From: Candidatus Omnitrophota bacterium | GTDB lineage: Bacteria; Omnitrophota; Omnitrophia; Omnitrophales; Aquincolibacteriaceae | Assembly (NCBI GenBank): GCA_023247055.1 | Contig: JAHFHF010000005.1 | Coordinates: forward strand, 18,985-82,984 | Length of the DNA stretch: 64,000 bases | Direction of reading: 5' to 3' | Shown here: piece by piece, positions 1 to 64,000 of the stretch | How the letters are laid out: each line of letters opens with the position of its first letter | How positions within the stretch are numbered: the stretch's first letter is position 1 | Translations under genes and position numbers: made by a program | Notes under the pieces: model-generated | What the model was told of the DNA's origin: nothing | The model's input: only the letters and a program-made list of their open reading frames with translations | Databases searched by the model: none

Positions 1-3000
1 TATGTGCTGCTGGCGTTGCAACAGCGTTTTCCCGATCAATTCCCTCAGGCCGCAGCCGAAAAGCTGAGCGGATTCTTTCAGAGCTATCAACAGCAAACCC
101 CCAGCCGTCCTGCGAAAAAGGGAGACATCATCGCCTTCGGTGCTTTTGAAAGTCCGCAGCAATTTCAAGATTATATCGATTTCAAAGATGAACTTTTGTT
201 TGCGGTCGTCCCGGCGCCGGGAAATTGGCGGTTTCAGGATCACGCCTATGAATTTATGGCCCAGCGCAACAAGGGCCGGATGGAGATGACCTTCTATCGC
301 GGAGATGGAACAATCGATGAAAATAGAACGGCAGATGACAAACTGCTCGAGAGCGGACTGCTGACAAAAGGAAATATTATTTTTGTGCTGCGCGGAACCC
401 CAAATGGGATTTCAATGCCGCCTATTTTTCCTCGAGTCGCCGGCCGGATGGGACACACCCACCCTCCGGACACTGTTATTCCAGGGGAAAGCGAAAATGA
501 TTCGCTGACCTATCTTGCGAATCATCAGGAACTAGGTATTACCAGGCGTAACTTGCTTTCTGCCCGCTCCGAAGTGCGGCACACGCCGGATGAAATAGGC
601 GCAAAGATGGCTGAAGCGAGGCGATTGATTGCGGGCAATCAAATTCAGCAGGCAGAAGATACTTTGCTGGAGCTTTTTGAAAGTTCGCGCCAGGAGTGGG
701 ATGCCCGGCAGACGTATAAGGATGAAACTGCAAAAACGGAAGTTAAGGGAGATGTAGGAGATTTGCTTCATTTGGCGGAGTTAGCGCTTGCCGCGGCCGT
801 GGCATTGGAGGATTCTGAAACGCCAAAAGCCAAGAAACGTGCGTGGAACCCTTTTCATTCTTTCGAATATTTTTATTTAATAGCACGCTCTCCGGAAGTT
901 GTGCCCTTTTTGCGAGAAAATCATGCTGCTTTCCAACAGATGGGGCTTTATGCGGGGTCGTATATTTCGAAAATGAATGAGTTGCAAAATCAGGAAACGC
1001 AATCCCGGCAATATGGGGGGGAGCCGCCGGAAAAATTATTGCAAAATTCTAATCTTGTAAGCCCCCATTTTTTTGCATTAGCTAAAAATGTTTCAAGGCG
1101 ATTGCACGGCGAATTGACATTTGAAAACGGAGAGAACCCCTTTAGGGGTTTGCTGCGCTTAAATGGAGAGTTCAGCGGCACCACTGCCCATTTTCCGGAC
1201 CATCAAGCGCTCGAGTTTTTGATTTCCCATGCTTCCATCCTGCTGGAACTGAGTGCTCCTGCGCTTGCGGGCTATTTGCAGTATTTGGCGCATTATATAG
1301 CCAAGACTATGCAGACAGACGGGTATTACGAAACCGAAATCAATCGAGGAAATGAAGACCTGCCGCGGATTCAGGTTTACAGGAATCCTTTAGCCAGCTT
1401 AAGTATTCTTCAAGGGCTGTTTTCTATCCAAAATGATTCCCAGGATCAGAAAACAAACAGGGCGATAAACTATCTTCGCATCATGTCGCTATACGTCTCG
1501 TTGGACCAGCCGGATTCAATCCTGCAAGTTCTCGATGAAGTTCTTCCTGAATTATCTAAAGTGGAGAAGAAGGATCGGGATGTATTTGCATACACCCTTC
1601 TTAGAATTTACAGATCGAATTTGACGGAAAACCAAAAAGCAGAAGCCGTCCGCCGGGCGGGCTCGTCTTTTCACGTCAAAAAGATAATCGGGGATATCAG
1701 CAATGAACAGGCGCTTGAAATTTTAAACCGTTTAGCACGCCTGGATGCCCAGTCCGCATTGCCGCGCATGATTCCTGAAACCACGCCCGAATTTTACAGC
1801 CGTCATGCGGAATTATTGACGGCTTTTGAAGGCCTGCCGGCAGCGGAGCAGGATGCCCTCGCGAATTTTTTATACGAAGAATTTGCCGACCGAAATTTAA
1901 CAGAAGCCTCTCTCAAAGCGCTGCTTAGCCCCCAGGCGGTTTCTTTTTATGCCAGGCATGGCCGGCAATCCGAACTTCTGGTTTCTTTTATCGCGCGTTT
2001 CCCCGGCCAGTTAGAGGCCATTACCCGGGAAGGCAGTGAGTTTGTGGCTTTAATGCTGCAGTTAATCCAGTTAGATCCTAAATTTTCAAAAGGATATATT
2101 AGTTTTCTGCATTATTCGGAACAAAGCGAATATCTTCAAACAACAGAGGTTTTGGAAAGATGGATTCAGCTTGTTAAAAAAGAGCCCAAAGGGGCAGAGC
2201 AGGTCTTTGCCCTTTTGCGGAAACGGCCGGAACTGGCGCCTGCCATTTTATTTGGGGGCATTTCGGAAAGTTTGATGCAAATGAAGCCGGATGTCCGGGC
2301 AAGTTATGTGGATGCCGCGGGCAACAGATCGGCGGAAACTTCCGCAGAATGGGTGGCCCCTGCCATTGCCGAAATCGCTGCGGTATTAAAAGGCCGCGCG
2401 GAGGCGGAAGCATTCAACAAGAGGTTTACACAAGACGAGGCCTTTCGGACATTAACGCTGGATGAAGCAATGCGCGCGCCGCTCATTGAAAATTTGGCGC
2501 GCCAGCCAGTCGCGACCCAAGCATCCTATCTTAGAAATGTCACGCCAGACATTTTACAGGATCCTGCCATGGCCGATTTTCAGGTGCGTCTCGACGCCAT
2601 TGAAGACGCGGAGTTGAAAGGGGAAATCCTGGAAGCCATCTCGAAAAACAAAGTTTTCAGAGACTATCTGATGCAGGGGGGCCTGGGTTTTCTGATAGAG
2701 TTGATTCAGAGCAGCCCCGACGCGAACGAAGGTCTAAATCGGGCTCAAGGCTATGTCCTCATTCTGCGCTACGATTCTTCCGGTGCTCTTACCGTCGCCG
2801 ATTATCAAAGTATTCAAGGAAAATACGGTGGGCTCCTGACGGATGCGGAGGTACCCTTATCCTTTTCTGCCGAAATCCTAAGGCTTGCAAGGAACCAGCC
2901 TGCCTTAATAGGTCACATCGATTTGACCCTGCTGAGAGAACTTCACAATCAATTGGGCGAACTTTTCGATGATTTTATTAACATTGCCTGTGAGGATCCG

Positions 3001-6000
3001 CCGGTTTTAACGGAGATGCATTTTCATAGCATGCTTCGCAGTCTTCGTGCAGATTCAAGCATCGCGGGGGATAGATGGCTTGCCGCCGCAAAACCCAATT
3101 ACCGGAACCGGCACCGTTTTGCCTTACAGCTTCTAGAGCCGCCTAAAAACCGCTTTCCGACAAGCGCGCAGATGGCGGATTTGCTCCTTGCCCTCCGCCG
3201 CAGTGACAATGCCGGCGGGGTCGATTTTTTTGAGCGTCACCAAGCTGCTGTCAAACAAATTCACCCGCAGATTTTACAAAGATTAGGCCGCATGCAGCAG
3301 CCCCCCCAAGAAATTTTTGATGCGGCTGCGCTTGAGACGCTGGCTCAATTTTCTAATCCGGCCGCAGCTCAACTTTTACTGGAAGAAATAAATTATTTAG
3401 CCTACGCATTAAAGCAAGGGAAGATCGATGCTTCAACTGCCGCTGCCATGAGAAATAAAATAACAGCATTGATTCAGAACCCGGCTGTTTTGAATGCCGA
3501 CGAGAAAAAAATAGATCTGATCAAGCAATGGCTGCAACAAGCCCGTGAGCACGCGCAAGTGCACGCTATGGGACTGCACTTTATTTTCAATCTTGAATTC
3601 GATGCGGATGTTATGAAGGAACTGCTTAAAGGGTGGCGAGGCGAAAAATTCTACCTCGATTTGTTTGACGAGACGGTTTTGACGATGCTGCAGAATGCGA
3701 AAACAGAATTTGGAAGCGGTTTAACCGATTCGATTTTAGCGGCTGCGAGTGGTGAGCGCGACGTTACTTACCTTAAAACGGCGGATTATTACCGAAATAT
3801 CCGGCAGAAAATTCTGTTTTTGTTCGCAGCAGACGGGTTTAAACAATTTCCTGCCAGGGCCACCAACGATGCTGCCTTGAAATTAATACGTATCGATCCG
3901 GAGACCTTGAAAGCTTCGCTGCAGAATTTAAAGGCGTGGCTTGGAAACGAAGTGATCGATGCTCAATTGGCGCAGGGACAATTTCAGGTTTTAAATCAGT
4001 GGGTTGCTTTTGAAAGTCAAATGACCCAAGCGGGGCATGGAACTGATCTAAAAGATCATTTGACCCGCGCTCCGCCAGAACTCGATCGTTCGGAATATTT
4101 TACGGTTCTTAGCGGCTTGCATCTGGAACTTGTAGGGATGTTGATCAATCTCGACAAAGACAAGGCGCCGGAGGATAAAAAAATCGAGAGAAATTGGCAA
4201 GAGAATCTTGCGGCTTTGAAGACCCTCGATGAACTCTACCGTGGATTACTTGCTTTAAAACAAGGCCAGACAGCCGTGGATCATGCAATTGCTCATCAAT
4301 TCGTGCAGCGTCTGTTGAAAACCGGAGAAAGGGGGCTGGTGAAGGAAGCCCAGTTATTTGTCCGGGGGTTGAAAGCGGGCGTTGTTCCCGTGGCGCTTGT
4401 CAGCGCTTTCCTTGCCCGGGCTGCGGCTACGGGAAATAATGAATTTACCAAGCGAGTCCATATTTTGAAAGTTTTGGGTGAACTGCTTCAAATCCACTCA
4501 AGTATTACGAAAGTAAAAGCCTTGGAAGGCGTATCTGCGAAAATTGTTCAAATTGTTAATTTGTTTTTAAAAGCAGAAAAAGCTGAAATCGGGCAAGTCC
4601 GCCGTTTGCATCAAAAATTGCTTGCGCGGCTTTTAAGCGCGGTGACTGGAGAGAATAAAATCTCTGAACCGGCTGCATCCGCGCTTTCAAAAGACCTTTC
4701 TTTGCTGCCTAAAATCCTGACAATTATTACCCTTTACTATTCGCTTGAAAAGCATGGGCAGGGGCGCATCCAAGACCTGAAGGATCACCTGCAGACCCAG
4801 CTCAGGGAATTTATCTTGACGGGAGACCGGGCGCGCATCCGCAAAGCCATTCTCAAAACGGAAGCCAATCAGATTATTATGAAAAAATTAACCGAAAGCG
4901 GCTACGATTTACGTCTTTTAGAAGAAGGTTTTGAAATCGAGGCTGTGGCCGCATCCTGGGACGAAAAAGAAAAAGAAGACGAAGTGAAGGCGACAATCCG
5001 GCAGTTGTCGCACGATATTATCGAAATTGCGGCCCGGCTGGGTTTCCAACAGCAGGTCGAAGGGGCTGCTGCTGTCAGCCAGTTTGATCATGCGTCCGAT
5101 GCGCAGGACTTTGTAACGGCTATGGCACAGCAGTTTCCCAACAATCCGGCGCTGGTTCAGGCCGATATCGTTGTGGCGCAGATGCGCGAGGTCGAAGAAC
5201 GGGCTCAAAAAGAGATCCGCGCCAAACGCAGTGAAAAAATCCGCGTCGTGGTGCGCAAAGATTTTCTGGATGAGGCTTCTGCCGGCGGGTATGACTATCT
5301 TGGCAGTACCGTGCCCGGCTGTTTTAGCCCGAATGGGGCGCATCAGGAAAGGCCGCCCCAGACTTCGGCCGATGCCGGCGGTACTTTCGCCATTGCTTAT
5401 GACGAAGCCGGAAGAATGATTGCCAATGTCGACCTAGCCTTTACGGATAAAGGCGTAGTGGTCTATACCGCTTACAGCAGCCGCGCCGATCTTAATTTGG
5501 ATCCGGTTTGGTTTAAAGTTTGGCAAGTTTTATCGAAACTGGCTCCGGCCGTTATCCTGGATCCCGCGCATCGATCTGCAGGCGTCAAGGAAGCTTCCAA
5601 ACAAAACCAGCCTGAAAAAAATGTAACGGCTGAAAAATTAGGATCCCAGGGATCAATGTATTTCGATTTCGGCCGGTCCGACGCCGCCGGAAAACTCTCT
5701 TACGCTTTTTCGGAAGCTATCGTTCTCAGAAGCGCGCAATTTCCTGAGGTTCAATCGCCCTTTTTGGATTCCAAGGAAGCTTTACCCGCGTCAACAGCAT
5801 CCGCCGCACAAACAGGCAAAAAAGAGGATGCTCGTGAGACAGTTCAACCCGTAGAGAAGTTAGATCCTAAAAAGTTAAACGACGAAGAACAAAGAAAAGT
5901 TAAAAAAGAACTCTTCGATTTGGGTTTAAAGGACATTGATTTTGCCCCGATTTTAAGAAACTTGAATGAGATTATTTTAACCCCGGGATTTGACCTTGCC

Positions 6001-9000
6001 AGATTGCTTTCGGAACTCAAGACACGGCCTGCAAGCCGGGGTGCACAGCCCGGCATTCCCACGCAAAATGATTTAGAGGCTTTGAAGCGAAAAATTCTTG
6101 AATTGCAAGCCGAACACCGCATCCCTAGAGGATTTGAGGAATTTGCCGAGATCGTCCAACGCGAAGCGCCGAGACTCAGGAGTTTACGCGGCAATGCAAG
6201 GCAAGAGGAATTATTGAGAATTCTTCAAAATACTCTTTCTGAAACAAGAGGCGTTGATTTGTCGCGCCGTCCCAGCCGGGAAGTGGGAGCCATTCCATCG
6301 AGATTTATAGAAAATGCCCAATTGCAAATCGAGTCCCAGGCGGCGGAAGCGCTCACGAGCAGGCTGGATGAAGCCCGAGGTTTATTGGGAGCAGCTTCAC
6401 CCCAAGAAGAAGAACAAGATTTGATCGAGATTCTTTTTGGCGAGTATATCCCTCAAGCGTCTGAGGTCGTTCTATCGGGGGAATTAATCATGGAGAACGG
6501 ACAAGCCCGGCTTGAAATAAAACAGCCGGGTGAAACCTTGGCAATTCTTGATCAGAACCGGGTACCCCAGGGGCAGCGGACTCTGCAGTTTGAGATTTAT
6601 GTGCGACAGGGAAATCTCCATATGGAAATCGTGGACCTCGTTGCTTCAGACTCATCCGAAGCCTTGCGATTTTATGCCAACTTTGCGCAATGGGCCCAAT
6701 TTGTTTCCAACCACTTGCAGGTGCCGCTGGTCATTGAGCATGAAACCGCTATTTTTTCAGGGCGGGCTTCCCGTTTCGGATTTCACCAAATCAAACAAGC
6801 GCAGAGCCTCATTAAAGATAATTGGATTAAAAAAATTCAGCCCTTATTGGCGGAACTCGGAATCCCCGGAGAAAATTTTGCAACCCACGGCGTCAATCTT
6901 GATAACTTTCGATACTACGAAGGAATCATTACGCCCCGGCCGCTTACAGGCCGCTCCGAAGTGCGGACGGCGCCAGAGCATGCCGCTCGAGCTCTGCTTC
7001 ATCAAACGAAAATCGAAACGCGTCAAAGGCATGAATCAAGCCGGCGGGCTTTTTTGACCGCTTTAGGCGCGGCAGCCGCCGGAGTTTTTATAGCCGGCGA
7101 TCATTTTTCCCCCAAAGAAAAGATGAATCCGTGGCGTATTGCTGTGGAGCCTGAAATTTCCATAGATCCGAATGTGCTCGTGGAGAATCAGCAAGCTGCG
7201 GCCGTTCAAAAAATACAGCAGTGGCGAAATGACCTTCAGCGGGAATTAAAAGAGGTGAACACAGATCCTGAAACGAAAGAAATTGCCGGTGAATTGGCCA
7301 GGATTCTTGGGCAAACGGCTGTCGTTTATCGAGACCAGGATTATCCGGAGTCTGAGCCGACGCGCATCATTGTCGATCACCGGGCCATGCAGGGCAGAGC
7401 GCAATTTTATATCAGCGTGATTCATGAGGCCTTGCATCATTACTACAATAGAAACCAAATGCTGTTGCCTGAGACGGAAATGGTGAGTGGATTTCAAACC
7501 GCGCACGATCTTGAATTTTATCTTTGGCCCGGGGAAGAGGGCTGGGTGATCAAACAAACTAATGTTTTATCCGCCGCGCTTGGGATATTCCCGGAGTTTT
7601 TAAAAGCGTCCAATGCGGATGAAATTCTTTATTTTAACGGAGACTGGCTGACTTTGCCTGCGATTGCCGAGCGCATTCAAGGCGGCCATGAAGTCGCTGA
7701 ACGTGCGGCATTGCTTGTCAAATTTCTGCCTTTAATAGCACAGGGCCAGGAACTTTTCTTTTTGAACCAAGCATCGCAGAAAAACCGGCAGGCAGCCGAG
7801 CAGCTTCTTGTGGACATCTTGCCAAAAAATAGTGCGTTAGATCCAATCATACGGGCGGCATTAGAACCCGCCTTGAAATTAAACGCATGGCTGAAACAAA
7901 ACGGAGCTTTGTCCTACCCCCGCCGTTCGGAAATGCGGGGAGCGGCGCCAGAAGATGAATCTATAGCAGAGACAGCGGCGGCTTCTGTTTTTCAGGATTT
8001 CATTAGCGGCAGATCCGGCGGAAAAATAAGCGGCCGCGACCGCCAGCGGGATTTACGGCTATTGAGACTTGTCGGGACAAGAGTGCTCGCAGCGATGCCC
8101 AGCAGTGTGGATTCGAAAGATAAAAGCGTTTTACTTAATAATTTTTTGTCGCGCATTGCCATGGATATGGTGTCTCCGGAAGCGATACGCCGTTATCTCG
8201 GCGAGTTAAGTTATGTGCTGGCTCAGGCAGAGACGCGTCTGGGGTCTGGAGATGCCGGAAAGAAAGTCATCAATGAAATCATGAAGGCCCAGGGAAGGCT
8301 TCTCCCGTTTATTCAAAATGAAAATTCCGACGGCCAGCGATTTTATACACCCGAACCGTATCGAGGCATTGAAAATTTTCGCCGGTTTTTTGATTTTGTT
8401 TTCGAGGGATGGGATAAAACCGGCACTGGGCGTAAAGGTTATGCGGCCAACGGCAGTGTCCTGATTCACTTCGCCTTGGAAACAGCCCGCGAAAAGGGTT
8501 TTTCGACACGGCAGCTTGAGACCAGAGGATGGCGTCAGCTGCTTCCATTTCTGAGGCTTAACCAAATTAATTTTGGCGGGCAAGTTTATCGTCTTGGCAA
8601 AGCCGAAATTTTAAACGGAGCGGTTACCACGGAATTTGCGGAAGGAAGAAATTTTATTTTTAGGGCCGACCTTGAAGACGCCGCAGGCGTAGCCCAAAAA
8701 CAAATTTTAGTCAAATTGGGCGTAAAGAATCCAGAATTTGATGAGGTCGTCACTGAAATGGCGCGTACGATGGGGCTAAAAACCTATGCCGTTGAGCGAT
8801 TTGATGCGGGGGAGGAAGCCGATAAAGACGGATTCCATCCGATCGCGCTTCAATTGATCGAGTTTGTGCCGTCGCAAATTGTTTTTGCTCAAGGGCAGGA
8901 TGGGGATGGAAGAAAAATTTCGTATCCAAATTTATCACCGCTTAAAACCTTGGAGGCTGGCGCCAAGACACAAGCGCTTGAAGAACTCGGAGAGCATCTG

Positions 9001-12000
9001 GCGCTGGATTATCTTTTTGGCGGACGTGATTCAATGATGAAACATTTTCTCCTTACGCGGGAGGGCCGGTTCATTAAAATTGACAACGAATTTTTGTTCG
9101 AATACAGTGCCACTCCGCAATACCCGAGATTGGCGGGAACCTTGGAAGCGCAAAGTGATTTTTGGGATTTTTTGGCCGCGCTGAAAGAAGGGCCGCCGAT
9201 GGAAGGCTGGGATAGCGAGGCTGCAATCAGACACGGTTTTGACCGGGTTCTGACAAAGATTGCTTTTAACGACGGCGGCGCCAAAGAACGGCTTTTTAAA
9301 ATTATAGAGACACGCAGAACGTCAGCGCAGCAGGATAGTCTTAGTCTGGATGCCATTAAACGAGGCATTGAGCAGCGTGCGGGCCACAGTTACGAATTTT
9401 TGAAGTCTATTGCAAAATCTGCCCGCTCCGAAATGCGGAGCATACCGCGCATACCCATACCGGACGCCGTCCGCGGGGAGACGTCAGACTCATCAACCTC
9501 TCCCCGCGGACGGCGTCCCGTTACGCGTCGGACTTTTCTGGGGCTTGGGATGTGGGGTGGGGTTTTACTTACCAGCTTTTCAGTGGCTAAATACTTCGGT
9601 TCGGAAACAGAACGGCAGAAAAAAATTCGTGAGTCCCGCCAACGGCGTGAAAAACAGGAAAAAATTCCTTCCAAAACTCCGTGGGACAAATTCCCGTTGG
9701 ACGATGTGAAACGTTCAGACACGGAGAAAATCCGTCAGTCGCTACAGGTTACCCTCGATTGGCTTATCCAGACGGGCTACGGCGAGGCGGATATTCTTGA
9801 CGAATACGCCGGTTACCTAGCCCAAGCCAGGCCGGGTGAGGGCCTGTATCATTCGCTTATGTCAAAAAGCTTTCACCTCAAAAAAGGCATTGAAATTGAA
9901 TTTAATGAGCGGCACCTCCTGGAACTGATCCGGCAGGTTAAAAATTCCGAATCCCTGGATCTTTTTGTCGTGACGCTGGCTGCAATGATAATGCGGGAAT
10001 CCCTCGGATTGCAAATTATGATGCATGCTCAAAAACCACTGGAAGAAATCGCGAAGGGAACCGAAAAACTGGAACTGGCGCGAAGAAAAAGAATGCCGGC
10101 AGATGAAATGAATATGTACAGTCAGCCTTTGCGCGAATTTCTTAGCCAAAATGAAAATGAAATCGACCGGCTGCTGGCTCTTTCCTTCGCTTTTGAATAT
10201 CTAGAAGCGGAAGCGGAATGGAATTTTTACGCAGCGGCCTCAGCCCGGAATGATTTTTCCGTGCAGGGCGCCAACGAAGCGCTGAACACAGTTAACGCCC
10301 GGGCTTTGGCGCTGGCAGATCGATTGAGAGTAAGTGCTGATTCGGCATCCCTGTTGATGGAAACACAGGGAGACGATTTCCTTATTTTTCGAAGCCAGCT
10401 GGCTGGAATGACGGTTGAAAAGTATCAACTTCTTAAACAAGGGGAGCTGGCGCGTAAGCGAAAAGAGTTACCCGAAGCGAATTTTTTATTAGTGAATTAC
10501 GGAACTTTTATGGAAGTAAACCGGTTTCAGCCTGCCGAAGAACCAGGCAAACAGGTAGGCCTTAGCCCAGCCATCATAGGAAGTATGGAGCGCAGGGAGT
10601 GGCCAGATTTTGACGGGTTCACGCCCTATGCTAAACGATTGTGGCCTCAGTTCCATACAGCCGTAGCTCAATTGCGCAAGGACCTTCCGTTCGCGCATGC
10701 GCTTTTCGAAGCGCAAAAAAAGGACTTGCTCCGCAGAATGAAGCGCTTGGGTAGCGACTTGAAGCCGCTGCTAGATCGTAAGTCGCGGCCTGAAGCCCCT
10801 CTTTTCGACGGCGGGGCCAAGGCCGGCAATGCTGCCTCCGTCCGTTCTGAGATGCAATTTGTTACGCCAGACTCATCAACCTCTCCCCCCGGACGGCGTC
10901 CCGTTACAACAGATGAAATCTTGAAAACCATTATTTCCAAAGCCCGCTCTGAGATCCGGAAAACGCTGATTTTTGCGGCGGTTGTTTCAGGGGGCGCCTT
11001 GCTCGCGGCTGTGGGCTATCTGAAATGGCCGAGCATTCAACGCTGGTTTGAAAGCCGCAAGAGTCCGGAAGAACCGTCAAGCGGCCGGCGCGATTTCCTG
11101 AAGCAGGCTTTAGCGGCCGCCAGTGCTGCGGCATTAAAACCATCACGAGGGCTGTTAGGAGTTTTGAGCCCGGCGTTAAAGCCGGAGTTTACCATCAAGA
11201 CTGCCATGGGGCAGGTCGCACAAGAGGAAGCGGTGTCATGGATAAAAATAGTGACAGGCATCGAGACAACGCCTTCCGTTTTACCGCCTATCTTGTCACC
11301 TAATAAATCGGTTGTTGAATTTGTGAAAGCCATTGAAGTAGAGCCTATTTCATCCTGGGAAAACCTTGTACCGCCGGGTTATGAGCATTTGCTCGGCCCA
11401 TCGCTTGGAGGTATGTCCGATCTGCGTACGGTTATGATCAACGAATTCATCGGCCGTTTGGCCGAAAAAAAATTGTCTAATGGCCGTTCCCCGCTGGAAA
11501 ACTTTGGGATTTACGAGCCCCTTGGAAGTGGGCGGCGCACTTACACCGTTGCAGGAGAAACTTATACTGACTATGGGCTAACTTTCGAATTGCGTGATAT
11601 TGCAGATTTAATTAAGCAGCATTTGCCCGACGGATTTGAAGATGCGGCATGGACCGATGCGGCGCTGGATCGCGCTGTCAGTCATTTTGCACAGGCGCTG
11701 ACAACCAATCCCGCATTGCAAAATCAAGTTCGAAAATTTCGCCAGGTTAAAACTCAAGAGCGAAGCCGAAAACTTCAGCAGCGCCGTGATGGTGAAGAAA
11801 ATCTGGTGATGCTCAAAAAACAACTTGCCGTCGCAGAGCGCTCACGCCGCGATTTTGCGAATGGCGTTGGTTTCGACGGTATGCGTGATTTCCGTACCGA
11901 CATAGATGAACTGGATGACCGAATCAAAAAGTTGACAGATCAAATCCGGTGGGAAGAGACCTATGTTCTGACGCTCAAAACCGCTCTTTCTGCCCGCTCC

Positions 12001-15000
12001 GAGATGCGGGGAACGGCGGCTCAACAGCCGACTTTGGCTTCTATCTTTTTGATTCTTGGGAGGGTGAGCCGGATGGCGTCTTCGAGCGTGGTGACTTTGT
12101 TTTCAATGGCGCCAAGTCTGTCTTTGACCTCTGTCATATCGAGACAAAGTGAAGCCACTTTTTCACTGATCAAAGATTGGTTCGATTCAAATCTTTCGAT
12201 CAGAACGCCTACTTCCGTTGCAGAGAAATTTTTATCTTTCATGAAGCGTACTTTACTGGATTTGAGGAGGGGAGTCAATATAAATTTTATAAATAATTTA
12301 TTTAATAAAAAACCAAATTCTCTATCTGCGACAGGACGTTGGAATATGCCAGAGCGAGGATTTGCCCGCTCTGAAATGCGGACGCCCCGCCCATCGCCGG
12401 AATGGGAACGGCTCGAGACTTTGCTGAGGAAACAGCCCACGATTGATATTGCTTATACGAACGACTTCAAGCAATTACCGGCAAGTCAACGCGCCGAACT
12501 TTTCAGAAAAGTACTTTACAATGAATATAACCTCTCCACGCAAGGTTCCCATGCCGCGATATTGAATATGCCGATTCCTTCAGCCTGGGTTGTTCAGGTA
12601 CGCAGTTTGATCTATGGTATGCAAGATGCCGAATCTGTATCGGTTTTTCTCAGAGCGCTGCAAGATCCTTCTCTTGATCTCTCGGGTTTTTTTGACGCGG
12701 CCGGACTTCAGTTAAGCGATTTGCTTCGTGAAAAGCCCGAAATCATTTTGCAGTCTTTGAGCGAGCAGGCCCTTAGCCTTTCGGGGCTTGTGGATTTAGT
12801 GATTCAACAGCAGGCGAGTGGGCTTGTCGTTTGGCTTAGGGATCTGTTGATGCATCCTGAAGTCCCGCGAGCGCAAAAGTTTGCGGCAATGAGACGGATC
12901 TATGAAAAAAGCATCGTGCTGCTCAATGAATCACGACCATTAACGCCTGGGCTTGAGACCTTGCTGCCCGGGGCAATGATTTCTTGGGAGCTTTCGCAGT
13001 CAGACTCTGAACCGTCTGTGACAACACAGGATTTAAAGGAGCGCGGGCGCAAGATACGGCTTGAAAGACTCATGGCGCTGAACGACATTTTTCAATTTGT
13101 GGCCTCTTTTATTCGGCAGAATGTTGCAGTGCGGTATAGCGATGTTGAGAATGCGCTGCGGACGCATCCCGAGATCTCTTTGAAGTTTATAAATTTACCA
13201 CTTGCCGTCCGCGCGAAGATCCTTTCAAAAGTGGCGCTTTTTTTCCACAACAAGTATCTGGCGAAGGAACTATTTGAAGATGCGCGCCGCCGTTATTCCC
13301 TTGAGGATTATGAGAGAATGGCTAAGAATATCGAGGCTCTTTCGAGGGACTTAAAACAGGCTTATCGCGACGGAGCGGCGGGGGATGTGAAGTTGCTGCG
13401 CAGCCAGATTCGATATGTTCGCAAATCTTTGAAATGGCTTCACGAAAAAAGAGTAGCGGCCTTTTATCAAGAATTGACGGGGCGGAAAGAAATACCGGAA
13501 ATTATTTATCTTGAACTCGGAGACGCTTCCTTGATTGTCCGCACGGATTTTAAATCGCTGCAGAAGTTAGTCGACTCCCCGCAGATTGCAAAGCCCGTAG
13601 AGCAGTCAGTTTTTTCTCAGTTTTTATCTCAATTCAGCGAAGACCGTCCGGTGCCCGATAAAAATAAGCTGCGTGAGTTGCTTGCAGAGTTTCCGCGGTA
13701 TATCGTTGAAAATTTCCAGAATGAAATGATCGCTTATTTAGCAGGGGGTACAGAACTGCGTTACCGTAATTTTGATGATCTGATTCTGTTTTATCGTGAT
13801 AATTATGCTGATTGGCTCAAAAAATATTTAGAGCGAACCCTGTATCAAGATGCAGCCACGCGAACTCAGAAACAGGAGTTGGCGGCGTTGATCTCTGAAA
13901 TTTGGCAAGGACCTGAATGGAATACTGTTTATCAACAATTGAAGAATGCCAAGGCATTATTGGATCAGCTGGTCGATGCTAAAGCAACCTTGCTTTTTCA
14001 TCAGAGTGAAAACGGGGCTGCATTCGAGAAGACAACGGCTAGGCGTAAGGCTTATCTTGAAGCGGGCACTTCTATCATGGGAATCTTGCAATTTGTTCCG
14101 CTGAGCCGCTTAGCGCCGCTGCAAGACTTGCTGGAAGAATATGAAAAACAAATCCAAACTCAAAATATTTCTCCGAAGCAGCGCCTGCGTGACCGGGAGC
14201 AGCCGTCCATGGTGAAAGCAGGAAAGGAGCGGTCGTTTCAAACCAGCGGATTTTATTCGGACGGGATTATTTATACGCCCCTTGAGTCTGAATCGCTCGT
14301 TATAGACCATGAGACGCAGCATCTGATTCATGGCCTTTATACTTCCGACCACGTGCGAGGCATTTTGCCTTCACAAGGTGAATTTAATGAGCAGCTTTAT
14401 GAGGCCTTGAAGCATACCAAGGCAGCCCGCTCCGAAATGCGGACGGCCAGCCGTGATCAAGATATCAAAGGCGAAGACCTAACCGTAAAAGGGACTTCCG
14501 CCGAAAATTTTGTGATGGATGGAGAAAATTCATCAATTGAAAGATTGCGAAATTTGCTTTGGTCGGAAAATGATCCGCGAAGACGGCTGGGTCAATACCC
14601 GGTCATCATTCAGGATTACGATGCAAACCGGCCAGGTTCCGGAAAAGTGATTTTACGATCTGACGATGACGATGTTGCCACGATGCCTTTTGTTCCCGAT
14701 GACCCCTTTTGGGATGAAATCAATGCGCAACTAAACGGTGGTATTTCACCAGACCATTTGCGGCGCATGGAAGATAAGGCAGGTAAACCCATAGACAAGT
14801 TTTTAAGATCCGTTAAATTTTTTGTCCTTCCTGTGTTCATTTTAATTTTTATAGACGGTGTTTTGGGCGGGCCTGTGATTGGCCGTGCTCCATGGATCAT
14901 GGCCAATTTTGAAAGGGCAATGGTTATGTTAATCCTATCAACTGCCGTTACAAGTCTCGGCGCGACTGGGATTTTTTATGCTAAAAAGTGGTTTTTGGGC

Positions 15001-18000
15001 CGTCGCACAAATCGAAAAAAGAGCGCCGAAAAAATTATAGTAAGGAAAATTGTTTCTAGTAGTAATGATGTTTCCGAAGGCGTCGGGTCTGCAAAACCGG
15101 CAGCCCGCTCCGAAATGCGCCTACCAGCGCGAGCCGAAGTGCGGACAGGCAGTATGGCGGAAAGAATCGCTAAAGAAAGGCTTCACCGCCAAGATGTTCT
15201 GGAGCAATTCCGGGAAATGCGTCGCGATCTTTCAACGCGTACAACCATTCGAAAGCAGGTCGGACCAGATATCTGGGAGGATCGGAAGATGACCGAGGCC
15301 GATCGGGAGAAAGAAGCGCGGCGTCTTGACAGGCAAGTCCAATATGCCCAGCAGCGTTTTCTTTTGGATTCGGATGCCCTGATCGCAAAGCAGCTTGCTG
15401 TGAAGGATTCATTCGCGGCTTTGAAAGGGCATCAATCAGGCGCGTTTGGGGATAAAGCCCGTTTCCGCCATGATTTTGAGTTCGCTGTTTCTAATCGTCT
15501 TGGCTCCCTGTTTAATGAGACGCCTCCGAGCGATGCCGACCTGCTTTTTGTCCAAGAAGCCCTGAAGCAAATCCCGGAAGAAATCTCACGCCGCCCGCGA
15601 TGGATTGCGGATGATCAGGGGAATGTTTATTCCTACATTTCGGGAGGCGGGGAGCGATCCTACTATGCAAATGAGCAGACCGGCGAGGGGGTTTATGTTT
15701 ATGGGTACCAACCGCATTATCCCAATGTTGCTCTGAAACACCTGCAACTCTATATCGCCATCATCAACCGGCTGCGCGCTGCTCCTGAATTCCAGAACTC
15801 GAAATTTGCCATTCCCGAGTATGAAGTCGTGGTCCTGCATCAGCCCGGATTCGAACAAAATTTTTATGGGCTTAAAACAAGGCATATTCCGGGGACGCTC
15901 GCAGGCGCAGATACGACCAGATATAGAGCCAAGGTGGATGCTTTTGTGACGCTGGCCAAACGATTGCTGCATGACATGCTCTATGCGGGCTATTTAGTGG
16001 ACGACGGCGAAAATGCTTTGGGCAAGCCTGATACGCATTTTAATAATTTCATCGAGTCTGGGGGCACTTTTTACGGCGTCGATCTGATCACGATGAGCGA
16101 TATCATCAAAGGCGCGGACAGTCTTGCTCGAGACCTCGGCATCCAAAGCCTGCCGGAAAAGGAAGATTTGCCTGCTTACTTGCAATCCCCAACTGCCGAA
16201 AAAATTAAGGAATTGTTTTTTCAGGCCGTGAAGGACTACCAGAACATCCCTCGCTCCGATGCCGGAACGGAAACCGGGCTTTCTATTTCAGACCGGTTGC
16301 TCATTGCGAGGGAAAAGCTGGCGGTTTTTACGCAGGAGCTCGTCAAAAAATGGCTTGAAGGCGCCTATGATGAGCCGGGAGTCAAGCCGGTCGAACTGGG
16401 CAGTCTTGACAAGCCAGAGGTTGTGCAATTAAAAAGGCTTATTGACGGAAATCGTATGGGAGACGCTACGAGTTACGTTGCAGACAAGGAACACCCGCTT
16501 TTTCCCTATCTTCTCTACCTTGTTCAAAGCGATAGCCTGCCTGTTCCGGCAGGCTTTGCCGGCGAAGCGCCCAGCATGAAAGCGACGCTTTTGGAACAGC
16601 TTCAAAACGGCGCCTTGACCAAAGGAAATTTGAATCTTGGAGACTATTTCCGGGATTATCGCGACTGGGACCAATATGGTTTTATCCGCAAAGAAACCGT
16701 GGTGGCCATTGAGCTGAGAAATGAATTTCTAAAGGGCCTTGTACGGGAAAGGCTATTTTCAGGGTTAGTGCCGGCGGCTTTGGATTCCTTGGACAAGTTG
16801 AGCGCGCAATCCGGTGTTGAGATTCCCTCTGAAATCCGCGAAGAATTTACAACGGCATTGTGGAAATATGTGGACCTGGAAATGCAGCAGCAATGGTGGA
16901 GTGTCAGTTCAGAGCGCTTCGGTCCGCTGGACAGTGTGATCATTGAGAAAATCCGGGCCAGCAGCCGTTCCGAGATACGGATCGGCGCAGCCCTTCAACG
17001 GGCGCTGGCAAAAAAGCGCAGCCCTGAAAAAAGAGCTGAATATCTTAGAGATCTGGCTAACGGGCTTGACGATTTTTCAAAATTTTTGCTCATGGACGTG
17101 ACCTATGGGGAAATTCAAAGAACGAGCCATCCCCCCGGCATTGCCAGAATAAAAGAGAATGTGGAGTCTTACGCGCGGGCCCGCGTGGAAATGTTGCTGC
17201 GTTTTGATGAGGAAACGCGCCGGCGTATTGTCGGGGCCAGCGCGACCGAAGACAATGGGCCTAATAATGAGTACGCGCTGAGATCGTTTTTTAAAGCGGT
17301 CGAGGTCTTCGAAAAGTTACTGGGCGCGGACTATGATCCGGCCGGCTTGCGGGAATATCTTGTGAAAATTTTGACCTACTATTTTACGGGCGCGGAATTC
17401 GAGAAGCGATGGAGCAACGATGCGCAGGATTTGCAGGCCATTGTGGAGGGCGAAGCCTTTGACGCAGGCTTTAATGAGATCACTTATGAAAAGATTTCTA
17501 CGGGCACTTTTTCTTATACCCACAAGCCAACCGATGAATGGCTTGGATACGACAGCCGGGTAGTTTTAAAATATACGGACGAAGTCTCGCAAAGAAACGA
17601 ATTTTACAGGTTGACCGGGTTTTATCCGGAAAACGTCCACGACAAACAAGACCTTTTTGCCCCGCCCTATTTTTATTATTCGCAGTTGATCAAAGCCCAT
17701 GTGAATCCCCGGGATCAGGATTTGACAGTTGTTTACGGGGACCTGCGCTACAACAGTAATATCGCGATCCTTCTGATGCAAACCAATGCCGCAAAAGCTT
17801 ATTTGCCTGCCCGCAATAAAGGAACACTTGAGGAAGCACAGGCGGCTCTGGAAAGCTGGGATTTTGAAGAAATTCGCACAAGGGCGGAAGGGCTTGCCCG
17901 GCCTGTGAATGCGCCATTGAGCCTGGGAGGATTCACACAACAGGTCGCCTATGGGAAAAATTTTGCTAAAGCGGTAGTCAATGAACTCAAAGGTCTTGGC

Positions 18001-21000
18001 CTAAAAAAAGAAGATGTGCATGTTTCTCGAGACGAAAAGGGACGCCTCGTTTTTAAATTTCCGTGGGGTTATCCAGGGACGCAGGAGAAAAAAATTCGCA
18101 CGATTATTTTTTCAGATACCGATTTAATCGATGAGGGGGAAAGAAAAAGTTTCATTCAAACGCTCGCCGGCGAAACCATCCATCTTTATTATGAACACCC
18201 GGGCCAAATTAATTTGAGTGGGGAAAGCCTTGAAGCCAAAAATGAATACCCCGCGCTTCTAGCGGACATGGCCAATCTGTTGCCGCCAGACGGGCGGATC
18301 GTGACCGGCCAGTATGATTCCTGGGGCGGGCGGATTGAAGACCGAGGCGGAAATGACGAGAGTGCCGGACGAAACGTTTTGGCCCAGAGTTTTGTTCCGG
18401 AAGATCTTTCGCGGAGTGCACAATGGTGGAGCCGTGGGATTCCGGAAGCACATCGCTTGGGTTTTGGAGGAAACACCCGGATTTTTAAAAGAAGCGGAGG
18501 AGCAGTGGTCTCTCCAGAAACAGCCAGGCCTTCTCTCGAGCAAATACTGCCGCATCGTGAGCAGCCCCTTCGTTTTGCAGGTGATACGAGGATCGACTTC
18601 AAGGCTGTCCCCGACACGAATTATTTTCTCGCCTACGTAAAACAGCTTACCGAGGGAGCAAAGTATTTAAAAGCTTTTGTGGATGCGGTCAATTACCCCG
18701 GAGAAGTTTTGAATGCCGATGCGAACGGAAGAATTGCCAATGATCCGGATCAATTAATTCAAGAAGCTTTTGACCATATCGTCCGTATACGTCAGGGTGA
18801 GGAACAGGCGAATCGCGGCAGAAAAGAATTGGGTTTTGACTCGAAGAATGATTTTAATGATCTGAGCAGGCCGGAGAACCTAGTGGCCATGATGTCCTAC
18901 CTGGCGTTTGGCGAAGTCCTGCCCTGGGACAATGCGGATGACACCTTGAAAGGGCGCTTGCAAAAAGCGCAAAGTCTTGCGCGGTTGTTTGATGAGGCTT
19001 TGCCCCCAACGGAAGATGTGGAAAATGCGGCTCTTCAAACCATCGCCTATAAGGATTCCAAAAGGGCCCGTGGAATTCTTTTGGAAACAGTGGCGGTTTT
19101 TGCGTTAATTGAGGAAATGATCTTAGACTTTGAAAGCAAAGGGGAAGGGACGGATAAAAGTCTGACTTTCGATCAATTTATTCAGGCAGTCCAGAACGAA
19201 CTCAAAGAGATAAAAGAAACTTGGGGCAATAAGCCGAGAGCTCTTGCCAGAACAGAGGATAAAAAGGGAAGAAAGCGGCTGCGCAGAACACAACAGGAGG
19301 AAAGTCTTGTTCATATTCTCATTGAAGACGACCTCAAGGGAATCAAGCAGCTTGCAGAACGCGCCTTGAACATGGCTTTCGGCTACCGGCCTCAAGACCA
19401 AGGCACGGTGGTGACGCTGCCCCGCTCCGAAGTGCGGAGCATTGTGAACGAAGGGCTTCCCGAGACTTATCCTGGGCGAGATATATTCAGCGCTAAAAAT
19501 ATTCTTGAGGGAACGCCGCTGTGGGAGAAATTGAAAGAGTTTAATCATGGAAAATATCCGGCAGTGATTAATGTTTCCGCACAAAGTACTAAAGCCGCGA
19601 AGGAGTCTTTTGACCGGCAAGTTCAGCATCTCGATAAGAAAGAGATCGTTTATGTCTACTTTCAGATCGAAAATAAAGGCCGCATTACTCATCTTGTCAA
19701 TGTGGATGAAGTTCAGGCGATTGATTCGGAAAACCCCGCGCCGCTTGGACGGCACCCTTTTGTTCTGGCATGGATTGAAGATTCTATAGCTCAAAATTTG
19801 CATTTTACCAGAGTCTCTTTGGGCAAGAACGACTCCGGTCAAGCGAATGATCCGCTGCGCGGGCAGGGCCTCATGAAGCCCGTTTTTGGGCGAATGGAGT
19901 CACTCATAAAATCTCGTTTTCAGGGCTGGACAATCTCTTCCCTGGCGCTGGATGAAAGCGGAAGTGTTCAAAAATTCCTTTCCCATTTTTCAGGAGTGCG
20001 GCACATCACCACGGCACAGGAGGTTCTTCTTGACGATCGCGGTTATGAAAAAATAAGTGAGGGTGATCCGCAGCGATGGGGAAAATTTGTTATGGGCCGT
20101 ATCGCGGCTGGAAGAGATCGCTTGGATCAACCCGCGGCGTATGGTGAAGATAACAAACAGTTAGAAAATTTTTTAAATGAAAGAATTTCAGAAATTCAAG
20201 CTCGCCTTGCTCATTTAAGAGAGGATGTTCAGCACAGGCTTGCCGTGTTGCAAGCGAATTGGGATCAGGAAAGAAGCGATGCTCCACGAAAGGCCAGCCG
20301 TGTTATTTCCGCTATGATAGATCTGATGCGTGGGGATCCTGCCCGTGTGCTTATGTTGGAAGATATTGAGAGGGATCACCAAAGAAAAGGGCTTGATTAT
20401 GGGCAAGAGCAGACGCGTCATCTGGAGAAGGCTCTTCTAGGCCGTATTGAATATAAACAAAAAATCATCAAGAACTCAATTGTATCGCCAGTCATAGTTC
20501 TGGAAAGACAGCTTCACTTTTTTGAAGCAGCACTTCGGTCGCTGCAAGGCGGTGAGGACGCCGCAGGAGCAAGCTTTAAAGCAGAACAAAATGCCGAAAG
20601 ACTCTTTGACAAACTTGCTGAGACTGGCTATGTCGGGGCATGGAATTTTGAACTGCGGGCCAAGGATAAAACGGGCCGTGAGGTTGAAAGATGGAGTGAG
20701 GCGGAAACCCTCGTATTGGAGGTGCGGCTTAAAACGGATGTCGTGGGGCAAATTGCTCTTGATAGGACGCAGCTTCAATTAGCGGGAGACATCTATAAGG
20801 TTTTAGGTGAGAAATTAGCAAGCTTAAAACCGGCTGATTTAACAGGGGCTCAAGAAAGTTTCCGCGCATTTTTTTTAAAAGATCTTGCTCAGTTAAGCCA
20901 GTCGGAGTCTGCTGATATCACAAGAAATACTCGAGATCGTGAGGAGATAGCTTTTGATATGGCCAGTCGTGTTTTGGTTGGCTTTTCTAAAAAAATAGTT

Positions 21001-23757
21001 TTGATTGATTTAGAAAAATCATCAGAGCGGAACCTGCGAGCTGCTGAGGGTGAAAGGCCAACGCTTGACGCACTGCTGGATGCCCAGGTTACAGGGTATT
21101 TAAAGGAGTTTGGATTGTACGGTACCGTGGACTTCGCTTTAGATGGTTTGAAAATTGGACTGCGCCCACGGATCAATTTATGGGTAGAGGTGGGAGTCGA
21201 CCGTGCGGAGTTTGAGAATCAATTGAGCCGCGATGAAGCCTTTTTTACATATAGAAAAGAAAAGAAAACGTTGAATGATATTTTAGTTTTTTTATTGTTT
21301 CATTCCGATGGCAGTCCGCGTGCTGAAACCGAAAGAGAAGCGCTGCTTGAATACACGATGCAGCGCATCGCCGATCTTCAATCTAAAAAAATAGCTGAAC
21401 CCGCAGCCCGCCGCTCTGAAGTGCGTACTGCTCAGCCCAGCACGGCCAGTGACGTTTCTATATCGAATATCCCAGAAGGTTCAAGACGGATTGTCAAAGA
21501 TGGGAAAACTCTTTTTATCACACCGCAAGCAGACCGGGAAATGCAAAGGCTTGATCAACTTGTCGCCGAACGATCGATTGCAGCTGAGTTTTTTGGTTTT
21601 GGTTTGACGAAACAAGTGGAAGATGCTGCTGTTGTCATCGATTTTGTTGTTCCGGAAGCCGTGTATGATTTCGAAAGTCTGTTTTTCGATCAATATCTTT
21701 CGCCGTTGAGAAATGCGTTGGCGCAGTCAAAAAACCTGAAGCTTGCTCTCAGAGAAGACAATGTCGCGCTTATTTCCGATGATGAGAAATATACCTTTGT
21801 ACTCAAAGTCATTGGGAATGAGGCTGCCGGTTGGGCGTCCATTCGCTCTCATATTGAGAAGCTAACCGGCAAGGATTTGCCGGAGGATGTGACGCAACTA
21901 AAAGACCTTTTGAAGACAGACTCTATTGCGGTCAATACAAACTGGGATATGGTAACTTCCGTATCAGGTTTGATACTTACAGAACATTTTGTGAATCGGG
22001 CAAATCAAAGAGCTGAAGAATTAGGCGCCGCGGTGGGGTTTACGATGCATCACCATCCGCAAGTAAGTCTGGCTGTTTTGGTGATGTCTGAGAAACCCTT
22101 GGATAAACGGCGCCTCTATTTTAACGATTTACTTAGGCCGTCTTCCGATGATTTGACAACGATGAAAAGATTGGGCGTTGATTGGTTCGAGATTCGAGCT
22201 TTGGGAACGCCCGAAGATATGGCCTCTCGATCAAAAATAACAAGTGCTTTTTACAGCATTGCTGAAGTCGACCGGTTAGGCCAGCCGGCGAAAGAGGTTA
22301 TCGGAAAACTGCTAGCGCCTGAGGCCCAACAGATTCTGCCACAAACAATGACTGCACTAGTGATTCAATTTTTGAAATCAACGGCAAATCTTTCAGATGC
22401 GGGTTATGACGTTCAAGAAGTCATTAAGTATTTAGCAGGAAAAGAAATAGTTTTACGGTATCAGAGAGAACTGGATGACAATAAAAATATCCGGTCGATA
22501 AGAGATCTGGTTTTGTCTGCTATTTTTTCCAAGGAGCCTCTTTCTGCCGTAAACGACTTAACGCCTGAAGTTCTAGCCCTCCATGTCGAACTAAAAACTT
22601 TTGATCTTTATCAGCGGGTTTTAGCGGCCAACCTGCAAAGCCCCGAAGATAGGCAAGTACTGCTGGACATAGATTTTTGGCATCTCCCTAGAGAAAAAAA
22701 CGTCACAAAAATCAGAGACAATGTAAGCCGGCTTCAGCAATTATTAACTTCCAGTAGTCCCAGTTCCATTGCCGAAAGTTCTGGCCCTGCGGAACAAACC
22801 TCATCCCGCTCCGAAGTGCGGGAAGCCGCGGCTAACCTGGATGAGCTCAAGGTGACGGCGGAGACGCTTGGGAAATTTGCGGCCAGTGGAAAGATTTCAT
22901 CGCAGGAATTCTGGGAGAATGTGGCGCTGAAGCTTGAGCAGATGGAAAAGAGCGGGGCTTCGCTGGATGAGATGACGCGTTTTATTCGCCGTAAGGTCCA
23001 TGCCTATGTCGAAAGCTATCGTTCGGAAACGAAGACGGTGGATGCCGATACAGTCGATCTTCTAGCGGATATGCTGACGAATGTTATCAAGGCGGCATTT
23101 GAAAATCGCAGCGAAGGCGGCGTGGCGATTGGCTGGGCGGTAGGGTCGCAGGATGGACCTTCGCGGCTGTCGGCTGTTTTGAACATGATCGCACGGTTCG
23201 GGCAAACCGGCGCGTTGGAGCGGGTTGTCTTTGCTGGGGAACGCGGCGCCCGGCAAGCGGTCAATAGCGCTGTGCAGCGGCACAACGATCTTGGCAATGT
23301 GAAATTGACATCCATGCCGGCGCTAAACCGCGGCTTGGATGCCTTTTTGGCAACGCAAATGGTTTTACCGGCTATGCATGGCACGGAAGACTTGAAGGGG
23401 ATTGCAGATATTGTGTTGGGTGTCGGGCTGAGACCTGATTTGGGCGCAGAGCCTTCCGAAGCTGATCTTGCGCTGATTGAGATGGCGCAAACGATGGTTC
23501 AAATCACCGTGGCTATCCTGCTGGCTCAGCAAGTCGATGCGCCTGGAAAAGTGATAACGCCCGAATTTTTAAAAGCATCGCTGCTGGATAAAATTCTGGA
23601 TGTCAAAACTTTCCGGCTGAGCGAGCAAACGGTCAATGGCCTGCTGCAGCTTGACTCCAAAGGCCGCCTAGTTGTTTCGCAAAACGGGGTCTTTAACTTG
23701 CTCCGGGCCATGCAGACGGCCATCGCCGCGCGCCAGGCTGCTGCCAAAGCCGCGTAA
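1..23757 (+). CDS. Giant protein, 5'-partial (at least 7,918 aa inside the window, TAA stop at 23755-23757). It is modular, with internal TM segments, twin-arginine-like motifs, an HExxH motif at about 7425-7440 and a recurrent ARSE[MV]R motif.
   Basis: Uninterrupted frame-1 ORF of 23.7 kb in the supplied track; coding-like composition throughout; recurrent in-frame motif copies; enters the window already open, so the true N-terminus lies upstream. Confidence 0.8.
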   Translation, partial: YVLLALQQRFPDQFPQAAAEKLSGFFQSYQQQTPSRPAKKGDIIAFGAFESPQQFQDYIDFKDELLFAVVPAPGNWRFQDHAYEFMAQRNKGRMEMTFYRGDGTIDENRTADDKLLESGLLTKGNIIFVLRGTPNGISMPPIFPRVAGRMGHTHPPDTVIPGESENDSLTYLANHQELGITRRNLLSARSEVRHTPDEIGAKMAEARRLIAGNQIQQAEDTLLELFESSRQEWDARQTYKDETAKTEVKGDVGDLLHLAELALAAAVALEDSETPKAKKRAWNPFHSFEYFYLIARSPEVVPFLRENHAAFQQMGLYAGSYISKMNELQNQETQSRQYGGEPPEKLLQNSNLVSPHFFALAKNVSRRLHGELTFENGENPFRGLLRLNGEFSGTTAHFPDHQALEFLISHASILLELSAPALAGYLQYLAHYIAKTMQTDGYYETEINRGNEDLPRIQVYRNPLASLSILQGLFSIQNDSQDQKTNRAINYLRIMSLYVSLDQPDSILQVLDEVLPELSKVEKKDRDVFAYTLLRIYRSNLTENQKAEAVRRAGSSFHVKKIIGDISNEQALEILNRLARLDAQSALPRMIPETTPEFYSRHAELLTAFEGLPAAEQDALANFLYEEFADRNLTEASLKALLSPQAVSFYARHGRQSELLVSFIARFPGQLEAITREGSEFVALMLQLIQLDPKFSKGYISFLHYSEQSEYLQTTEVLERWIQLVKKEPKGAEQVFALLRKRPELAPAILFGGISESLMQMKPDVRASYVDAAGNRSAETSAEWVAPAIAEIAAVLKGRAEAEAFNKRFTQDEAFRTLTLDEAMRAPLIENLARQPVATQASYLRNVTPDILQDPAMADFQVRLDAIEDAELKGEILEAISKNKVFRDYLMQGGLGFLIELIQSSPDANEGLNRAQGYVLILRYDSSGALTVADYQSIQGKYGGLLTDAEVPLSFSAEILRLARNQPALIGHIDLTLLRELHNQLGELFDDFINIACEDPPVLTEMHFHSMLRSLRADSSIAGDRWLAAAKPNYRNRHRFALQLLEPPKNRFPTSAQMADLLLALRRSDNAGGVDFFERHQAAVKQIHPQILQRLGRMQQPPQEIFDAAALETLAQFSNPAAAQLLLEEINYLAYALKQGKIDASTAAAMRNKITALIQNPAVLNADEKKIDLIKQWLQQAREHAQVHAMGLHFIFNLEFDADVMKELLKGWRGEKFYLDLFDETVLTMLQNAKTEFGSGLTDSILAAASGERDVTYLKTADYYRNIRQKILFLFAADGFKQFPARATNDAALKLIRIDPETLKASLQNLKAWLGNEVIDAQLAQGQFQVLNQWVAFESQMTQAGHGTDLKDHLTRAPPELDRSEYFTVLSGLHLELVGMLINLDKDKAPEDKKIERNWQENLAALKTLDELYRGLLALKQGQTAVDHAIAHQFVQRLLKTGERGLVKEAQLFVRGLKAGVVPVALVSAFLARAAATGNNEFTKRVHILKVLGELLQIHSSITKVKALEGVSAKIVQIVNLFLKAEKAEIGQVRRLHQKLLARLLSAVTGENKISEPAASALSKDLSLLPKILTIITLYYSLEKHGQGRIQDLKDHLQTQLREFILTGDRARIRKAILKTEANQIIMKKLTESGYDLRLLEEGFEIEAVAASWDEKEKEDEVKATIRQLSHDIIEIAARLGFQQQVEGAAAVSQFDHASDAQDFVTAMAQQFPNNPALVQADIVVAQMREVEERAQKEIRAKRSEKIRVVVRKDFLDEASAGGYDYLGSTVPGCFSPNGAHQERPPQTSADAGGTFAIAYDEAGRMIANVDLAFTDKGVVVYTAYSSRADLNLDPVWFKVWQVLSKLAPAVILDPAHRSAGVKEASKQNQPEKNVTAEKLGSQGSMYFDFGRSDAAGKLSYAFSEAIVLRSAQFPEVQSPFLDSKEALPASTASAAQTGKKEDARETVQPVEKLDPKKLNDEEQRKVKKELFDLGLKDIDFAPILRNLNEIILTPGFDLARLLSELKTRPASRGAQPGIPTQNDLEALKRKILELQAEHRIPRGFEEFAEIVQREAPRLRSLRGNARQEELLRILQNTLSETRGVDLSRRPSREVGAIPSRFIENAQLQIESQAAEALTSRLDEARGLLGAASPQEEEQDLIEILFGEYIPQASEVVLSGELIMENGQARLEIKQPGETLAILDQNRVPQGQRTLQFEIYVRQGNLHMEIVDLVASDSSEALRFYANFAQWAQFVSNHLQVPLVIEHETAIFSGRASRFGFHQIKQAQSLIKDNWIKKIQPLLAELGIPGENFATHGVNLDNFRYYEGIITPRPLTGRSEVRTAPEHAARALLHQTKIETRQRHESSRRAFLTALGAAAAGVFIAGDHFSPKEKMNPWRIAVEPEISIDPNVLVENQQAAAVQKIQQWRNDLQRELKEVNTDPETKEIAGELARILGQTAVVYRDQDYPESEPTRIIVDHRAMQGRAQFYISVIHEALHHYYNRNQMLLPETEMVSGFQTAHDLEFYLWPGEEGWVIKQTNVLSAALGIFPEFLKASNADEILYFNGDWLTLPAIAERIQGGHEVAERAALLVKFLPLIAQGQELFFLNQASQKNRQAAEQLLVDILPKNSALDPIIRAALEPALKLNAWLKQNGALSYPRRSEMRGAAPEDESIAETAAASVFQDFISGRSGGKISGRDRQRDLRLLRLVGTRVLAAMPSSVDSKDKSVLLNNFLSRIAMDMVSPEAIRRYLGELSYVLAQAETRLGSGDAGKKVINEIMKAQGRLLPFIQNENSDGQRFYTPEPYRGIENFRRFFDFVFEGWDKTGTGRKGYAANGSVLIHFALETAREKGFSTRQLETRGWRQLLPFLRLNQINFGGQVYRLGKAEILNGAVTTEFAEGRNFIFRADLEDAAGVAQKQILVKLGVKNPEFDEVVTEMARTMGLKTYAVERFDAGEEADKDGFHPIALQLIEFVPSQIVFAQGQDGDGRKISYPNLSPLKTLEAGAKTQALEELGEHLALDYLFGGRDSMMKHFLLTREGRFIKIDNEFLFEYSATPQYPRLAGTLEAQSDFWDFLAALKEGPPMEGWDSEAAIRHGFDRVLTKIAFNDGGAKERLFKIIETRRTSAQQDSLSLDAIKRGIEQRAGHSYEFLKSIAKSARSEMRSIPRIPIPDAVRGETSDSSTSPRGRRPVTRRTFLGLGMWGGVLLTSFSVAKYFGSETERQKKIRESRQRREKQEKIPSKTPWDKFPLDDVKRSDTEKIRQSLQVTLDWLIQTGYGEADILDEYAGYLAQARPGEGLYHSLMSKSFHLKKGIEIEFNERHLLELIRQVKNSESLDLFVVTLAAMIMRESLGLQIMMHAQKPLEEIAKGTEKLELARRKRMPADEMNMYSQPLREFLSQNENEIDRLLALSFAFEYLEAEAEWNFYAAASARNDFSVQGANEALNTVNARALALADRLRVSADSASLLMETQGDDFLIFRSQLAGMTVEKYQLLKQGELARKRKELPEANFLLVNYGTFMEVNRFQPAEEPGKQVGLSPAIIGSMERREWPDFDGFTPYAKRLWPQFHTAVAQLRKDLPFAHALFEAQKKDLLRRMKRLGSDLKPLLDRKSRPEAPLFDGGAKAGNAASVRSEMQFVTPDSSTSPPGRRPVTTDEILKTIISKARSEIRKTLIFAAVVSGGALLAAVGYLKWPSIQRWFESRKSPEEPSSGRRDFLKQALAAASAAALKPSRGLLGVLSPALKPEFTIKTAMGQVAQEEAVSWIKIVTGIETTPSVLPPILSPNKSVVEFVKAIEVEPISSWENLVPPGYEHLLGPSLGGMSDLRTVMINEFIGRLAEKKLSNGRSPLENFGIYEPLGSGRRTYTVAGETYTDYGLTFELRDIADLIKQHLPDGFEDAAWTDAALDRAVSHFAQALTTNPALQNQVRKFRQVKTQERSRKLQQRRDGEENLVMLKKQLAVAERSRRDFANGVGFDGMRDFRTDIDELDDRIKKLTDQIRWEETYVLTLKTALSARSEMRGTAAQQPTLASIFLILGRVSRMASSSVVTLFSMAPSLSLTSVISRQSEATFSLIKDWFDSNLSIRTPTSVAEKFLSFMKRTLLDLRRGVNINFINNLFNKKPNSLSATGRWNMPERGFARSEMRTPRPSPEWERLETLLRKQPTIDIAYTNDFKQLPASQRAELFRKVLYNEYNLSTQGSHAAILNMPIPSAWVVQVRSLIYGMQDAESVSVFLRALQDPSLDLSGFFDAAGLQLSDLLREKPEIILQSLSEQALSLSGLVDLVIQQQASGLVVWLRDLLMHPEVPRAQKFAAMRRIYEKSIVLLNESRPLTPGLETLLPGAMISWELSQSDSEPSVTTQDLKERGRKIRLERLMALNDIFQFVASFIRQNVAVRYSDVENALRTHPEISLKFINLPLAVRAKILSKVALFFHNKYLAKELFEDARRRYSLEDYERMAKNIEALSRDLKQAYRDGAAGDVKLLRSQIRYVRKSLKWLHEKRVAAFYQELTGRKEIPEIIYLELGDASLIVRTDFKSLQKLVDSPQIAKPVEQSVFSQFLSQFSEDRPVPDKNKLRELLAEFPRYIVENFQNEMIAYLAGGTELRYRNFDDLILFYRDNYADWLKKYLERTLYQDAATRTQKQELAALISEIWQGPEWNTVYQQLKNAKALLDQLVDAKATLLFHQSENGAAFEKTTARRKAYLEAGTSIMGILQFVPLSRLAPLQDLLEEYEKQIQTQNISPKQRLRDREQPSMVKAGKERSFQTSGFYSDGIIYTPLESESLVIDHETQHLIHGLYTSDHVRGILPSQGEFNEQLYEALKHTKAARSEMRTASRDQDIKGEDLTVKGTSAENFVMDGENSSIERLRNLLWSENDPRRRLGQYPVIIQDYDANRPGSGKVILRSDDDDVATMPFVPDDPFWDEINAQLNGGISPDHLRRMEDKAGKPIDKFLRSVKFFVLPVFILIFIDGVLGGPVIGRAPWIMANFERAMVMLILSTAVTSLGATGIFYAKKWFLGRRTNRKKSAEKIIVRKIVSSSNDVSEGVGSAKPAARSEMRLPARAEVRTGSMAERIAKERLHRQDVLEQFREMRRDLSTRTTIRKQVGPDIWEDRKMTEADREKEARRLDRQVQYAQQRFLLDSDALIAKQLAVKDSFAALKGHQSGAFGDKARFRHDFEFAVSNRLGSLFNETPPSDADLLFVQEALKQIPEEISRRPRWIADDQGNVYSYISGGGERSYYANEQTGEGVYVYGYQPHYPNVALKHLQLYIAIINRLRAAPEFQNSKFAIPEYEVVVLHQPGFEQNFYGLKTRHIPGTLAGADTTRYRAKVDAFVTLAKRLLHDMLYAGYLVDDGENALGKPDTHFNNFIESGGTFYGVDLITMSDIIKGADSLARDLGIQSLPEKEDLPAYLQSPTAEKIKELFFQAVKDYQNIPRSDAGTETGLSISDRLLIAREKLAVFTQELVKKWLEGAYDEPGVKPVELGSLDKPEVVQLKRLIDGNRMGDATSYVADKEHPLFPYLLYLVQSDSLPVPAGFAGEAPSMKATLLEQLQNGALTKGNLNLGDYFRDYRDWDQYGFIRKETVVAIELRNEFLKGLVRERLFSGLVPAALDSLDKLSAQSGVEIPSEIREEFTTALWKYVDLEMQQQWWSVSSERFGPLDSVIIEKIRASSRSEIRIGAALQRALAKKRSPEKRAEYLRDLANGLDDFSKFLLMDVTYGEIQRTSHPPGIARIKENVESYARARVEMLLRFDEETRRRIVGASATEDNGPNNEYALRSFFKAVEVFEKLLGADYDPAGLREYLVKILTYYFTGAEFEKRWSNDAQDLQAIVEGEAFDAGFNEITYEKISTGTFSYTHKPTDEWLGYDSRVVLKYTDEVSQRNEFYRLTGFYPENVHDKQDLFAPPYFYYSQLIKAHVNPRDQDLTVVYGDLRYNSNIAILLMQTNAAKAYLPARNKGTLEEAQAALESWDFEEIRTRAEGLARPVNAPLSLGGFTQQVAYGKNFAKAVVNELKGLGLKKEDVHVSRDEKGRLVFKFPWGYPGTQEKKIRTIIFSDTDLIDEGERKSFIQTLAGETIHLYYEHPGQINLSGESLEAKNEYPALLADMANLLPPDGRIVTGQYDSWGGRIEDRGGNDESAGRNVLAQSFVPEDLSRSAQWWSRGIPEAHRLGFGGNTRIFKRSGGAVVSPETARPSLEQILPHREQPLRFAGDTRIDFKAVPDTNYFLAYVKQLTEGAKYLKAFVDAVNYPGEVLNADANGRIANDPDQLIQEAFDHIVRIRQGEEQANRGRKELGFDSKNDFNDLSRPENLVAMMSYLAFGEVLPWDNADDTLKGRLQKAQSLARLFDEALPPTEDVENAALQTIAYKDSKRARGILLETVAVFALIEEMILDFESKGEGTDKSLTFDQFIQAVQNELKEIKETWGNKPRALARTEDKKGRKRLRRTQQEESLVHILIEDDLKGIKQLAERALNMAFGYRPQDQGTVVTLPRSEVRSIVNEGLPETYPGRDIFSAKNILEGTPLWEKLKEFNHGKYPAVINVSAQSTKAAKESFDRQVQHLDKKEIVYVYFQIENKGRITHLVNVDEVQAIDSENPAPLGRHPFVLAWIEDSIAQNLHFTRVSLGKNDSGQANDPLRGQGLMKPVFGRMESLIKSRFQGWTISSLALDESGSVQKFLSHFSGVRHITTAQEVLLDDRGYEKISEGDPQRWGKFVMGRIAAGRDRLDQPAAYGEDNKQLENFLNERISEIQARLAHLREDVQHRLAVLQANWDQERSDAPRKASRVISAMIDLMRGDPARVLMLEDIERDHQRKGLDYGQEQTRHLEKALLGRIEYKQKIIKNSIVSPVIVLERQLHFFEAALRSLQGGEDAAGASFKAEQNAERLFDKLAETGYVGAWNFELRAKDKTGREVERWSEAETLVLEVRLKTDVVGQIALDRTQLQLAGDIYKVLGEKLASLKPADLTGAQESFRAFFLKDLAQLSQSESADITRNTRDREEIAFDMASRVLVGFSKKIVLIDLEKSSERNLRAAEGERPTLDALLDAQVTGYLKEFGLYGTVDFALDGLKIGLRPRINLWVEVGVDRAEFENQLSRDEAFFTYRKEKKTLNDILVFLLFHSDGSPRAETEREALLEYTMQRIADLQSKKIAEPAARRSEVRTAQPSTASDVSISNIPEGSRRIVKDGKTLFITPQADREMQRLDQLVAERSIAAEFFGFGLTKQVEDAAVVIDFVVPEAVYDFESLFFDQYLSPLRNALAQSKNLKLALREDNVALISDDEKYTFVLKVIGNEAAGWASIRSHIEKLTGKDLPEDVTQLKDLLKTDSIAVNTNWDMVTSVSGLILTEHFVNRANQRAEELGAAVGFTMHHHPQVSLAVLVMSEKPLDKRRLYFNDLLRPSSDDLTTMKRLGVDWFEIRALGTPEDMASRSKITSAFYSIAEVDRLGQPAKEVIGKLLAPEAQQILPQTMTALVIQFLKSTANLSDAGYDVQEVIKYLAGKEIVLRYQRELDDNKNIRSIRDLVLSAIFSKEPLSAVNDLTPEVLALHVELKTFDLYQRVLAANLQSPEDRQVLLDIDFWHLPREKNVTKIRDNVSRLQQLLTSSSPSSIAESSGPAEQTSSRSEVREAAANLDELKVTAETLGKFAASGKISSQEFWENVALKLEQMEKSGASLDEMTRFIRRKVHAYVESYRSETKTVDADTVDLLADMLTNVIKAAFENRSEGGVAIGWAVGSQDGPSRLSAVLNMIARFGQTGALERVVFAGERGARQAVNSAVQRHNDLGNVKLTSMPALNRGLDAFLATQMVLPAMHGTEDLKGIADIVLGVGLRPDLGAEPSEADLALIEMAQTMVQITVAILLAQQVDAPGKVITPEFLKASLLDKILDVKTFRLSEQTVNGLLQLDSKGRLVVSQNGVFNLLRAMQTAIAARQAAAKAA

Positions 23758-23775
23758 TTTCAAAGCGCTCGTAGG

Positions 23776-24019
23776 TTACTCGATGATGCGAATGTGGCCC
23801 GTCTTTTGGAGTACGATCAATCCTTTGATTTTTTCAGCGGATAGTTGAGTTAGCAGATTTTTGATCGCTTCAACCAAAGTATCTGCATAGGGCGGGTGAA
23901 TTTGGACGTGCAATTTCAATATCAGGCAAAGAAACTTGAACGCGTACGCAATCATGGCCTAATTGGGAAAGTGTTTTAAGAATTTTTACCGGCACATCCT
24001 CGTCGATCAGGAATTTCAT
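23776..24019 (-). pseudogene. DUF5615-like (PIN-like putative toxin) remnant, frameshifted near 23890.
   Basis: Minus-strand translation from the ATG at 24019 gives MKFLIDEDVPVKILKTLSQLGHDCVRVQ..., which matches the DUF5615 N-terminal consensus. The frame then breaks and continues in another frame (...DTLVEAIKNLLTQLSAEKIKGLIVLQKTGHIRIIE*). No DUF433 partner is present. Confidence 0.45.
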
Positions 24020-24227
24020 TACAAAGGCCGGTTAGCGGGTTTGCTGAAAAGGGAAGAACTCTTGATTTTTGGCGTACTCCGACTTTTTTGAGATGAAGCG
24101 AAGGGTGCTGCGGATTTGTTTTTAGTAAATTAAACTTCTGCCGTGCGAGTGTCTGAAGGTCTTTGGAGAGTTTGTGATGGCCCTTCCAAAAGGATGGGCT
24201 GGCAAAATGCCTCATAATTCTTGGCAA
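23976..24227 (-). CDS. Putative RelE/ParE-superfamily-like toxin; family assignment is tentative and the 3' portion may be degraded or overlaps the DUF5615 remnant.
   Basis: ORF-track protein ...SFWKGHHKLSKDLQTLARQKFNLLKTNPQHPSLHLKKVG... resembles the F-x-K-x-LKKL...NP...LKG pattern of RelE/StbE-type toxins. It sits immediately downstream of a small antitoxin-like gene with a 16-nt overlap. Confidence 0.3.
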   Translation of the reverse strand: MPRIMRHFASPSFWKGHHKLSKDLQTLARQKFNLLKTNPQHPSLHLKKVGVRQKSRVLPFSANPLTGLCNEIPDRRGCAGKNS

Positions 24228-24409
24228 TGGCCTTTTTTGAAATCTCCCAGGGCTTTATTGGCGACGGCGTCAAGTTTTCCAGCTTTAGCGTCCTTTTCAA
24301 ATTGCTTATCCCACGTACGCGCATCAAATTTGTGAAACCAAGTTCGAAATGCGGCCAACTTTTGTGCGGGTAATTTCGTAATCGCGTGTTCTATGTCTCT
24401 AATCGTCAT
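24212..24409 (-). CDS. Small (65 aa) helical antitoxin-like protein (addiction-module component).
   Basis: Short charged, helix-prone protein MTIRDIEHAITKLPAQKLAAFRTWFHKFDARTWDKQFEKDAKAGKLDAVANKALGDFKKG... overlapping a toxin-like ORF. This is the typical type II toxin/antitoxin arrangement. Confidence 0.35.
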   Translation of the reverse strand: MTIRDIEHAITKLPAQKLAAFRTWFHKFDARTWDKQFEKDAKAGKLDAVANKALGDFKKGHCQEL

Positions 24410-24571
24410 ATAGGGTCACTCCTTATGCAAATATTCTTTTAAAATTGTATCATGCGAGCGCATTCTGGAGGATGGCTTTTTCGACGAGGGCCGGGCCCTT
24501 TTTCGGGCCCGGCCCTATCGTTTTTCCGTTTCTTGCGGCATTTCCAGCCCTCTGATATCATACCTCCCGCT

Positions 24572-27500
24572 ATGGATTCCCCGAAAGCCGCGGGGCTAGA
24601 CCCCGGCCAAAAGACAGCGTTTAGTGATAAAAACAAGTTGATTCAGTACATCAACTTGAAACTCGCCGCTTTGAACCAGCCCATTTGCGGCAAATCCGAT
24701 GACCTCATTGAAATTGCGCGGCCGCTTCTGCGCAATCACCAGGAAAAAAACCGCCTTCTTTACCAGCATCTTTGCCCGGTTGACCGCCGCATTCAGAATT
24801 TTTTGGATGATTATTTAAAAGACGTGCCGAACCGCGAAAAGGCCCGGCTTCCCGCCCAAACGTTTACGCTGGATTTTTACGGCCTGGCGCGCATGATTTC
24901 ACTGCCAGTGACGGCGGATGTGTTTACTTCTGACATTGTAAATTCCTACCGCTTGAAGCAGGGTGTTTTACACAACCCCAAGAACGACCGCCGTACGACG
25001 CACGGAGTTTTTCATATTACGGAAGGCGGCCTGCCCATTCCTGACGACAAAAAAGCTGTGCCGCCCGGTGTGTTTGCCGCCATGCTGAGCCATGCCTTGA
25101 GACCGTCACGCGAACTTCTGCGCCTGCCTTTTACCAGCGACCAGAAAAAACAGGCCGAACTTTTTGTCTCACTGCTTCTGCGTCCGATGGTCGTGCCGGA
25201 AGTCCGGGGCTTTACGCCGCGTAAGAGTATGGAAATCCGTTTTTTTGCGCCGGGCAATCTGGTGGGCAACCTAGATTTTGTGGAATCCATTTTTGGCAAT
25301 GCCGGTGACCCGTATCTGCCGGAGAATGATGCTGCACTCGATGTCGAACATTGGACGGGCCATACGGGCTGTGTCATTCTTGCGCCGCATCTGCTGACGC
25401 TGACTAAAAAAGAACTGGGTTTACCTCACCACGGTGAGGCTACGGAACGGCAGCGTCGCGACGGCATGTGCTGGCAGTCTCCGGACGAGCGTTATAACGA
25501 AGGTGAGGCCTTTAAGCTGACGTGCCGCGATGAGCGCGGAGTCATTGTGACGATAATTGCCGACAATTATTTCGGCTACTGCAAAAAAGAAGTCAAAACC
25601 CAGATCAGTTATGCGGCCAATCTTTATGGAATGGCCGAAGAAGAACACTCCGGTGGAGCCATTGCTTTCCCGAGTTACGTGCTCGGAGAAAGTTTTCACT
25701 TTGAGGGCAAGCTGCCGCAAAACGGGCTTAATTTCGACGATATGGTCGTGCAGTATGCCGACTTTATGGATTTAAAACCCGAGGGTTATGCCATTGATAA
25801 AAATTATCCTGATATTATTTACGTGCCCGCCGATGCGCGGCTCAGCGTCAAGCATGAGAAGGTGACTTGGGAGGCGCGCGGCCGCGAACATGCGATTAAA
25901 CTCCTGCCGTGGCAGACGTACGTTTATCCTTCCGGCTATAAAGTGCAAATGCAGAAACACACGGGCAGCGGCATCTGGCGCCTGACGGGCACGGTCTCCG
26001 AAGGCACCCTTTGTCATAAACCCTGTACAGTTTCCGGCGGCGGCAAATCCGAAATCTCCAAATCGATTGAGTATGCCATTATTCACGGGCCTGTTTTTGT
26101 CGCGGATTTTTACAAAGACATGGACGTTGTGGACCAGATTTTAGCGCACGATTTTAGCGGCCGCTTTGTGCAGAAATTTTCGGACAAGCGCCCCAGCCGT
26201 TCCATTTTGAGCGAAGAGCGTTCGCTCGGATCTGTGATCAAGCTGCTGACGCAGTCACCGGAATACACCGACACTTACAATGCCTGGCTCAATTCACTAG
26301 CGCCGCACATCCGTGAGTTTGTTTTTATTCTCAAACGCTATTACAAACCCGAATGGGGCGGCGACTGGCGCAGCCATTTTACGGTCGACATCATCAACGG
26401 CTACATGGGCCACGAATTAAAATACGATGACCGTAAGCTGGTGGCCAATTACCTGCGCGTCGGTGAAGAAAAAGACGGGGTCTGGCGCACCTTTAAATTG
26501 CGGCAGGATTTTAACGCGGCGGTTAAAATCCAGGCTGAAGATGATATTACGGCCTCGGTCGTGGTGCCGGCGCAGCACTTAAAATATTTAAACGCGGAAT
26601 ACGCGCAGCCGTTTGTCAAGATGGTGGCCAATTGCGAATACCGGCTTTTTCAGCGGCCTGATGATGCCATTCACCGCGGTTTTGATAAACAGGCGGAAAA
26701 AGACATTTGTTCCAATGACGTTTTCCTTTCAAACTGGCAGCCGCTGACGCTCGAAGAGGCGCGCGATTTGGTGGAAGATGCCACGGGCATTGACCAGTAT
26801 TCGAAGCCCATGGGGGATTTTATCCGCGGCATCGAAACAGAAAACAAACCCGTGTACTTTGTTTCCTCTGCGCATCCGCGCATCGTAGACGGCAAGCCGT
26901 CCAAGAACCCGCGCTATTTGCAGGACCGGCCTGATCTTATTAATCCGAGGCAGACTTATTTGGCCGATATCGGCGCACGGCTTTTCCGCAAAGTGCCTGC
27001 GGCGGAACCAGTTTATTTTCCTGTCAACGCCGTACTCTCAGGCCGCCGCAACAATCCGCCGGATCCGGCCCATCACCTGAGGCCGCTGGCGGTCTATAAC
27101 CCCATTCACTATCAGGAACTGCCCGAGTTGTTTATTGATTTTATTGCAAGCGTGACCGGCAAATCACCTTCGACCACCGGGGCGGGTTCAGAGGGCGCGT
27201 TGACCAAGGGGCCGTTCAATGCGCTTTTACCGGTGATTGATTTGAATAACGCCCTGGTCTCTTTTATTTTGACGGGGCATCAGGGGTTTAGTTCCGCGGC
27301 AGGCTATGTCGGCCCGAATATCCGGGTTGACCATGACATCAGCCTTTTGATTCCGGAAATCTGGTGCCGCATGAGTTTGGCCGAACGCGATCCTCAATTT
27401 CTGATCAAAAATGGTTATCTCGAGAAACTGGCTGATTTTGACCACAAAGGCAGCCGCGTCCTGGCCAGCCGTTTGGGTTACCGCATTACGATGCGGTTTG

Positions 27501-28075
27501 TATATGCTTTCTTCGGCCGCATGTTTAATTATCCCAACGCGGTTTTCAGCGAAGCGATGCTTAAACCCGAATTGCAAAGCATGGATATTTTTGCCGACGG
27601 CGTTGACAACATTGTTTCTGCGGGTAAAACCGCCGCGCAGTCTTACTTCGCCGACGGCAGCGTGGAATTGGCCATTCCGCCGCTTAAGGCCCTTTTGCAC
27701 ATCATGGTTCATGGTCATTACGAAGGCAAAGATGTTCAGCATGCCGGCATCCGGGCCCTCTTCACTCGCGAGACCCTGCTCAAATCGGCGTGGTATGAAG
27801 AGCGTTTAAGTGCCAAACAAAACGCGGACGTCCGGCTTTGGCAGCGCCAGGTCAAATACCTTGAAGATTTTCTGGTCAAGCCGAGCCACATTGAATCCAT
27901 TGCCGATCTCAGCCTCCGCCAGCGGCTGGCGTTTGCGCGCAAAGAACTTGCGCGCGTACAGGCCAAAGATTACGTGAAATGGCTGCAGGGAACCTTGGGT
28001 CTTGATCCCGGGGTTTTCAAAAAAGAAAATACAGTGGCGGGTTTAGAACCCGCCTCTACCCGAGGAATTGTTTGA
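24572..28075 (+). CDS. Large (about 1,167 aa) soluble enzyme; tentatively the PPi-dependent phosphoenolpyruvate carboxykinase (EC 4.1.1.38) family, otherwise a conserved hypothetical protein.
   Basis: Single long ORF (24452..28075 in the track; first Met at 24572, MDSPKAAGLDP...). The size class and general character match the ~1,100-1,200 aa PPi-PEPCK family. No motif-level confirmation is possible from memory. Confidence 0.3.
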   Translation: MDSPKAAGLDPGQKTAFSDKNKLIQYINLKLAALNQPICGKSDDLIEIARPLLRNHQEKNRLLYQHLCPVDRRIQNFLDDYLKDVPNREKARLPAQTFTLDFYGLARMISLPVTADVFTSDIVNSYRLKQGVLHNPKNDRRTTHGVFHITEGGLPIPDDKKAVPPGVFAAMLSHALRPSRELLRLPFTSDQKKQAELFVSLLLRPMVVPEVRGFTPRKSMEIRFFAPGNLVGNLDFVESIFGNAGDPYLPENDAALDVEHWTGHTGCVILAPHLLTLTKKELGLPHHGEATERQRRDGMCWQSPDERYNEGEAFKLTCRDERGVIVTIIADNYFGYCKKEVKTQISYAANLYGMAEEEHSGGAIAFPSYVLGESFHFEGKLPQNGLNFDDMVVQYADFMDLKPEGYAIDKNYPDIIYVPADARLSVKHEKVTWEARGREHAIKLLPWQTYVYPSGYKVQMQKHTGSGIWRLTGTVSEGTLCHKPCTVSGGGKSEISKSIEYAIIHGPVFVADFYKDMDVVDQILAHDFSGRFVQKFSDKRPSRSILSEERSLGSVIKLLTQSPEYTDTYNAWLNSLAPHIREFVFILKRYYKPEWGGDWRSHFTVDIINGYMGHELKYDDRKLVANYLRVGEEKDGVWRTFKLRQDFNAAVKIQAEDDITASVVVPAQHLKYLNAEYAQPFVKMVANCEYRLFQRPDDAIHRGFDKQAEKDICSNDVFLSNWQPLTLEEARDLVEDATGIDQYSKPMGDFIRGIETENKPVYFVSSAHPRIVDGKPSKNPRYLQDRPDLINPRQTYLADIGARLFRKVPAAEPVYFPVNAVLSGRRNNPPDPAHHLRPLAVYNPIHYQELPELFIDFIASVTGKSPSTTGAGSEGALTKGPFNALLPVIDLNNALVSFILTGHQGFSSAAGYVGPNIRVDHDISLLIPEIWCRMSLAERDPQFLIKNGYLEKLADFDHKGSRVLASRLGYRITMRFVYAFFGRMFNYPNAVFSEAMLKPELQSMDIFADGVDNIVSAGKTAAQSYFADGSVELAIPPLKALLHIMVHGHYEGKDVQHAGIRALFTRETLLKSAWYEERLSAKQNADVRLWQRQVKYLEDFLVKPSHIESIADLSLRQRLAFARKELARVQAKDYVKWLQGTLGLDPGVFKKENTVAGLEPASTRGIV

Positions 28076-28081
28076 TTTTTC

Positions 28082-28109
28082 GTAGTGGCAATTCATGAAT
28101 TGCCACTAC
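28082..28109 (+). terminator. Perfect palindrome GTAGTGGCAATTC-ATG-AATTGCCACTAC (12-bp stem) just after the large enzyme gene and before the mscS ribosome-binding site.
   Basis: The inverted repeat is read directly from the sequence. No U-tract follows it, so it could be a terminator-like or processing hairpin. A related half-sequence (GTAGTGGCAAT) recurs at 39118. Confidence 0.4.
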
Positions 28110-28129
28110 AAATAGAAACAGGAGGTTTT

Positions 28130-28963
28130 ATGGAAGAAAAAGTCACGGCGCTTCAGCAATTCATCAATACCGTCATTACGTTCTGCGTGAATTACAGTTT
28201 TCAGGCTTTGGGCGCGCTCATCATCTTGTTTGTGGGGTTTCTGGTTTCGAACTGGACGGGCCGGGTTTTCTTCGCCTTTTTGACTAAGAAAAATCTGGAT
28301 ATAACGCTGGCAAAGTTTTTGGCCACCCTTGTCCGTATGCTCGTTCTAGGGTTCGCTGTCTTGATTGCGCTGGGTAATTTTGGCGTGACCATTGCCCCGT
28401 TTGTTGCGGCCTTGGGGGCCCTGACTTTCGGCGCAAGTTTTGCCATTCAAGGCCCGCTTTCAAACTATGGAGCCGGCCTGAGCATTATCCTGTCGCGGCC
28501 GTTTGTGGTGGGCAATACGATTACGGTCCAGGAAGTCAGCGGCGTGGTTGAAAATGTCAGCCTGGCTTGCACGATTCTGCGAAATGAGGACGGCGTCAAA
28601 ATCACGATTCCCAACAAGGATATCGTAGGCCAGATCCTTTATAACTCCCAGGCCGTGCGGATTATCGAAAGCGAGGTCGGCATTAGTTACAACGATGATC
28701 CCGAGAAAGCGATTAATGTGGTGCGCGACACACTGAAGAAATTCGATGCGATTGTGCAAGAACCCGCTCCGATGGTCGGCGTGCAGGCTTTTGCGGATTC
28801 CTCAATTACCCTCGGTTACCGCTACTGGGTGCCGACCGTGAAGTATTTCCAGACCCTTTATGCGGTCAATTTGGCGATTTACAAGGCCTTCAATGAAACG
28901 GGCATCACGATGCCGTTTCCGCAGATGGAAGTGCGGCTGCTGAACCAAACCGCGAAAGTCTAA
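28130..28963 (+). CDS. Small-conductance mechanosensitive channel (MscS family).
   Basis: Three N-terminal TM helices, then the conserved MscS beta-domain region (GNTITVQEVSGVVENVSLACTILRNEDGVKITIPNKDIVGQILYN). AGGAGG lies 6 nt upstream of the ATG at 28130. The track's 28085 start would place the ribosome-binding site inside the ORF. Confidence 0.8.
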   Translation: MEEKVTALQQFINTVITFCVNYSFQALGALIILFVGFLVSNWTGRVFFAFLTKKNLDITLAKFLATLVRMLVLGFAVLIALGNFGVTIAPFVAALGALTFGASFAIQGPLSNYGAGLSIILSRPFVVGNTITVQEVSGVVENVSLACTILRNEDGVKITIPNKDIVGQILYNSQAVRIIESEVGISYNDDPEKAINVVRDTLKKFDAIVQEPAPMVGVQAFADSSITLGYRYWVPTVKYFQTLYAVNLAIYKAFNETGITMPFPQMEVRLLNQTAKV

Positions 28964-29064
28964 AAATCAAAAAGCAGCGGTCTCATAAGTTTTTTCGTAA
29001 ACCCCAACGATAGACTCGTCATTGCGAAGCAGCGTTTCACGGAAGCTGAAGCAATCTCGCTGTT

Positions 29065-29766
29065 TCACTCTCCCAAATACAACTGCTTCACCACCGGATT
29101 ACTCAGCAGTTCCTTGCCCGCCCCTTCCAGCTTAATCTTTCCGGTTTCAATCACGTAAGCGTACGACGCAATTTCCAGGGCTTTCCAGGCATTTTGTTCC
29201 ACGAGCAGGACGGTGATGCCGCGCTGATTGATGCGGCGGATCAATTGAAAGACCGTGTCAATCATTTTGGGCGCCAGACCCAGGCTGGGTTCATCGAGCA
29301 GCAAAAGGCGCGGACGCGCCATCAGCGCGCGGGCCATGGCCAGCATCTGCTGCTCGCCGCCCGACATATTGCCGGCCAGCTGCTGTAAGCGGTCTTTCAA
29401 AATGGGAAAAAGTTCCAGGAGTTCGGCGCGGTCTTTGCCCACATCGCTGTCGCTGCGCAGATACGCGCCAAGATCGAGATTTTCCTGCACCGTTAAGTGT
29501 GAAAAAATCCGCCGGCCTTCCGGCACCTGCACAATCCCAAGTTTAACGCGTTCATCCGGTGCCAGTTTTTCGACCGTGCGCCCCTCAAACGCAATGCGGC
29601 CCTTGCGCACGGGCACAAGGCCCGAGAGCGTCATGAGCGAGGTTGTCTTGCCCGCGCCGTTGGCCCCAATGAGCGTCACGATCTGCCCGGCCGGCACTTT
29701 GAGCGAAAGGCCTTTTAAGATTTCAATCCGGCCATGCCCGGCGTAAAGATCGCTGACTTCAAGCAT
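29065..29766 (-). CDS. livF: Branched-chain amino acid ABC transporter ATP-binding protein LivF.
   Basis: Walker A GANGAGKTT, signature LSGGEQQML, Walker B LLLLDEPS. It is the last gene of a liv-type operon. Confidence 0.9.
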   Translation of the reverse strand: MLEVSDLYAGHGRIEILKGLSLKVPAGQIVTLIGANGAGKTTSLMTLSGLVPVRKGRIAFEGRTVEKLAPDERVKLGIVQVPEGRRIFSHLTVQENLDLGAYLRSDSDVGKDRAELLELFPILKDRLQQLAGNMSGGEQQMLAMARALMARPRLLLLDEPSLGLAPKMIDTVFQLIRRINQRGITVLLVEQNAWKALEIASYAYVIETGKIKLEGAGKELLSNPVVKQLYLGE

Positions 29767-30560
29767 CAGGAATGCCCTCCGCGGCCGAGATAAGCCTCAA
29801 TCACCCGGCTGTTGCTTTGGATTTCGCGCGGCGTGCCCTCGGCAATTTTTTTGCCGTAGTCGAGCACAATCACTTTGTCGGAAACCGGCATGACCACTTT
29901 CATGTCATGCTCGATCAGGATCACGGTTACCCCGTTGGCACGGATGGCGCGGATGGTTTCCAGAAGTTCGTCTTTTTCGCGGGGGTTCATGCCCGCGGCG
30001 GGTTCATCGAGCAAAAGCAGTTTAGGGTCAGACGCCAGCGCGCGTGCCATTTCGAGTCTGCGCTGATAGCCGTAAGAAAGATTACGTGCCAGTTCGTCGG
30101 CTTTTGCGGCCAGGCCAAAAAAAGACAGCAGGCGCAGAGCATGCGCGCGAATCTTTTTTTCGGTGACTAAAAAACGCCGGGAAGGAATCAAGGTGTCCAA
30201 AAGACTTAAATTCGTACGTACATGCGCGCCGACAATGACATTTTCAAGCGCCGTCATATGCTTGAAAAGCCGGATGGTCTGGAAGGTGCGGGCCACTCCC
30301 TTAGCCGTGATGGTGAAAGGGTAGAGCCGGTTGAGCAAGATTTGTTCGTCAAAGTAAATGGAGCCTTCGTCGGGCGCATAGAGGCCGGTAATGCAATTAA
30401 AGAGCGTGGTTTTGCCCGCGCCGTTGGGGCCGATGATGCTGACGATTTTTCCACGCAGTACGGCGAAATCAATTTTTTCAAGCGCTGTCACGCCGCCGAA
30501 GCGTTTACCCAGGCCTTCCACATTCAGAATGGTCAGATCGCTCAGGGTCACAGCGTTCAT
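29766..30560 (-). CDS. livG: Branched-chain amino acid ABC transporter ATP-binding protein LivG.
   Basis: Walker A GPNGAGKTT, signature LSYGYQRRLE, Walker B LLLLDEPAAG. Its TGA overlaps the livF ATG by 1 nt (TGATG). Confidence 0.9.
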   Translation of the reverse strand: MNAVTLSDLTILNVEGLGKRFGGVTALEKIDFAVLRGKIVSIIGPNGAGKTTLFNCITGLYAPDEGSIYFDEQILLNRLYPFTITAKGVARTFQTIRLFKHMTALENVIVGAHVRTNLSLLDTLIPSRRFLVTEKKIRAHALRLLSFFGLAAKADELARNLSYGYQRRLEMARALASDPKLLLLDEPAAGMNPREKDELLETIRAIRANGVTVILIEHDMKVVMPVSDKVIVLDYGKKIAEGTPREIQSNSRVIEAYLGRGGHS

Positions 30561-31546
30561 GCTTTTTCCCCGCGTGCGGCGCCGGCATATTCTTCGCGGT
30601 GCCGCTTTTCGCCCAAGATACCCTGGGGCCGGAGCAGCATCATGGCAATCATGGCCGCACCGAAAAGCAGCATGCGATAGGCGTCAAAACCGCGCAAAAA
30701 TTCAGGGAGCAGACTGAGTGCTAAAGCGCCCAGAATGACTCCGCTGATATTGCCCAGCCCGCCCAGCACCACCATGGCCAGCACCATGACGGAGATGACA
30801 AAATCAAAACTGTCGGGGGAGACCGTACCTTGTTTTGCGGCAAAAATGCAGCCCGCAATGCCCGCAATAAAACTGCCTAGGCCAAAAGCTGAAAGTTTTG
30901 CGCTCATCAAATTGATGCCCATGCAGGAAGCCGCCAGTTCATCCTCGCGCATCGCGACCCAGGCGCGGCCCAGAGGTGAGGCTTCCACGCGTCTCAGCAA
31001 AAAGATCAGCACCAGAATCAGCGACAGCACCAGAAAATAATAAGGGCCGGATTTGACGCCGAACTCGGTGCCTGCAAAAAAAAGGTCCGGATGATCGATG
31101 CCCAAAAGACCGTTGGGGCCTCCTGTAATTTCATCCAGATTATTCAGCGCAATCCGTACGATTTCGCCGGCGCCCAAGGTGACAATGGCGAGATAGTCGC
31201 CCCCCAGGCGCAGTGCCGGAATGGCGAACAGCATACCGAAACCGGTGGCCGCAAGGGCGCTCAATACCAGGCCAGGCCAGAAAGGGACGTGCCAGTGAAT
31301 ATTCAGCAGGGCATAGGTATACGCTCCGACGGCAAACGGAGCGGCATAGCCCAGATGCAGGATGCCGGCAAAGCCGACGATGACATTCAGCCCAAGCGCC
31401 AGGATGATAAAGAGCCCGGCCGTGACCATGACGTCGATGTGATAAGCGTTGCGATTGATGAGTGGAAAAAGAAAGGCCGCCAGGATGAGAACCGCCGGCA
31501 GCGCGTATTTTTTCCATTCAAATAAAAATGTATTTTTTTTTGGCAT
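30557..31546 (-). CDS. livM: Branched-chain amino acid ABC transporter permease LivM.
   Basis: Polytopic membrane protein with the LivM-type permease layout. It overlaps the livG start by 4 nt. Confidence 0.85.
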   Translation of the reverse strand: MPKKNTFLFEWKKYALPAVLILAAFLFPLINRNAYHIDVMVTAGLFIILALGLNVIVGFAGILHLGYAAPFAVGAYTYALLNIHWHVPFWPGLVLSALAATGFGMLFAIPALRLGGDYLAIVTLGAGEIVRIALNNLDEITGGPNGLLGIDHPDLFFAGTEFGVKSGPYYFLVLSLILVLIFLLRRVEASPLGRAWVAMREDELAASCMGINLMSAKLSAFGLGSFIAGIAGCIFAAKQGTVSPDSFDFVISVMVLAMVVLGGLGNISGVILGALALSLLPEFLRGFDAYRMLLFGAAMIAMMLLRPQGILGEKRHREEYAGAARGEKA

Positions 31547-31559
31547 AGATTTTTACGCG

Positions 31560-31578
31560 GGCGGGTTTAGAACCCGCC
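31560..31578. repeat. Short hairpin GGCGGG-TTTAGAA-CCCGCC; an identical copy is at 28037..28055.
   Basis: Exact 19-nt match between two sites, each a 6-bp GC stem. One copy lies in the livH-livM spacer and the other inside the 3' end of the large enzyme CDS (encoding GLEPAST). Confidence 0.5.
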
Positions 31579-31597
31579 ACTGCAGATTTTGTAAACA

Positions 31598-31630
31598 TTT
31601 GTAGTGTACAGGCATGCCTGTACACTACAA
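31598..31630. repeat. Perfect 33-nt palindrome TTTGTAGTGTACAGG-CATG-CCTGTACACTACAAA in the livH-livM intercistronic spacer.
   Basis: Read directly from the sequence: 14-15 bp arms around a GGCATGCC core. Similar GGCATGCC-centred hairpins occur at about 52001-52040 and 53915-53945. Confidence 0.6.
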
Positions 31631-31659
31631 ATCGGCAGGGGACGATCCGCCCGCCCCCC

Positions 31660-32568
31660 CTACACTTTCTTTACGACGCGCGCGCCCAACAGGCCCGAAG
31701 GCCGGAAGAGCAGGATCAGGATCAAAATAAAAAAAGCAAAAACGTTTTTCCATTCGGAAGAAAGATAACCCGCGCCCAGACCTTCGAGAACACCGATTAA
31801 CAGCCCGCCGATCATGGCGCCCGGAATATTGCCGATGCCGCCCAGCACCGCGGCCGTGAAGGCTTTGAGGCCCGCAAGATAGCCGTCATGAAAGTTGATG
31901 GTGTTGTAATACATGCCGAACATGACGCCGCCCGCGCCGGCCAAGGCAGAACCAATCAAAAAGGTCACGGAAATAATCCGGTTCGTATTAACGCCAACCA
32001 GGTTTGCGGCATCGCGGTCATCGGCCAGGGCGCGCATGGCCTTGCCCGTGCGGCTATGGCGGATAAAAACATGCAGCGAAATCATCAGCAGCACAGAACT
32101 TGCGGCAATCAGGATCTGCAGATTCGTGAAAGTTACACTGCCGGCCGTGTAAGTGACGGATTCAATCAGTGAAGGAAAACTTTTATCCGAAGGCCCGAAA
32201 ACCAGCATGATGATGTTCTGCAGGAGAAATGAAACACCGATGGCCGTAATCAGCGGTGCCAAGCGCGGTGCATGGCGCAGGGGCCGGTAAGCAAACCGTT
32301 CGATCACCACGCCCAGCAGGGCGCTCAGGGTCATGGCAAATAAAAAAACCAGGAAAACGCCGAGCGTGGCGGAGCCGGGACTGCTTAAAAGAGGAGTCAG
32401 AATGGAATAGGCAAAAAGGCCGAAGTAAGCGCCCACCATAAACACTTCGCCGTGCGCAAAGTTGATCAGTTGGGCAATGCCGTAAACCATCGTATAGCCT
32501 AGTGCGATCAGCGCATAAATCATACCGATCGTCAGGCCATTGACGAGTTGCTGGAGGAAGACGTCCAT
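31660..32568 (-). CDS. livH: Branched-chain amino acid ABC transporter permease LivH.
   Basis: MDVFLQQLVNGLTIGMIYALIALGYTMVYG... is a typical LivH N-terminus and the protein is polytopic. Confidence 0.9.
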   Translation of the reverse strand: MDVFLQQLVNGLTIGMIYALIALGYTMVYGIAQLINFAHGEVFMVGAYFGLFAYSILTPLLSSPGSATLGVFLVFLFAMTLSALLGVVIERFAYRPLRHAPRLAPLITAIGVSFLLQNIIMLVFGPSDKSFPSLIESVTYTAGSVTFTNLQILIAASSVLLMISLHVFIRHSRTGKAMRALADDRDAANLVGVNTNRIISVTFLIGSALAGAGGVMFGMYYNTINFHDGYLAGLKAFTAAVLGGIGNIPGAMIGGLLIGVLEGLGAGYLSSEWKNVFAFFILILILLFRPSGLLGARVVKKV

Positions 32569-32722
32569 GGGTTAAGTCGTGAGTAATGAGTGATGAGTCA
32601 TGTGAAAAAAGGAAAAAGAGGGAAGGGGAAGAGCGAAAGGAAAGAATAATGGCATTGCAAATAATGATTTTGAGATAAGGTGATTTTGTTTCTCTTCACC
32701 TTTTTACTTTTTCCTTTCGCAA

Positions 32723-33874
32723 TTATTCCGCCGGTCCGATATAAACCAGTTTGCCGTTTTGGACTTGGAAAACGCCGATAAATTGTTTTTCATTGTCGCC
32801 AATGGCATTGAATTTGACTTCGCCGGTAATACCGGTAAAGGAGGGGATTTCGCGCATCGCTTTTAAAATCGCTTCACGGTTCTTGACGCCGGCTTTACGG
32901 ATGGCAGCGATTAAAATATTCGTGGCATCGTAGCTGTAGGCGGACCACTGTCCGAGCTCACCGTAGCGGGCGCGGAACGCGGCGATAAAATCTTTAGCGG
33001 CCGGAATTTTTTCAACATCGCCGCCGACCATGGTGGCATAGGTGCCTTCGGCAATAGGCGCGCTGGCAAGTTCAACCAAAATCAGCGTGGCAATACCGTC
33101 GCCGCCTATAAACGGGATCGGGATGCCCAGCCCCCGCGCCTGGCGCAGCAGCAGGGCGCCCTCAGGATAAATTCCGCCAAAATAAATGAATTCAGGCGCA
33201 AGCGGTTTAATGCGGGTCAGAAGCGGCGTGAAATCCTTGTCGCCCTGGGTTATGCTCTCATGGCCGAGAACGGTCATGCCAAGTTTTAAGGCTTCTTTTT
33301 TGAATTCATCCGCCAAACCTTTACCGTAGGTCGTTTTGTCATCAATGATAAAAACTTTTTTGAGTCCCAGTTGATGGGCCGCGAATTTTGCACCGCTCGG
33401 CCCTTGAACGTCGTCAGTTGCAGAAACCCGGAAAAAGGTATCAAAGCCTTGTTTGGAAAGTTCAGGGTTGGTCGAGCCTGCCGTCAATTCGGTGAGACGG
33501 GCCTCGTAATAAATGGCGGAAGCGGGCTTGGTGCAGCTGGAATTGAAATGCCCCATGACGGCCATGACGTCGCTGTCGGAAACAAATTTCTTGGCAACGT
33601 TCACGGCTTGGGCCGGATTGCGCTGGTCATCCAACAGGAGCGCCTCGAGTTTATAACCAGGAATAATTTCGCCCTGCTGATTAGTTTCTGCAACGGCAAG
33701 TTCAAGGCCGCGGCACAGGTCCAGGCCCAACTGGGCCTGGTCGCCGGTCAAAGGCGCCGCACAGCCGATTTTGATGACGGGGGCGGAACTTTCTCCGGAA
33801 CAGCCGGCGAGCGCTGAGAGTAAAAATGCGGTGGCAAGGTGTCTTATCTTAATTTTAGAATGAAAAAAACGCAT
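32723..33874 (-). CDS. livK: Branched-chain amino acid ABC transporter periplasmic substrate-binding lipoprotein (LivK/LivJ family).
   Basis: Signal peptide with lipobox LAGCSG, and the type I periplasmic binding fold signature (IKIGCAAPLTGDQAQLG...). It is the first gene of the operon. Confidence 0.85.
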   Translation of the reverse strand: MRFFHSKIKIRHLATAFLLSALAGCSGESSAPVIKIGCAAPLTGDQAQLGLDLCRGLELAVAETNQQGEIIPGYKLEALLLDDQRNPAQAVNVAKKFVSDSDVMAVMGHFNSSCTKPASAIYYEARLTELTAGSTNPELSKQGFDTFFRVSATDDVQGPSGAKFAAHQLGLKKVFIIDDKTTYGKGLADEFKKEALKLGMTVLGHESITQGDKDFTPLLTRIKPLAPEFIYFGGIYPEGALLLRQARGLGIPIPFIGGDGIATLILVELASAPIAEGTYATMVGGDVEKIPAAKDFIAAFRARYGELGQWSAYSYDATNILIAAIRKAGVKNREAILKAMREIPSFTGITGEVKFNAIGDNEKQFIGVFQVQNGKLVYIGPAE

Positions 33875-33939
33875 GAATTATCAGTATAAAGAAATTAAGC
33901 TGCTTTGGCAACGGGACTTGCTTCTTGGAGTATAAAAAA

Positions 33940-34167
33940 GCAGAATAGAGCCGATATTGAAACATCCACGACACAGCCCATCAGGCTGTGCGTGGACAGT
34001 CTCTGCGATAGACGCAGAGGCAGAATAGAGCCGATATTGAAACATCCACGACACAGCCCATCAGGCTGTGCATGGACAGTCTCTGCGATAGACGCAGAGG
34101 CAGAATAGAGCCGATATTGAAACATCCACGACACAGCCCATCAGGCTGTGCGTGGACAAGTCTCTAC
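33940..34167. repeat. Tandem direct repeat: 80-bp unit x 2.85 (copies start at 33940, 34020 and 34100). Each unit contains two stem-loops.
   Basis: Units are near-identical, with one G/A difference in copy 2 and a truncated, diverged copy 3. Each unit contains CCACGACACAGCC-CATCA-GGCTGTGCGTGG and CTCTGCG-ATAGA-CGCAGAG. The units are contiguous with no spacers. The array lies in the divergent region between the livK start (33874, - strand) and the secreted-protein gene (34218, + strand). Confidence 0.9.
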
Positions 34168-34217
34168 ACTTTGTTTTTTACGGTTGTTATCTCCAAAACG
34201 GATTCAAAGGAGTTTGT

Positions 34218-35012
34218 ATGACGTCTTTTAAAAAAATGGCAGCAATTTTTATCGCAGCAGGACTCTTGATGCCGGCTCATGCGCATGCGGCGGCGCTGGA
34301 AGGTGAAGTTGTCTCGCTGGCCCCTATGGAATCCGGTCTTTGGAAAGTCGTGATCAAGGCAGCGGGCGGTAAGCAAAGTTTGGTTCTTTCTGCAAAAAGT
34401 GCGATCCTGAAAGAAGTCCGGGTCGAAGACATCAAGCAGGGAGACCGGCTGGCCAGCACGAACAGGGGTTCCCAGGGGGGAACCAAGGGACTGAAAGCGC
34501 CTTTTGGAAATATGTCGGCGGGCGCCAAAAAAATGCTGGGGCTTCCCAATGTTCCGAATATTCCGGCAGTTCCCAATATTCCCAACATTCCTAATAAGCA
34601 GCAGATGAAAGGTGTGGCCCCCAAGGGCGGCGGAGCAGCCCCTCAACCCGGCGGTGGGAATCCCGGCGTCCCCCAGCCTGGCGGAGGCAAATCGGCGGCA
34701 AAAGAAGAACCGCCGCCGGTCAAGACCCAGGACGAAATGCTGCAAGAAAAAGGTTTTCAGAATGAAAAGTTGCTTTTCCCGCCCACGGAAGGTGAGATTG
34801 GCCCCGGCGAAGAAGTCACGCAGGTGCGCAAGGTCGACCAAGGCTTTGAAGTAACGCTGCTTTCGAGCACGGGCAAACCGGAGAAACAAACCTATGCGCC
34901 GGGCAAAAAAGTGGTCAAAGTGTTAAGCCCTGGTGATTTGAAGAAAAAAGACCGCGTCAGCCTCGACTTTAATGAGAAGGACAAAACGGTCACTCAATTA
35001 AAAATCAAGTGA
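34218..35012 (+). CDS. Secreted low-complexity protein (signal peptide; Pro/Asn/Ile and Gly/Pro-rich repeats).
   Basis: AAGGAG lies 6 nt upstream of the ATG at 34218. Signal peptide MTSFKKMAAIFIAAGLLMPAHAHAAA; repeats NVPNIPAVPNIPNIPN and GGGAAPQPGGGNPGVPQPGGG. Confidence 0.6.
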   Translation: MTSFKKMAAIFIAAGLLMPAHAHAAALEGEVVSLAPMESGLWKVVIKAAGGKQSLVLSAKSAILKEVRVEDIKQGDRLASTNRGSQGGTKGLKAPFGNMSAGAKKMLGLPNVPNIPAVPNIPNIPNKQQMKGVAPKGGGAAPQPGGGNPGVPQPGGGKSAAKEEPPPVKTQDEMLQEKGFQNEKLLFPPTEGEIGPGEEVTQVRKVDQGFEVTLLSSTGKPEKQTYAPGKKVVKVLSPGDLKKKDRVSLDFNEKDKTVTQLKIK

Positions 35013-35599
35013 CCCGGGTTTGGGCGCTTGCAGCGCTCCTGTTTTTAAGCGGTTGTACCGCGCTTTTTGGATGGAAAATTCACGCGCCCGGCATTCTCTC
35101 ACAAAACTATTACAGCCGCGTCCTGCCGGCCGAAGACCGCATCGCGCTTTATCTGCCTGACGATGTTCTGCATTATGAATCGACTAACCGCGGCGGCGCG
35201 CTTGCGGACCCTCAGACTTATTATGTCGGCGAAGCATTTGCCCCCATGATTTTAGAGGCCTTCCAGCAAGGATTCCGCGAATTTATTTTTTTTGAAGTCG
35301 AACCGGATGCGGCTCTGATGCGGCAATATGGCGTTCAGCGTCTAGCGGTGGTGCGGATCCGGACGTTAAAAAACCGTGTGACGCTGAAGGGTCAAGCGGT
35401 TCAACTCGAAACCGAGACGCGGGTGTATAATGAAGCTTTACAGCCTGTGGCTGCTTTTGAGTCCATGGGAACTAGCGATGCCAAGAAGGTCTTTGCTAAA
35501 AAAGGCGGCCCTGAAATCAATCTCAATGCCGCTATTGAAAACAACGTGACGGCGATTGTGCAGTACCTGCAGGATAAAGTCATGAGTGATGAGTCATGA
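35009..35599 (+). CDS. Hypothetical lipoprotein.
   Basis: GTG start overlapping the upstream stop (GTGA). Signal peptide with lipobox LFLSGC. Confidence 0.5.
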   Translation: MTRVWALAALLFLSGCTALFGWKIHAPGILSQNYYSRVLPAEDRIALYLPDDVLHYESTNRGGALADPQTYYVGEAFAPMILEAFQQGFREFIFFEVEPDAALMRQYGVQRLAVVRIRTLKNRVTLKGQAVQLETETRVYNEALQPVAAFESMGTSDAKKVFAKKGGPEINLNAAIENNVTAIVQYLQDKVMSDES

Positions 35600-36174
35600 G
35601 TGATGAGAAAAGACAACAGACAATAGAGAACAGAAATTGCCCTAAAAAAGGAGCGAAAACGCTTTCTTTCTGTGTTCTGTCCTCTGTTTTCTGTGCTCTG
35701 TACTCTGTTGTTTGTTCTCTCTCTATCTCTTTTGCCGGCGAGGTTATTCCTGAGACGCCCTCAGCCGTGGTGGTGCGCGAGCACCCGCGCACGGGGCATC
35801 CGTATGTCAGTATTGTCGATCCCAAAAAACCGCGAACGGTTTTTAACGGCGAACTTCAGCGCTACAACCGGCCGGATTACCGCATGCTTGAACCCGGTGT
35901 GAAACCGCGCGATGTGGACTATCATGGGCCGGTGAGCAGCCGCAAAAAAGTTTATGTGCTGGCGGGGGTTTTGGCGGCCGGCGGCGTGGCCGGATATGCG
36001 GCTCTGCCGGTGTCTGCGGCCAGCGGTGGTGCTGCAGGCGGGGCTGGGATATATGCGGCAGCCAGTGGCGCCGTGACAGCCGGGACGTTTTCGACGCATT
36101 GGGCCATGAAGCGTGATGACCGGCCGGATGATTTTACGCAGGCTTCTGTGTCCCGTGAATTGAAGTTGTCTTGA
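35596..36174 (+). CDS. Hypothetical membrane protein with a Gly/Ala-rich (glycine-zipper-like) segment.
   Basis: ATG overlaps the previous stop (ATGA). There is one clear TM helix plus a GGVAGYAALPVSAASGGAAGGAGIYAAASGAV segment. Confidence 0.45.
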   Translation: MSDEKRQQTIENRNCPKKGAKTLSFCVLSSVFCALYSVVCSLSISFAGEVIPETPSAVVVREHPRTGHPYVSIVDPKKPRTVFNGELQRYNRPDYRMLEPGVKPRDVDYHGPVSSRKKVYVLAGVLAAGGVAGYAALPVSAASGGAAGGAGIYAAASGAVTAGTFSTHWAMKRDDRPDDFTQASVSRELKLS

Positions 36175-36310
36175 CTTGAAATTTTCAGCGAACTCCTTCT
36201 CTCTCTTGGGGGAGAAGGTTAGGATGAGGGGGTAGACTTTATTTCTCATCACCCTGACCCTCTCTCCAGAGGGAAAAGGGAAAGCACCAACTCAGTTAAG
36301 GAGTCTAACA

Positions 36311-37084
36311 ATGAATAAAACAAATCTGTTTTTATTTTTTTCAATCCTTGGAATTTTAAGTCTGGCGGGCTGCGGTCCCAAAGAAGAGCCTACGGTTGAA
36401 AATGCCGCGCCTGTGACTTCTGAAGCCGTGCCTCAGGCGGCTGCTCCGGCGCAGGGTGCGGGAACAATCCGCGGCCAGATCAAATTTACGGGAACTGCCC
36501 CGGCGCCTGCCGCACTGCAGATGGCGGCTGATCCTTTTTGCGCAGCCAACGCCGGATCCGGTGCTGTGGTCGAAGATTTGATCGTCAATGCCAACGGTAC
36601 GCTGCGCAATGCCTTTGTCTACATCAAGACTGGGCTGGAAGGGAAAAGTTTTCCTGCGCCTTCCACGCCGGCCGTCTTGGACCAAGCCGGATGCCGTTAT
36701 CATCCGCATGTTTTAGGCTTGCAGGTAGGCCAGCCAGTTGAAATTATTAACAGCGACAGCACCCTGCACAATGTGCACGCTCTGCCAAAGGCCTCGCCGG
36801 AATTCAATCTAGGCATGCCGATCAAAGGTATGAAAATGAAAAAGTCTTTTTCCGCTCCGGAAGTCGCGGCCCGCTTTAAATGCGATGTCCATCCGTGGAT
36901 GTCTGCTTATGCCGGAGTTGTCGCGCATCCCTTTTTTGCCGTGACAGGCGAAGACGGCAGTTTCGAATTGAAAAATGTTCCTGCGGGTTCGTACACAGTA
37001 GCGGTCTGGCATGAAAAGTTGGGCGAAAAAGAAACCGCTGTGACCGTGACGGATGGAGAATCCACGGTTGACATGGCATTTTAA
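36311..37084 (+). CDS. Lipoprotein with a cupredoxin-like type-1 copper-site motif and a C-terminal carboxypeptidase-regulatory-like beta-sandwich.
   Basis: TAAGGAG ribosome-binding site; lipobox LSLAGCG. Candidate copper ligands are HNVH ... C-D-V-H-P-W-M, matching the Cys-x2-His-x2-Met pattern of blue copper sites. The C-terminus AVTGEDGSFELKNVPAGSYTVAVWHEKLG resembles the CarboxypepD_reg fold. Confidence 0.45.
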   Translation: MNKTNLFLFFSILGILSLAGCGPKEEPTVENAAPVTSEAVPQAAAPAQGAGTIRGQIKFTGTAPAPAALQMAADPFCAANAGSGAVVEDLIVNANGTLRNAFVYIKTGLEGKSFPAPSTPAVLDQAGCRYHPHVLGLQVGQPVEIINSDSTLHNVHALPKASPEFNLGMPIKGMKMKKSFSAPEVAARFKCDVHPWMSAYAGVVAHPFFAVTGEDGSFELKNVPAGSYTVAVWHEKLGEKETAVTVTDGESTVDMAF

Positions 37085-37102
37085 AATTAAAAGGAGACCG
37101 GT

Positions 37103-37333
37103 ATGAGAAAAAAGTTATTTAGAATTTTTACAGGCGCCTTATTGATTTTTTCCGTTGTCAGCGCAATGGCGTCTGCCGGCAGCGTTTGCCCGGTCATGCC
37201 CGATCATCAGGGCAGTTCGAAGTATGCCGTGGATTACAAGGGCAAGACGTACAATTTTTGCTGCAAAAGCTGCGTGAAAAAATTCAACAAAAATCCGGAA
37301 AAATATAGCCGAACGACTGCCGGGGCGGCCTAA
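37103..37333 (+). CDS. YHS/TRASH-domain small protein (putative metal/copper-binding).
   Basis: AAGGAG ribosome-binding site; signal peptide; CPV...KYAVDYKGKTYNFCCKSCVKKFNKNPEKY matches the YHS domain pattern. Confidence 0.6.
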   Translation: MRKKLFRIFTGALLIFSVVSAMASAGSVCPVMPDHQGSSKYAVDYKGKTYNFCCKSCVKKFNKNPEKYSRTTAGAA

Positions 37334-37611
37334 TGGTAAAAAATCTATTTATTTTTTTGGCAGCGGGACTCTTGGTTTTCCAGGGGCCGGGTGCCCAGGC
37401 CGCGGAGGTGCTCTGCTCCCTGCATGACGGCCAGGCCGCTGACGGCACTACGGTGCTGGAAAAGCAGGGCAAAAAATATGAATTTTGCTGTTCGGGCTGC
37501 CTGCAGAAGTTTAAAGAATCGCCCGAATATTTTTCGACCGTTGAAAAAACGAACGCTATGCCCGGGCAAGCGAAGGCCGAAGCCGCATGCAGCACCGTCT
37601 GCAGCGATTAA
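37333..37611 (+). CDS. Second YHS/TRASH-domain small protein.
   Basis: TAATG overlap with the previous gene; signal peptide; CSLHDGQ...KYEFCCSGCLQKFKESPEYF; Cys-rich C-terminus. Confidence 0.55.
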   Translation: MVKNLFIFLAAGLLVFQGPGAQAAEVLCSLHDGQAADGTTVLEKQGKKYEFCCSGCLQKFKESPEYFSTVEKTNAMPGQAKAEAACSTVCSD

Positions 37612-37635
37612 CGGCGGCTGAAGAGGGAGTGTGCG

Positions 37636-38043
37636 ATGAATTTTGAAGGCGTTTTTTTTCATCCGTTGATGGTCCATTTTCCCATCGCTTTGTGTTTCTT
37701 TGAATTTTTTCTGCTGGCACTGGCGGCTTTCAAAAAAGACATAGCCTATCTGCAGTTTGCCCGCTTGACGTTTTACGTTTTGACCGCCGGGCTCGCCGCA
37801 GCGCTGATCAGCGGTTATCACGATGCCGGCGGCCATATCGCGGATCTTTTTGCGGGTGGCGTAAAACCCCATTTTTTTGCAGCCTGCAGCCTGACCGCTT
37901 TGACGGCCGTGCGTTTTGTTCTTTGGCGTCAATTTTCCCCCAGCCATCCTCGGTGTGTTGTTGTTCATCTTTGCGGTTCGGTCCTGATGATGGCGGCAGT
38001 CAGCATCACCGCTTATTTTGGAGGCGAACTTGTCTACTCTTGA
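37636..38043 (+). CDS. DUF2231-family integral membrane protein.
   Basis: AGAGGGAG ribosome-binding site; N-terminal HPLMVHFPIAL signature; 4 TM helices. Confidence 0.55.
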   Translation: MNFEGVFFHPLMVHFPIALCFFEFFLLALAAFKKDIAYLQFARLTFYVLTAGLAAALISGYHDAGGHIADLFAGGVKPHFFAACSLTALTAVRFVLWRQFSPSHPRCVVVHLCGSVLMMAAVSITAYFGGELVYS

Positions 38044-39100
38044 TGCGGCCGAAACTCACGAAGACCATAGCTGCTGCGGATCGATGCATACGGCCCAAAA
38101 ACCCTGGTATCAGGATGTCACGGTTTGGATTTTAATCGTGGGTACGGGTTTAATCGCCGCGTCTTTTGTTGTGCCCGGCCTTGTCGTTTTCCATGCGGCA
38201 GCAATGCATTACTTGCGCAAGCTGTGGCTGCCTGTCCTGGCCGGACTTTTCTTGGGCGGTTTGCTCGAACGATTCGTGCCCGAAAGTTATGTGTCGAAGC
38301 AGCTGGCGCGGCCGGGGAAAAGCACGGTGTTTTATGCAGTGGGCCTTGGATTTTTGATGAGCGCCTGCAGCCATGGTCTGATTGCGCTTTCCATGGAACT
38401 GCACCGTAAGGGCGCTTCCGGTGCGGCGATCGTTAGTTTTCTCTTGGCCAGCCCCTGGGCCAGCCTGCCCATTACGCTGCTTTTGATCGGGCTTTTTGGG
38501 GCCAAGTCTTTCGTGATTATTTTTGGCGCTTTAGTCATCGCGGTGGTTACGGGTTTAATTTTTCAGGCCCTGGCCCGTGCGGGCCTGATTGAGAAAAACC
38601 GGCATACGGTCACGGTGCATTCAGAATTTTCTATCCGCAAAGACATCCGCCGCCGCCTCAGCCAGTACCGCTTTTCCTGGACCGGTCTTTTCAGCGATCT
38701 CAAAATGATTTTGCGCGGTGCCGCAAGCCTGGCCCACATGACGCTGGGTTGGACGGTATTCGGCCTAGTCATGGCCAGTCTTTCCAACGCTTTTGTGCCC
38801 ACGGATTGGTTTCATCGATTTCTTGGGCCTTCCGCGATGGGTTTGTGCGGCACGCTTGCGCTGGCGACAGTACTGGAAGTTTGTTCGGAAGGAACTTCGC
38901 CCTTGGCTTTTGAGATTTATCGCCAGACCGGCGCTTTCGGCAATGCGGTAGCCTTTCTGATGGGAGGTGTGGTGACGGACTATACGGAGATTGGGTTGAT
39001 CTGGCAGAATATTGGGCGCCGCACGGCGTTATGGCTGCTGGCCGTCAGTCTGCCGCAGGTTTTTCTGCTGGGATTACTGCTCAACAAGCTTGGTCTTTAA
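38018..39100 (+). CDS. Predicted permease (COG0701 / two-repeat permease family).
   Basis: Polytopic membrane protein with an N-terminal Cys/His-rich stretch (HEDHSCCGSMH). The ORF overlaps the upstream gene by 26 nt, and an alternative ATG lies at 38084. Confidence 0.5.
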   Translation: MEANLSTLDAAETHEDHSCCGSMHTAQKPWYQDVTVWILIVGTGLIAASFVVPGLVVFHAAAMHYLRKLWLPVLAGLFLGGLLERFVPESYVSKQLARPGKSTVFYAVGLGFLMSACSHGLIALSMELHRKGASGAAIVSFLLASPWASLPITLLLIGLFGAKSFVIIFGALVIAVVTGLIFQALARAGLIEKNRHTVTVHSEFSIRKDIRRRLSQYRFSWTGLFSDLKMILRGAASLAHMTLGWTVFGLVMASLSNAFVPTDWFHRFLGPSAMGLCGTLALATVLEVCSEGTSPLAFEIYRQTGAFGNAVAFLMGGVVTDYTEIGLIWQNIGRRTALWLLAVSLPQVFLLGLLLNKLGL

Positions 39101-39110
39101 AATTAACTTC

Positions 39111-39170
39111 ATTCCCGGTAGTGGCAATTTCCGCCACAGGCGGACAGCATGAATGGCCGCTACCGGGTTT
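39111..39170. terminator. Bidirectional terminator-like nested hairpin between the convergent permease and aminotransferase genes.
   Basis: CCCGGTAGTGGC ... GCCGCTACCGGG arms enclosing CCGCC-ACA-GGCGG, located between the + strand stop at 39100 and the - strand stop at 39160. Confidence 0.45.
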
Positions 39171-40323
39171 TAGCCGAAAGCAGCCTTGCCAACCCAGTTT
39201 TAAAGCTTTCCTCGGGTACAAGCAGACTTAAGACCAGGGCCGCCGGCATTTCTTCCAAATCAAACAAGTAGCCGGGATGCAGCAATACTTTTTGATTTTC
39301 GAGCAGGTCCAGCGCCCACTGCTCGTCTGTTTGAATTCCGGGCATGCGCAAAATCGACGACCAGCCGCCTTCGGTTTTTAAAACTTCCACCGCAGAACCT
39401 GCAAAATGTTTTTCAAGAAAAGCCCGGTTGCTCCGGATTCGGTCCCGGATTTCTTGCTGAATCGCGGGCATTTTTTCCAGCCAAAGCGGCAGCGCATTCT
39501 GGATGGGTGTGGACGCTGAAAGGTAGGTATCTGCCACAATTTCGAGGCGGCGCAGGGCATCGTTTTTCAACTCTTCCGGTCCTGTGACCACCACCCAGGA
39601 AAGTTTCATCTGCGGCAGTCCCAAAATTTTTGAAATGCCGCTTAACGTAAACGTCAGCCCATCGTTTTGTGCGGCAAAACTTGGCGGCAGAGGCGTGGTC
39701 TCCAGAGCAAAATCGTAAAAGACTTCATCGGAAATGAGCGCTGCTTTCTTGCGCTGGGCCCAGGATGCCAAAATAGCCTGTTCCTTTTCGCTGACATAAT
39801 TACCGGCCGGATTCGAAGGGTGGACGACAAGCGTGGCTTTAACGCGCGCCGTGCATTCCTCCAAAATCTTAGGCTCCATCTGCCAACCGTTTTGGTAAAT
39901 CAGAGGGTAGCGGATCAACTTAACGTCATTGATTTCAGCCAAGTAATCCATGAGCGGGTAACCCGGCGCAGGACCCAGGATGCTGTCGCCATGTTCCGCC
40001 AGAATTTTGAAGACAAAACTGTAGGCTTCACTGGTGCTGGCTGTGATAAAAATCTGGTCAGGATGCAGTAAGATTCCCTTGGCGGCATAATACCGGCAGA
40101 CGGCTTCACGGGCCTTGGGCAGGCCGTGCGGGTCCGGCGTGTATTTCAGTCCATCCGGATGCAGCAGAGGTTCAAGAAGAGCGGGTGTTAAATACGAGAA
40201 TCCGCAGTCTGTGGGATTCGTGACCGTGAGATTGATGAAGTCCGGGTGCGCGCGAAGTTCCTCAGCTTTTTGCGCCAGCGGATTCAGCGCCGTATTCCAG
40301 TCCGTGCGTTTGGAGAAAGTCAT
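39160..40323 (-). CDS. PLP-dependent aminotransferase, class I/II (alanine/aspartate aminotransferase-like).
   Basis: Fold-type I aminotransferase character (…SGISKILGLPQMKLSWVVV…; SKxxG with the PLP lysine context). Start chosen at MTFSKRTDW (40323), which overlaps the upstream stop as ATGA. The track ORF extends to 40398. Confidence 0.75.
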   Translation of the reverse strand: MTFSKRTDWNTALNPLAQKAEELRAHPDFINLTVTNPTDCGFSYLTPALLEPLLHPDGLKYTPDPHGLPKAREAVCRYYAAKGILLHPDQIFITASTSEAYSFVFKILAEHGDSILGPAPGYPLMDYLAEINDVKLIRYPLIYQNGWQMEPKILEECTARVKATLVVHPSNPAGNYVSEKEQAILASWAQRKKAALISDEVFYDFALETTPLPPSFAAQNDGLTFTLSGISKILGLPQMKLSWVVVTGPEELKNDALRRLEIVADTYLSASTPIQNALPLWLEKMPAIQQEIRDRIRSNRAFLEKHFAGSAVEVLKTEGGWSSILRMPGIQTDEQWALDLLENQKVLLHPGYLFDLEEMPAALVLSLLVPEESFKTGLARLLSAKTR

Positions 40324-41420
40324 TTCTTTTTTGCCGCGGTATCGAGGAGTTGGCAAACACTTTCGCGGGTCACCGGTGAGCCGAAGACCTGCTCCCAAAC
40401 TTCCGGCGATTCCATCGAAAGATAAAGCGTCACATCCGGCGCTAATTCGCGGATCATCCGCGTCATGATTTTATAGATTTCAATGCGACTGGGTTTGAAG
40501 TAGCGCAGTTTGCCGTCCATACCTTTGATCCATTCGGCCGCAGGAAGTTTGGACTTGGGGAAGCGGTCTTCCATAATGGGTTTGAGTTCCGGCATCATAC
40601 GCAGGCAGCCCAGGCTGATCCAGCCGATTTTCTCAGCAGGCACCGCCCGGAACAGATCGCGTGCGACCTCACCGTAATCTTGCTCCCAGCCAGGATAGTC
40701 GATGATAGGGTCAAAATGAAAATTGACGCGCCAGCCGGGAAGGCCGGCCACGGTTTTGGCTGCGGCAAGGCGCTCGTCGATAGAGGCGCATTTATGTTCT
40801 TCCTCGCGGCTGATTTTGCGCGAGTTCAGCGACCAGCCGACCATCGCTTTGCCGGCGCCGTCGAGTGCCGCAAGCCGTGCGATATTGACGCTTTTAGTCT
40901 TGAGTTCCAACAAAGCATTTTTCTGCCGGGCAAAAAAAGGCACCAGGATTTCTGAAAAACCTGTGATAGGGTCGAGCGAGAGCGAATCGGCGAGCTGCCC
41001 CGTACCAATGCGGAAAAACCGGTCTGGATTGTCATCGAGAACCCTTTGCAGATTCGCCAGCATCTCCTCGATATTGACAAAGACGGTTAGCAAAGGGTTC
41101 GTGAGATAGGCCTGCAAAATGCAGTAGCTGCATTCCAGGTCGCAGCCTTCCGCAGCATGCAAGGTAAAATAATCGCACGACAAATACTGTTCCGCTTCGG
41201 GAAAAGGTTTGAAGGAACGCCCCTTGTCATAGGCTAGCAGCAAGGTGCGTTTGCCTTCGCCGATGGAGTCGCGTTTGGCGCGCAGCGCAGCATTTAGCAC
41301 TCGCGTATCTTCAATCACTTCCTGCGGCACATCCGGCAGCCGCCGCAGGATCGTCTGCGTTAGGGGGAAATTCAGCGCCGTTCTTTCAATATAGATTTTT
41401 TGGGGTTGATAGCGTGTCAT
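40320..41420 (-). CDS. Radical SAM protein of the SplB / DNA-repair-photolyase-like family (COG1533).
   Basis: CDLECSYC (CxxxCxxC) cluster motif and SplB-like length. Start chosen at MTRYQPQKIYIE (41420); the track ORF begins at 41459 and would overlap the GT2 gene. Confidence 0.65.
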   Translation of the reverse strand: MTRYQPQKIYIERTALNFPLTQTILRRLPDVPQEVIEDTRVLNAALRAKRDSIGEGKRTLLLAYDKGRSFKPFPEAEQYLSCDYFTLHAAEGCDLECSYCILQAYLTNPLLTVFVNIEEMLANLQRVLDDNPDRFFRIGTGQLADSLSLDPITGFSEILVPFFARQKNALLELKTKSVNIARLAALDGAGKAMVGWSLNSRKISREEEHKCASIDERLAAAKTVAGLPGWRVNFHFDPIIDYPGWEQDYGEVARDLFRAVPAEKIGWISLGCLRMMPELKPIMEDRFPKSKLPAAEWIKGMDGKLRYFKPSRIEIYKIMTRMIRELAPDVTLYLSMESPEVWEQVFGSPVTRESVCQLLDTAAKKK

Positions 41421-41440
41421 AGGTGAGGGACAGGTCCGTC

Positions 41441-42355
41441 TTAACGTCTTGTAGGCCAAGGGGTTGCGAGGACCTGTCCCTGGTTTTGGGCGCCTTGCCG
41501 GAAAATGCGGCTTTTTTCTTCCAGCATTTGCCGGGCAGCAAGGGTTTGCGTCGCATCCAGCGCCCCGGAAGACAGGATTTTTTCAAGCGCGTAAATGCGG
41601 AAGCGGTCCATGGCCGGAAATTCGCGTGAGCGCTGGTCTGCGTGGCCGCCGTATTTAATCACGTACGGTTTTTCAATCAGTCCTACCGGATGGCGCGCGG
41701 CGATACGCAGCCATAAATCATAATCTTCACAGGCGGGCAGGGATTCATCAAAGCCGCCGGTTTCGATGAAAAACGATTTTTCCATCATAACGGCCGAGGG
41801 GCTGATGACGCACAGCGGCAGGCATTTTTCAAAAATAAAGCCGCCGTATTTTTTGTGTTTTTTCATTGGATTGACGCGTACGCCATTGCGGATCCAGATT
41901 TCTTCGGTCTGGCCAATGCGGTATTCGCGATGGGCTTGAAAAAAATCCCATTGGGCGCGCAGTTTACCCGGTTTCCATTCATCGTCGGAATCCAGGAAAG
42001 CAATCCAGCGGCCTTGGGCCGCCTCAACGCCGCGGTTGCGTGCATACGAAGGCCCGCGCTGTTCTTGCCAATGCAGATAAACGACCGAAGGAAATTCTTG
42101 GCGGACCCAGGCTTCCGTGCCGTCCGTGGAACCGTCATCGGCAATTATTAACTCGATTGCCGTTTCTGTTCGCGAGGGACACCGGCCATCAGCCGGTGCC
42201 TGCGCAGTCCCTGGGCGCAACCTATCAGCCGGCGCGCCTAGTTCAATGATCGATGACTGTCCCTTGTGCATGTTTTTTTGAGCCAGCACAGAACGGATGG
42301 CACGTTCAAGAGTATGCTTGCGGTTAAATGCGGGGATGATGACACTGATGTCCAT
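41441..42355 (-). CDS. Family 2 glycosyltransferase.
   Basis: N-terminus MDISVIIPAFNRKHTLERAIRSVLAQ with DxD-type motifs (IADDGSTDGT, FLDSDDEW). Confidence 0.85.
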   Translation of the reverse strand: MDISVIIPAFNRKHTLERAIRSVLAQKNMHKGQSSIIELGAPADRLRPGTAQAPADGRCPSRTETAIELIIADDGSTDGTEAWVRQEFPSVVYLHWQEQRGPSYARNRGVEAAQGRWIAFLDSDDEWKPGKLRAQWDFFQAHREYRIGQTEEIWIRNGVRVNPMKKHKKYGGFIFEKCLPLCVISPSAVMMEKSFFIETGGFDESLPACEDYDLWLRIAARHPVGLIEKPYVIKYGGHADQRSREFPAMDRFRIYALEKILSSGALDATQTLAARQMLEEKSRIFRQGAQNQGQVLATPWPTRR

Positions 42356-42591
42356 ACGGATGGATACTATACATGCCGCAAGGGGATCGAGTCATCTTCG
42401 AATACAGTTACCCGGAAGTCCGGCGAAGGGGCGGCGTGTTGGATAGGGGGTGCTATAAATTGGCATGCCGAGATTGAATTATATTCAAATTTGTAGTATT
42501 CGATATTGTTACATCGATAACAATCGACGAAATTGTCCACGCTTATGCCAATTTCTGCCTCTTTTCCTTGTCCCGGATATCGCAACGTGGA

Positions 42592-42620
42592 TTGACACCC
42601 TCTGGAGGGACTTCTATACT
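42592..42620 (+). promoter_or_regulatory. Sigma70-type promoter TTGACA-17 nt-TATACT for the cyclodeaminase-folD operon.
   Basis: Exact -35 (42592-42597) and near-consensus -10 (42615-42620) with a 17-nt spacer that contains the palindrome CCCTC-TGG-AGGG. It lies about 55 nt upstream of the ATG at 42676. Confidence 0.5.
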
Positions 42621-42675
42621 AAACCTTTTGAGTGGCCCCCCCTAGTTTGGTGCTCAAGCGAAGGTAATCCCAAGT

Positions 42676-43287
42676 ATGACATCCTTTTCCGGTTTGACTC
42701 TTAAGGAATATCTCGACAAACTTTCCAGCGATGCCCCTGTACCGGGCGGCGGCAGTGTTTCCGCCTATGCCGCCTCGCTTGCGATGGGGCTCAGCCAAAT
42801 GGTGGCGCGCATTACTTTGGGCCGTAAAAAAAAACCGGGTTTGAGTCCGCAGGAGGAGCAAAAAGAGGACGAACGCCGGGCCACGATTCAAAAAATTCTC
42901 AATTCGCTGGAAAAAACACGTGCTGACGCGTTTCAAATTGTGGATCTGGACCCCAAAATTTATCAGGAAGTGATGGATGCGGCGGGGGATGTGAACCGCA
43001 TGGAAGATGCTTTGCATAATTCGTTCCGTCTGCAAGCTGATTTGGCACTTTTGATTGTCATGGCACGCGAATGGAATACCGTGCTGGCTGGCCTTGTCAA
43101 AGGTTCGATTGCCAATGATTTACTTGTGAGCGCGTCGCTTTCTGAGGCGGCTTTTCACGGCGCTTACCACACGGCGATGATCAATGTGAAATACATGAAA
43201 GACGAGAATCGTAAACAGCAGGCGGAGAAAGCTTTGGCCGATTTGAAAGCCCGCTACCAGGAAGGAACTGCCCATGCCGGCCGCTGA
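42676..43287 (+). CDS. Cyclodeaminase/cyclohydrolase-family protein (FtcD C-terminal-domain-like; methenyl-THF cyclohydrolase/formimino-THF cyclodeaminase).
   Basis: PVPGGGSVSAYAASLAMGL motif and an all-helical ~200 aa protein immediately upstream of folD, which it overlaps. Confidence 0.7.
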   Translation: MTSFSGLTLKEYLDKLSSDAPVPGGGSVSAYAASLAMGLSQMVARITLGRKKKPGLSPQEEQKEDERRATIQKILNSLEKTRADAFQIVDLDPKIYQEVMDAAGDVNRMEDALHNSFRLQADLALLIVMAREWNTVLAGLVKGSIANDLLVSASLSEAAFHGAYHTAMINVKYMKDENRKQQAEKALADLKARYQEGTAHAGR

Positions 43288-44134
43288 AACGCGCCTCCTC
43301 GAAGGCAAAATCCTGGCCCAAAAAATCCAGGAAGAAATCAAAGTGCGTATTGGCGAGGGCCTGCGCCAGGGCCGCAAAGCGCCTTCGCTCTTGGCCATTC
43401 AAGCGGCACAGGATCCCTCCGCAGACTGGTACATCGGCCAGCAGAAAAAACTCGCGGAAAAACTGGGCGTTCACTTTGAACAAATTCCGGCAGGCGTGAT
43501 CACCGCACAGCCGGGTTTAATTGAAAAAATTAAATCCGCCCAGCATACGTTTACGGGTATTTTTATCGCAATGCCGCTGCCCGCAGGATTTAACGCCGAC
43601 GAAGTTCTCCTTGCGCTTGATCCCAAAAAAGACGTGGAAGGCATTCATCCCGCCAGCCTGGGGCTGATTGTTTTGCGCAAGGCCCGGCTCATTCCGCCCA
43701 CGGCTTATGCCTCTTTCAAGCTGATCGAAGCCTCGGGCCTGGACTTGCGCGGCAAAAAAGCCGTGATCGCGGGGCAGAGCGCCATTGTGGGCCGTCCGCT
43801 CCAGCTTTTGCTGGGCGAGCGCCGTGTGACTACCACGGTCTGCAATACCGGAACCTCGCCAGCGGACTTGGAAAAATTTGTTTCGGAAAGCGACATTGTC
43901 GTCGCCTGCGCGGGCCAGCCCGGCCTGATCAAAGGCTCCTGGATCAAATCCGGCGCGGTGGTCATTGACGTAGGCACGACGGAAGTAGCCGGCAAACTGA
44001 CCGGCGATATCGAGTTTGAAGAAGCCAAAAAACGCGCCGGATTTATCACACCTGTTCCCGGCGGCGTAGGGCCTCTGACGGTGACCATGCTGATGCAGAA
44101 TTTGATTCATGCGTATGAATGGCAGCGAGCATGA
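43274..44134 (+). CDS. folD: Bifunctional methylenetetrahydrofolate dehydrogenase / methenyl-THF cyclohydrolase.
   Basis: Typical FolD length and motifs (GKILAQKIQEEIK..., ...VIAGQSAIVGRPL..., TPVPGGVGPLTVTMLMQN). Confidence 0.9.
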   Translation: MPAAETRLLEGKILAQKIQEEIKVRIGEGLRQGRKAPSLLAIQAAQDPSADWYIGQQKKLAEKLGVHFEQIPAGVITAQPGLIEKIKSAQHTFTGIFIAMPLPAGFNADEVLLALDPKKDVEGIHPASLGLIVLRKARLIPPTAYASFKLIEASGLDLRGKKAVIAGQSAIVGRPLQLLLGERRVTTTVCNTGTSPADLEKFVSESDIVVACAGQPGLIKGSWIKSGAVVIDVGTTEVAGKLTGDIEFEEAKKRAGFITPVPGGVGPLTVTMLMQNLIHAYEWQRA

Positions 44135-44193
44135 CACAAATCACTTTTTAAGGAAACGGGTTCATAAGCCTTCTAAATCTAATCACTGGCTTG

Positions 44194-44292
44194 TCATTGC
44201 GGGCTCTCGCTGTTTTTTTAGCGTGCGCCGAAGCAATCTCAAGAGCAAACGAGATTGCTTCGGCCTCAAATTGAATGTTGCCTCGCAATGAC
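44194..44292. mobile_element. MITE/REP-like element (~100 bp) with terminal inverted repeats GTCATTGCGGGC / GCCTCGCAATGAC and a perfect internal hairpin.
   Basis: Internal 13-bp hairpin CCGAAGCAATCTC-AAGAGCAAAC-GAGATTGCTTCGG. Related copies are at 47592-47685, 47698-47783 and 52056-52146, with a partial copy at 29018-29062. Confidence 0.6.
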
Positions 44293-44470
44293 GAGAATGA
44301 CATGGGATCAACAATCACATGCATGATCGTATTTGCCTCCGCGCAAATGCGAGAATGACATGGGATCAACAATCACATGCATGATCGTATTTGCCTCCGC
44401 GCAAATGCGAGAATGACATGGGATCAACAATCACATGCATGATCGTATTTGCCTCCGCGCAAATGCGAGG
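44283..44470. repeat. Tandem repeat, 58-bp unit x about 3 (period measured between 44341 and 44399), abutting the MITE end.
   Basis: Unit GCGCAAATGCGAGAATGACATGGGATCAACAATCACATGCATGATCGTATTTGCCTCC repeated exactly. The first copy is a variant that contains the MITE terminus (TGCCTCGCAATGACGAGAATGACATGGG). Confidence 0.85.
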
Positions 44471-44523
44471 CAGCGGCTAGAGTTACAGGGACTTATGAAA
44501 CCGGCTCCTTGTGACTTTTAAAT

Positions 44524-45318
44524 ATGCGAACTCCCATCAAAAAAATTTACGATATGAAAGCCCAAAAGGAAAAAATCGCCGTGCTCACGGCCTATGATTT
44601 TCCCATGGCCCGGATTTTGGATGAGGCGGGCGTGGATGTCATTCTGGTGGGCGATTCGTTGGGCATGGTCGTGCTGGGATATGAAAGCACGGTGCCTGTG
44701 ACCATGCGCGATATGCTGCATCATACGCGGGCGGTTGCGCGCGCCGTGCGCAAAGCGGTGGTGGTGGCTGACATGCCCTTTGGTTCTTATGACATCCCTG
44801 AACGCGCGCTGCGTAACGCGTTGCGGCTGATCAAAGAGGGCGGTGCGGATGCGGTCAAACTCGAAGGCGGACAAACGATTGAAAAACAAGTTGCGCATCT
44901 TGTCCATGCGGGCGTGCCGGTCATGGGGCATGTGGGCATGACCCCTCAGACGGCAACCCGGCTCGGCGGTTACCGCGTGCAGGGCCGTGACTCCAAGCAG
45001 GCCGCTCAAATTTTAAAAGACGCGCTGCTTTTGGAGCGGCTGGGTGCTTTTTCAGTGGTGTTGGAATGCGTGCCGGGACCGTTGGCGCAGAAAATCACCC
45101 GCAAATTGAAGTGCCCAACGATTGGTATTGGCGCAGGCATTCACGCGGACGGTCAAGTGCTTGTGCTCAATGACATGCTGGGTTTGGAAAGCAGTGTACG
45201 GCCGCGGTTTGTGCGGCAGTACGCGCAGTTTGGCAAAGCCGCGCGCAAAGCCGCGCTGGTTTACATCCGCGATGTGAAGGAAAGTAAATTTCCAACTGTG
45301 GAAGAGAGTTTTCATTGA
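44524..45318 (+). CDS. panB: 3-methyl-2-oxobutanoate hydroxymethyltransferase (ketopantoate hydroxymethyltransferase).
   Basis: KEKIAVLTAYDFPMARILDEAGVDVILVGDSLGMV... is the canonical PanB sequence. An alternative ATG lies at 44554. Confidence 0.9.
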   Translation: MRTPIKKIYDMKAQKEKIAVLTAYDFPMARILDEAGVDVILVGDSLGMVVLGYESTVPVTMRDMLHHTRAVARAVRKAVVVADMPFGSYDIPERALRNALRLIKEGGADAVKLEGGQTIEKQVAHLVHAGVPVMGHVGMTPQTATRLGGYRVQGRDSKQAAQILKDALLLERLGAFSVVLECVPGPLAQKITRKLKCPTIGIGAGIHADGQVLVLNDMLGLESSVRPRFVRQYAQFGKAARKAALVYIRDVKESKFPTVEESFH

Positions 45319-46766
45319 GTAAAGATAAAGCTGCTCATATTGTTGTTGCGGACAAAGACGCCGATGTCTGTGACCTGGTGGCAACGCGGCTTTCCAACCG
45401 CGGCTTCCGCATCAGTATGGCCGGGACCATGGAAGAATTGCTGCGCCATCTTGACCGCGACCCGCCGGTCCTGATTCTGGTGTCTTCCGAGATGGAGCGC
45501 CTGGGCGGCCGCCACCCGGTTGAAAAAATCCGCGAAAAAACGCATTTGGCCGCTGTGCCGGTGATTTTGCTGACGCGTGAAAGCGAAATTGCCGAGTTGA
45601 TTCTGGGGCAGGACCGCGGTTTTGACGACTTTCTGATCAAGCCGTTCAGCCCGCTTATTTTACAGCTGCGGGTCGCGCTCAATATGAGCCGCGCGCGCAT
45701 TCGCAGCGATGCCAATGCGTTGACGCATTTGCCAGGCAATGCGGCGATTGAGAAAACCATTAAAACGAAAATCGAACGCGGCGAAAAATTTTCCGTGCTC
45801 TATATCGACATCAATCAATTTAAGGCGTTTAACGACCGCTATGGCTTTGAAAAAGGCGATGACGTGCTGAAACATACGGCCAAACTTTTGACGCACACGC
45901 GCGAAAAAACACGGGGCTGCGAAGATTGTTTCGTAGGACACATTGGCGGCGATGATTTTATCGTGGTCTTGCCGCCGGAACATGAAGAAACATTTGCGCG
46001 AACGTTTATTCAGGAGTTTGACAGCGTGATGCTGTCCTATTACAGCGATGCGGACCGCAGCCGGGGCCATGTGCGTCTGACCAACCGGCGCGGCAAACGT
46101 GAAAATATTCCGCTGATGTCGTGTTCGGTCGCCGCTTGCAATAATGTTTACCGCCCTTATAAAAACCTGGGTGAGATTGCACGCGATGCCGCTGAGGTCA
46201 AAAGTTTTCTGAAATCGCAGACAGGCAGCCACTATCTGCGAGACCGGCGGTCGGAACCGATTGCGCGGCTTGATACCGCGGTCGAAATTTTATCTCCCGA
46301 AGTCGAGGCGCTCGGAAGCCGCGCCAAAGATTCAGATCCCCTGGGGCGGGTGCTCGTGAATGCCGGCCTGCTTACGGAAGAACAGCTTGAACTAGCCATC
46401 AAACGCCACCTCGAAACGCGCCAGCGGCTGGGCCAGACGCTGATTGCTATGAATTTGGTTTCCAGCCAGGATGTGGGGCGGATGCTGGAAAAAAAATTGC
46501 GGGTGCCGTATGTGAGTTTGGCCCAAGCCCGCATTGCGCGCGAAACGCTGCGGATTTTTACGGTGGATTTTATGCGCTCGCACCGCGTTGTGCCCCTCTC
46601 CGCATCCGGCGCGCGCCTGAAGCTGGCCATGTGCGACCCGTTTGACCTTAAAACTTTAGACGCCATTGAACGCGTCAGCCAATACAAACCCGAGCCGTGC
46701 CTTGCGCTCGAAGACGAGTTTGAATCGTTTATCGAAAGCTACGGTCCTTCCGAGAGGACCGCATGA
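45315..46766 (+). CDS. Multidomain signalling protein: degenerate receiver (REC) domain, GGDEF-family domain (GGDDF variant) and a C-terminal MshEN / T2SS-E N-terminal-like (c-di-GMP-binding) domain.
   Basis: TTG start overlapping the panB stop. The REC-like N-terminus lacks the phospho-acceptor Asp (VLILVSSEMERLGG). The GGDEF-like core is FKAFNDRYGFEKGDDVL...GHIGGDDFIVVL. The C-terminal ~110 aa (LGRVLVNAGLLTEEQLELAI...FDLKTLDAIERVSQ) resembles the GSPII_E N-terminal/MshEN fold. Confidence 0.6.
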   Translation: MSKDKAAHIVVADKDADVCDLVATRLSNRGFRISMAGTMEELLRHLDRDPPVLILVSSEMERLGGRHPVEKIREKTHLAAVPVILLTRESEIAELILGQDRGFDDFLIKPFSPLILQLRVALNMSRARIRSDANALTHLPGNAAIEKTIKTKIERGEKFSVLYIDINQFKAFNDRYGFEKGDDVLKHTAKLLTHTREKTRGCEDCFVGHIGGDDFIVVLPPEHEETFARTFIQEFDSVMLSYYSDADRSRGHVRLTNRRGKRENIPLMSCSVAACNNVYRPYKNLGEIARDAAEVKSFLKSQTGSHYLRDRRSEPIARLDTAVEILSPEVEALGSRAKDSDPLGRVLVNAGLLTEEQLELAIKRHLETRQRLGQTLIAMNLVSSQDVGRMLEKKLRVPYVSLAQARIARETLRIFTVDFMRSHRVVPLSASGARLKLAMCDPFDLKTLDAIERVSQYKPEPCLALEDEFESFIESYGPSERTA

Positions 46767-47584
46767 GCGTTTCCAGAATCATTCTGGCTTTCGCCGCCTT
46801 TTTTTACGGCGCTGCGTTTCTGCTGCATCTGATGTCTTTTTTCGGCCAGCGTGAAAACAACCGTGCCGCGTCCCGTCTGATGCAAACCGGTTTTACCGCG
46901 GCGACGTTTTATTTCATGGTTGAGGCGGCCACGCTGGCAACGTTCTTCCCCGTTGCAGACATCTCACATGCCCTGGCCTTTTTTGCCTGGTCTCTGGCAT
47001 TCGTCTATCTTGTCCCGCTTTCCCATATCCGCAGTGATTCTTTTGGTCTGGTCCTTACGCCGGTGTTGACGCTGCTTGTGAGCGCGGCTGCGCTAACGGC
47101 GGTTTTGCCCGCCAAAGGTGCTCTGCCGCCGGCCAGTCCATTTTTTATGCTGCATATCTTGTGTGCTTTTTTTGCCTATGCCAGTTTCACCATTTCGTTT
47201 GCCGCCGGCCTGCTTTATTTGATCCAGCGTCATGAACTTAAAGCACGCCGGACGGGCGCGTTTTACCACAAACTGCCGTCACTGGAAGAGTTGGAAAGAC
47301 TCATCGACCAGCCCATGCTTTGGGGCGCTGCGCTGCTGGTGGCCGCTATTGCGATCGGGTTTGTCTGGTCAAAGACGGCGTTTGGCATGTATTCGCTCAC
47401 CGATCCCAAGACGATTGCCACCGGCATTGTGACTTTGATTTACGGAATGATTCTCGGCCTGCGTCTCGGCGCCCGTCTGCGGGCCAAGCACGCAGCGGTC
47501 TTAAGCGTTGCCGCGTTTGCACTGGTGATTCTGAGTTTCGTAGGCATGCGTTTTATTCAAGGCAGCCATAATTTTTTAGCGTAG
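46763..47584 (+). CDS. CcsA-like cytochrome c assembly family membrane protein (HemX-like, as found in hem operons).
   Basis: Eight-TM protein with CcsA-family character directly upstream of hemA; compare B. subtilis hemAXCDBL. Confidence 0.55.
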   Translation: MSVSRIILAFAAFFYGAAFLLHLMSFFGQRENNRAASRLMQTGFTAATFYFMVEAATLATFFPVADISHALAFFAWSLAFVYLVPLSHIRSDSFGLVLTPVLTLLVSAAALTAVLPAKGALPPASPFFMLHILCAFFAYASFTISFAAGLLYLIQRHELKARRTGAFYHKLPSLEELERLIDQPMLWGAALLVAAIAIGFVWSKTAFGMYSLTDPKTIATGIVTLIYGMILGLRLGARLRAKHAAVLSVAAFALVILSFVGMRFIQGSHNFLA

Positions 47585-47591
47585 ATTTTTG

Positions 47592-47783
47592 GCATTGCGA
47601 GGCAGCGAGGCACTAAAACTGAATCGGTCTCAATGAGATTGCTTCGACGTCCGTTGAATGTTGTCTCGCAATGACAAAAAAAGTGGTCCTTTGTCATTGC
47701 GAAGCAGTGAGGCATTAAGGCTGAAGCAATCCCAATGAGATTGCTTTGGCTTCAATGGGTACGCCGCCTCGCAATGACAAAGT
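47592..47783. mobile_element. Two tandem copies of the GTCATTGCG-type MITE/REP-like element (47592-47685 and 47698-47783).
   Basis: Each copy has CATTGCGAGGCAG...GAGATTGCTT...CTCGCAATGAC architecture, with an internal GAAGCAATC/GAGATTGCTT palindrome. Confidence 0.6.
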
Positions 47784-47818
47784 GTGAGAATGAAAATTCA
47801 GGAATAAAATAAAATCAT

Positions 47819-47965
47819 ATGGGATTATTCGTCATTGGATTGAATCATAAAGAATGCCCCGTGGAAGTGCACGAACGCCTGCCCCTGCGCTTTTGTTTGC
47901 GCAGGGGCTGTGCCTCGGCGGCCAATGAAGCTGCCGTAGGCATAAAGCCGTTCGCTAAAATTTAG
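47819..47965 (+). other. Upstream mini-ORF (48 aa) formed by a diverged duplication of the hemA 5' end, with a strong internal hairpin.
   Basis: ATGGGATTATTCGTCATTGGATTGAATCATAAAGAATGCCCCGTGGAAGTGCACGAACGCCTGC... mirrors the hemA start ATGGGACTTTTTGTCATTGGTTTGAATCACAAGGAATGTCCGGTTGAGGTGCGCGAACGCCTGC..., then diverges into the hairpin CCCCTGCGC-TTTTGTTT-GCGCAGGGG. It stops at TAG (47963-47965), 6 nt before the real hemA ATG. Confidence 0.6.
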
Positions 47966-47971
47966 GAATTT

Positions 47972-49246
47972 ATGGGACTTTTTGTCATTGGTTTGAATCA
48001 CAAGGAATGTCCGGTTGAGGTGCGCGAACGCCTGCATTTTTCTGCGCAGCTTGCGGAGAAGGCCTTGACGGCCATGAAAGAAGCCGGCGATATTTCTGAA
48101 TTTGCGCTTTTGTCGACCTGCAACCGGGTGGAATTTTACGGTTACACGGAACAAGGGCAGCCCCGCGAGGCGGTCCTGGCGCTGATCGAAAGCCTGCACG
48201 GCATCCGCCGCAATGAATTTGAGCATTTTCTTTATCTGCATGAATCCAAAGATGCGGTGCGGCATCTGTTCCGCGTGGCCGCGGGGCTTGATTCGCTGGT
48301 CGTCGGCGAAAATGAAATTCTCGGTCAGCTGCGCGATGCCTTTAAAGCCGCCAATCAGGCGGGCACGATCCATTCACTGCTTTACCGCCTGATGGAAAAA
48401 GCGCTCAAGACCGGCAAGGAAGTGCAGACACGCACCAAGATTGCTCAAGGGGCGGTCAGTATTCCTGCCGTGGCCGTCGAATTGGCGGAAAAAATTTTCG
48501 GGACTTTGTCCGGAGAAAAAGTCATGGTGCTTGGGACCGGTGAAATGAGCGTGCTGACGCTGAAAAATTTACGCACCGCCGGGGCCGATATCGCCTATAT
48601 CGCGAGCCGTAATGAAGAAAAAGGCCGCGCGTTGGCCAAGGAATATGGCGCTATTTGGCTGTCCATGGAAGAGTGGCAGCGCGAACTGACCGGCGTGGAT
48701 ATTTTGATTGCCTCCACAGCTGCTCCGTATCCCATTGTCCTTAAAACGCATGTGGCTGGGGTCATGGCCGCGCGGCGCAGGCGGCCTGTTTTTTTAATTG
48801 ATATTGCGGTGCCGCGCAACATCGAGCCTGAAGTCAACCAGATCGACGACGTTTTTCTCTACAATGTCGATGACCTCAAAGGCGTCTCCGCTGCCAACCT
48901 AAAATTGCGCCGCGGTGAAATCCGGGCGGCCGACGACATTGTCGACCAGGCCGTGATCCAGTTTCAATCGTGGTTTGAACAACTTGCCGCGCGTCCGACG
49001 GTCGAGCGTTTTGAAGAATTTCTGGAACAAGTCCTGCAGGCCGAGTTTGCGGAACTGGCGCGCGAAACCGGACTGTGCGAAGAACGCAAACAGCAGATCA
49101 TGAACCGTTTGAAAGCGAAGATTCTCCACCGGCCGTTTGAAAAGATCAAAGAAGCCTCCAAAAACGGCGGCGTCAAAAAACACGTCGAAGCGCTGCATTC
49201 ATTGTTCAATTTGGATACCGATCAAGCACCGAGCACCAAGCACTGA
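47972..49246 (+). CDS. hemA: Glutamyl-tRNA reductase.
   Basis: MGLFVIGLNHKECPVEVRERL..., the catalytic Cys region LSTCNRVEFY and NAD-binding GTGEMS are all canonical HemA. Confidence 0.92.
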   Translation: MGLFVIGLNHKECPVEVRERLHFSAQLAEKALTAMKEAGDISEFALLSTCNRVEFYGYTEQGQPREAVLALIESLHGIRRNEFEHFLYLHESKDAVRHLFRVAAGLDSLVVGENEILGQLRDAFKAANQAGTIHSLLYRLMEKALKTGKEVQTRTKIAQGAVSIPAVAVELAEKIFGTLSGEKVMVLGTGEMSVLTLKNLRTAGADIAYIASRNEEKGRALAKEYGAIWLSMEEWQRELTGVDILIASTAAPYPIVLKTHVAGVMAARRRRPVFLIDIAVPRNIEPEVNQIDDVFLYNVDDLKGVSAANLKLRRGEIRAADDIVDQAVIQFQSWFEQLAARPTVERFEEFLEQVLQAEFAELARETGLCEERKQQIMNRLKAKILHRPFEKIKEASKNGGVKKHVEALHSLFNLDTDQAPSTKH

Positions 49247-49391
49247 GTTTTGAGCGCTAAGCCGTAAACGAGCGGCGGATAATTTTTTGCGCCTGCAAAA
49301 CATTTTCCTCTATGAAAAATTTAAAAACTTATTTTTTGTTCTCTCGGTGCTTAGTGCTCGGTGCTCAGGGCTTGGTGCTCGGTGCTTTCTC

Positions 49392-50330
49392 ATGAAAACC
49401 CGCGTTAGAATCGGAACGCGCGGCAGCGCCCTCGCCCTCTACCAGGCTGAGTTATTCAAAAACAAACTGGCCAATGATTTTTCCATGGTTGCTTTTGAGC
49501 TGGTTGTTATTAAAACAGCGGGAGATGTTCGGGGCACGCGTAGTATGCGCGGCGGCGACGATAGCAAAACACTCTTTACGCGCGAAATCGAAGAAGCGCT
49601 GCTGTGTGAAGACATTGATCTGGCCGTCCATAGCGCCAAAGACCTTGCCGCCGTCATGCCGCGTGGACTTCGGATCGGGGCTGTTCTTGAACGTGAAGAC
49701 CCGCGCGACTGTCTGGTCGCCCGCAAAAATATTCCTTTGGCCCATCTTGAATCCGGTGCGCGGATCGGCACCAGTGCACTGCGCCGCAAGGCCCAGCTTT
49801 TGCGCTTTAATCAGGATTTGGTGATCGAGGAATTGCATGGCAATGTGGACACGCGCGTTAAAAAAGCCCTGCAAGGTGATTTCGACGCCATTGTGCTTGC
49901 GCATGCGGGTTTGAAGCGGCTCGGCTTGGTCGATCATGTTTCTGAAATTTTTGACGCAGAACGTTTTTTACCAGCGCCCGGTCAGGGCATTATCCTTGCC
50001 CAAATCCGGCAGGGTGATGCCCAAACCCAGGCGTTGCTCGAGCCGGTCAATCACAAACCGACTCTGACGCGGCTCGTCTGCGAGCGCGCTTTTCTCAAGC
50101 GGCTAGGCGGCGGCTGCCAACTGCCCTGCGGCATGCTGACCGAATTGACACCCGGAAAATTAAAAGCCCGTGGCATTCTGTTGATGCCGGACGGTTCGCA
50201 TTGTATTGAGCGTGAAATTGAAGACCCCGGCGGCGACCCTGAAGCCACCGGCATGGAACTTGCCGAAATAATTCTTGAAGAAGGCGGCAGGAAGATCTTA
50301 AATGCCATTGAAAAAAGTAATGAGGCCTGA
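49392..50330 (+). CDS. hemC: Porphobilinogen deaminase (hydroxymethylbilane synthase).
   Basis: MKTRVRIGTRGSALALYQAE... is canonical HemC. The track ORF starts at 49287, but the first in-frame ATG matching the HemC N-terminus is at 49392. Confidence 0.9.
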   Translation: MKTRVRIGTRGSALALYQAELFKNKLANDFSMVAFELVVIKTAGDVRGTRSMRGGDDSKTLFTREIEEALLCEDIDLAVHSAKDLAAVMPRGLRIGAVLEREDPRDCLVARKNIPLAHLESGARIGTSALRRKAQLLRFNQDLVIEELHGNVDTRVKKALQGDFDAIVLAHAGLKRLGLVDHVSEIFDAERFLPAPGQGIILAQIRQGDAQTQALLEPVNHKPTLTRLVCERAFLKRLGGGCQLPCGMLTELTPGKLKARGILLMPDGSHCIEREIEDPGGDPEATGMELAEIILEEGGRKILNAIEKSNEA

Positions 50331-50441
50331 GTGATGAGCCACGAGAAAAAATAATGCAAAATAAAAACGGTGAGGCAGATTCTTTTTTCCCTCTCTGCTC
50401 ATTCCTTGTTACTCATTGCTCGTTGCTCATGGCGCTGCCTT

Positions 50442-51947
50442 ATGAAAGGTAAAGTCTATCTCGCCGGCGCCGGACCCGGCGACCCGGGCCTTATCACGGT
50501 CACGGCTGCGCGGCTGCTTGAAGAAGCGGATGCGGTGGTCTATGACGGCCTGGTCAATCCGGTTCTGATTGAAAAGCTTGCCGCTGAAAAGTGGAACGTC
50601 AGCAAACACTTCCCTGTGCGTACGGCCAGGCACGGTGCCGATCAGACCCGCATTAATCAACTGCTTGTCAAGCTGGCGCGCCAGGGCAAGAACGTGGTGC
50701 GTCTTAAAGGCGGAGACCCGTTTATTTTTGGCCGTGGCGGGGAAGAAGCCTCTTTTTTAAAAAAGCATGGCATTGCTTTTGAAGTCGTGCCCGGGGTCAG
50801 TGCCGGACAGAGTGTTCCGGCCTATGCGGGTATTCCGGTTACCGACCGGCGTTTTGTTTCCAGTGTTACCTTTGTGACCAGCCATGAAGATCCGTCTAAG
50901 AAAAACAGCCTGGACTGGAATGCAGTCGCGCGGCTGGGCGGCACGCTGGTTTTTTTTATGGGCTGGAAAAATCTGGCAGAGGTTTCGCGCCGCCTGATCC
51001 GGGAAGGTTTGTCCGGCCGGACGCCCAGCGCGGCGATCCAATGGGGCACCTTGCCGGAGCAGAAGGTTGTGGAGGGGTCTTTAAAAGATATTGCTGCAAA
51101 AGTGCGGCGCGCGGATCTGCGTCCGCCTGCGCTGATCGTGGTCGGTAAGACCACGGGACTGCGCCGCGAACTGCAATGGTACGAAAAGAAACCGCTTTTT
51201 GGAAAAAAGATCGTGATCACCCGGCCTGAACATCAGAATGCCGCGCTGGCGGCGCTGCTGCGCGAACAGGGCGCAAACGTGATCGAATGTCCTGTTATCC
51301 GCATTCTTCCGCCCAAAAATTTTAAAGAGCTCGACAAGGCCTTGTGCCAACTCGACCTTTATGACTGGGTCCTTTTTGCAAGCACGAATGCCGCCGGTTT
51401 TTTCTTCAGCCGTCTTCACGCCCTTGGACTGGATACGCGCGTTTTGCGCGGCGTGAGCATTGCGGCCATGGGCCCCGCGACCGCGGCTTTTCTGGCCAGC
51501 CGGGGCGTGCGGGCTGATTTTGTGCCGACGCGTTTTGAAACAGGGGCGTTTGTGACGGCTTTGAAACGTAAAAAAGCCATTCAGGGAAAACATGTCTTGC
51601 TGCCCAGGACGGACATTGCTCCGCCGGATTTAAAACAAAGGTTGGAAAAGGTGGGAGCGAAGGTCACGACCGTGACAGCTTACCGCACGGTGCAGGACGC
51701 CGGTGTGCGTGCGCACCTGCGGCAGGTTGTGCAAGGGCCGCTGCCGGATGCCGTTCTTTTCGCCAGTGCGTCGTCCGTACGTTATTTTTTTCGTGCGCTG
51801 CCCCGCAAATTCTGGGGTAAAATGCGCGGCCGTTTGGTTTCGATCGGGCCGGCCACGACCGCGGCTTTGAAAGAACTCGGCCTGCGGCCGAAGGCGGAAG
51901 CGAAGTACCATACGGCGCAAGGACTGGTTAAAGCCATCCAGCAATAG
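50442..51947 (+). CDS. Fused uroporphyrinogen-III C-methyltransferase (CobA/SUMT) and uroporphyrinogen-III synthase (HemD).
   Basis: N-terminus VYLAGAGPGDPGLITV...VVRLKGGDPFIFGRGGEE is the SUMT signature. The C-terminal ~250 aa (KIVITRPEHQNAALAALL...) is HemD-like. Confidence 0.85.
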   Translation: MKGKVYLAGAGPGDPGLITVTAARLLEEADAVVYDGLVNPVLIEKLAAEKWNVSKHFPVRTARHGADQTRINQLLVKLARQGKNVVRLKGGDPFIFGRGGEEASFLKKHGIAFEVVPGVSAGQSVPAYAGIPVTDRRFVSSVTFVTSHEDPSKKNSLDWNAVARLGGTLVFFMGWKNLAEVSRRLIREGLSGRTPSAAIQWGTLPEQKVVEGSLKDIAAKVRRADLRPPALIVVGKTTGLRRELQWYEKKPLFGKKIVITRPEHQNAALAALLREQGANVIECPVIRILPPKNFKELDKALCQLDLYDWVLFASTNAAGFFFSRLHALGLDTRVLRGVSIAAMGPATAAFLASRGVRADFVPTRFETGAFVTALKRKKAIQGKHVLLPRTDIAPPDLKQRLEKVGAKVTTVTAYRTVQDAGVRAHLRQVVQGPLPDAVLFASASSVRYFFRALPRKFWGKMRGRLVSIGPATTAALKELGLRPKAEAKYHTAQGLVKAIQQ

Positions 51948-52055
51948 CGGTAAGAAGTAAAATATAAACGCGCCTCATCATTGCTCCCAACACCCATGTG
52001 TTGGAATTACGTAGGGCCTGAGGCATGCCTGAACCCTACGACTTGAGATTACTTC

Positions 52056-52146
52056 GTCATTGCGGGCAACGTTCACTTTGATGCCGAAGCAATCTCGGTT
52101 GCTTTTGGGATTGCTTCAGCTTCAGTGGAATGCCGCTTCGCAATGA
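52056..52146. mobile_element. GTCATTGCG-type MITE/REP-like element copy between cobA/hemD and hemB.
   Basis: GTCATTGCGGGCAACG...GCCGAAGCAATCTCGGTTGCTTTTGGGATTGCTTCAGC...GCCGCTTCGCAATGATG. Confidence 0.55.
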
Positions 52147-52177
52147 TGAAACGGCGCTTGGGCATCATCAGAGTGCG

Positions 52178-53203
52178 ATGAAAAAAAATAAAATAAAACC
52201 GTTTGATTTTCAATTTCCGGATTACCGGCCGCGGCGCATTCGCAGCCATGCGGTTTTGCGCAGCCTTCTGTGCGAGACACGTTTTGCGCCCGAACAACTG
52301 ATCATGCCTTATTTTGTGCGGGCGGGACACGGCGTCAAAGAATCCATCACGGCCATGCCGGGCCAATTCCGGTTTTCACCGGACACATTGCTGACAGAGT
52401 TGGACTCGCTGGCTGCCGGCGGCGTGCGCGCCCTCCTGCTTTTCGGGCTGACGGACTCTAAAGATAAAAAAGCCAGAGGCGCTTATGCGAAGACCGGAAT
52501 CATTCCGCAGACAATCCGTGCGGTAAAAAAGAAATTCCCCAAGCTGGCGGTCATCACCGATGTCTGCCTGTGTGCCTATACGAGCCACGGCCATTGCGGT
52601 CTTTTAAACGGCCGGGGTGAAATTGACAATGACGCTTCACTGCCGGTGCTGGCCAAAATGGCGCTTGCGCACGCGGAAGCCGGCGCCGATATGGTCTCGC
52701 CCAGCGATATGATGGACGGCCGTATTAAAGTCATCCGGCAAGTTCTCGACCGCCGGGGTTTTAAATCACTGCCTCTGATGAGTTATGCGGCTAAATACAA
52801 CTCGGCTTTTTACGGGCCTTTCCGCGAGGCCGCCCATTCAGCGCCTGGCCAAGGAAAAAATAGTCCCAAAGACCGCAAAAGTTATCAGATGGAACCTGCT
52901 AACCGCGAGGAGGCCCTGCGCGAAATTGCGCTCGACATTCGCGAGGGCGCGGACATCGTCATGGTAAAACCGGCGCTGGCTTATCTCGATATTCTGCGCG
53001 AAGCCAAAGAGAGGTTTCATTTTCCGCTGGCAGGGTATTTTGTGAGCGGGGAATATGCCATGATTAAGGCTGCGGCAGAAAAAGGCTGGCTGGATGAAAA
53101 GCAGGCCGTGCTCGAAGCTTTGACTGCCGTGTTTCGCGCAGGTGCCGATACCGTCATTACTTACCATGCTAAAGCCGCCGCATGCTGGCTGAACAGCCGT
53201 TAA
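52178..53203 (+). CDS. hemB: Porphobilinogen synthase (delta-aminolevulinate dehydratase).
   Basis: Canonical HemB, including the zinc-site region CLCAYTSHGHCG and the active-site Lys region. Confidence 0.92.
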   Translation: MKKNKIKPFDFQFPDYRPRRIRSHAVLRSLLCETRFAPEQLIMPYFVRAGHGVKESITAMPGQFRFSPDTLLTELDSLAAGGVRALLLFGLTDSKDKKARGAYAKTGIIPQTIRAVKKKFPKLAVITDVCLCAYTSHGHCGLLNGRGEIDNDASLPVLAKMALAHAEAGADMVSPSDMMDGRIKVIRQVLDRRGFKSLPLMSYAAKYNSAFYGPFREAAHSAPGQGKNSPKDRKSYQMEPANREEALREIALDIREGADIVMVKPALAYLDILREAKERFHFPLAGYFVSGEYAMIKAAAEKGWLDEKQAVLEALTAVFRAGADTVITYHAKAAACWLNSR

Positions 53204-53221
53204 ATTTCATGAAAGGAAGTT

Positions 53222-53884
53222 ATGACTTTGCAAAAACCGGATTTGAACAGCGCTGAACTTCTTGAAGCTTTAAAATGGCGCTATGCCGCCAAACTTTTTG
53301 ATGCTTCAACAAAAATCTCTCCTGAAATTTGGAGCGCTTTGGAAGAAGCGCTGATTCTCTCGCCATCGTCCTATGGGCTGCAGCCTTGGAAATTTCTTGT
53401 GATTAGGGATCAGGGCTTGAAAGAACGGCTGGTGCCGCTGTCGTGGAACCAGCGCCAGGTCGCGGATTGCTCGCATTACGTGGTGTTTGGTGCGAAAATC
53501 AACATCACGAGCCGGGATGTGGATGCTTGGATCAACCGCATGGCCGAAGTGCGCGGGGTCTCCCTGGAATCTCTTGGAGTTTACCGGGAGTGGATGGTCA
53601 AAGACCTGGTGCAGGGCCCGCGGCATGACGTGATCCATGAGTGGGCGGCGCGGCAGTGTTATCTCGCTTTGGGAAATTTTATGACTTCCGCCGCGCTGCT
53701 TGGGATTGATACCTGTCCGATGGAGGGTTTGGAGCCGGAAAAATACGATGCGCTGTTAGAATTGCCGGACAAAGGATTTAAAACCGTTGTGGCCTGTGCT
53801 GCCGGTTACCGCTCCGGCTCTGACAAATACGCTTCTCTCGCGAAGGTCCGTTTTAAAAATCCCGACGTTCTCGAAAAAATTTAG
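53222..53884 (+). CDS. NAD(P)H nitroreductase family protein.
   Basis: AAGGAAG ribosome-binding site. N-terminus ...LEALKWRYAAKLFD... and overall nitroreductase-fold character (...SPSSYGLQPWKFLVI...). Confidence 0.8.
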   Translation: MTLQKPDLNSAELLEALKWRYAAKLFDASTKISPEIWSALEEALILSPSSYGLQPWKFLVIRDQGLKERLVPLSWNQRQVADCSHYVVFGAKINITSRDVDAWINRMAEVRGVSLESLGVYREWMVKDLVQGPRHDVIHEWAARQCYLALGNFMTSAALLGIDTCPMEGLEPEKYDALLELPDKGFKTVVACAAGYRSGSDKYASLAKVRFKNPDVLEKI

Positions 53885-53897
53885 CGCAAATCTTATT

Positions 53898-53982
53898 TTG
53901 TCATCCCGAATTCTTTGTTTGTCCCAGAATGACATGAGCCGTTGGGGCATGCCTGGCCACGACGGCTCAGGATGACAAATAA
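53898..53982. terminator. Long hairpin in the convergent nitroreductase (+) / pfk (-) intergenic region.
   Basis: Outer arms TTTGTCATCC ... GGATGACAAA enclose GGGGCATGCCTGG and a TGTCCCAGAATGACA sub-palindrome. Confidence 0.4.
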
Positions 53983-53992
53983 ATGAAAATTA

Positions 53993-55084
53993 TTAATCCC
54001 CGAAACACGTGCCCACGGCGCGTGCGGTGCAAACTTCGTCAGATTGGGGATCGACGGTGCGCAGACGGCTGACCGCTTCTTCCAGAGCGACCGATTCGAT
54101 TTCCTGCCCCCGTAAAACGACCATTCGCCCATACTGTTTCTTGGCAAAAAGCGCGACGGCATGCACGCCGAAGCGTGTTGCCAGCCAGCGGTCAAATGAC
54201 GTCGGAATGCCCCCGCGCTGCAGATGCCCAAGCACAGTGACGCGGCTTTCGAGACCGGTGATGGTCTGAATTTGATTGGCAACCGTATGGCCGATGCCGC
54301 CGAGGCGGACCGGGTCGGGTGAGCCGGCCACTCTCTGCTGGACCATAGCCTCTCCCCCCAAGGGCTTGGCGCCTTCGGCCACGACAATTAGACTAAAACG
54401 TTTGCCGCGCCGGATGCGGGCCTCGATCGCTTCACGGATTTTGTGGATGTCATAGGGAATTTCCGGAATTAAAATCACATCGCCGCCGCCGGAAATGCCG
54501 GAGCGCAGGGCGATCCATCCCGCATAGCGCCCCATGACTTCCAGAACCATGGCGCGGCCATGCGATTCCCCGGTGGTATGCAGCCGGTCCACGGCTTCTG
54601 TGGCGATAGCCAGCGCAGAATCAAAACCAAAAGTCACATCGGTGCAAGCCAGATCGTTGTCGATGGTTTTTGGGATGCCAATCATGGGGACGCCGAGTTT
54701 TGAAAGTTTGAGCGCGATGGTTTGCGTCCCGTCGCCGCCGACAGCAATCAAACCGTCGAGCTTGTGTTTTTTAAGCGTTCGAAGAGCGTCCTGCGACCGG
54801 TCTTGAATCGAAATTTCGCCGTTGGCCTTGCGTTCGGCATAACGGAACGGTTCGGCCGTATTCGACGTCCCTAAAATGGTCCCGCCTTTTTGCAGAATGT
54901 CCGAGACCATGGCTTCCGTAAGCGGAAGCGTCCGGTCTTCAACCAGCCCCGCATACCCATCTAAAATTCCGAGGACTTCACAGTGATGATGGAAAAAAGA
55001 AGACTTCACCACAGCGCGGATCACTGCGTTGAGTCCCGGGCAATCGCCCCCTCCGGTCAAAATTCCGATTCGCAAACACGCCAT
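53993..55084 (-). CDS. pfkA: 6-phosphofructokinase (PfkA family).
   Basis: GILTGGGDCPGLNAVIR, GGDGT and PKTIDNDL motifs. Residue 104 is Gly and residue 124 is Lys (E. coli numbering), so phosphoryl-donor specificity (ATP versus PPi) cannot be decided from sequence. Confidence 0.9.
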   Translation of the reverse strand: MACLRIGILTGGGDCPGLNAVIRAVVKSSFFHHHCEVLGILDGYAGLVEDRTLPLTEAMVSDILQKGGTILGTSNTAEPFRYAERKANGEISIQDRSQDALRTLKKHKLDGLIAVGGDGTQTIALKLSKLGVPMIGIPKTIDNDLACTDVTFGFDSALAIATEAVDRLHTTGESHGRAMVLEVMGRYAGWIALRSGISGGGDVILIPEIPYDIHKIREAIEARIRRGKRFSLIVVAEGAKPLGGEAMVQQRVAGSPDPVRLGGIGHTVANQIQTITGLESRVTVLGHLQRGGIPTSFDRWLATRFGVHAVALFAKKQYGRMVVLRGQEIESVALEEAVSRLRTVDPQSDEVCTARAVGTCFGD

Positions 55085-55537
55085 AAGATCTCATTTCTGA
55101 TTACGCAAGTTGAAAAATATTTTTTCGCCGTATAAAGATTCCTCAGCTTAAAATTATATCTTATAGGTATCTTTTATTCTAAAAAATACATCTAATGATA
55201 AAAAAAGCATCTGAAGACCGCTTTTGGACTTATGACAAATATGTGTTTGGCGCGCTTCGAAAAAACCATACTTTTTTGTCTTGCAAGGATGACAGACGTA
55301 AATACTCTATGCCGTAACTGCTTTTATCATAAGGAGTTATATCCATATACTATATACAAAAAATTTTGGCATGGATGATGCTATATTCCCGCCTTCTGCG
55401 AAATCAAAAGGCAAATATGACTGAGCAGCAGCCTCTGGAATGAAAAACAAGGCATTTTTTTTGTCTAATAATTAAGGAGTTTAAAAATTAATTATTAAAT
55501 TATTTTTAGTAAATTTTTTATTTTGAAGAGGGAGACA

Positions 55538-58500
55538 ATGAACCTTGAGCAAGTTCATACTACGCTAGAAAAAAAAACAAAGACTGCGGCAACGAAAGGC
55601 TATAAAAAAATCGTTGCGGTCTTTTTGGCCGTCCTTTTAATTCTACAAGAGGCTGTTTTCGCAACTCCCTCCGGGAATTTTATCTCCGGAACGCTGACAA
55701 CAACGCCCTCTGCGATTTCCGATCTCGTTTTACCCCGCGCCAGAGTTCTTGAAGGTATTTTTGCCCGTCTCCATTTGCCCGCCGAATTTGGGAAAATTGA
55801 CAATTTTTATTGGGGAGACTCCCGCCGGACAGTGATCCATATTCGCGATTTGCACATCAATACAGAAGCTCAGCATAAGATCGCCCGCATAATCCAGCGG
55901 GTGTCAGAACGTTATGGCGTCCGCCTTGTACTGCTTGAAGGAACTTCGGGAGAACTGGCGCATGGGCTGCTTTCCCGTTATCCCGACCGCAAAGCGCGCG
56001 TGTTGACCGGCCGGGCCTTTTTAAACGAGGGTAAAATGACGGGGCCCGAATATTTGGCCGTTACAAGAAATCCAGGTTTGATTCTTTATGGAGTCGAAAA
56101 TCAAGAACTTTATGAGCAGAACCGCGCGGCACTCCTGAAGGCCGTGGATCTGGGACACGGATTGAAAGGACATTTGGAAGATCTGCGGGAAAATGTAAAA
56201 ACGCTGGCTGTCCGGATTTTTCAAAAAAATATCAGGGACTGGATTAAAAACCGCGAATTATTTCAGAATAACCAGCAGTCCATCGCAGACTACGCCCGTT
56301 TTTTGAAGCAGGTTTGCGAGCAGGAAAATCTGCCAACAGATACGCCCCAACTCCGGCGTCTGTTAAAACTTGAAAAAATTGAGAGCCGGCTGCGGCGGGA
56401 AGGACGCTTTAAGAACGAAATCGAACTCGCGCGGTATCTCGAAACGGTTTTAAAACAAGAAGGCGGTCTGGATGCGGGAATTTTCGATGAAATCAAACAA
56501 ATCGAAAAGACGCTTGAAGCGCATTGGTTTATGCCGCCGTCAGGCCTTCCCTGGGATTTGACCTCGCCAGTCTCTCAAGCCGTCAGCCAGCTTTATAAAC
56601 TTTTCCGCATTCTTGAGGTTTATAAAAAAATGTTCGCGCTCAGCCTGACACGCGAAGACGTGGAATTTCTTTATCAAAACCGCGAAGATTTTGACCCGTA
56701 CGCTTTGAGTGATGCGCTCAGCCGTTTAGGACACCGTTATTCTCTGGAGATTTCTACGCGCGCTTTCCCATTCATGGAGTTCGAAGCCGCGCTCGAGGCC
56801 TATGAAGATTTTTATAAGCTGGCGCTGGCCCGCGACGAAACACTGATGACAGAATCGTTGAAAAGCATGAAACACTACCATGAGACCATCGCAGTTCTTG
56901 TCACGGGGGGATTTCACACTCCGGCAATTGAAGAGCGATTGAAAAAAGAAGGCTATAATTTTTGCACCATTACCCCTGCACTGCAGAGCGGCATTGATTT
57001 TGCCAAAGACAAGAAACTGTATTTTAGAGCCATGCAAATGCCGCAGTCTCCGGTCGCCCGCTATGCAGGTGCTGGCGATCCAACGATGCAGCTTCAAGTG
57101 CCTAGTCTATTTCCCGTGAAAAGTGCGTTTGGGGCTTTGGGAACAAAACTAGACCTTCCCCGGTGGATGGTAACCTATGACCGCGCCGGCGATTTGGCGA
57201 CGATGATGATAGCCCTCGCAGCAACAGGGCTTCGCCGCGCCGTACCCGGCCTTCAGCCCCGCCTTCAAAGCGCATTCAACGAATTAAGTCCCGAAGAACA
57301 AGTTCTCGCCGGAATTTACCGGCGTATTCACGGAGTGCAAACGCTTGCGCGATCACTGGATGCCCGGACCGGAAGCGCCGTCGTCCCGTTTACTGCGGAC
57401 ATGGGTTTTGGATTGGAATTCAATTGGAGGCCCGCGCCGTTTGGTTCTGCCGCGTCTGAAAACCCGCGGCGGCAGAGTTTTTCATTCGTGACGCCGGACG
57501 GAGTGCGTTCCGAAGTGCGGATTTTGACCGAACCCCTGCTGGCCGATATCGCCGGCAGAAATTTTTTACGCGCAGCGCAAAAACAAAAATTCACAAGCGC
57601 TGCCGCACCGCTGCCAAGCCGCGAGCCAGCGGTCTCCATGCAGGCTAAAGTCCGGCAGGCATCCCGGGTTAGAACCACGCGCAGCATCCTTGTGAATTCC
57701 AACATTCCCGTTCCGGTTAAAACGAGGACGCCGGCAGTGAAGAGCCCTGGGCAGTTTACGTTTTCAACACTCACAGTCCCGAGTCTTAACCCGCTTCCCG
57801 AACTGGCAGCTCTGGCATTGACAGCTGCGCTTAGCGGCGGTTTTGGCATGCTGCCATGGATGGCAGTTCTCATACGCCTGAGTTGGTTTTCTTCGATTTT
57901 TGCACATGGATTCGGCCACGTTCTCTTTAAGTGGATTGTCGATCAGAATCATCCCTTTGATTTACGCGAATCCCTGGAAGGCATAAGCGCGCGTGAATTT
58001 TGGACCGGTCTTATTCCCTTCACGGCCATTTATACGCCCGGTTTATCCGCCAAAATTCCGGCGCCTGTTTCGGCGGGGGAGCGTGATGCGAAAAAAATTT
58101 CCTTTAAAGCTTTGGGGGGCCCAGCACTGAATCTGTTCGGAGCTGCCGCGGCGGCATTTTTGCTGTTTTCTACGGCGCTCAGCGGCCCAGCGGCAGCAGG
58201 GCTTTATACAGCTTTGATTTTCAATACGTTATTTGCGGCGCTTTCATGGTCGGATTATATGTCTTGGGCTGCGGGGTCGGCGCCTTGGGGGTTTGCCTGC
58301 GGTTATCTGGATTATGTGGGGCCGCGCCTCAGCACAGATGACAAATCCCTTGTCCCCGAGGATTACATTGAAAGCATCTACAACTCCACGCGTATTTTGA
58401 GCGGCCGCGGTAACCAGGCCTATGGATTTCAATCCATGGCACTCGACCGTAACGGCCATGTTGTCTTTTTAGGATTGAAAGATGTAAATCCCAAGCGCGC

Positions 58501-61500
58501 GGTGCTTCACAGCCGGCTGCGCGGCGATTTAAAAAGGGAAGTCTTGGCCGCACGGCGCGATGGTTTCAGACCGCTTGAAGATCTGATCGAGTACTCGTCC
58601 CATCTGCGTTTTGGAACTTCGACGCCGCCGTCTAAAAAAGAAACCCACCCGCATCCCAGTCCTGAACTTCTGACGACCTACTACGATTGGACAAGAGGAA
58701 CAAAAGAAATTAATGCCCGAAATGCTAATTTTCAGATCAGCGTGCGTCATAACGGGGATAACGACGGCACGAAAGAAGAAGAGCAGATTCTTGAGGCCTA
58801 TCCCATTTATGCTTTTGGCAAAGAGATGAGTTATAAAGAAATCCGCAGGGAACTGAGCCGTATCCTGTATGAGGATACCACTCAAGGAGACTCGCCTGTG
58901 ATTGCGTCGATGCTTGCGCTCTATGCAACTCAAGGCCGCTGGGGCGCTTCGGCGCGTCTGGCCTATTTGATGATGGCAGGGTCTTTGGGGGAATCCTTTA
59001 AAGGCCTGAGCCATCCGAAAGCTATTGATAAGATCACGCAGCGCTGGGGCGATATTTTTGACGCGGAGTTTCAGCGGTTTAAGACGAAGATTTTTACCCA
59101 GCAGAAGGGCCGGTGGGTCCCTGACCGTACGGTGATCGCAGGCGAATTTTTGCCGGCCCTGCATCAGAGTGCCGCCGCGCGGCTGAGAGGGGACAAGTAT
59201 CTCGGCGCCTTACCGGTGGATGTTTTGAGTGCTTTTATTGAGAGCGCTGTGTTTGCTTTTTTGCACCAAGATACTTATCGCGCGATTCAAATGCTGATGG
59301 CGACATCGCTTCCTTCGAGCACTTTCGGGCTTTCCGTGAGTTCTACGTTGGAGCCTAAGACCAAATTCTGGGTCGCGAAGGGCCAGCCCGGTGCGCTTGG
59401 ACATAATCCCGATACCGGTGCGTTCATTGCAGCTTCCGATCCGGGAGCTGTTTTCGAAGGCCTCAATGAGCGCTCACGTTTTCTGACGTTTAATGACGAT
59501 CAGGGCGAAATTATCCGGCTGGATATGTCCCAAGCCCGCGCGCCGGTTTTAAATATTTTTTCTATGGCGGCCCACCGCGAGTTGAGCCCGCAAGAGATCC
59601 AAGCGCGCTGGGTAGCCATTGCAGGCAATCCCTACATTCAACTTCCGCCTTCTCAGGACGGCCGTTCCAATTTGAAGCGCGATTTAGAAGAACTCAATGA
59701 TATTTTGATCAATGTCAATGACAGCTTCGATGCGCGGTATCGTGCCAGCCGCAAAGCCCCTTCCAATCGCATAACAGCCGACCGGTTTAATACGGCGCTG
59801 ATTGAAATAGCCCGCCAGAAAAAAAACCGGGATGATCATGAAGCAGACATCCTTTTTATTGCGGAAGGTCCGAGTTACGACTTGCTTCAGCGCAAAATTC
59901 AAGACTTGAAATCCCTCGCTCCCGGCATCCGCGTCCACGTCGTTCAGGGCAATCAGTATATGGAAAATAAAGATGCGTATTACTCCGGCATCGGATCGGC
60001 TTTTAAAATCGGAAAAGAGACCATTGTTTTTTCGGTCAGCCAATCGGGTATGACGTTTTCGAATGTCGAAGCTGTCCGCGATGCGGAAATTATGAGAAAA
60101 AACAGCCTGCTCAAGGATGTTTTTGTAATGACAGGAGAGTGGTTCAGCGTTTTAGGGCGCTCTCTGGGCCAGGATTATTTTCCGGACTCCGATTTCAGCG
60201 GGCGTATTTTTTCTAATATGAGCGGACGGCGCTATTCCGAAGCGGCCACGATGGCAGATGCGACTGACTTTTTTCTAACTAAACTTTTAATCGATGCTTT
60301 TAAAAATCTGGCGGCCCAAAGCCCGGCCGATGTTTCCGCGGCCCCGCTGTTTGGGGTGAAGTTATCCGTTTCTGAACTCAACCGGCTTGAAGCCAATATT
60401 GCTCCGTTTTTGCATAGCGGGATCGCAAAAATTACGGGCCGGGGCGCCCATGGCCGCGAGGTCCGGTCTCCGGAGAATGAGGGGCTGCTGTTGCAGGGGC
60501 AAGATATTGCGAATCATATCTCGGAACAATTTTTTGCGACGAGCATGGTCCGGTTCTATACCTTTGTCAGCACGCAGCTCAGCCTGCCTGTTTTTAAAGT
60601 GCTGGCGCTTCTTTTCACGATGACCGCTCTATGGGCTACGGGCGTCGAATCTTTCAGCGTGCTTCTTCAGAATATTTCGACGCTGGAAATGGCGATGTTT
60701 TTCGGCGTTTGGTTTATCGCCCACGAGGCCGACGCCTTTTTTTATACCTGGCAGGACAAATTTTTTATTTATCTTATCCGGTTTATGCAGGGAAGAGAAA
60801 TCATGGCGCGCACCGGTTCCCGTTTTCTCGCCATCGGAGGCCCCTACTGGTCGCTGTTAAGAGACTACTTCCGCGCCGCTTTGCTCGAAGCGCCTGCGGG
60901 ACTGCAGCTGGCGGGCGTCGATGGGCGAGAAACGGCCGGTGATTTTGTGCATCGCTTCAAAGACTCGCCGCGCGGGACGCTGGTACTTATTCAGACGGCC
61001 GATCCTGAAAATGCGACGACGGCGCAGGATTCCGCGGCCGGGGCCTGGAAAATGGCCATGAGCCAGCTCGACGGCGTGCGTAATTTTAATGTCGGGCCTT
61101 ATATTCTTGCCAATACCACCAACCCGAAGCTAGCCGGGCGCTATAAGGCCCGGACCGTCGCCGTGAGCGCTCCCGCAGTTCAAGCCCCGGATGACATTGA
61201 CCGCATGCTGAACGTGCGCTGGTTTGAGGAATTGAAACTTCTGGTGAGCGGCCAGGTCATTGCTGCCGAAATGGCGGAAAAACTTTCTAAAATCGAAGTG
61301 CCTTTTTATGTGCGCCGCTCCGAGTCTGCCTATGCCTATCTTTTGCAAGCATTTCTTGGATTTTTTTCACGCATTTATTCTGCACTGGTCCTGCGGGCCA
61401 ATGATTTCATGATGCAGAATTTATTCCGCGCGGCGCCCTATGACCGCATGTTTACGCCGGGTAAAGGACAGAGCGGCTTGACTGTTTTCACCACGCAAAT

Positions 61501-64000
61501 CAATGCTCCCCGGCCGAATAAAACCGGTGAAACTAAACGGGACATCCGTGCGATCGCGCATCGACTGATGCAAGAAGGCATTGACACAAGCATGCCTTGG
61601 CTTCCTAAAGCCGGCGTGTTTGCGTTCATCTATGCCGATCTTTACAATCCGGCATCTGAAAGAAACGCCGCTCCGGTTGTCGCGATACAAATGCCGGAAA
61701 TCTTGAAATCTGTTGTGAAACCCCAGACACTGCAATCGGATACAGAAACCATTTCTGAAATTGGTTTTGATTGGGGCGGTTCGCTGGCGTTAGTGATGGT
61801 GCCTCCAGCGGCCCGCCATGAACGTTTTGAGCGTCCGCCGGTTAAAAAACGTTTTATTGCGAGGCTTCCAGCCGCTGTGCCCCAGCGGGGCGAATTTGCA
61901 TGGGGCTCTTTTGAACAGCCGGCGGGCGGGGAGCGTCCGCGTTCCGAAATGAGAAATGCCGTGCCCCGAGTGGAAGTCATCGAAGCAGGCCGGAGATTTA
62001 TTCTGACCCTGCCGGCTTCTTCCGGAGCTCAAATTCAGGATCTTTCTGGCAGGACGTTCGAAACATTGACCTTTGACCGGATTGACGGTGCTTATCAAAC
62101 CGCCGATGGCGGCATGACAGCCTCCCTGGATGCTCAAAAACAACGGCTGGTTTTTTTAGGAACGCGTTACGGTTTTGCGGATATCCGGGGAAAAAAAGCG
62201 GTCGTCTATAAACAATTTAATCTGCCGCTGGAGAGCACGGTTTTCGAGCACTTACAAGACCCTTTGCGTGTGCCGCAAGTACTGCCGTTGCCGCCGTCCA
62301 TTTCACCGCCGACTTCCGGATATTCTGCCCCGCTGTCGTATGCGCCGCCGCTGCAGATGCAGAGTCCTATTCCGCGGGGTCTCTTAAAAATCTCGATCAT
62401 GGGAGTGCTGATCGCCGGAGCCGTGTTGGCTTTCTCCGAAGGCTGGATTCCGACTGCCGCCGCTTCTGCAATAGCGACGTTTCAACTCCCATGGACATCT
62501 TCAAGCAGCGCTATGCATCTGGCCTATGGGGGTGGTTTAACCGCCGCCGGGCTCTTGATAGTCTGGGAAACGCGCGACCGTTCGACGCGCAGTTCGCGGA
62601 TGGCATGGACAGCCCGTTTGCGCGGCTGGCTCTTTCGCAGTCTTTTTGTCGGATTTTTTCCCGTGTTTGGATATGCGATCCTGGCTTTCGAACTTGCGCC
62701 GCTGCCGGTGCTCGCGGCCGGACTCTGGCTTTTTTATGGAACTCTTTTTGCCGGCGCGTTTGTTTTTATTTGGGCTCTTACAGTCATGAGCCTGCCCTTT
62801 CGCCGCTGGCTGCCACCTGCCGTTGCGTCTTGGTTTTCATTCAAAAAAGATGTGGCCGCCTTGCTCGGAGTGGCTTTCTTGGCTGCAGCAGGGTATCTAG
62901 GAGCGCAGTCGAATTTGGCACCGTCGATTTTACCCTATCTGCAGGGTTGGATTCCTCTACAGAAAACTTCTACCCTTCCCGAAGAAAACCATCCTCGTCT
63001 GACAGCGCCTTTGGCTGCAGTCCATTGGCCGGCCCCGCAGCAACAACTGCCGCCGGTCTCTCAAGTGCCGCGCCGGTTGTCGCGCGATCTAGTCTCGCTT
63101 GGCTGGGATCCGGCTGCCATGCCGCCGGGTGAACCGGCCAAGGTGACCCGGCCTTCCGGGCCCCGCTCTTTTGAATTTTTAGGGGTGACGCCGCTTCTTT
63201 ACGAAGGCGGGGACGATAAAATTACCACGGTTTTTCTCCTGGCCCAAAAAGAAGGTTATCTTGAAATGGATCCTCGTTCCGGCATCCGCGCCGCCGATTG
63301 GCAGAATCCCGGCAAGGCTTTTGTGATCAAAGGGCCGCAGCCGCTGCTTCGTTACCGGCGGCCTGTGACGGAAACGGAAGCCTCGGCGCTGCGAGAGTTG
63401 ATTGAGCGTTTAAAAGAGGTGGATGCGCGCTATGAGCATGCGGATGCAGCTCTGGACCGCCGTATTGTTCCGCTGAAAACACGGTTGGCAAATAAAGAAG
63501 CCGTGATTACGGAAATCATCAATCATTTTGAAGTCGAGCAGCAGAACCAGGTTTTCGGCACGCTCCTGGCGCCTTTCAGAGCCGGAGAGGAAGGCTGGAT
63601 TCTTCCAGGCAAACGCGCGCTCGGAAGCGCCGTATCCGGGACAGCGCTGGCGCGCTTTCAGAGCCAAAATCGTTTGACGGTCCGCGTTGCCGTGCCCCTA
63701 AGCGTTTGGAAAGATTATGATTTGACGGCGATGCGTGTTGGCGTGACGCTGGAAGGCCAGGAACAAAGCGCGCGTATCGTACACCTTACGGCGGAGCCGC
63801 GTCTCGACGCTCAGATGATTTTAACGCTTGAACTTTTTTCCAAGGGAAAAATTTTTACCTGGAATACCGAAGAAAACGGTCCGGCGCACGTGCGTGTGCG
63901 GTTGGAAATGGAACCGCGGAGGGGCCCTGTTTCTTACAGTCAGAAATTTGACGCTGATGCGTTTGTGAGTTCTTATGCCGAGATTGGCACGCGCGTCCGT
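55538..64000 (+). CDS. Second giant ORF, 3'-partial (at least 2,821 codons to the window end). N-terminal signal anchor, internal multi-TM blocks, and the shared RSEVR motif.
   Basis: GAGGGAG ribosome-binding site 5 nt upstream of the ATG at 55538. Manual frame-2 translation from 55538 showed no stop codon through 64000. N-terminus MNLEQVHTTLEKKTKTAATKGYKKIVAVFLAVLLILQEAVFA. It is absent from the supplied ORF track, presumably because no stop lies in the window. Confidence 0.75.
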   Translation, partial: MNLEQVHTTLEKKTKTAATKGYKKIVAVFLAVLLILQEAVFATPSGNFISGTLTTTPSAISDLVLPRARVLEGIFARLHLPAEFGKIDNFYWGDSRRTVIHIRDLHINTEAQHKIARIIQRVSERYGVRLVLLEGTSGELAHGLLSRYPDRKARVLTGRAFLNEGKMTGPEYLAVTRNPGLILYGVENQELYEQNRAALLKAVDLGHGLKGHLEDLRENVKTLAVRIFQKNIRDWIKNRELFQNNQQSIADYARFLKQVCEQENLPTDTPQLRRLLKLEKIESRLRREGRFKNEIELARYLETVLKQEGGLDAGIFDEIKQIEKTLEAHWFMPPSGLPWDLTSPVSQAVSQLYKLFRILEVYKKMFALSLTREDVEFLYQNREDFDPYALSDALSRLGHRYSLEISTRAFPFMEFEAALEAYEDFYKLALARDETLMTESLKSMKHYHETIAVLVTGGFHTPAIEERLKKEGYNFCTITPALQSGIDFAKDKKLYFRAMQMPQSPVARYAGAGDPTMQLQVPSLFPVKSAFGALGTKLDLPRWMVTYDRAGDLATMMIALAATGLRRAVPGLQPRLQSAFNELSPEEQVLAGIYRRIHGVQTLARSLDARTGSAVVPFTADMGFGLEFNWRPAPFGSAASENPRRQSFSFVTPDGVRSEVRILTEPLLADIAGRNFLRAAQKQKFTSAAAPLPSREPAVSMQAKVRQASRVRTTRSILVNSNIPVPVKTRTPAVKSPGQFTFSTLTVPSLNPLPELAALALTAALSGGFGMLPWMAVLIRLSWFSSIFAHGFGHVLFKWIVDQNHPFDLRESLEGISAREFWTGLIPFTAIYTPGLSAKIPAPVSAGERDAKKISFKALGGPALNLFGAAAAAFLLFSTALSGPAAAGLYTALIFNTLFAALSWSDYMSWAAGSAPWGFACGYLDYVGPRLSTDDKSLVPEDYIESIYNSTRILSGRGNQAYGFQSMALDRNGHVVFLGLKDVNPKRAVLHSRLRGDLKREVLAARRDGFRPLEDLIEYSSHLRFGTSTPPSKKETHPHPSPELLTTYYDWTRGTKEINARNANFQISVRHNGDNDGTKEEEQILEAYPIYAFGKEMSYKEIRRELSRILYEDTTQGDSPVIASMLALYATQGRWGASARLAYLMMAGSLGESFKGLSHPKAIDKITQRWGDIFDAEFQRFKTKIFTQQKGRWVPDRTVIAGEFLPALHQSAAARLRGDKYLGALPVDVLSAFIESAVFAFLHQDTYRAIQMLMATSLPSSTFGLSVSSTLEPKTKFWVAKGQPGALGHNPDTGAFIAASDPGAVFEGLNERSRFLTFNDDQGEIIRLDMSQARAPVLNIFSMAAHRELSPQEIQARWVAIAGNPYIQLPPSQDGRSNLKRDLEELNDILINVNDSFDARYRASRKAPSNRITADRFNTALIEIARQKKNRDDHEADILFIAEGPSYDLLQRKIQDLKSLAPGIRVHVVQGNQYMENKDAYYSGIGSAFKIGKETIVFSVSQSGMTFSNVEAVRDAEIMRKNSLLKDVFVMTGEWFSVLGRSLGQDYFPDSDFSGRIFSNMSGRRYSEAATMADATDFFLTKLLIDAFKNLAAQSPADVSAAPLFGVKLSVSELNRLEANIAPFLHSGIAKITGRGAHGREVRSPENEGLLLQGQDIANHISEQFFATSMVRFYTFVSTQLSLPVFKVLALLFTMTALWATGVESFSVLLQNISTLEMAMFFGVWFIAHEADAFFYTWQDKFFIYLIRFMQGREIMARTGSRFLAIGGPYWSLLRDYFRAALLEAPAGLQLAGVDGRETAGDFVHRFKDSPRGTLVLIQTADPENATTAQDSAAGAWKMAMSQLDGVRNFNVGPYILANTTNPKLAGRYKARTVAVSAPAVQAPDDIDRMLNVRWFEELKLLVSGQVIAAEMAEKLSKIEVPFYVRRSESAYAYLLQAFLGFFSRIYSALVLRANDFMMQNLFRAAPYDRMFTPGKGQSGLTVFTTQINAPRPNKTGETKRDIRAIAHRLMQEGIDTSMPWLPKAGVFAFIYADLYNPASERNAAPVVAIQMPEILKSVVKPQTLQSDTETISEIGFDWGGSLALVMVPPAARHERFERPPVKKRFIARLPAAVPQRGEFAWGSFEQPAGGERPRSEMRNAVPRVEVIEAGRRFILTLPASSGAQIQDLSGRTFETLTFDRIDGAYQTADGGMTASLDAQKQRLVFLGTRYGFADIRGKKAVVYKQFNLPLESTVFEHLQDPLRVPQVLPLPPSISPPTSGYSAPLSYAPPLQMQSPIPRGLLKISIMGVLIAGAVLAFSEGWIPTAAASAIATFQLPWTSSSSAMHLAYGGGLTAAGLLIVWETRDRSTRSSRMAWTARLRGWLFRSLFVGFFPVFGYAILAFELAPLPVLAAGLWLFYGTLFAGAFVFIWALTVMSLPFRRWLPPAVASWFSFKKDVAALLGVAFLAAAGYLGAQSNLAPSILPYLQGWIPLQKTSTLPEENHPRLTAPLAAVHWPAPQQQLPPVSQVPRRLSRDLVSLGWDPAAMPPGEPAKVTRPSGPRSFEFLGVTPLLYEGGDDKITTVFLLAQKEGYLEMDPRSGIRAADWQNPGKAFVIKGPQPLLRYRRPVTETEASALRELIERLKEVDARYEHADAALDRRIVPLKTRLANKEAVITEIINHFEVEQQNQVFGTLLAPFRAGEEGWILPGKRALGSAVSGTALARFQSQNRLTVRVAVPLSVWKDYDLTAMRVGVTLEGQEQSARIVHLTAEPRLDAQMILTLELFSKGKIFTWNTEENGPAHVRVRLEMEPRRGPVSYSQKFDADAFVSSYAEIGTRVR

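Follow-up and report, generated by a model that had tools for sequence, protein, structure and literature searches.

Template-switch (quasipalindrome) mutations are known in bacteria and in coding DNA, and they place a perfect reverse-complement copy of adjacent sequence, with sharp edges, into a genome in one step (PMC8794818, PMC8604942, PMC7202029). Perfect hairpin stems, including those in coding DNA, can be made by template switching in a single event (PMC8794818, PMC8604942). The palindrome described here resembles such footprints. Unlike the typical cases, it preserves the frame of a 23.7-kb open reading frame (ORF), and part of the presumed template region is also duplicated 1.4 kb away.

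Rickettsia palindromic elements (RPEs) and intragenic MITEs offer another parallel, in that in-frame palindromic DNA is found in protein-coding genes and is tolerated as extra peptide loops (PMC10969869). RPEs measure ~100-150 bp, number in the tens, are spread over unrelated genes and specify a conserved peptide, whereas the element here is 57-63 nt and has two copies, in one gene and at the same type of motif. REP elements are extragenic and numerous, and are linked to a RAYT gene. The palindrome shares with them a size class (about 35-65 nt) and a G+C-rich hairpin, but none of these REP features is found within the window, i.e. the whole 64-kb stretch of DNA that was analysed.

The protein that carries the palindrome also has described counterparts. 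Omnitrophota 'multi-enzyme' giant proteins, as portrayed in two preprints (West-Roberts et al. 2023 and a 2026 complete-genome preprint), likewise combine many unrelated enzyme-like modules with membrane segments over several thousand residues; they exceed 30 kaa, vs 3-8 kaa for the giant proteins considered here. In one of these preprints the cleavage points are described as unknown. A text search of both preprints ('motif', 'cleavage', 'polyprotein') found neither the junction motif nor in-frame palindromes. MARTX toxins are modular effector arrays that are released by autoprocessing. Here, neither a cysteine protease domain nor RTX repeats came to light; the modules, unlike those of MARTX, carry internal Tat-like signals, and cleavage at RSExR is putative.

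The giant reading frame and its junction motifs

The host gene and the junction motifs nearest the palindrome are as follows.

1..23757, + strand: giant mosaic ORF, with no stop in frame 1 from base 1, no Pfam domain, and segments homologous to giant proteins P0001-P0015
9421..9438, + strand: junction motif A-RSEMR (GCC CGC TCC GAA ATG CGG), which closes the preceding module; the same module closes with ARSELR in P0002
10843..10857, + strand: degenerate junction motif RSEMQ (CGT TCT GAG ATG CAA), 6 nt before repeat copy 2
10945..10959, + strand: junction motif RSEIR, with a hydrophobic segment directly after it; together with the motif at 10843 it forms a 'double junction' around repeat copy 2

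The ORF begins outside the window, beyond its 5' end, and its length therefore exceeds 7,918 codons. HMMER gives sixteen matches to it, mostly giant proteins; a word-based protein search with residues ~3100-3700 gives no match, nor do exact-protein look-ups of two genes next to the ORF, so that the source genome is absent from the collections searched. Self-BLASTP of the giant protein shows no internal paralogy between modules. By homology the ORF is a member of a giant mosaic protein family, and the only named genome match is an Omnitrophota MAG (L003).

Unrelated modules in this family are divided by a short junction motif, whose copies were counted for each protein. The present ORF has an RSE[MVI]R-type motif in 15 copies, including the variants RSEMQ and RAEVR (0.03 expected from composition); the relatives have RSELR, RSEAR, RSESR or SGFGA. 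Synonymous sites are also uniform far above the codon-usage prediction, the last Arg being CGG in 12 of the 14 motifs of this ORF (p = 2e-6). The order of modules varies between relatives exactly at junction motifs. A literature search for 'RSEMR' produced unrelated acronyms only.

A reading in which the ATG, GTG or ATH of RSE[MVI]R serves as an internal start codon for separate genes was rejected. In L001, Val is encoded by GTC or GTT and the Arg codon is not constant; in other lineages this position is occupied by Ala, Ser or Leu, or the motif is SGFGA.

At the other end of these proteins, C-terminal tails finish in A(A) in 11/12 full-length family members. Relatives carry a TraB/Tiki/RRSP-like N-terminal domain; the window cuts the present ORF before its own N-terminus. 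The junction motifs and internal Tat-like signals, together with this N-terminal domain of the relatives, suggest a processed polyprotein in which RSExR would be the putative site of cleavage.

The palindrome and its folding

The features of the palindrome, read from the 5' side, are given below.

9441..9461, + strand: three CATACC copies (9441-9446, 9450-9455, 9456-9461), a slippage-like direct repeat read from the sequence, just upstream of the left arm; they encode IPRIPIP
9462..9480, + strand: left arm of the perfect inverted repeat; encodes P-DAVRGE
9481..9499, + strand: loop or spacer ACGTCAGACTCATCAACCT; encodes TSDSST
9500..9518, + strand: right arm; encodes SPRGRRP, within the Arg-rich run that leads up to the twin arginine

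Read in reverse complement, the arm GGACGCCGTCCGCGGGGAG (9462-9480) matches CTCCCCGCGGACGGCGTCC (9500-9518) at every base, which gives a perfect 19-bp inverted repeat with a 19-nt spacer, and the giant ORF remains open across it. An initial reading of the sequence alone had proposed just such a perfect in-frame repeat at 9462-9518, and both the exact complementarity and the open frame bear it out. According to a repeat finder, longer arms of 26 nt pair at 92% (9459-9484 and 9496-9521, with 11 nt between), and 5/7 flanking positions pair beyond the perfect 19 bp. The length is 57 nt (perfect) or 63 nt (extended), both multiples of 3, and excision of the palindrome would leave a plausible short linker. 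Matches to the arm at <=3 mismatches number 3, vs 0.04 expected.

Folding sets the site apart from its surroundings. The RNA free energy, which had been proposed as a check on the repeat, is -56.2 kcal/mol for 9440-9540, vs -30.0 +/- 3.3 in dinucleotide shuffles (z -7.9, 0/200), and the corresponding DNA folds have z -8.6 (+ strand) and -9.8 (- strand). This is the strongest hairpin of the 23.7-kb ORF, the sole strong local inverted repeat in 1-24500 and the most stable 70-nt window across nine family genes. The hairpin begins 24 nt downstream of the junction motif RSEMR (9424-9438).

The linker and the module that follows

The palindrome occupies a non-conserved linker, which extends from RSEMR to the conserved start of the next module.

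9523..9597, + strand: twin-arginine-like signal or membrane anchor TRRTFLGLGMWGGVLLTSFSVAKYF, which opens the next module; the ORF has three RRxF[LI] sites, of which this is one
9598..10842, + strand: body of the conserved module bracketed by both repeat copies, with 38-43% identity to P0001 residues 5108-5551 and L003 2068-3351

The module start reads TRRTFLGLG from 9523, and P0001, P0010, P0013, P0014, P0015 and L003 share at this position a conserved [ST]RR with a hydrophobic stretch after it. The ARSEMR at 9421 and the twin-arginine-like motif, to which the sequence-only reading had drawn attention on the two sides of the palindrome, are thus both real and recurrent. At the level of pattern, TRRTFLGLGMWGGVLLTSFSVA-K agrees with the Tat consensus S/T-R-R-x-F-L-K, the full pattern adding a hydrophobic region and a small-x-small site. 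The motif lies ~3,170 residues into the ORF, not at the N-terminus where a Tat signal peptide is located. It could act as a signal only following cleavage at the junction, itself putative, and would otherwise be a membrane anchor. The body of the module has no sequence relative in Pfam or PDB.

The HMMER alignment to P0001 begins at query residue 567, i.e. nucleotide 9499. RGRRP of the right arm and the VT that follows align with an Arg-rich R-x-[VL]-[ST] before the RR in P0001 and L003. The remaining linker has no similarity to the P0001 and L003 linkers; it is hypervariable and probably disordered.

The second repeat copy and the antisense reading frames

Loop and right arm recur, without the left arm, at the next junction, and the repeat accounts for two antisense reading frames.

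9481..9524, + strand: 44-nt direct repeat, copy 1, loop plus right arm; encodes T[SP]DSSTSP[RP]GRRPVT
10864..10907, + strand: 44-nt direct repeat, copy 2 ('half copy'), with 42/44 bases identical to 9481-9524 (95%) and in the same codon phase
9390..9722, - strand: mechanical antisense ORF of 110 aa that contains EVDES, wholly within the conserved giant ORF; not considered a gene
10668..10940, - strand: mechanical antisense ORF of 90 aa that contains EVDES; not considered a gene

A partial copy consisting of loop and right arm had been noted at 10868-10907, after a degenerate RSEM; it is in fact slightly longer (10864-10907), and the degenerate motif is RSEMQ at 10843-10857. Copy 2 is a paralogue that lacks the left arm, and its homology to copy 1 begins exactly at 9481, the base after that arm. 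It has no hairpin (z +1.0). The two copies are 1,383 nt, or 461 codons, apart. Copy 2 has GTTAC on either side, and the full palindrome has no flanking duplication.

No further copies of the palindrome or the 44-nt repeat are found in the remaining 40 kb of the 64-kb window, so that the window has two, both in the same gene; the intergenic palindromes elsewhere in the window are unrelated to 9462-9518. Dispersed copies may still occur in the source genome beyond these 64 kb. An exact-pattern scan with the 31-nt loop plus right arm matched nothing in JGI metagenomes or in reference genomes totalling 596 Gb. Five viral matches to the 19-nt arm represent two unrelated GC-rich sequences with ~21 nt in common and were treated as chance.

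The mirror-image antisense ORFs that had been pointed out at 9390..9722 and 10668..10940 do exist. Both carry EVDES because the 44 nt common to the two sites, in reverse complement, encode this peptide, and the ORFs are mechanical by-products of the repeat.

Known signals and elements

Several known signals and elements were compared with the palindrome. Rfam gives no match at gathering score in the whole window, and in 9300-11100 there is one sub-threshold chance match at E <= 1. An intrinsic terminator would require a U-tract, but the stem is followed by CGTTACGCGTCGGAC; a terminator scan detects, at 9511-9530, just a minor stem of 6 bp, with a scan total no greater than in shuffles. The upstream sequence GCGCATACCCATACC contains no X XXY YYZ slippery heptamer of the kind associated with a frameshift stimulator, and the only other + strand ORF is a 99-aa mechanical one. 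In comparison with integron attC sites (RYYYAAC ... GTTRRRY), GTTACGC deviates from GTTRRRY and the stem is perfect, without extrahelical bases.

Pfam matches reveal no transposase, integrase, recombinase or RAYT in the 64-kb window. REP elements of the RAYT type are extragenic, high in copy number and associated with a Y1 transposase; judged within the window only, the palindrome is intragenic and has two copies. An in-frame selfish element should have a frame-preserving palindromic structure, which is present, and many dispersed copies, which are absent from the window and from public collections. The footprint of a template switch, a perfect neighbouring reverse-complement copy with abrupt edges, is seen at 19/19 bases.

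Relatives and the junctions of the family

No relative more than 45% identical was found in any of the collections searched, and the closest orthologues are 40-43% identical. The comparison for the ancestral linker therefore rests on the paralogous copy. A profile search with a two-sequence alignment yielded one related genome locus (L003) and no metagenome locus; an alignment of eight sequences was too divergent for use.

The palindrome is absent from orthologous junctions. The junction in L001 is unstructured (z -0.08). That of L003 has an unrelated palindrome on the opposite, upstream side of the motif, present there in three in-frame copies that adjoin junction motifs; a full and a shortened palindrome likewise enclose the homologous module of L003. 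L005 has several in-frame palindromes, including another perfect 19-bp stem (627-645 / 660-678) within the N-terminal domain. The element type found at 199-270 of L005 recurs in an intergenic region of L007 (785-873), which shows that REP-like elements do land in frame in this gene family.

Internal DNA repeats cluster at junctions throughout the family. In ten family genes, 16 of 18 ends of near-identical internal repeats lie <=120 nt from a junction motif (3.7 expected), and all the repeats are in frame. Spacers between duplicated junction motifs fold at z <= -2.7 in 7 cases out of 15. Raw counts of hairpins near junctions are also high (16/35 vs 7.9 expected); the mean effect is gone after G+C correction, and a tail enrichment remains. 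Thus 12/101 junction loci are below the 5th percentile of random positions (p = 0.005) and 7/101 below the 1st percentile (p = 8e-5), while 89/101 (~88%) are unremarkable at the 5% level. The remaining 14 junctions of the present ORF have nothing comparable to the palindrome.

Origin of the palindrome

Perhaps the palindrome is best viewed, with confidence and doubt about evenly balanced, as a lineage-specific in-frame inverted duplication that a template switch during replication probably produced; the linker in which it lies, within a giant mosaic gene, is permissive and prone to repeats. On this view it is not a conserved RNA or recombination signal. Its neutrality and the order of events are presumed, as follows. 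The right arm and the loop would be native, arginine-rich sequence located ahead of the twin arginine, and the left arm (9462..9480) would be the derived reverse-complement copy. A nascent strand may have copied its neighbour in reverse complement and thereby placed a 19-nt inverted copy of the right arm just upstream, creating the perfect stem in one event. In addition, 44 nt of the linker would have been copied to or from the next junction, as one case of the repeat turnover near junctions that several family genes display. The threefold CATACC in the same linker, a slippage-type direct repeat, may be a sign of local replication errors.

The added codons (about PDAVRGE) would be tolerated since only the junction motif and the [ST]RR plus hydrophobic segment are constrained. 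It should be pointed out that a pure 19-nt insertion shifts the frame, and a replacement or a compensating change, e.g. CATACC expansion, must be assumed. No dedicated function of the palindrome is inferred. As a side effect, the stable mRNA or single-stranded DNA hairpin may locally slow ribosomes or polymerases. The modest enrichment of strong hairpins at junctions (those below the 1st percentile) weighs against a neutral scar, and the bracketing of the L003 module by a full and a shortened palindrome could point to a function or a targeted element instead of neutral scars.

Alternative explanations

The main rival is a small selfish palindromic element, REP- or MITE-like and comparable to those of Rickettsia, that inserted in a tolerant linker, with 10864-10907 as a truncated second insertion. 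The sequence-only reading had raised an in-frame palindromic insert; the finding of extra in-frame DNA in a non-conserved linker agrees with it, but mobility does not, given the absence of dispersed copies from the window and public collections. A length that is a multiple of 3, the plausible linker that remains on removal, the GTTAC flanks on both sides of the half copy, the in-frame palindromes of L003 and L005, the L005 type being intergenic in L007, and the documented in-frame elements of Rickettsia (PMC10969869) are all in line with a selfish origin. However, the two copies are confined to the same gene and the same frame, each just past a junction motif, with none among the ordinary genes and spacers that make up the remaining 40 kb and no exact copy in the genome and metagenome collections. 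The full palindrome has no target duplication, a 'half palindrome' is an odd product of transposition, and the window has no transposase or RAYT; such an element is thus considered unlikely. An assembly or amplification artefact, a fold-back chimera, is hardly credible: assembly errors are conceivable for an apparently uncultured organism, but the frame is open across the palindrome, the conserved [ST]RR plus hydrophobic motif and 440 aa of homologous module continue in the same frame, and fold-back chimeras usually involve hundreds of bases, not a 19-nt arm with a unique loop.

A recombination site or a strong RNA structure had also been put forward from the sequence, and as conserved features neither finds support: the L001 junction is unstructured, the L003 palindrome is unrelated, junctions have no general excess of structure after correction for G+C, and no Rfam family, terminator or slippery site is present. 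A functional mRNA hairpin, which might pause ribosomes for folding or cleavage of modules or for handling of the Tat-like signal, or might be an RNase target that splits the transcript, would fit the exceptional stability, the start 24 nt past the junction motif and the enrichment in the tail at family junctions (12/101 and 7/101). It is quite unlikely, however, when ~88% of junctions are ordinary and mean G+C-corrected stability near them is not raised, when the L003 palindrome is upstream of the motif, when the other 14 junctions of the ORF lack a comparable structure, and when there is no slippery heptamer or U-tract. A DNA-level element, in which junction-proximal repeats, folded as single strands, are functional attC-like cassette boundaries for the in-frame gain, loss and exchange of whole enzyme or signal modules, would if true account for two genomes, with palindromes unrelated in sequence, that both flank the same module with one full and one partial palindrome. 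Module order changes between relatives exactly at junction motifs; the window and L003 bracket the same homologous module with same-frame direct repeats; recombination between the copies in the window (1,383 nt, 461 codons) would excise a module in frame; internal DNA repeats lie almost exclusively near junctions; and the junction motif has a CGG uniformity far above the codon-usage prediction (12/14, p = 2e-6). Set against this, there is no recombinase within the window, the palindromes differ wholly between genomes and lie on opposite sides of the motif, most junctions have no repeat or hairpin, attC-type core sites are absent and the stem has no extrahelical bases. Short homologous repeats also recombine passively, which makes a dedicated site unnecessary, and a cassette boundary is judged very unlikely.

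Implications

If the palindrome is the scar of a template switch, it probably shows, in a clean natural case, how a single error of replication can produce a perfect 19-bp stem and seven new codons without harm. It is chiefly useful as a pointer to a module boundary of a giant mosaic family, and the surrounding protein is the more interesting object. The boundaries in this family are marked by a short lineage-specific motif, have signal-like segments after them and are hotspots for in-frame DNA repeats. They also suggest sites at which modules recombine. Taken with the TraB/Tiki/RRSP-like N-terminal domain, the junction motif provides a testable proposal for where, and by what, these giant proteins might be cut.

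A perfect palindrome in a giant open reading frame

Frame 1 of the window stays open over bases 1–23757, and the reading frame is therefore longer than 7,918 codons, since the open frame reaches the start of the window, which cuts it. Neither a Pfam domain nor internal paralogy was found in this ORF. Residues about 2600–3800, used as query in an exhaustive HMMER search, give 16 relatives, the majority being giant (2.8–7.4 kaa). P0001–P0015, with loci L001 and L003–L010, make up a family of giant mosaic proteins. Its members have in common a signal peptide and an N-terminal domain that spans some 550 aa. Of 12 full-length proteins, 11 have a C-terminal region whose tail ends A(A), and so does the window ORF (...AARQAAAKAA). 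Between the shared termini lie variable, unrelated modules (kinase-like, methyltransferase, Metallophos, AAA, LRR, HEAT, NUDIX, DnaJ and others). Very long Omnitrophota proteins of a 'multi-enzyme' class are described in a 2026 preprint.

The ORF that follows (24452–28075; 1,207 aa) has no Pfam match in the library copy used. Its 200-residue N-terminal segment shows 54% identity over 68 aligned residues to a gene annotated PEPCK_PPi_lobe_2 (PPi-PEPCK) in the related locus L007, which sits near the L007 giant gene; this suggests that the neighbourhood of the giant gene is conserved. Elsewhere the window contains chromosomal genes of an ordinary kind, and neither a transposase nor an integrase is found in it.

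The perfect 19-bp inverted repeat with a 19-nt loop, first noticed in a sequence-only reading, is exactly as that reading described it:

9462–9480, + strand, left arm GGACGCCGTCCGCGGGGAG, exact reverse complement of the right arm
9500–9518, + strand, right arm CTCCCCGCGGACGGCGTCC, 19-nt spacer between the arms

With a repeat finder each arm reaches 26 nt, 92% complementary (9459–9484 / 9496–9521). The stem edges are sharp: outside the perfect arms only 5 of 7 flanking bases pair. Three CATACC repeats lie directly 5′ of the left arm. The same reading had proposed a free-energy calculation, and the palindrome is far beyond chance: the RNA fold of 9440–9540 is −56.2 kcal/mol vs −30.0 ± 3.3 in dinucleotide shuffles (z −7.9), and the DNA fold gives z −8.6 to −9.8 on the two strands. 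The arm pattern, with up to three mismatches, occurs 3 times vs 0.04 expected. The palindrome is the sole strong local inverted repeat within 1–24500, and it ranks top in stability among 70-nt windows of nine related giant genes.

The downstream half copy that had been claimed is real. Positions 10864–10907 are identical to 9481–9524 at 42 of 44 positions and share the codon phase. The half copy is flanked by GTTAC; it lacks both the left arm and any structure (fold z +1.0). Its homology starts at 9481, immediately beyond the perfect left arm. The two antisense ORFs reported to share EVDES both exist mechanically, and the shared peptide is merely the reverse complement of the common 44 nt. A search for the further copies expected of a mobile element found none beyond the half copy, either in the window or in public collections.

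The junction motif and the linker

The ARSEMR noted just upstream of the palindrome proves to be one of 15 such motifs, which stand between unrelated modules of the ORF; 13 of the 15 are exact RSE[MVI]R (0.03 expected from composition). Relatives likewise carry a motif of this type where modules meet, and its sequence is lineage-specific.

Junction motifs in the window ORF and in related giant proteins

565, 6952, 7924, 9424, 10843 (RSEMQ), 10945, 11995, 12367, 14428, 15106, 15130 (RAEVR), 16966, 19423, 21412, 22807; + strand; RSE[MVI]R type, 15 nt each, n = 15
RSEVR or RSEMR: P0001, P0004, P0011
RSELR: P0002, P0008, P0014, P0015
RSEAR: P0007
RSESR: P0003
SGFGA: P0010, P0013

In the window, the module that precedes the palindrome has the ending ...HSYEFLKSIAKSARSEMR, against ...HSFEMLRGLARTQDARSELR in P0002, and the next module differs in P0002; thus the motif marks boundaries where module order differs. 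Among family members, module order varies exactly at junction motifs. Text searches of the 2023 and 2026 giant-gene preprints found no junction motif.

Judged from its sequences, the junction motif is a protein-level signal. Its codons vary freely in the related locus L001 (Val GTC/GTT; Arg AGG/CGC/CGT/CGG). Use of the M/V/I codon as an internal start was also considered; this codon variation and the existence of Ala, Ser and Leu variants rule it out. In the window ORF the motif DNA reads CGY TCY GAR RTG CGG, with synonymous uniformity far above the prediction from ORF codon usage (last Arg CGG 12/14, p = 2e-6; Ser TCY 13/14; Val GTG 6/6). This suggests that motif DNA has been homogenised between junctions of this ORF. 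The DNA pattern has one exact match outside the giant ORF, at 57506–57520 (CGTTCCGAAGTGCGG), with about 0.8 expected by chance in the window. Two junctions are double: 15106–15144 (RSEMR-LPA-RAEVR, copies 8 codons apart) and 10843–10959 (RSEMQ...RSEIR, 34 codons apart, enclosing the half copy).

The module after the palindrome (about 9523–10842) shows 38–43% identity to modules of P0001 and L003, and has more distant kin in P0008, P0010, P0011 and P0013–P0015. L003, from a Candidatus Omnitrophota MAG contig, is the single reference-genome locus with this module. In six relatives the module opens with the junction motif of the lineage; 11–23 linker residues without conserved sequence follow, and then [ST]RR plus a hydrophobic segment (SRRIFFSAAGV, TRRTLLTIAGV, SRRTILIGAVV, SRRAIIKYGLGL; TRRTFLGLGMWGG in the window). 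The twin-arginine-like motif pointed out after the palindrome is therefore a conserved feature. Three such segments lie in the ORF, each shortly after a junction motif:

7042–7056, RRxF[LI] plus hydrophobic stretch
9526–9540, RRxF[LI] plus hydrophobic stretch
11086–11100, RRxF[LI] plus hydrophobic stretch

In the window this variable linker is taken up by the palindrome and reads RSEMR-SIPRIPIP-DAVRGE-TSDSST-SPRGRRP-VT-RRTFL. Likeness to orthologues is limited to its Arg-rich end, in the right arm (R-x-[VL]-[ST]-R-R), and the HMMER alignment with P0001 begins at nt 9499. The right arm is part of a weakly conserved basic stretch, whereas nothing anywhere corresponds to the left arm.

Repeats and palindromes in related giant genes

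Junction linkers are repeat-prone in this family. Near-identical internal DNA repeats of at least 28 nt were compared in ten genes: of their 18 ends, 16 are no more than 120 nt from a junction motif (3.7 expected). The repeats all keep the same frame, and they occur in the window ORF, L003, L006 and L010. Spacers between duplicated motifs are often palindromic (z, from mononucleotide shuffles: L003 −5.9, L006 −6.6, L005 −4.7, L010 −4.0, L004 −3.4). Two loci have several in-frame palindromes:

L003, 644–728, 1922–2006 and 3353–3427, three copies, 25-nt arms, 3-nt loop, peptide SPSLPLPRKTGEGRVGEG
L005 (P0011 gene), 199–270, 619–690 and 1434–1505, inside the conserved N-terminal domain

In L003 each unit consists of the palindrome, about 20 nt and the motif, one copy being shorter by 15 nt. 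The module that the two repeat copies bracket in the window has its homologue in L003 between copies 2 and 3. Among the L005 palindromes is another perfect 19-bp stem (627–645 / 660–678), and palindromes are thus not confined to junctions. The CCCTCTCCC...GGGAGAGGG type of L005 is found again between genes of L007 (785–873); therefore REP-like elements land in frame in this family.

The window has other palindromes, unrelated to this finding, that are intergenic or at gene ends (31597–31632, 28079–28112, 44227–44264, 47713–47757, 52079–52124): one perfect 18+18-nt without spacer, one 17+17-nt, and three hairpins with a common GCCGAAGCAATC. These are possibly terminators or REP-like repeats.

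Origin of the palindrome

The evidence says that the hairpin is not a conserved signal. The orthologous junction of L001 has no structure (z −0.08), and the L003 palindrome (CTCCCCCTCCCTACCCCTCCCCCGT / ACGGGGGAGGGCAGGGTGGGGGAAG) is unrelated and stands on the other, upstream side of the motif. The remaining junctions of the window ORF have nothing comparable, and the palindrome shows no Rfam family, terminator tail or slippery site. Raw counts over nine genes point to hairpin enrichment near junctions (16 of 35 vs 7.9 expected); after G+C correction, mean stability near these junctions is not raised. Relative to random positions, 12 of 101 junction loci fall below the 5th percentile (p = 0.005) and 7 below the 1st (p = 8e-5), four of these seven being duplicated junctions. 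A functional mRNA hairpin is improbable, and a recombination or cassette-boundary element more improbable still; both readings draw on this modest enrichment in the tail and on the bracketing pattern. The sequence-only interpretation is partly supported: extra palindromic DNA in frame stands, while a conserved RNA or recombination signal is not supported, given the unstructured L001 junction and the unrelated L003 palindrome.

The main alternative is a selfish palindromic element of the RPE/REP type (PMC10969869). A length of 57/63 nt, GTTAC on either side of the half copy and the presence of in-frame palindromes in relatives all agree with it, but copy number and distribution do not, and it appears rather unlikely. 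An artefact is also unlikely, as frame and homology run on across the site.

An incidental in-frame inverted duplication, produced by a local copying error, is the best explanation and has roughly an even chance of being correct. It is favoured because of the sharp edges, the boundary at 9481, the left arm without counterpart, the CATACC repeats and the lack of further copies. Replication template switching makes a perfect stem in one event, coding DNA included (PMC8794818, PMC8604942). Positions 9462–9480 would be a reverse-complement copy of 9500–9518, written into a permissive linker by such a switch, and the 44-nt duplicate at 10864 may have come from the repeat turnover near junctions that the family shows. 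We infer this mechanism and the order of events by comparison with a paralogous copy rather than a close relative.

The giant protein as a putative polyprotein

The N-terminal domain of the relatives is TraB/Tiki/RRSP-like; this superfamily comprises, among others, the proteases Tiki and RRSP, and the invariant QDAH and GGxH motifs of the domain fit the GxxH signatures of the superfamily. The N-terminal fold, the lineage-specific motifs, module shuffling at these motifs and the signal-like segments that follow them fit a putative polyprotein that would be cut at junction motifs. Cleavage there would leave the Tat-like segments N-terminal; the internal RRxF[LI] segments lie deep inside the ORF and would need such cleavage before they could serve in Tat export. 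The cleavage points of giant Omnitrophota proteins are stated to be unknown in the 2023 preprint, and the junction architecture around the palindrome deserves study of its own.

Follow-up and report, generated by a model that had tools for sequence, protein, structure and literature searches.

An 80-bp tandem repeat beside the livK gene of an Omnitrophota genome probably duplicates the promoter end and early leader of the divergent operon

The window, that is, the whole stretch of 64,000 nucleotides analyzed here, encodes proteins whose named matches are mostly from Omnitrophica/Omnitrophota, and its HemA is 72% identical to HemA of 'Omnitrophica bacterium GWA2_52_12'. Within this window, a short tandem repeat array lies in the spacer between two divergently oriented operons. 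The operon on the - strand follows a livKHMGF-like order and starts with a gene for a livK-like lipoprotein. The operon on the + strand starts with the gene for a 264-aa signal-peptide protein of no known family, followed by genes for proteins of 196 aa and 192 aa (both of no known family), a 257-aa CarboxypepD_reg-like lipoprotein, two YHS proteins, a DUF2231 protein and an ArsP_1 permease, and it extends to ~39100. This gene order is conserved in relatives, in one of which a CzcCBA-like efflux system comes next. Judging from its domain content, the + strand operon looks like an envelope/metal-handling cluster. The first-pass annotation had correctly placed the array between livK and a secreted-protein gene, but the start of the latter is corrected here from a GTG at 34152 to the ATG at 34218. 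The features of the locus are as follows.

32723-33874, - strand: livK-like lipoprotein gene (Peripla_BP_6, lipoprotein signal), first gene of the livKHMGF-like operon
33911-33883, - strand: predicted liv promoter, TTGCCA-17-TATACT, conserved in all 7 close orthologues
33917-33957, + strand: 41-nt block, CTTGCTT-N16-AAAAAAGCAGAATAGAGCCGATAT, conserved in 7 orthologues
33940-34019, + strand: unit A of the array, 80 bp, the sole copy with the complete conserved upstream half of the putative promoter block before it
34020-34099, + strand: unit B, 80 bp, 99% identity
34100-34165, + strand: unit C, truncated, running on into the native downstream leader
33966-33995, + strand: hairpin H1, CCACG-A-CACAGCC/GGCTGTG-CGTGG, 12-13 bp with a bulged A; copies at 34046-34075 and 34126-34155
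34001-34019, + strand: hairpin H2, CTCTGCG-ATAGA-CGCAGAG, 7-9 bp; second copy at 34081-34099, none in unit C
34170-34179, + strand: T-rich tract TTTGTTTTTT in the native leader after unit C, at a similar position in six relatives
34218-35012, + strand: gene for the 264-aa signal-peptide protein, with ATG at 34218 and the ribosome-binding site AAGGAG at 34207-34212

The array spans positions 33940-34165, with a period of 80 and 2.8 copies (97% matches, score 436, Tandem Repeats Finder). Its units are 97-99% identical, are arranged head-to-tail and abut without spacers. The earlier description of three head-to-tail units, the third truncated, is borne out by both Tandem Repeats Finder and a repeat search. 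Units A and B differ at a single position, located in the 3' arm of H1 (G at 33992 versus A at 34072). Unit C equals unit A over 59 nt, then carries an extra A (34159) and keeps GTCTCT; in the repeat search it departs after ~59-66 nt. The 14 nt that end a full unit and complete H2 (GCGATAGACGCAGAG) are missing from unit C. The array thus measures 3 x 66 + 2 x 14 = 226 nt. As this is not a whole number of units, at least one extra event is needed, either filler sequence at a junction or a subsequent deletion within copy C. Folding agrees with the two hairpins per unit described at first, namely a bulged H1 of 12-13 bp and an H2 of 7-9 bp. The array is not a CRISPR, as had also been stated: the units abut without spacers, and the neighbouring genes scanned contain no cas domains.

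The array is correctly assembled and does not represent an assembly artefact. All k-mers of at least 81 nt across the region are unique. Two k141 metagenome contigs from other samples (L001 and L002) are base-for-base identical to the window, including the single-nucleotide difference between the units, and the first base of a k=31 Logan contig of SRR14366787 lies exactly 30 nt ahead of the point where unique sequence resumes past the array. Copy number does not vary among the three identical assemblies, which derive from the same strain and possibly from one population.

Open reading frames pass through the array on both strands (79 aa on the - strand, 67 aa on the + strand). They were dismissed as coding sequences, being products of a repeat whose period of 80 is not a multiple of 3. 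A further reading frame of 49 codons (34072-34221, + strand) is headed by an ATG that the nucleotide difference in unit B makes from a GTG. It ends in a TGA (34219-34221) that overlaps with the ATG of the 264-aa gene to form ATGA. This reading frame is probably fortuitous, because no ribosome-binding site precedes it.

A protein search with the 264-aa sequence returned ten orthologues with 47-60% identity. From these loci we recovered six distinct close relatives (L004/L005, L006-L009, L010-L012, L013, L015 and L037) and a more distant one (L038). The divergent arrangement of livK and the 264-aa gene is kept in the six close relatives with spacers of 229-515 bp, the neighbour in L013, L015 and L037 being identified only from its position, the size or family of the called protein (L013) and the shared liv promoter. 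The contig of L038 carries no livK. None of the relatives examined has a tandem repeat in the spacer. A scan of metagenome contigs with a degenerate promoter motif gave 20 matches, and only one of them, L029, is orthologous (same contig as L010), the others being chance matches.

Each relative carries, exactly once, a nearly invariant 41-nt promoter-like block of the form CTTGCnT-N16-AAAAAAGCAGAATAnnGCCGATAT. A comparison of copy numbers, as proposed in the first-pass annotation, sets one copy in all seven related species against 2.8 in the window; within the strain, the three assemblies do not differ. The repeat unit opens with GCAGAATAGAGCCGATAT, which makes up the final 18 nt of the block and recurs at 34020-34037 and 34100-34117. 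Within the block, a candidate -35 element (TTGCTT, 33918-33923) is separated by a 17-nt spacer from a candidate -10 element (CAGAAT, 33941-33946), and the octamer GCCGATAT follows at 33950-33957. The octamer is invariant in 7 orthologues; the more distant L038 retains TTCAAAAAAATAGAATTCAACCGATAA, and its octamer reads ACCGATAA. In the relatives, an A/T-rich stretch resembling an UP element directly precedes CTTGC. The distance between the last GCCGATAT and the ATG of the + strand gene is 81-100 nt in every genome. By contrast, the block is separated from the liv promoter by anything between 6 and 189 bp, and its distance to livK is likewise variable. Past GCCGATAT, the leaders of the relatives are poorly conserved up to the ribosome-binding site.

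Taken as a motif, the 41-nt block reads as a sigma70-type promoter with a -35 element TTGCkT, a 17-nt spacer and a -10 element CAGAAT. The pair TTGCTT/CAGAAT agrees with the sigma70 consensus at only 7 of 12 positions and is not among the sites returned by the consensus scan. Conservation extends 11 nt beyond CAGAAT to GCCGATAT, which the sigma70 reading leaves unexplained. The block could be an operator instead of a promoter, or serve as both. In the inner copies of the array, the -35 position reads AGTCTC. A sigma54 reading (TGGCAA-N-CTTGCT, 33906-33922) was rejected on two grounds: its GG and GC are spaced by 11 nt instead of 10, and its TGGCA, which is not adjacent in the relatives, represents the liv -35 element of the opposite strand.

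The predicted liv promoter appears on the + strand as AGTATA(A/G)(A/G)GAAAT-N9-YTGGCAA and is the sole sigma70-type site in the scan. Its position, between livK and the array, places the array upstream of where liv transcription is predicted to start. The divergent -35 elements are 6 bp apart in the window versus 48-189 bp in the relatives. On the other side, the liv -10 element (TATACT, 33888-33883) is located 8 nt from the livK ATG, with no Shine-Dalgarno sequence, and livK may be leaderless in this genome. The relatives have 30-162 nt between the liv -10 element and livK, with a Shine-Dalgarno-like motif at least in L007 and L037. Putative deletions are thereby indicated on both sides of the liv promoter.

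The hairpins within the units are statistically conspicuous. The H1 30-mer occurs 3 times against 0.00 expected from shuffles, and folding yields z = -5.6 for a single unit and z = -8.5 (+ strand) and -9.3 (- strand) for the whole spacer. The relatives lack a 38-nt insertion (33958-33995) that separates GCCGATAT from ACA(A)GTCTCT in the window and contains H1. These extra 38 nt consist of TGAAACAT plus H1, and ACA(A)GTCTCT(GCG) comes only after them. At the corresponding place, L013 has GCCGATAT-ACAAGGTCTCTGCGG; in both L015 and L037 the sequence is ...CCTATGCGG. Homologues of the H2 5' arm are GTCTCTGCGG (L013) and CCTATGCGG (L015 and L037). H1 thus belongs to an insertion specific to this lineage; the H2 5' arm, on the other hand, is of ancestral origin.

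Only two leaders, those of the window (z = -4.5) and L038 (z = -8.8), show significant structure over their first 60 nt; in L038, an 18-bp perfect hairpin unrelated to H1 lies 9 nt after the promoter motif. Structure is marginal in L013 and L037, and L004, L007, L010 and L015 have none. A conserved 5' stem-loop or attenuator in the leader was rejected, as 4 of 8 orthologues lack significant structure. Neither the window nor 6 related loci yielded an Rfam hit at gathering thresholds, and for the spacer at permissive E-values the best E-value was 0.29, with no credible hit. Because neither the structure nor the leader sequence is conserved and Rfam offers no match, the hairpins do not represent a conserved RNA element. 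An intrinsic terminator or attenuator was likewise rejected: GCAGAAT follows H2 in units A and B, and unit C has 14 nt between H1 and its T-run. A terminator scan of the + strand of the array found none. The leader of L037 comes nearest to a terminator, with a 7-bp GC hairpin, 4 nt and T7.

From the comparison of orthologous spacers, we consider it likely that the promoter end and early leader of the + strand operon were recently duplicated in tandem, in the lineage of this uncultured Candidatus Omnitrophota bacterium only, and that the array is the product. The duplicated unit would comprise the downstream promoter end of this envelope/metal-handling operon plus the next 48-62 nt. Copy 1 keeps the native upstream half (CTTGCTT...AAAAAA), and copy 3 keeps the native 100-nt spacing to the ATG, as expected from a local tandem duplication in the promoter and leader. 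The duplication may have arisen through slippage during replication or through unequal recombination, either of which the palindromes may have helped. A minisatellite, one of several options offered in the first-pass annotation, fits such a locus-specific tandem duplication. Copy 1 alone would form a complete promoter (TTGCTT-17-CAGAAT), with the two inner copies constituting partial cores. If transcription starts at ~33953, the rest of the array would be carried in a ~265-nt leader with five hairpins, compared to ~90-105 nt in the relatives. The leader would be ~160 nt longer, with the native ribosome-binding region the same. The most likely effect would be neutral or a modest quantitative change in the expression of the + strand operon. 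If GCCGATAT itself were a -10 element (sigma28-like), the two inner copies could add start sites and raise expression. Under either reading, the + strand operon is the one to which the array belongs.

This last idea leads to an alternative that we regard as unlikely, in which GCCGATAT is the -10 element of an alternative, sigma28/FliA-like sigma factor that tolerates a weak -35 element, and all three copies fire. Expression of the + strand operon would then scale with the copies, and slippage may vary their number, as in a phase-variable promoter tandem repeat. Sigma28 (FliA/SigD) promoters have the form TAAA-N15-GCCGATAA/T, and GCCGATAT equals the sigma28/SigD -10 consensus, GCCGATAA/T. The octamer, as noted, is invariant in 7 orthologues and present as ACCGATAA in L038, and conservation ends directly after it, as it does for a -10 element. 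The upstream half agrees less well: TAAA, or CAAA in four orthologues, lies 13 nt before the octamer (14 nt in L037) and not at the canonical 15 nt, and the inner copies have neither the A-tract nor CTTGC. Furthermore, the operon contains no flagellar or chemotaxis genes, a search of the window and the related loci gave no further GCCGATAW promoter, and the three assemblies show no copy-number variation. Promoter tandem repeats of Mycobacterium tuberculosis act in the way that this alternative proposes (PMC12817950).

Other young arrays occur in the same genome and in a relative. A second array in the window (44287-44469, context 44190-44523) has a 58-bp unit in 3.1 copies that are 99% identical and lies between folD and panB. 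It adjoins a palindromic GTCATTGCG...GAAGCAATCTC...GAGATTGCTTCGGC...CGCAATGAC element. The orthologous folD-panB spacer in the related locus L041 measures just 60 bp, so the element and the 58-bp array are lineage-specific insertions. L041 in turn carries a 132-bp unit in 2.3 copies with 92% identity across the hemA start (9736-10044). This unit comprises the hemA start codon, the first ~15 codons and an 85-nt hairpin-containing stretch, and its repetition yields decoy starts and a called 41-aa ORF. These observations suggest that tandem duplication has recurred in this lineage at the 5' ends of genes, and the presence of young 2-3-copy arrays at gene starts in both the genome and a relative points to a general duplication process. 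A bolder extension, which we hold to be improbable, is that such recurrent promoter-proximal duplication possibly provides copy-variable tuning of expression, the present array being a slippage-driven switch of the metal-handling envelope operon, in which GCCGATAT, as an unusual -10 element, would let each copy fire.

It is still less probable, and in our view very unlikely, that the array is a locally amplified copy of a dispersed REP/BIME/MITE-like hairpin repeat. REP/BIME, BOX, ERIC and Correia-type families comprise tens to hundreds of dispersed copies. They resemble the array in their stable intergenic hairpins and, at times, their tandem clusters (BIME, boxB), but differ from it in that no second locus was found for this unit in the sequences searched. 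Three observations are consistent with a dispersed origin: H1 lies within a 38-nt insertion, other palindromic families exist in the genome (GTCATTGCG...CGCAATGAC elements and TTGTAGTG-ended palindromes), and the leader of L038 has its own unrelated 18-bp hairpin together with a MITE-like insertion. Against this, the search for the unit elsewhere, which the first-pass annotation had put forward, and that for H1 found no further copies: H1 does not recur in the 64 kb at up to 3 mismatches, nor are there copies in the related loci or a match in viral contigs. An H1 20-mer had one chance match (an Oscillospiraceae MAG) in 185,579 GTDB species genomes, among which the source species is apparently absent. 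Moreover, the unit includes orthologous, locus-specific promoter sequence.

The window contains several palindromic and dispersed elements in addition to the array. Two perfect or near-perfect palindromes without a loop (31597-31632, 36 bp; 28079-28112, 34 bp) have common TT(T/C)GTAGTG...CACTACAA ends and may form a small palindromic element family. One falls within the spacer that separates two liv permease genes (31547-31659), and the other is found where the MscS gene starts. Dispersed, MITE-like GTCATTGCGAGG...GAAGCAATC repeats with inverted ends are located at 29018, 44197-44292, 47588-47778 and 52056-52124, and at ~330-470 in L038, where the copy sits in the leader of the orthologous operon beside the 18-bp perfect hairpin. 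The hairpin GGCGGGTTTAGAACCCGCC occurs three times (7854, 28036 and 31560). Two of the copies are at gene ends or close to them: that at 28036 lies just before the stop codon of a 1207-aa ORF, and another lies in the liv permease spacer. These hairpins may be shared terminator-like elements.

The first-pass annotation had centred on the liv operon and offered, among its candidates, a phased array of Lrp-type regulator sites. We judge it highly improbable that the array consists of Lrp/AsnC-type or other regulator sites controlling liv or both divergent promoters. The position, on the upstream side of the predicted liv -35 element and ~30 to 255 bp away from it, would suit activator or repressor sites, and the conserved 18-nt core is present three times. 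In the relatives, however, this core is single-copy and tied by its distance to the + strand gene, not to liv, and the spacer there has no repeat and holds unrelated sequence; the hairpin sequences are unconserved. The period of 80 bp does correspond to 7.62 helical turns (about 7.6 had been noted), but it does not support phasing: successive copies face ~223 degrees apart and are out of helical phase. Matches to the Lrp consensus, which is that of E. coli and maybe not the host's, are absent from 33875-34217 and at chance level window-wide, and no Lrp/AsnC domain was detected among the window ORFs scanned. Lrp sites at the ilvIH and liv promoters of E. coli are degenerate 15-mers in helical phase. 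The likeness to them is limited to several sites upstream of a branched-chain amino-acid operon, whereas the units here are 80 bp long, 99% identical, without a consensus match, and belong to the other gene.

The other liv-centred proposal, a structured 5' liv mRNA leader starting on the - strand to the right of the array, is barely credible: the - strand does fold strongly (z = -9.3) and the difference at 34072 would be a G-U pair in - strand RNA as opposed to a C-A mismatch in + strand RNA, but a single nucleotide difference has no statistical weight, on that strand the array is followed by the conserved sigma70-like liv promoter, 8 nt from the livK ATG, the scan found no - strand promoter-like site inside or to the right of the array, and the sequence there is unrelated in the relatives. 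As a whole, the array appears neither to regulate nor to lead the liv operon, and liv-centred readings are not supported.

Two kinds of described repeats are close to a duplication of promoter end and early leader as preferred here. MIRU-VNTR loci and other intergenic minisatellites are similar in unit size (40-100 bp), intergenic position and low copy number. MIRUs form a dispersed family at many loci, in contrast to the present unit, which is locus-specific, derives from orthologous promoter sequence and is absent elsewhere in the 64-kb window. With regard to sigma28 promoters, the likeness lies in the -10-like octamer GCCGATAT, and the difference in the TAAA/CAAA spacing of 13-14 nt and the non-flagellar genes. 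The closest described kind is the promoter tandem repeats of M. tuberculosis, VNTR loci that include dop (57 bp), lpdA (58 bp) and cysG-efpA (54-56 bp) (PMC12817950). Those repeats have mapped start sites, vary in copy number between and within strains, and have been proposed to tune promoter strength (PMC12817950). Shared features are head-to-tail, near-identical repeats of tens of bp in 2-3 or more copies directly upstream of a gene, promoter sequence within the repeat and an origin by slippage or recombination (both predicted in our case), and a first copy with native upstream context. In contrast to M. tuberculosis, the promoter here is assigned by conservation and position, three assemblies show no variation, and the unit contains only the 3' part of the promoter block together with 48-62 nt of leader and two hairpins.

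Both ends of the window are occupied by long reading frames. A giant ORF on the + strand (4-23757, at least 7917 aa) runs off the left end; its first 3000 aa have no Pfam match. It contains 10 in-frame (A)RSE(V/M)R peptide motifs encoded by near-identical DNA (CCGCTCCGAAGTGCGG), with irregular spacings that are all multiples of 3. A second long + strand ORF (~55500-64000, at least 2834 aa) runs off the right end. Small ORFs called on both strands of that region have no Pfam match and are probably spurious, and a copy of the CCGAAGTGCGG motif lies at 57501. Giant genes have been reported in Omnitrophota (bioRxiv 10.1101/2023.11.21.568195).

The chief value of these results is corrective, in that the repeat is reassigned from liv to the + strand operon. 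As a by-product, the comparison provides a sharply conserved 41-nt promoter or operator block, as we read it, for a conserved envelope/metal cluster of Omnitrophota. If the extra copies alter expression, the locus would extend promoter tandem-repeat variation beyond pathogens to an uncultured, host-associated phylum, and the array would be a potential strain-typing marker in metagenomes.

What the first reader, a model, noticed from the sequence alone, without database searches (positions are those of the whole stretch)
44194..52146. Dispersed MITE/REP-like element family with terminal inverted repeats GTCATTGCGRGGC and an internal GAAGCAATC palindrome
There are four full copies and one partial copy. 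They lie at 44194-44292 (before panB), 47592-47685 and 47698-47783 (tandem, before hemA), 52056-52146 (between cobA/hemD and hemB) and 29018-29062 (partial, between the convergent mscS and livF genes). All are intergenic and all share the same ~90-100 bp architecture, with inverted termini and a central perfect hairpin. They break up the hem cluster, and in two places they sit directly upstream of start codons.
Basis: seen in the sequence. Interest (0 to 1): 0.55.

Follow-up and report, generated by a model that had tools for sequence, protein, structure and literature searches.

The report
Hairpin repeats tied to Ssn nucleases
The five short repeats are real, gene-less copies of a palindromic DNA element found across many bacterial phyla, and elsewhere the full form carries a tiny GIY-YIG single-strand DNA nuclease gene in its central loop, so this is an unreported variant of a repeat/nuclease pairing first described in 2025.

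Summary
There are four full copies (44193-44292, 47591-47675, 47693-47778, 52056-52147) and one left half (29018-29062). A profile built only from other organisms' copies finds exactly these five in the 64 kb window.

The host is a Candidatus Omnitrophota genome. Two syntenic relatives (HemA 87% identical) have the same gene order and no copy, so these are lineage-specific insertions into operon spacers.

The family is not local. The architecture is YGTCATTGCGAG – variable module – GAAGCAATC – loop – GATTGCTTC – variable module – CTCGCAATGACR. There is no target-site duplication.

Elsewhere, 94-96 aa GIY-YIG genes sit in the central loop. Of 80 metagenomic homologues, 45 have both halves adjacent and 67 have at least one. 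These nucleases are 47% identical to a 94-aa Neisseria gonorrhoeae gene that sits among NTS repeats and is probably ssnA.

The closest known kinds are CGTC-tagged REPs (Di Nocera 2013) and Ssn/SRM elements (Chenal 2025). This composite form fails the published SRM motif. I call it a new variant of a known kind. How it moves and what it does here are inferred. No nuclease gene lies in the window.

The parts
44192..44293 (.). Copy c1, full element of 100 nt plus the flanking T/G tag bases, lying between folD and panB. The outer stem is 44193-44204 with 44282-44292. The central stem is CCGAAGCAATCTC (44228-44240) with GAGATTGCTTCGG (44251-44263). The left module forms its own small hairpin (GCTGTTTTTTTAGC).
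   Evidence: Sequence. Fold of -47.6 kcal/mol, z = -6.5. nhmmer E = 1.3e-13 with a profile built from other organisms' copies. The folD|panB spacer is 60 nt in L123 and 2 nt in L124, against 389 nt here.
47590..47676 (.). Copy c2, full but decayed element (85 nt). It starts 7 nt after the stop codon of the ccsB-like gene. The left terminus is GGCATTGCG and the left central arm is GAATCGGTC, both mutated.
   Evidence: Fold of -31.8 kcal/mol, z = -3.5. nhmmer E = 1.4e-8.
47692..47779 (.). Copy c3, full element (86 nt), in tandem with c2 after a 17-nt spacer. It lies 40 nt upstream of a 48-codon upstream ORF that precedes hemA.
   Evidence: Fold of -42.2 kcal/mol, z = -6.2. nhmmer E = 1.2e-11. 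Upstream ORF.
52055..52148 (.). Copy c4, full element (92 nt), between cobA/hemD (stop at 51947) and hemB (ATG at 52178). The right terminus is CGCAATGAT, one change from consensus.
   Evidence: Fold of -45.1 kcal/mol, z = -6.0. nhmmer E = 5.6e-12. The relatives have 60-nt spacers at this junction and no element.
29017..29062 (+). Copy c5, a solitary left half-unit (CGTC-ATTGCGAAGC...GAAGCAAT-CTCG) between the convergent genes mscS and livF. It has no right half.
   Evidence: nhmmer E = 4e-5, matching model positions 3-45 only. It does not fold significantly on its own, z = -1.2. Solitary halves are common family-wide: 58 halves against 143 full elements in the loci.

Best explanation
SHOWN.
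- The five sequences are gene-less members of a palindromic repeat family that spans many bacterial phyla.
- Each full copy consists of two inverted half-units.
- A half-unit reads 5'-(C/T)GTC-ATTGCGAG-[variable module]-GAAGCAAT-C(Y)N-3'.
- This is the same grammar as CGTC-tagged REPs and the Neisseria NTS/Ssn-related motifs: a GTC tag, a stem that starts with AT and ends with AT, then a C.
- Here the two arms of one half are not complementary to each other. ATTGCGAG pairs with the far CTCGCAAT, and GAAGCAAT pairs with the central ATTGCTTC.
- The pair of halves therefore folds as one long hairpin, or as a 3- to 4-way junction when the modules form their own hairpins.
- In other genomes and metagenomes the same termini and central stem enclose a 94-96 aa single-domain GIY-YIG gene in the loop.
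- That gene is homologous to a 94-aa Neisseria gonorrhoeae gene that sits among canonical NTS repeats. I take that gene to be ssnA from its length and setting. I could not compare sequences.
- In this Omnitrophota lineage the copies were inserted into spacers of the folD-panB and hem operons. Two syntenic relatives lack them.

INFERRED.
- The elements are non-autonomous partners of an Ssn-type site-specific single-strand DNA nuclease.
- When the DNA is single-stranded (replication, repair or uptake), the nuclease would bind each half-unit.
- By analogy with N. meningitidis SsnA it would nick a few nucleotides 5' of the YGTC tag. That places a nick just outside the element on each strand.
- Copying or excision would then depend on host repair.
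- This would explain the absence of target-site duplications and the sharp Y|GTC...GAC|R boundaries.
- In this window the copies look old (64-74% identical to one another; c2 is decayed). They are probably passengers.
- Their main present effect would be strong hairpins inside polycistronic transcripts.
For: Identity and breadth.
- The hits span Alpha-, Gamma- and Deltaproteobacteria, Campylobacterota, Chloroflexota, Bacteroidota, Cyanobacteria, Planctomycetota, Omnitrophota, Nitrospirota, Spirochaetes, Firmicutes, Atribacterota, CPR and others.
- A profile built from these copies finds exactly the five window copies.

Anatomy.
- In an alignment of 94 elements, 94% of cells are paired, against 31-47% when the partner columns are slid.
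- Covariation is seen at the outer Y:R pair (CG 35, UA 32, UG 13) and at three pairs that extend the central stem.
- The outer stem closes in 142 of 146 unique elements. Median length is 83.5 nt and median fold energy is -44.8 kcal/mol. 86 fold as single hairpins and 52 as multi-hairpin junctions.

Boundaries.
- Position -1 is a pyrimidine in 94% of elements and position +1 is a purine in 98%. There is no other flank motif.
- Direct repeats in the flanks occur at chance level.

Insertion.
- L123 and L124 (HemA 87% identical, same gene order) have no element in 19-21 kb and have tight junctions.

Nuclease link.
- In L151 the sequence reads GTCATTGCGaggaacgaagtgacGAAGCAATCcag-gaaaaagt-ATG...(94 aa)...TAG-ctgGATTGCTTCgctaacgctCGCAATGAC. 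L148 (Pelotomaculum) shows the same arrangement.
- Extended ORF calls read into the element halves, for example SLRGAKRRSNP..., CEERSDEAIQ... and ...LDCHGAKAPRNDG.
- Of 80 metagenomic homologues, 45 have both halves within 130 nt, 13 have only the right half, 9 have only the left half, 12 have neither, and one lacked enough flank to score.
- The protein has the GIY-YIG domain (Pfam E = 4e-17) and invariant Y, Y, R, H, E residues.
- P0216 is 94 aa, with Y6, Y17 and E64. These are the residue numbers mutated in N. meningitidis SsnA (PMC11893778).
- P0216 is 46.7% identical over 96% of its length to a 94-aa N. gonorrhoeae gene flanked by CGTCATTCCCGCGCAGGCGGGAATC repeats.

Biochemistry of the family (from the paper, not tested here).
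- Ssn enzymes bind their hairpin as single-stranded DNA only and cut a few nucleotides upstream.
- The GTC is critical for cutting and the C after the palindrome is critical for binding.
- The paper calls the NTS-ssnA-NTS arrangement IS-like.

Genomic context.
- Of 122 elements, 69 lie between co-directional genes, 14 between convergent genes and 6 between divergent genes. This is the REP-like pattern.
Against: - There is no GIY-YIG gene in the window, in L001, or in 1.18 Mb of element-bearing loci, apart from the one in L075. Whether this genome encodes the enzyme is unknown.
- GIY-YIG nucleases are hydrolytic and no strand-transfer chemistry is known for them. A complete transposition mechanism is therefore missing.
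- The gene could instead be an invader of pre-existing repeats (homing into loops) rather than their mobiliser. The direction of the relationship (ORF loss or ORF gain) was not resolved.
- The half-units and the flanks of all 80 nuclease genes fail the published SRM degenerate motif.
- One half alone forms only a 5-bp ATTGC/GCAAT stem plus its module. Recognition by an Ssn enzyme is therefore an extrapolation.
- The window copies are as diverged from each other as from copies in other phyla, so there is no sign of recent activity here.
- Assignment of the nuclease to CDD cd10448 could not be run.
Confidence: 0.62

Rival explanations
1. The repeats are domesticated recognition sites rather than selfish DNA. 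As proposed for NTS in Neisseria, the host would keep them as landmarks where an Ssn-type nuclease cuts single-stranded DNA. This would modulate recombination or transformation around particular operons. This view partly overlaps with the best explanation.
For: In N. meningitidis, SsnA and NTS reduce integration of NTS-bearing transforming DNA about 5-fold, and NTS repeats cluster around particular genes (PMC11893778). Four of the five window copies lie within 8 kb, around the panB and hem operons. The conserved blocks stay intact while the modules diverge.
Against: Two close syntenic relatives do without any copy at the same junctions. c2 is decaying. No nuclease gene is seen nearby. The nearly identical sequence blocks across about 20 phyla fit horizontal spread better than independent domestication.
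Confidence: 0.2
2. The element is a REPIN-type element mobilised by a RAYT (an IS200/IS605-like HUH tyrosine transposase), like GTAG-tagged REP doublets.
For: It is a doublet of inverted units forming a hairpin. It has no target-site duplication. Its placement is extragenic and mostly downstream of genes. These are the hallmarks of REPINs (PMC3116915 and PMC3337134, listed).
Against: The tag is YGTC, not GTAG. The literature reports that no RAYT gene is flanked by CGTC-type repeats (PMC3733652). All-against-all clustering of 2,548 ORFs from 120 element-bearing loci found no recurrent neighbouring family other than generic ones. The gene actually nested in the element is a GIY-YIG nuclease.
Confidence: 0.06
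3. The element is a classical MITE, an internal-deletion derivative of a DDE-type insertion sequence that is moved in trans by cut-and-paste.
For: It has 12-13 bp terminal inverted repeats, is small, occurs in many dispersed intergenic copies, and shows presence/absence between relatives.
Against: Flanking direct repeats of 2-6 bp occur at chance frequency in 91 elements. No transposase-like family recurs near the elements. The whole element is a structured palindrome with covarying internal stems.
Confidence: 0.04
4. The element is primarily a functional RNA (terminator, attenuator, mRNA-stabilising hairpin or small RNA) that selection maintains on the transcript.
For: The predicted RNA hairpins are very stable. 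The copies lie inside or at the ends of operons, mostly between co-directional or convergent genes. c4 ends 30 nt from the hemB start codon.
Against: There is no Rfam match at the gathering threshold, or at E <= 10 apart from noise. No T-tract follows the stems, and the promoter/terminator scan shows nothing specific. The element is multi-copy and patchy, and is absent at the same junctions in relatives. Ssn enzymes do not bind RNA. An incidental RNA effect is still likely.
Confidence: 0.07
5. The copies are local segmental duplications confined to this region.
For: c2 and c3 are in tandem, and four copies lie within 8 kb.
Against: A profile from unrelated phyla recognises every copy. The copies are 64-74% identical to each other, no closer than to foreign copies.
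Confidence: 0.01

Closest known systems
Ssn-related motifs (SRM/NTS) and the Ssn family of GIY-YIG single-strand DNA nucleases (Chenal et al. 2025, Nat Commun 16:2388, PMC11893778)
   Same: - Both are hairpin repeats with a 5' (C/T)GTC tag, a stem beginning ATT and ending AAT, then a C.
- Both occur in hundreds of intergenic copies.
- Both are associated with a roughly 94-aa single-domain GIY-YIG gene. The clade found here is 46.7% identical to a 94-aa N. gonorrhoeae gene that sits among NTS repeats and is probably ssnA.
- The gene-plus-repeat arrangement is IS-like.
   Different: - The stem sequences differ (ATTGCGAG and GAAGCAAT, against ATTCCCGC and GCGGGAAT).
- The two arms of a unit are not mutually complementary, so two units must pair across each other.
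- The nuclease gene lies inside the central loop of one composite element rather than between separate hairpins.
- The published degenerate SRM motif matches none of the window copies, none of the consensus forms, and none of the 80 loci of this nuclease clade.
- Cleavage has not been tested.
CGTC-tagged REP superfamily (Di Nocera, De Gregorio & Rocco 2013, BMC Genomics 14:522, PMC3733652). It includes Neisseria dRS3 and Rickettsia RPE-4 and RPE-6.
   Same: - The tag is CGTC or TGTC.
- The first and last stem positions are AT.
- A C-rich tail follows.
- Placement is extragenic, between co-directional or convergent genes.
- Frequent dimers can fold as one large stem-loop.
- No RAYT partner is known.
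- Canonical members co-occur with the composite element in the same loci, for example Tisiphia L022 and L039.
   Different: - The described units are simple hairpins with 8-9 bp stems and 4-5 nt loops.
- The dimers described are mainly head-to-head.
- Here the unit is interrupted by a variable module, and the dimer has its tags pointing outward and is obligatory.
- The distribution reported in 2013 was 5 phyla. Here many more are seen.
REPINs and RAYTs (Bertels & Rainey 2011)
   Same: Both have two inverted REP units forming a hairpin. Both are non-autonomous and lack target-site duplications. Both pair with a small nuclease-type gene that is flanked by or embedded in the repeats.
   Different: The partner enzyme is a hydrolytic GIY-YIG nuclease, not an HUH tyrosine enzyme. 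The tag is YGTC, not GTAG. RAYTs are single-copy and inherited vertically, whereas this nuclease clade is 70-89% identical across distant taxa and often sits on short contigs.
Free-standing and intron-borne GIY-YIG homing endonuclease genes (for example I-TevI and the Seg proteins)
   Same: A GIY-YIG nuclease gene is nested in a selfish or neutral sequence whose gene-less version is abundant. This is the geometry expected for homing.
   Different: The protein has no DNA-binding extension. NCBIfam gives only a sub-threshold match to the group I intron endonuclease model (23.7 bits against a cut-off of 56). Characterised relatives cut single-stranded DNA, not double-stranded DNA.

Membership tests
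CGTC-tagged REP superfamily (Di Nocera 2013) | An unpaired terminal tag, CGTC (or TGTC or CCTC), at one end of the palindrome | tested here: met
   Window ends: c1 TGTC and GACG, c3 TGTC and GACA, c4 CGTC and GATG, c5 CGTC, c2 TGGC (decayed) and GACA. Family-wide, position -1 is C or T in 94% and position +1 is G or A in 98%.
CGTC-tagged REP superfamily (Di Nocera 2013) | The stem starts with complementary A and T residues in its first two positions | tested here: met
   ATTGCGAG.../...CTCGCAAT and ...GAAGCAAT/ATTGCTTC....
CGTC-tagged REP superfamily (Di Nocera 2013) | A simple hairpin with an 8-9 bp stem and a 4-5 nt loop, followed by a tail of about CCA | tested here: not met
   Within a half-unit only ATTGC/GCAAT (5 bp) are complementary. 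The 8-11 bp stems form between halves, across about 60 nt. The tail is CTC or CCC here and CCA(G) in alphaproteobacterial copies. Canonical simple hairpins exist in other loci but not in the window.
Ssn-related motif (SRM/NTS; Chenal 2025) | Matches the published degenerate motif HGTCWYN(0-2)YYVSBRHN(0-5)WNVSBRGN(0-2)RNCYNB | tested here: not met
   There are 0 hits in the window, in the half-units c1, c3, c4 and c5, in the two consensus forms, and in the 80 GIY-YIG loci. The NTS control matches.
Ssn-related motif (SRM/NTS; Chenal 2025) | The repeat is found next to genes of the Ssn nuclease family | tested here: met
   This holds at family level. Of 80 homologues, 45 have both halves adjacent and 67 have at least one. 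The exact nesting is shown in L148 and L151. It does not hold in this window, where there is no GIY-YIG gene.
Ssn-related motif (SRM/NTS; Chenal 2025) | GTC upstream of the palindrome (needed for cutting) and a C immediately after it (needed for binding) | tested here: met
   GTC-ATTGC...GCAAT-C is present in c1, c3, c4 and c5 and in the right half of c2. These columns are nearly invariant in the alignment of 94 elements, although part of that is due to how the loci were selected.
Ssn-related motif (SRM/NTS; Chenal 2025) | Bound and cut by its Ssn enzyme as single-stranded DNA only, a few nucleotides upstream of the tag | not testable with these tools
   This needs biochemistry.
Ssn nuclease family (CDD cd10448), for the gene found in full-length relatives | A single-domain GIY-YIG protein of about 94 aa, homologous to Neisseria SsnA | tested here: met
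   The proteins are 94-96 aa. Pfam PF01541 matches at E = 4e-17. The catalytic Y, Y, R, H, E residues are invariant. P0216 is 46.7% identical over 96% of its length to a 94-aa N. gonorrhoeae gene flanked by NTS repeats. The CDD assignment itself could not be run, and calling the gonococcal gene ssnA rests on its length and setting.
MITE (IS-derived, DDE-mobilised) | Target-site duplication flanking the terminal inverted repeats | tested here: not met
   Matching flanks of 2, 3, 4, 5 and 6 nt were found in 5, 2, 0, 0 and 0 of 91 elements. The chance expectation is 5.7, 1.4, 0.36, 0.09 and 0.02.
REPIN/RAYT | Association with a RAYT (Y1 HUH) gene flanked by the repeats | tested here: inconclusive
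   No recurrent neighbouring protein family was found in 120 loci, and the literature reports none for CGTC repeats. I did not run a dedicated RAYT profile search.

The most novel reading that the evidence does not exclude
The composite element with the gene in its loop would be the autonomous form of a new class of prokaryotic mobile element. Its only protein would be a 94-aa hydrolytic GIY-YIG single-strand DNA nuclease. It would spread by nicking just outside each YGTC tag on single-stranded or extruded hairpin DNA, followed by host-mediated copying. That mechanism would be distinct from DDE, HUH, serine, tyrosine and Cas1 transposition. The window copies would be its gene-less derivatives. 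It would also be the long-sought mobiliser of CGTC-tagged REPs.
Probability: 0.3. Interest if true: 0.8.

Novelty: new variant of a known kind. Interest (0 to 1): 0.5.

Why it matters
CGTC-tagged palindromic repeats have been catalogued since 2013 with no known mobilising enzyme. In 2025 the Ssn nucleases were shown to bind such hairpins, but the authors left open whether the gene-plus-repeat unit is a mobile element.

The family seen here adds four things.
- It is a sequence variant that the published search motif misses.
- In this variant the nuclease gene sits exactly inside the loop of an element whose gene-less form is about 170 times more common in the sampled loci.
- Its conserved blocks are almost identical across about 20 phyla.
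- Syntenic genomes give a clean case of presence against absence.

Together these make the question of whether Ssn/SRM units are mobile elements, and how they move, directly testable. The elements also explain a large class of spurious 'hypothetical proteins' that arise when ORF callers read through them. One search shows such read-through peptides (CEERSDEAIQ..., SLRGAKRRSNP......APRNDG). That they are widespread in databases is my own recollection, not something I measured.

For this genome itself the finding is modest. The copies are old passenger insertions that add strong hairpins to the folD-panB and hem operon transcripts.

Tried and rejected
- Rfam gave no family at the gathering threshold for the whole window. 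At E <= 10 for 44.1-52.3 kb it gave only noise.
- Full-text searches for the element's DNA strings and their translations found only unrelated primers.
- Clustering of all ORFs in 120 element-bearing loci, to find a recurrent neighbouring enzyme, found nothing specific. A first regular-expression screen for GIY-YIG found only one gene, in L075. That single case became the lead.
- The target-site duplication and flank-motif tests were negative beyond the Y/R tag.
- The viral contig scans found only 23 element-bearing stretches and 5 distant nuclease relatives, so phages are not the main carrier.
- I suspected that L001 differs from the window in the copy number of the 58-nt tandem repeat. It does not. 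The apparent difference was a different panB start call.
- I looked for canonical simple CGTC hairpins in the window and found none convincing. A first version of that script was faulty and returned nothing.
- I tested whether the window copies are a recent local burst. They are not, at 64-74% identity.
- A 2024 survey of prokaryotic MITEs (PMC11602168) does not mention GIY-YIG or endonucleases. The 2006 GIY-YIG phylogenomic survey (PMC1564403) does not mention the COG2827 or YhbQ names and draws no link to repeats.
- Two context look-ups (P0006, P0007) failed for technical reasons.
- I did not use structure prediction or the large representative search, because they would not bear on the question.

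Full report
**1. The observation**

- The four full copies are c1 44193-44292, c2 47591-47675, c3 47693-47778 and c4 52056-52147.
- The left half is c5, 29018 to about 29062.
The other three agree to within 1 nt.

Exact or one-mismatch matches to GTCATTGCGRRGC occur only at element ends. Exact GAAGCAATC occurs only inside the elements. The full copies fold as long hairpins of -32 to -48 kcal/mol, z = -3.5 to -6.5. The half copy does not fold significantly.

An nhmmer profile built from 79 copies of other organisms, with the window excluded, finds these five loci at E = 1e-13 to 4e-5 and nothing else below E = 1. The list is therefore complete for the window and is far beyond chance.

Some details need correcting:
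- The central hairpin is perfect only in c1 and c4.
- c2 has a mutated left terminus and a mutated left central arm.
- Only c4 is close to a true start codon, ending 30 nt before the hemB ATG at 52178.
- c3 ends 40 nt before a 48-codon upstream ORF, not before hemA.
- c1 ends 232 nt before panB.

**2. Host and context**

HemA's best named relatives are Candidatus Omnitrophota. The window matches a metagenome contig, ENA ERZ27280021.

The gene order is folD | c1 + a 58-nt x3 tandem array | panB, RR-GGDEF-MshEN, ccsB-like | c2 c3 | upstream ORF | hemA, hemC, cobA/hemD | c4 | hemB. Separately, c5 lies between the convergent genes mscS and livF.

Two syntenic relatives, L123 and L124 (HemA 87% identical), have the same order but no element in 19-21 kb.

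| Junction | L123 | L124 | Window |
|---|---|---|---|
| folD\|panB spacer | 60 nt | 2 nt | 389 nt |
| hemD\|hemB spacer | 60 nt | 60 nt | about 230 nt |

. The copies are therefore insertions in this lineage, or losses in both relatives, which is less parsimonious. They do break up otherwise tight operons.

**3. The family is pan-bacterial**

The record titles name:
- Alpha-, Gamma- and Deltaproteobacteria and Campylobacteraceae
- Rickettsiales (Tisiphia)
- Chloroflexota and Bacteroidota
- Ignavibacteriota, Calditrichota and Zixibacteria
- Cyanobacteria (Nostoc, Okeania)
- Planctomycetota, Omnitrophota and Nitrospirota
- Spirochaetaceae, Pelosinus and Caldatribacterium
- Gemmatimonadota, Binatia and Peregrinibacteria

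and others.

The consensus architecture is Y-GTCATTGCGAG-[module]-C-GAAGCAATC-(about 3 covarying pairs)-loop-GATTGCTTC-G-[module]-CTCGCAATGAC-R.

In the alignment of 94 elements, 94% of cells are paired, against 31-47% when the partner columns are slid. Covariation is concentrated at the outer Y:R pair and at the three pairs that extend the central stem. The inner stems are almost invariant, and part of that comes from how the loci were selected.

Of 146 unique elements, the outer stem closes in 142. 86 are single hairpins. 52 have extra hairpins formed by the variable modules, giving 3- to 4-way junctions.

There is no target-site duplication and no flank motif beyond Y at -1 and R at +1. Elements lie mostly between co-directional genes (69) or convergent genes (14), and rarely between divergent genes (6). 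Solitary halves like c5 are common, with 58 halves against 143 full elements.

The window copies are only 64-74% identical to one another. This is no closer than to copies in other phyla. They are old, and c2 is decaying.

**4. The partner gene**

Unbiased clustering of neighbouring ORFs gave nothing. One locus, L075 (a Campylobacteraceae MAG), had a 96-aa GIY-YIG ORF embedded in a mosaic of elements.

Its homologues are very numerous. 7,952 of the 8,000 scored candidates had E <= 1e-10. The best 120 are 70-89% identical, the few named ones come from Campylobacterota and several Clostridia lineages, and many sit on contigs shorter than 2 kb.

ORF calls that run beyond the gene read straight into element halves:
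- Upstream: SLRGAKRRSNP..., CEERSDEAIQ..., VIARSEATKQS...
- Downstream...LDCHGAKAPRNDG

On DNA the nesting is exact. L151 reads GTCATTGCGaggaacgaagtgacGAAGCAATCcag-gaaaaagt-ATG...94 codons...TAG-ctgGATTGCTTCgctaacgctCGCAATGAC. L148 (Pelotomaculum) shows the same arrangement.

In 80 metagenomic loci fetched by protein homology:

| Flanking halves within 130 nt | Loci |
|---|---|
| Left half upstream and right half downstream | 45 |
| Right half only | 13 |
| Left half only | 9 |
| Neither | 12 |
| Too little flank to score | 1 |

Some alphaproteobacterial-type loci have the gene between two complete small elements instead.

Conversely, 1.18 Mb of element-bearing loci hold about 170 gene-less elements and only one such gene. 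There is none in the window, L001, L123 or L124.

**5. What is already known**

Di Nocera et al. 2013 (PMC3733652) defined CGTC-tagged REPs. The features are a CGTC or TGTC tag, a stem that starts with AT, an 8-9 bp stem, a 4-5 nt loop and a tail of about CCA. The units are often dimers, and no dedicated transposase is known. Neisseria dRS3 and Rickettsia RPE-4 and RPE-6 are members. Canonical members of this kind co-occur with the composite element in my loci, for example CGTC-ATTCCCGC-GCAG-GCGGGAAT-CCAG and TGTC-ATTCCTGC-GAAA-GCAGGAAT-CTAGA in Tisiphia.

Chenal et al. 2025 (PMC11893778) reported the following:
- The roughly 94-aa GIY-YIG proteins of CDD cd10448 (Ssn) bind the hairpin repeat NTS, CGTCATTCCCGCGMAVGCGGGAATCYRG.
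- They bind it as single-stranded DNA only, and they cut a few nucleotides upstream.
- The GTC is needed for cutting and the C after the palindrome is needed for binding.
- 71% of ssnA homologues have such motifs nearby.
- The NTS-ssnA-NTS arrangement looks like an insertion sequence.

The nuclease clade found here belongs with them. The proteins are 94-96 aa with a single GIY-YIG domain. P0216 has Y6, Y17 and E64 at the positions mutated in SsnA. It is 46.7% identical over 96% of its length to a 94-aa N. gonorrhoeae gene that is flanked by canonical NTS repeats.

Calling that gonococcal gene ssnA rests on its length and setting, not on a sequence comparison. I could not run CDD.

**6. How this case differs**

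Each half-unit keeps the grammar (Y)GTC-ATT...AAT-C, but its two arms (ATTGCGAG and GAAGCAAT) are not complementary to each other beyond ATTGC/GCAAT. ATTGCGAG pairs with the distal CTCGCAAT, and GAAGCAAT pairs with the central ATTGCTTC. Two inverted units therefore form one obligate composite with their tags pointing outward, and the nuclease gene occupies its loop when present.

The published degenerate SRM motif matches none of the window copies, none of the consensus forms, and none of the 80 loci of this nuclease clade. It does match the NTS control.

A sibling variant flanks a 62%-identical GIY-YIG gene on a Planktothrix plasmid (GTCATTCTGAG...GAAGAATCTC / GAGATCCTTC...CAGGATGAC). This suggests that nuclease and repeat co-vary as pairs.

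I therefore rate this as a new variant of a known kind. It is not a new kind and not merely another member.

**7. Mechanism, and what is inferred**

The following are shown:
- family membership
- the structure
- insertion relative to the syntenic relatives
- absence of target-site duplications
- nesting of an Ssn-like gene in full-length relatives

The rest is inferred from the Neisseria biochemistry. An Ssn-type enzyme would bind each half-unit on single-stranded DNA and nick a few nucleotides 5' of YGTC. That places a nick just outside the element on each strand, which fits the sharp Y|GTC...GAC|R boundaries.

GIY-YIG enzymes are hydrolytic, so rejoining or copying would have to be done by the host. 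How new loci are colonised remains unexplained. The gene could also be a homing invader of pre-existing repeats.

A domesticated role, as landmarks for restricting single-stranded DNA as in Neisseria, cannot be excluded. In this window the copies most likely act only as strong hairpins in operon transcripts. There is no T-tract and there are no promoter-like features, and there is no Rfam family.

**8. Verdict**

The element belongs to the CGTC-REP and Ssn-related world, which was described in 2013 and 2025. It is an unreported composite variant with very wide distribution. Interest is moderate (0.5). The most novel reading that the evidence does not exclude is that this is the autonomous and non-autonomous pair of a GIY-YIG-driven mobile element class. 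I give that about 0.3 probability.

Noticed in passing
window 44287-44469: A 58-nt tandem array (3.1 copies, 99% identical) starts inside the right terminus of c1. The end of each unit (TTTGCCTCCGCGCAAATGC) resembles the element's right terminus (GTTGCCTCGCAATGAC). The array may therefore have grown by duplicating the terminus plus the downstream DNA. L001 has the same copy number.
   Followed up: partly
window 47819-47965; L123 9737-10000: A 48-codon upstream ORF before hemA repeats the first 19 residues or so of HemA (MGLFVIGLNHKECPVEV.ERL). It is followed by a hairpin, CCCCTGCGC...GCGCAGGGG. Relative L123 has two tandem copies of a shorter version of this leader, and L124 has none. It may be a leader-peptide regulator of hemA or a remnant of a duplication.
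   Followed up: partly
window 33940-34165: An 80-nt tandem repeat (2.8 copies, 97% identical) lies in an intergenic region upstream of the ORF at 34152-35012. It is unrelated to the element.
   Followed up: no
window 4-23757: A single open reading frame of at least 7,917 codons runs off the start of the window. The 9-copy 'repeat' GCCCGCTCCGAARTGCGG (558...22820) lies inside it, so it is a coding repeat of a giant protein. A second giant gene (3,510 aa in L001) starts downstream of the hem cluster.
   Followed up: partly
window 49224-49262 / 49349-49387; also 32575, 35571-35636, 50316: There are heptamer-type low-complexity repeats. A 39-nt inverted pair (85% complementary, CTCGGTG-like units) sits at the hemA|hemC junction. 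AGTGATGAGTCATGAG-type repeats occur at three other intergenic sites. Relative L124 has similar CACGACT heptamers before hemB.
   Followed up: no
L245 (Planktothrix agardhii plasmid NZ_LR882964.1, 18259-19713): A GIY-YIG gene that is 62% identical to P0216 sits between an MmeI-type restriction-modification gene and the DISARM gene drmA. It is flanked by a sibling repeat family (GTCATTCTGAG...GAAGAATCTC / GAGATCCTTC...CAGGATGAC), including stacked solitary termini.
   Followed up: partly
L244 (NZ_CP119140.1) and NZ_CP119142.1: Two records in the plasmid collection are 2.17 Mb long and are evidently Neisseria gonorrhoeae chromosomes. Their 94-aa GIY-YIG gene lies among canonical NTS repeats.
   Followed up: partly
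L151 versus L154 (the same dprA-GIY-YIG-topA locus from different samples): There are population-level differences next to the nuclease gene. L151 has an extra left half-unit plus spacer upstream. It also has an 87-nt insertion that starts with GTCATTGCGAGG downstream, bounded by a short direct repeat (ACAACCC). This hints at ongoing rearrangement at these cassettes.
   Followed up: no
L018 2729-2849; L167, L176, L179, L184, L190, L226 upstream regions: Solitary left termini (GTCATTGCGA...) are stacked two to four times, 17-45 nt apart, immediately upstream of a complete element or gene-bearing unit. They could be footprints of repeated insertion or excision at the same boundary.
   Followed up: no

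Follow-up and report, generated by a model that had tools for sequence, protein, structure and literature searches.

Glutamyl-tRNA reductase (GluTR), the product of hemA, is a control point of tetrapyrrole synthesis, and to our knowledge the described bacterial controls of HemA act on the protein, through N-terminal proteolysis or through HemX. Intercistronic stem-loops and REP-BIME elements stabilise or partition operon mRNAs. Proteolysis directed by the GluTR N-terminus has been described in Salmonella, and control by HemX in Bacillus and Staphylococcus (PMC5801465). Bacteria are known to couple translation through upstream open reading frames (uORFs), with validated cases in Sinorhizobium meliloti (PMC13285730).

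The locus described here lies in a 64,000-nucleotide stretch of DNA (the window) and contains a cassette, composed of a copied hemA start, two hairpins and an AU-rich tail, which is one copy of a lineage-specific repeat located between a hemX-like gene and hemA in a small uncultured Omnitrophota clade. As in S. meliloti-type coupled uORFs (PMC13285730), a short leader ORF has its stop on or next to the Shine-Dalgarno sequence and start of the main gene; here, however, the predicted uORF copies the main gene's own start, carries two selected hairpins and occurs in tandem in zero to two copies. With GluTR control (PMC5801465) the locus shares the enzyme and an adjacent PF01578 HemX-like gene, and the mini-ORF includes the N-terminal segment by which degradation of GluTR is determined in Salmonella, whereas the Salmonella and Firmicutes controls operate at the protein level in other phyla, and the gene order here is hemX-like then hemA rather than gtrR-hemX. 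A leader ORF with a GC-rich hairpin upstream of a biosynthetic gene recalls the trpL and pyrL attenuators, from which the cassette differs in lacking a U-tract, an alternative structure and a run of regulatory codons. Like REP-BIME elements and intercistronic stem-loops, it places tandem GC-rich hairpins between two co-oriented genes in a spacer that is a repeat hot spot, but its hairpins are partly derived from hemA, lie inside an ORF and are not high-copy within the 64 kb. Like gene-fragment pseudogenes, it holds a duplicated hemA 5' fragment directly upstream of the intact gene, but it is retained across lineages, has been remodelled with compensatory changes, and keeps its start and frame intact. 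Neither Rfam nor the literature searched yielded a hemA leader peptide or leader RNA. The principle of a leader ORF, of coupling and of a structured leader is known; new are the derivation of the leader from the gene's own start, its occurrence in zero to two copies and its selected hairpins. The element is real, conserved and previously undescribed, and is situated at a key metabolic control point, and a non-adaptive explanation is still credible.

Features of the hemX-hemA locus, with positions counted along the window
Feature	Position	Strand	Description
hemX-like gene	46763-47584	+	273 aa; PF01578 (cytochrome-c-assembly/HemX family) membrane protein
Two MITE-like hairpin repeats	47586-47782		~100 nt each, in the spacer upstream of the cassette
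Copy of hemA ribosome-binding region	47794-47806	+	AAAATTCAGGAAT; from sequence and alignment; set apart from the mini-ORF ATG by 12 inserted nt
Direct repeat D1	47818-47882 vs 47971-48035		65 nt, 83% identical, spacing 153 (repeat search)
Leader mini-ORF	47819-47965	+	48 codons + TAG; 48-aa product MGLFVIGLNHKECPVEVHERLPLRFCLRRGCASAANEAAVGIKPFAKI
Copied hemA codons 1-21	47819-47882	+	DNA 83% identical to hemA; 20/21 amino acids the same (R18H)
Hairpin 1	47881-47908	+	GCCCCUGCGC - UUUUGUUU - GCGCAGGGGC, 10 bp
Hairpin 2	47909-47944	+	14 bp with a one-base bulge; inner CGGCGGC/GCUGCCG, outer (U)GUGCCU/AGGCAU(A)
AU-rich tail	47945-47971	+	contains the hemA Shine-Dalgarno (AGGA, 47964-47967); read from the sequence
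hemA, glutamyl-tRNA reductase	47972-49246	+	424 aa; TIGR01035, 396 bits vs cutoff 209.55
Short palindrome in hemA	48042-48049		CTGCGCAG

The preliminary description of this locus reported a diverged second copy of the hemA 5' end, 153 nt upstream of the first, opening a 48-codon ORF with a strong hairpin and a stop codon 6 nt before the hemA ATG; a repeat search and the ORF itself bear out each of these points. Over the 21 shared codons the copy and hemA differ at 11 nucleotides, one of which alters an amino acid. The mini-ORF TAG (47963-47965) overlaps the Shine-Dalgarno sequence of hemA and is followed by GAATTT and the hemA ATG. The mini-ORF is annotated as a gene by NCBI (P0122) and has homologues in three other lineages, termed L006 (P0121), L023 (P0123) and L024 (two). 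Its product matches the GluTR model over residues 1-23 exclusively (E = 0.0099, 14.8 bits), the full catalytic domain and the active-site Cys of the STCNR motif being absent from the 48 residues. Two further assemblies, ENA ERZ27280021 and Logan SRR14366787, hold exactly the same sequence, so that a mis-assembly is ruled out, as it is by the homologous cassettes in the three other lineages. Upstream of the mini-ORF, the PF01578 membrane protein scores 89.9 bits against CcsB, well under the cutoff of 187.6, and is for that reason assigned as HemX-like, in line with the hemX-like gene placed just upstream in the preliminary description; a regulatory role of its product is putative.

The duplication is longer than first described, extending both upstream and downstream of the gapless repeat. 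Upstream, AAAATTCAGGAAT corresponds to AAAATTTAGGAAT at 47948-47960 before hemA; the upstream copy carries 12 extra nucleotides, and this insertion leaves the window mini-ORF without a well-placed Shine-Dalgarno sequence. Downstream, 47883-47945 is colinear with hemA 48036-48100, indels included (1 of 2000 shuffles scores equally). The ribosome-binding copy and the colinear downstream alignment together identify the cassette as the product of a partial tandem duplication that took in ~30 nt upstream of hemA and about the first 120 nt of the gene. Within it, the copy of hemA codons 22-40 has been reshaped into the two hairpins, which fits the short palindrome CTGCGCAG that had been noted at the equivalent position of hemA and is indeed found there. 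The cassette tail has no significant similarity to the 3' end of the hemX-like gene.

The perfect stem CCCCTGCGC/GCGCAGGGG already recognised in the mini-ORF is present and folds as the 10-bp helix of hairpin 1. Hairpin 2, missed in the first account, starts directly after it. Cassette folds are far more stable than those of shuffled sequences (z = -4.75 and -4.09), the 116-nt fold with both hairpins reaching -53.5 kcal/mol at z = -4.75, a stability matched by 0 of 200 shuffles. The minimum-free-energy (MFE) and centroid structures agree on two hairpins that form independently, neither structure contains a competing helix, and no mutually exclusive folds were found. Neither hairpin is followed by a U-run (CUGUGCC follows hairpin 1, AAAGCCG follows hairpin 2), and a + strand terminator scan of 47881-47950 returned no site. 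Rfam gave no meaningful match over 47300-48300; its best hits, miRNA models that fall on the MITE-like repeat, stay far short of their gathering scores. An RNA-level structure on the hemA-sense strand is mildly favoured by the G-U pairs and by the sense strand being the more stable of the two. Mimicry of tRNA-Glu by the hairpin loops was considered and rejected on inspection, the loops being unconserved and devoid of an anticodon-like motif.

Within the 64 kb a single site matches the hairpin-1 pattern, and 0 of 100 shuffles contain it. A looser version of it matches, besides the cassette, an 80-nt array at 33940-34179, which the covariance model built from the cassettes also matches, weakly. 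The first hairpin of that array, UGCCUCUGCG-UCUAU-CGCAGAGACUGUCC, is nearly the same as hairpin 1, and outside these two loci the hairpin motif is single-copy in the 64 kb. This resemblance to a hairpin in an unrelated tandem array of the same window may be a pointer to a selfish repeat, against the reading of the cassette as a leader.

Six cassettes are present in four species-level lineages: one in the window, two in tandem in L006 (JGI 3300050207, on a 662-kb contig), one in L023 (JGI 3300051786) and two in L024 (JGI 3300050184). Conservation of the duplication in relatives, the check proposed in the preliminary description, is thereby established, the three further lineages carrying the cassette with conserved hairpins. 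L023 was located through the sole other significant match in an exhaustive mini-ORF profile search. A word-indexed protein search with the mini-ORF alignment returned two peptides, both already known, and the three annotated mini-ORFs are singletons among about 15 billion proteins; P0124, from a representative search, was discarded as a homologue, being an unrelated repetitive protein. HemA scans of genome contigs and metagenome contigs yielded 3 and 7 loci, respectively, none of them a new carrier. All six cassettes share the same order of parts, with hemA codons 1-14 (up to 21) followed by hairpin 1, hairpin 2 and the AU-rich tail, which ends TTAGGMATTT-ATG. The units measure 153, 132, 132, 199, 137 and 132 nt, and the indels between them (18, 12 and 3 nt) are mostly in frame, the exceptions being an element insertion in L023 and the rearranged tail of the first L024 cassette (L024A). 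Copy number among relatives ranges from 0 to 2, and the repeat nature of the element was missed in the first account.

A second hemA start is missing in about seven to eight relatives read upstream of the gene, comprising L003, L004, L005, L012 and L015, with HemA identities of 60-79%, and the closer L007, L008 and L009. In the HemA and HemX-like trees the window falls outside the clade L006-L009, while L023 and L024 have their closest relatives among its members, so that carriers and non-carriers are interleaved. Since L007, L008 and L009 are nested among carriers, the cassette is dispensable and its loss comes easily. L006, L023 and L024 share an orthologous tail in the cassette next to hemA (GTAAGAATCA..GGCCATTAAT..TTAGG), and the arrangement is therefore older than their divergence. 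Recent lateral transfer of the whole region between the window and L006 was rejected, since the flanking hemA 5' end and hemX 3' end show no local rise in identity.

Synonymous divergence between these genomes has reached saturation (pS about 0.7, dS > 2 for the window versus L006). Between the same two genomes the non-hemA part of the cassette is 77% identical (66/86), compared with just 54-62% for the parental hemA segment (codons ~15-45). The differences in the non-hemA part are spread evenly over codon positions (7/8/5), and the constraint is consequently not on the encoded peptide. Instead, differences fall at 7 of 48 stem columns versus 14 of 31 unpaired columns in the loops and tail (p = 0.004), and pairing holds in 88.9% of the stem cells of the six cassettes, compared with 31-46% in slid controls. 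The stem of hairpin 1 is almost invariant in all six, with a loop that varies in sequence and length. In hairpin 2, four pairs are altered on both sides, a level that 4 of 500 shuffles reach, a modest statistic from six related cassettes; its outer stem reads AUGCCU/AGGCAU in the window, L006A and L024A and AUUCUU/AAGAAU in L024B. In L023 a net 61-nt (about 60-nt) insertion sits in the hairpin-2 loop and leaves the stem base intact (CGGCGAU/AUCGCCG). Hairpin 2 is under selection for pairing, as seen in six cassettes of four lineages, and covariation across species backs the secondary structure within this small sample.

Relative to the real start of the same genome, the leader copy shows 10 synonymous-type differences and one replacement in the window, 3 and 1 in L006B, 7 and 1 in L023, and 3 and 0 in L024, which sum within genomes to a ratio of synonymous to non-synonymous changes of about 24:3. 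For the window, neutral decay is rejected as a model of the upstream copy (p about 3e-4). The L023 leader copy, however, is identical at 42 of 42 positions to the real hemA start of L007, whereas the L023 start itself differs at 7 sites, and the two lineages are 96% identical over hemA +46..+182 compared with 80% in the hemX-like gene. The 42/42 identity shows that leader copies and real hemA starts are exchanged by recombination, in the form of lost or gained cassettes, of conversion and of transfer from one lineage to another. Because a recently working or potential hemA start shows HemA-type constraint, a peptide function is not needed, although the peptide may be under some additional selection. 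The near-perfect conservation of the N-terminal amino acids, which could be taken to favour the heme-dependent proteolysis raised in the preliminary description, is most simply explained by recombination rather than by a functional peptide. The functional peptide to which the synonymous bias had seemed to point was set aside once the L023/L007 identity was found. Synonymous-only divergence of a fragment able to recombine with a live gene does not prove a functional peptide.

The hemX-like gene, the ancestral neighbour of hemA on its upstream side, adjoins it in all relatives. In lineages without a cassette it ends 6-123 nt before hemA or overlaps it; the two genes overlap or nearly abut in L015 and L004, and in L008 their junction reads TAG-N6-ATG, like that between cassette and hemA. 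In carriers, 270-387 nt are inserted between them. The L008 junction and the overlap or abutment in L015 and L004 suggest that hemA was ancestrally coupled in translation to the hemX-like gene, a link that the insertions in carriers probably broke. Upstream of the window cassette the spacer holds the two MITE-like hairpin repeats, which the first account did not mention. Other young intergenic tandem arrays occur elsewhere in the window, and a ~60-nt double-hairpin element is inserted in L023 and L007 in opposite orientations.

The reading that best accommodates these features, which we adopt tentatively and short of calling it probable, is a translated, structured leader predicted to couple hemA translation to the upstream ORF. 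The cassette would be transcribed as the 5' leader of hemA; ribosomes would load on the copied start, translate through the hairpins, melting them, and finish on the Shine-Dalgarno sequence of hemA, where they would re-initiate at hemA or open its start region. It would thereby act as a surrogate upstream cistron, replacing the lost coupling to the hemX-like stop codon. The hairpins may tune this relay, stabilise the hemA mRNA, or both, and the number of cassettes (0, 1 or 2) may set the level.

In all six cassettes the ATG and the first 14 codons are intact, and the frame stays open until the next start is reached. The mini-ORF ends 6, 6, 6, 13, -16 and 6 nt from the next ATG, and the TAG-N6-ATG junction of the window recurs in L006A, L006B and L024B. 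A usable Shine-Dalgarno sequence precedes the copied start in L006A, L006B, L024B and perhaps L023, and none is usable for the window and L024A. The unpaired probability of the hemA Shine-Dalgarno is 0.42, 0.11, 0.45 and 0.45 in carriers and 0.25-0.79 in non-carriers; consistent masking by an arm of hairpin 2 was rejected, being clear in L006 only, and since the site is not consistently sequestered, a dependence of hemA on leader translation is not evident from structure. The cassettes of the window, L006 and L024B share the reading frame of hemA. Stop read-through or bypassing, giving an N-terminally extended HemA, was dismissed as a conserved function because in two of the six cassettes, L023 (199 nt) and L024A (137 nt), the frame does not match that of the following start.

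The coupled leader competes with several other readings of the same data. The preliminary description had left the layout as that of a leader peptide, an attenuator or translational coupling; the layout fits coupling, with the ORF ending within 16 nt of the next start in 6/6 cassettes, while a classical attenuator is not supported. A trpL/pyrL-type transcription attenuator with read-through into hemA would account for the close succession of a short leader ORF, strong GC-rich hairpins and a biosynthetic gene, but with no U-run behind either hairpin, an empty + strand terminator scan, no antiterminator pairing in the MFE or centroid fold, no run of regulatory codons and no Rfam match, it is the most improbable of the readings considered here. 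The hairpins might instead work alone, as an element for mRNA stability, processing or protein binding, with the ORF incidental and untranslated. Selection is seen on the hairpins and not on the C-terminal peptide, the window mini-ORF start is poorly equipped, and a similar double hairpin occurs in the 5' region of another gene; against this, every cassette retains its start, its first 14 codons and its open frame, indels are mostly in frame, and most cassette starts have a usable Shine-Dalgarno sequence, which makes an untranslated element distinctly unlikely. The main rival to the coupled leader is a non-functional tandem repeat or scar, driven by recombination in a spacer that is a hot spot for hairpin repeats and slippage, whose hairpins are selfish and REP/MITE-like. 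The cassette would then persist, and spread between lineages, by homologous recombination through the flanking hemA-start repeats. Patchy distribution with 0, 1 or 2 copies among related lineages is expected of such a scar, as are the exchange evident between L023 and L007 (42/42; 96% versus 80% identity), the MITE-like repeats in the same spacer, the double-hairpin element in opposite orientations in L023 and L007, and the young intergenic tandem arrays of the window, one with a hairpin nearly identical to hairpin 1. A scar does not readily account for stems that are conserved while loops and tail have diverged by about 45%, for compensatory changes in hairpin 2, for a proximal tail that is orthologous over three lineages with saturated dS, for a remodelled segment better conserved than its parent coding segment, or for a motif that is single-copy outside the two loci in 64 kb. 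On this evidence the scar is rather unlikely.

Two further readings place function in the copied N-terminus. A trans-acting micropeptide with the HemA N-terminus, hydrophobic, degron-like and containing Cys-Pro, could vie with HemA for a protease or for HemX, or act as a heme sensor, and in this way adjust how stable HemA is. It draws on the synonymous bias of the copied codons within genomes, on the rejection of a neutral upstream copy in the window, on the precedents of N-terminal GluTR proteolysis in Salmonella and HemX control in Firmicutes (PMC5801465), and on a Cys-Pro dipeptide kept in the HemA of the clade and in all six mini-ORFs. Exchange with real hemA starts, however, accounts for the bias; the remaining peptide is not conserved as a protein; and R18, invariant in HemA, is lost in the window copy, while codons 16-21 are deleted in other copies. 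We regard the micropeptide as very unlikely. In a related form, considered more improbable still, the peptide would be a sensor or decoy, either stalling its own ribosome on the leader upon heme or competing in trans with HemA for protease or HemX, with heme feedback on HemA synthesis or stability exerted via the degron copy.

If the coupled leader is the correct reading, the cassette would exemplify how a partial tandem duplication makes new cis-regulatory elements, and would offer, in an uncultured phylum, a candidate "dial" for setting the expression of heme synthesis. The Cys-Pro dipeptide of the HemA N-terminal segment is specific to the clade and resembles a heme-regulatory motif.

HemA of this Omnitrophota clade carries an H-K-x-C-P motif, with C13-P14 of the window enzyme encoded at 48008-48013; the corresponding site of proteobacterial HemA enzymes reads H-K-T-A-P. 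Cys-Pro is present in ~100 of the ~120 best HemA homologues (P0001-P0120) and is retained in all six mini-ORFs, the short leader ORFs that precede hemA (6/6). At the level of sequence, the Cys-Pro of both HemA and the mini-ORFs resembles the heme-regulatory Cys-Pro motif.

The repeat arrays of the region are listed below. The 80-nt array is flanked on one side by a minus-strand gene for a substrate-binding lipoprotein (32723-33874) and on the other by a plus-strand gene that begins near 34218; it sits in the spacer from which these two genes diverge, and every unit forms a double hairpin. The first hairpin of these units is nearly identical in sequence to hairpin 1 of the hemA cassette, the repeat unit 5' of hemA composed of copied hemA start codons and two hairpins, with covariance-model matches of 26.7 and 24.8 bits. 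Based on these near-identical first hairpins, the array and the cassette may belong to a common repeat or regulatory family.

Repeat features of the window
Feature	Position	Location or strand	Unit identity
80-nt unit x 2.8, tandem array	33940-34179	minus strand	97-99%
58-nt unit x 3.1, tandem array	44281-44469	immediately upstream of panB	95-99%
two tandem ~100-nt repeats	47586-47680, 47689-47782	between hemX-like stop and mini-ORF	80%
CTCGGTG, 7-nt (or 14-nt) repeat, ~6 times	49343-49386	hemA-hemC spacer	

The single cassette of the related lineage L023 bears a net insertion of 61 nt (about 60 nt) within hairpin 2 (L023 745-815). In inverted orientation, this insert reproduces a double-hairpin element that lies between hemX and hemA in L007 (2878-3000), a lineage with no cassette (alignment score of 31.5; shuffles, 7.7 +/- 1.4). 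These inverted copies thus mark the hemX-hemA spacer as a target, within the clade, of a small mobile hairpin element. L023 and L007 are 96% identical in hemA (+46..+182) and 80% identical in the adjoining hemX-like gene (3' 588 nt), a mosaic that, judged from the alignments, points to hemA having recently recombined or passed from one lineage to another.

The hairpin-1 loop and neighbouring stem bases contain exact 11-mers of inner hemA in two lineages: TGCGCTTTTGT in the window (47886-47896, matching its own hemA at 48103-48113) and GCGTCCAGCGC in an L006 cassette (within 2783-2803, own hemA ~ +108). The two loops are not alike, and the matched hemA sites lie ~7 codons apart. Each match is unlikely taken singly (6/2000 and 20/2000 shuffles); the copies could reflect either chance or templated mutation.

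The ~100-nt repeats look MITE-like, each with terminal inverted repeats TTTGKCATTGCGA...TCGCAATGACAAA at its ends and each folding back into a long hairpin; the fold over 251 nt reaches -90.7 kcal/mol, with z = -6. No further copies were found in the 64 kb. The 58-nt unit upstream of panB, which opens with CCTCGCAATGAC, has TCGCAATGAC in common with the ends of these repeats.

Downstream of hemA, hemC is listed with a TTG start at 49287, which probably makes the gene too long; the true start is likely the ATG near 49393. The CTCGGTG repeat is the reverse complement of the final 18 nt of hemA (CGAGCACCAAGCACTGAG, 49230-49247), a complementarity that creates a long-range inverted repeat spanning the hemA-hemC spacer.
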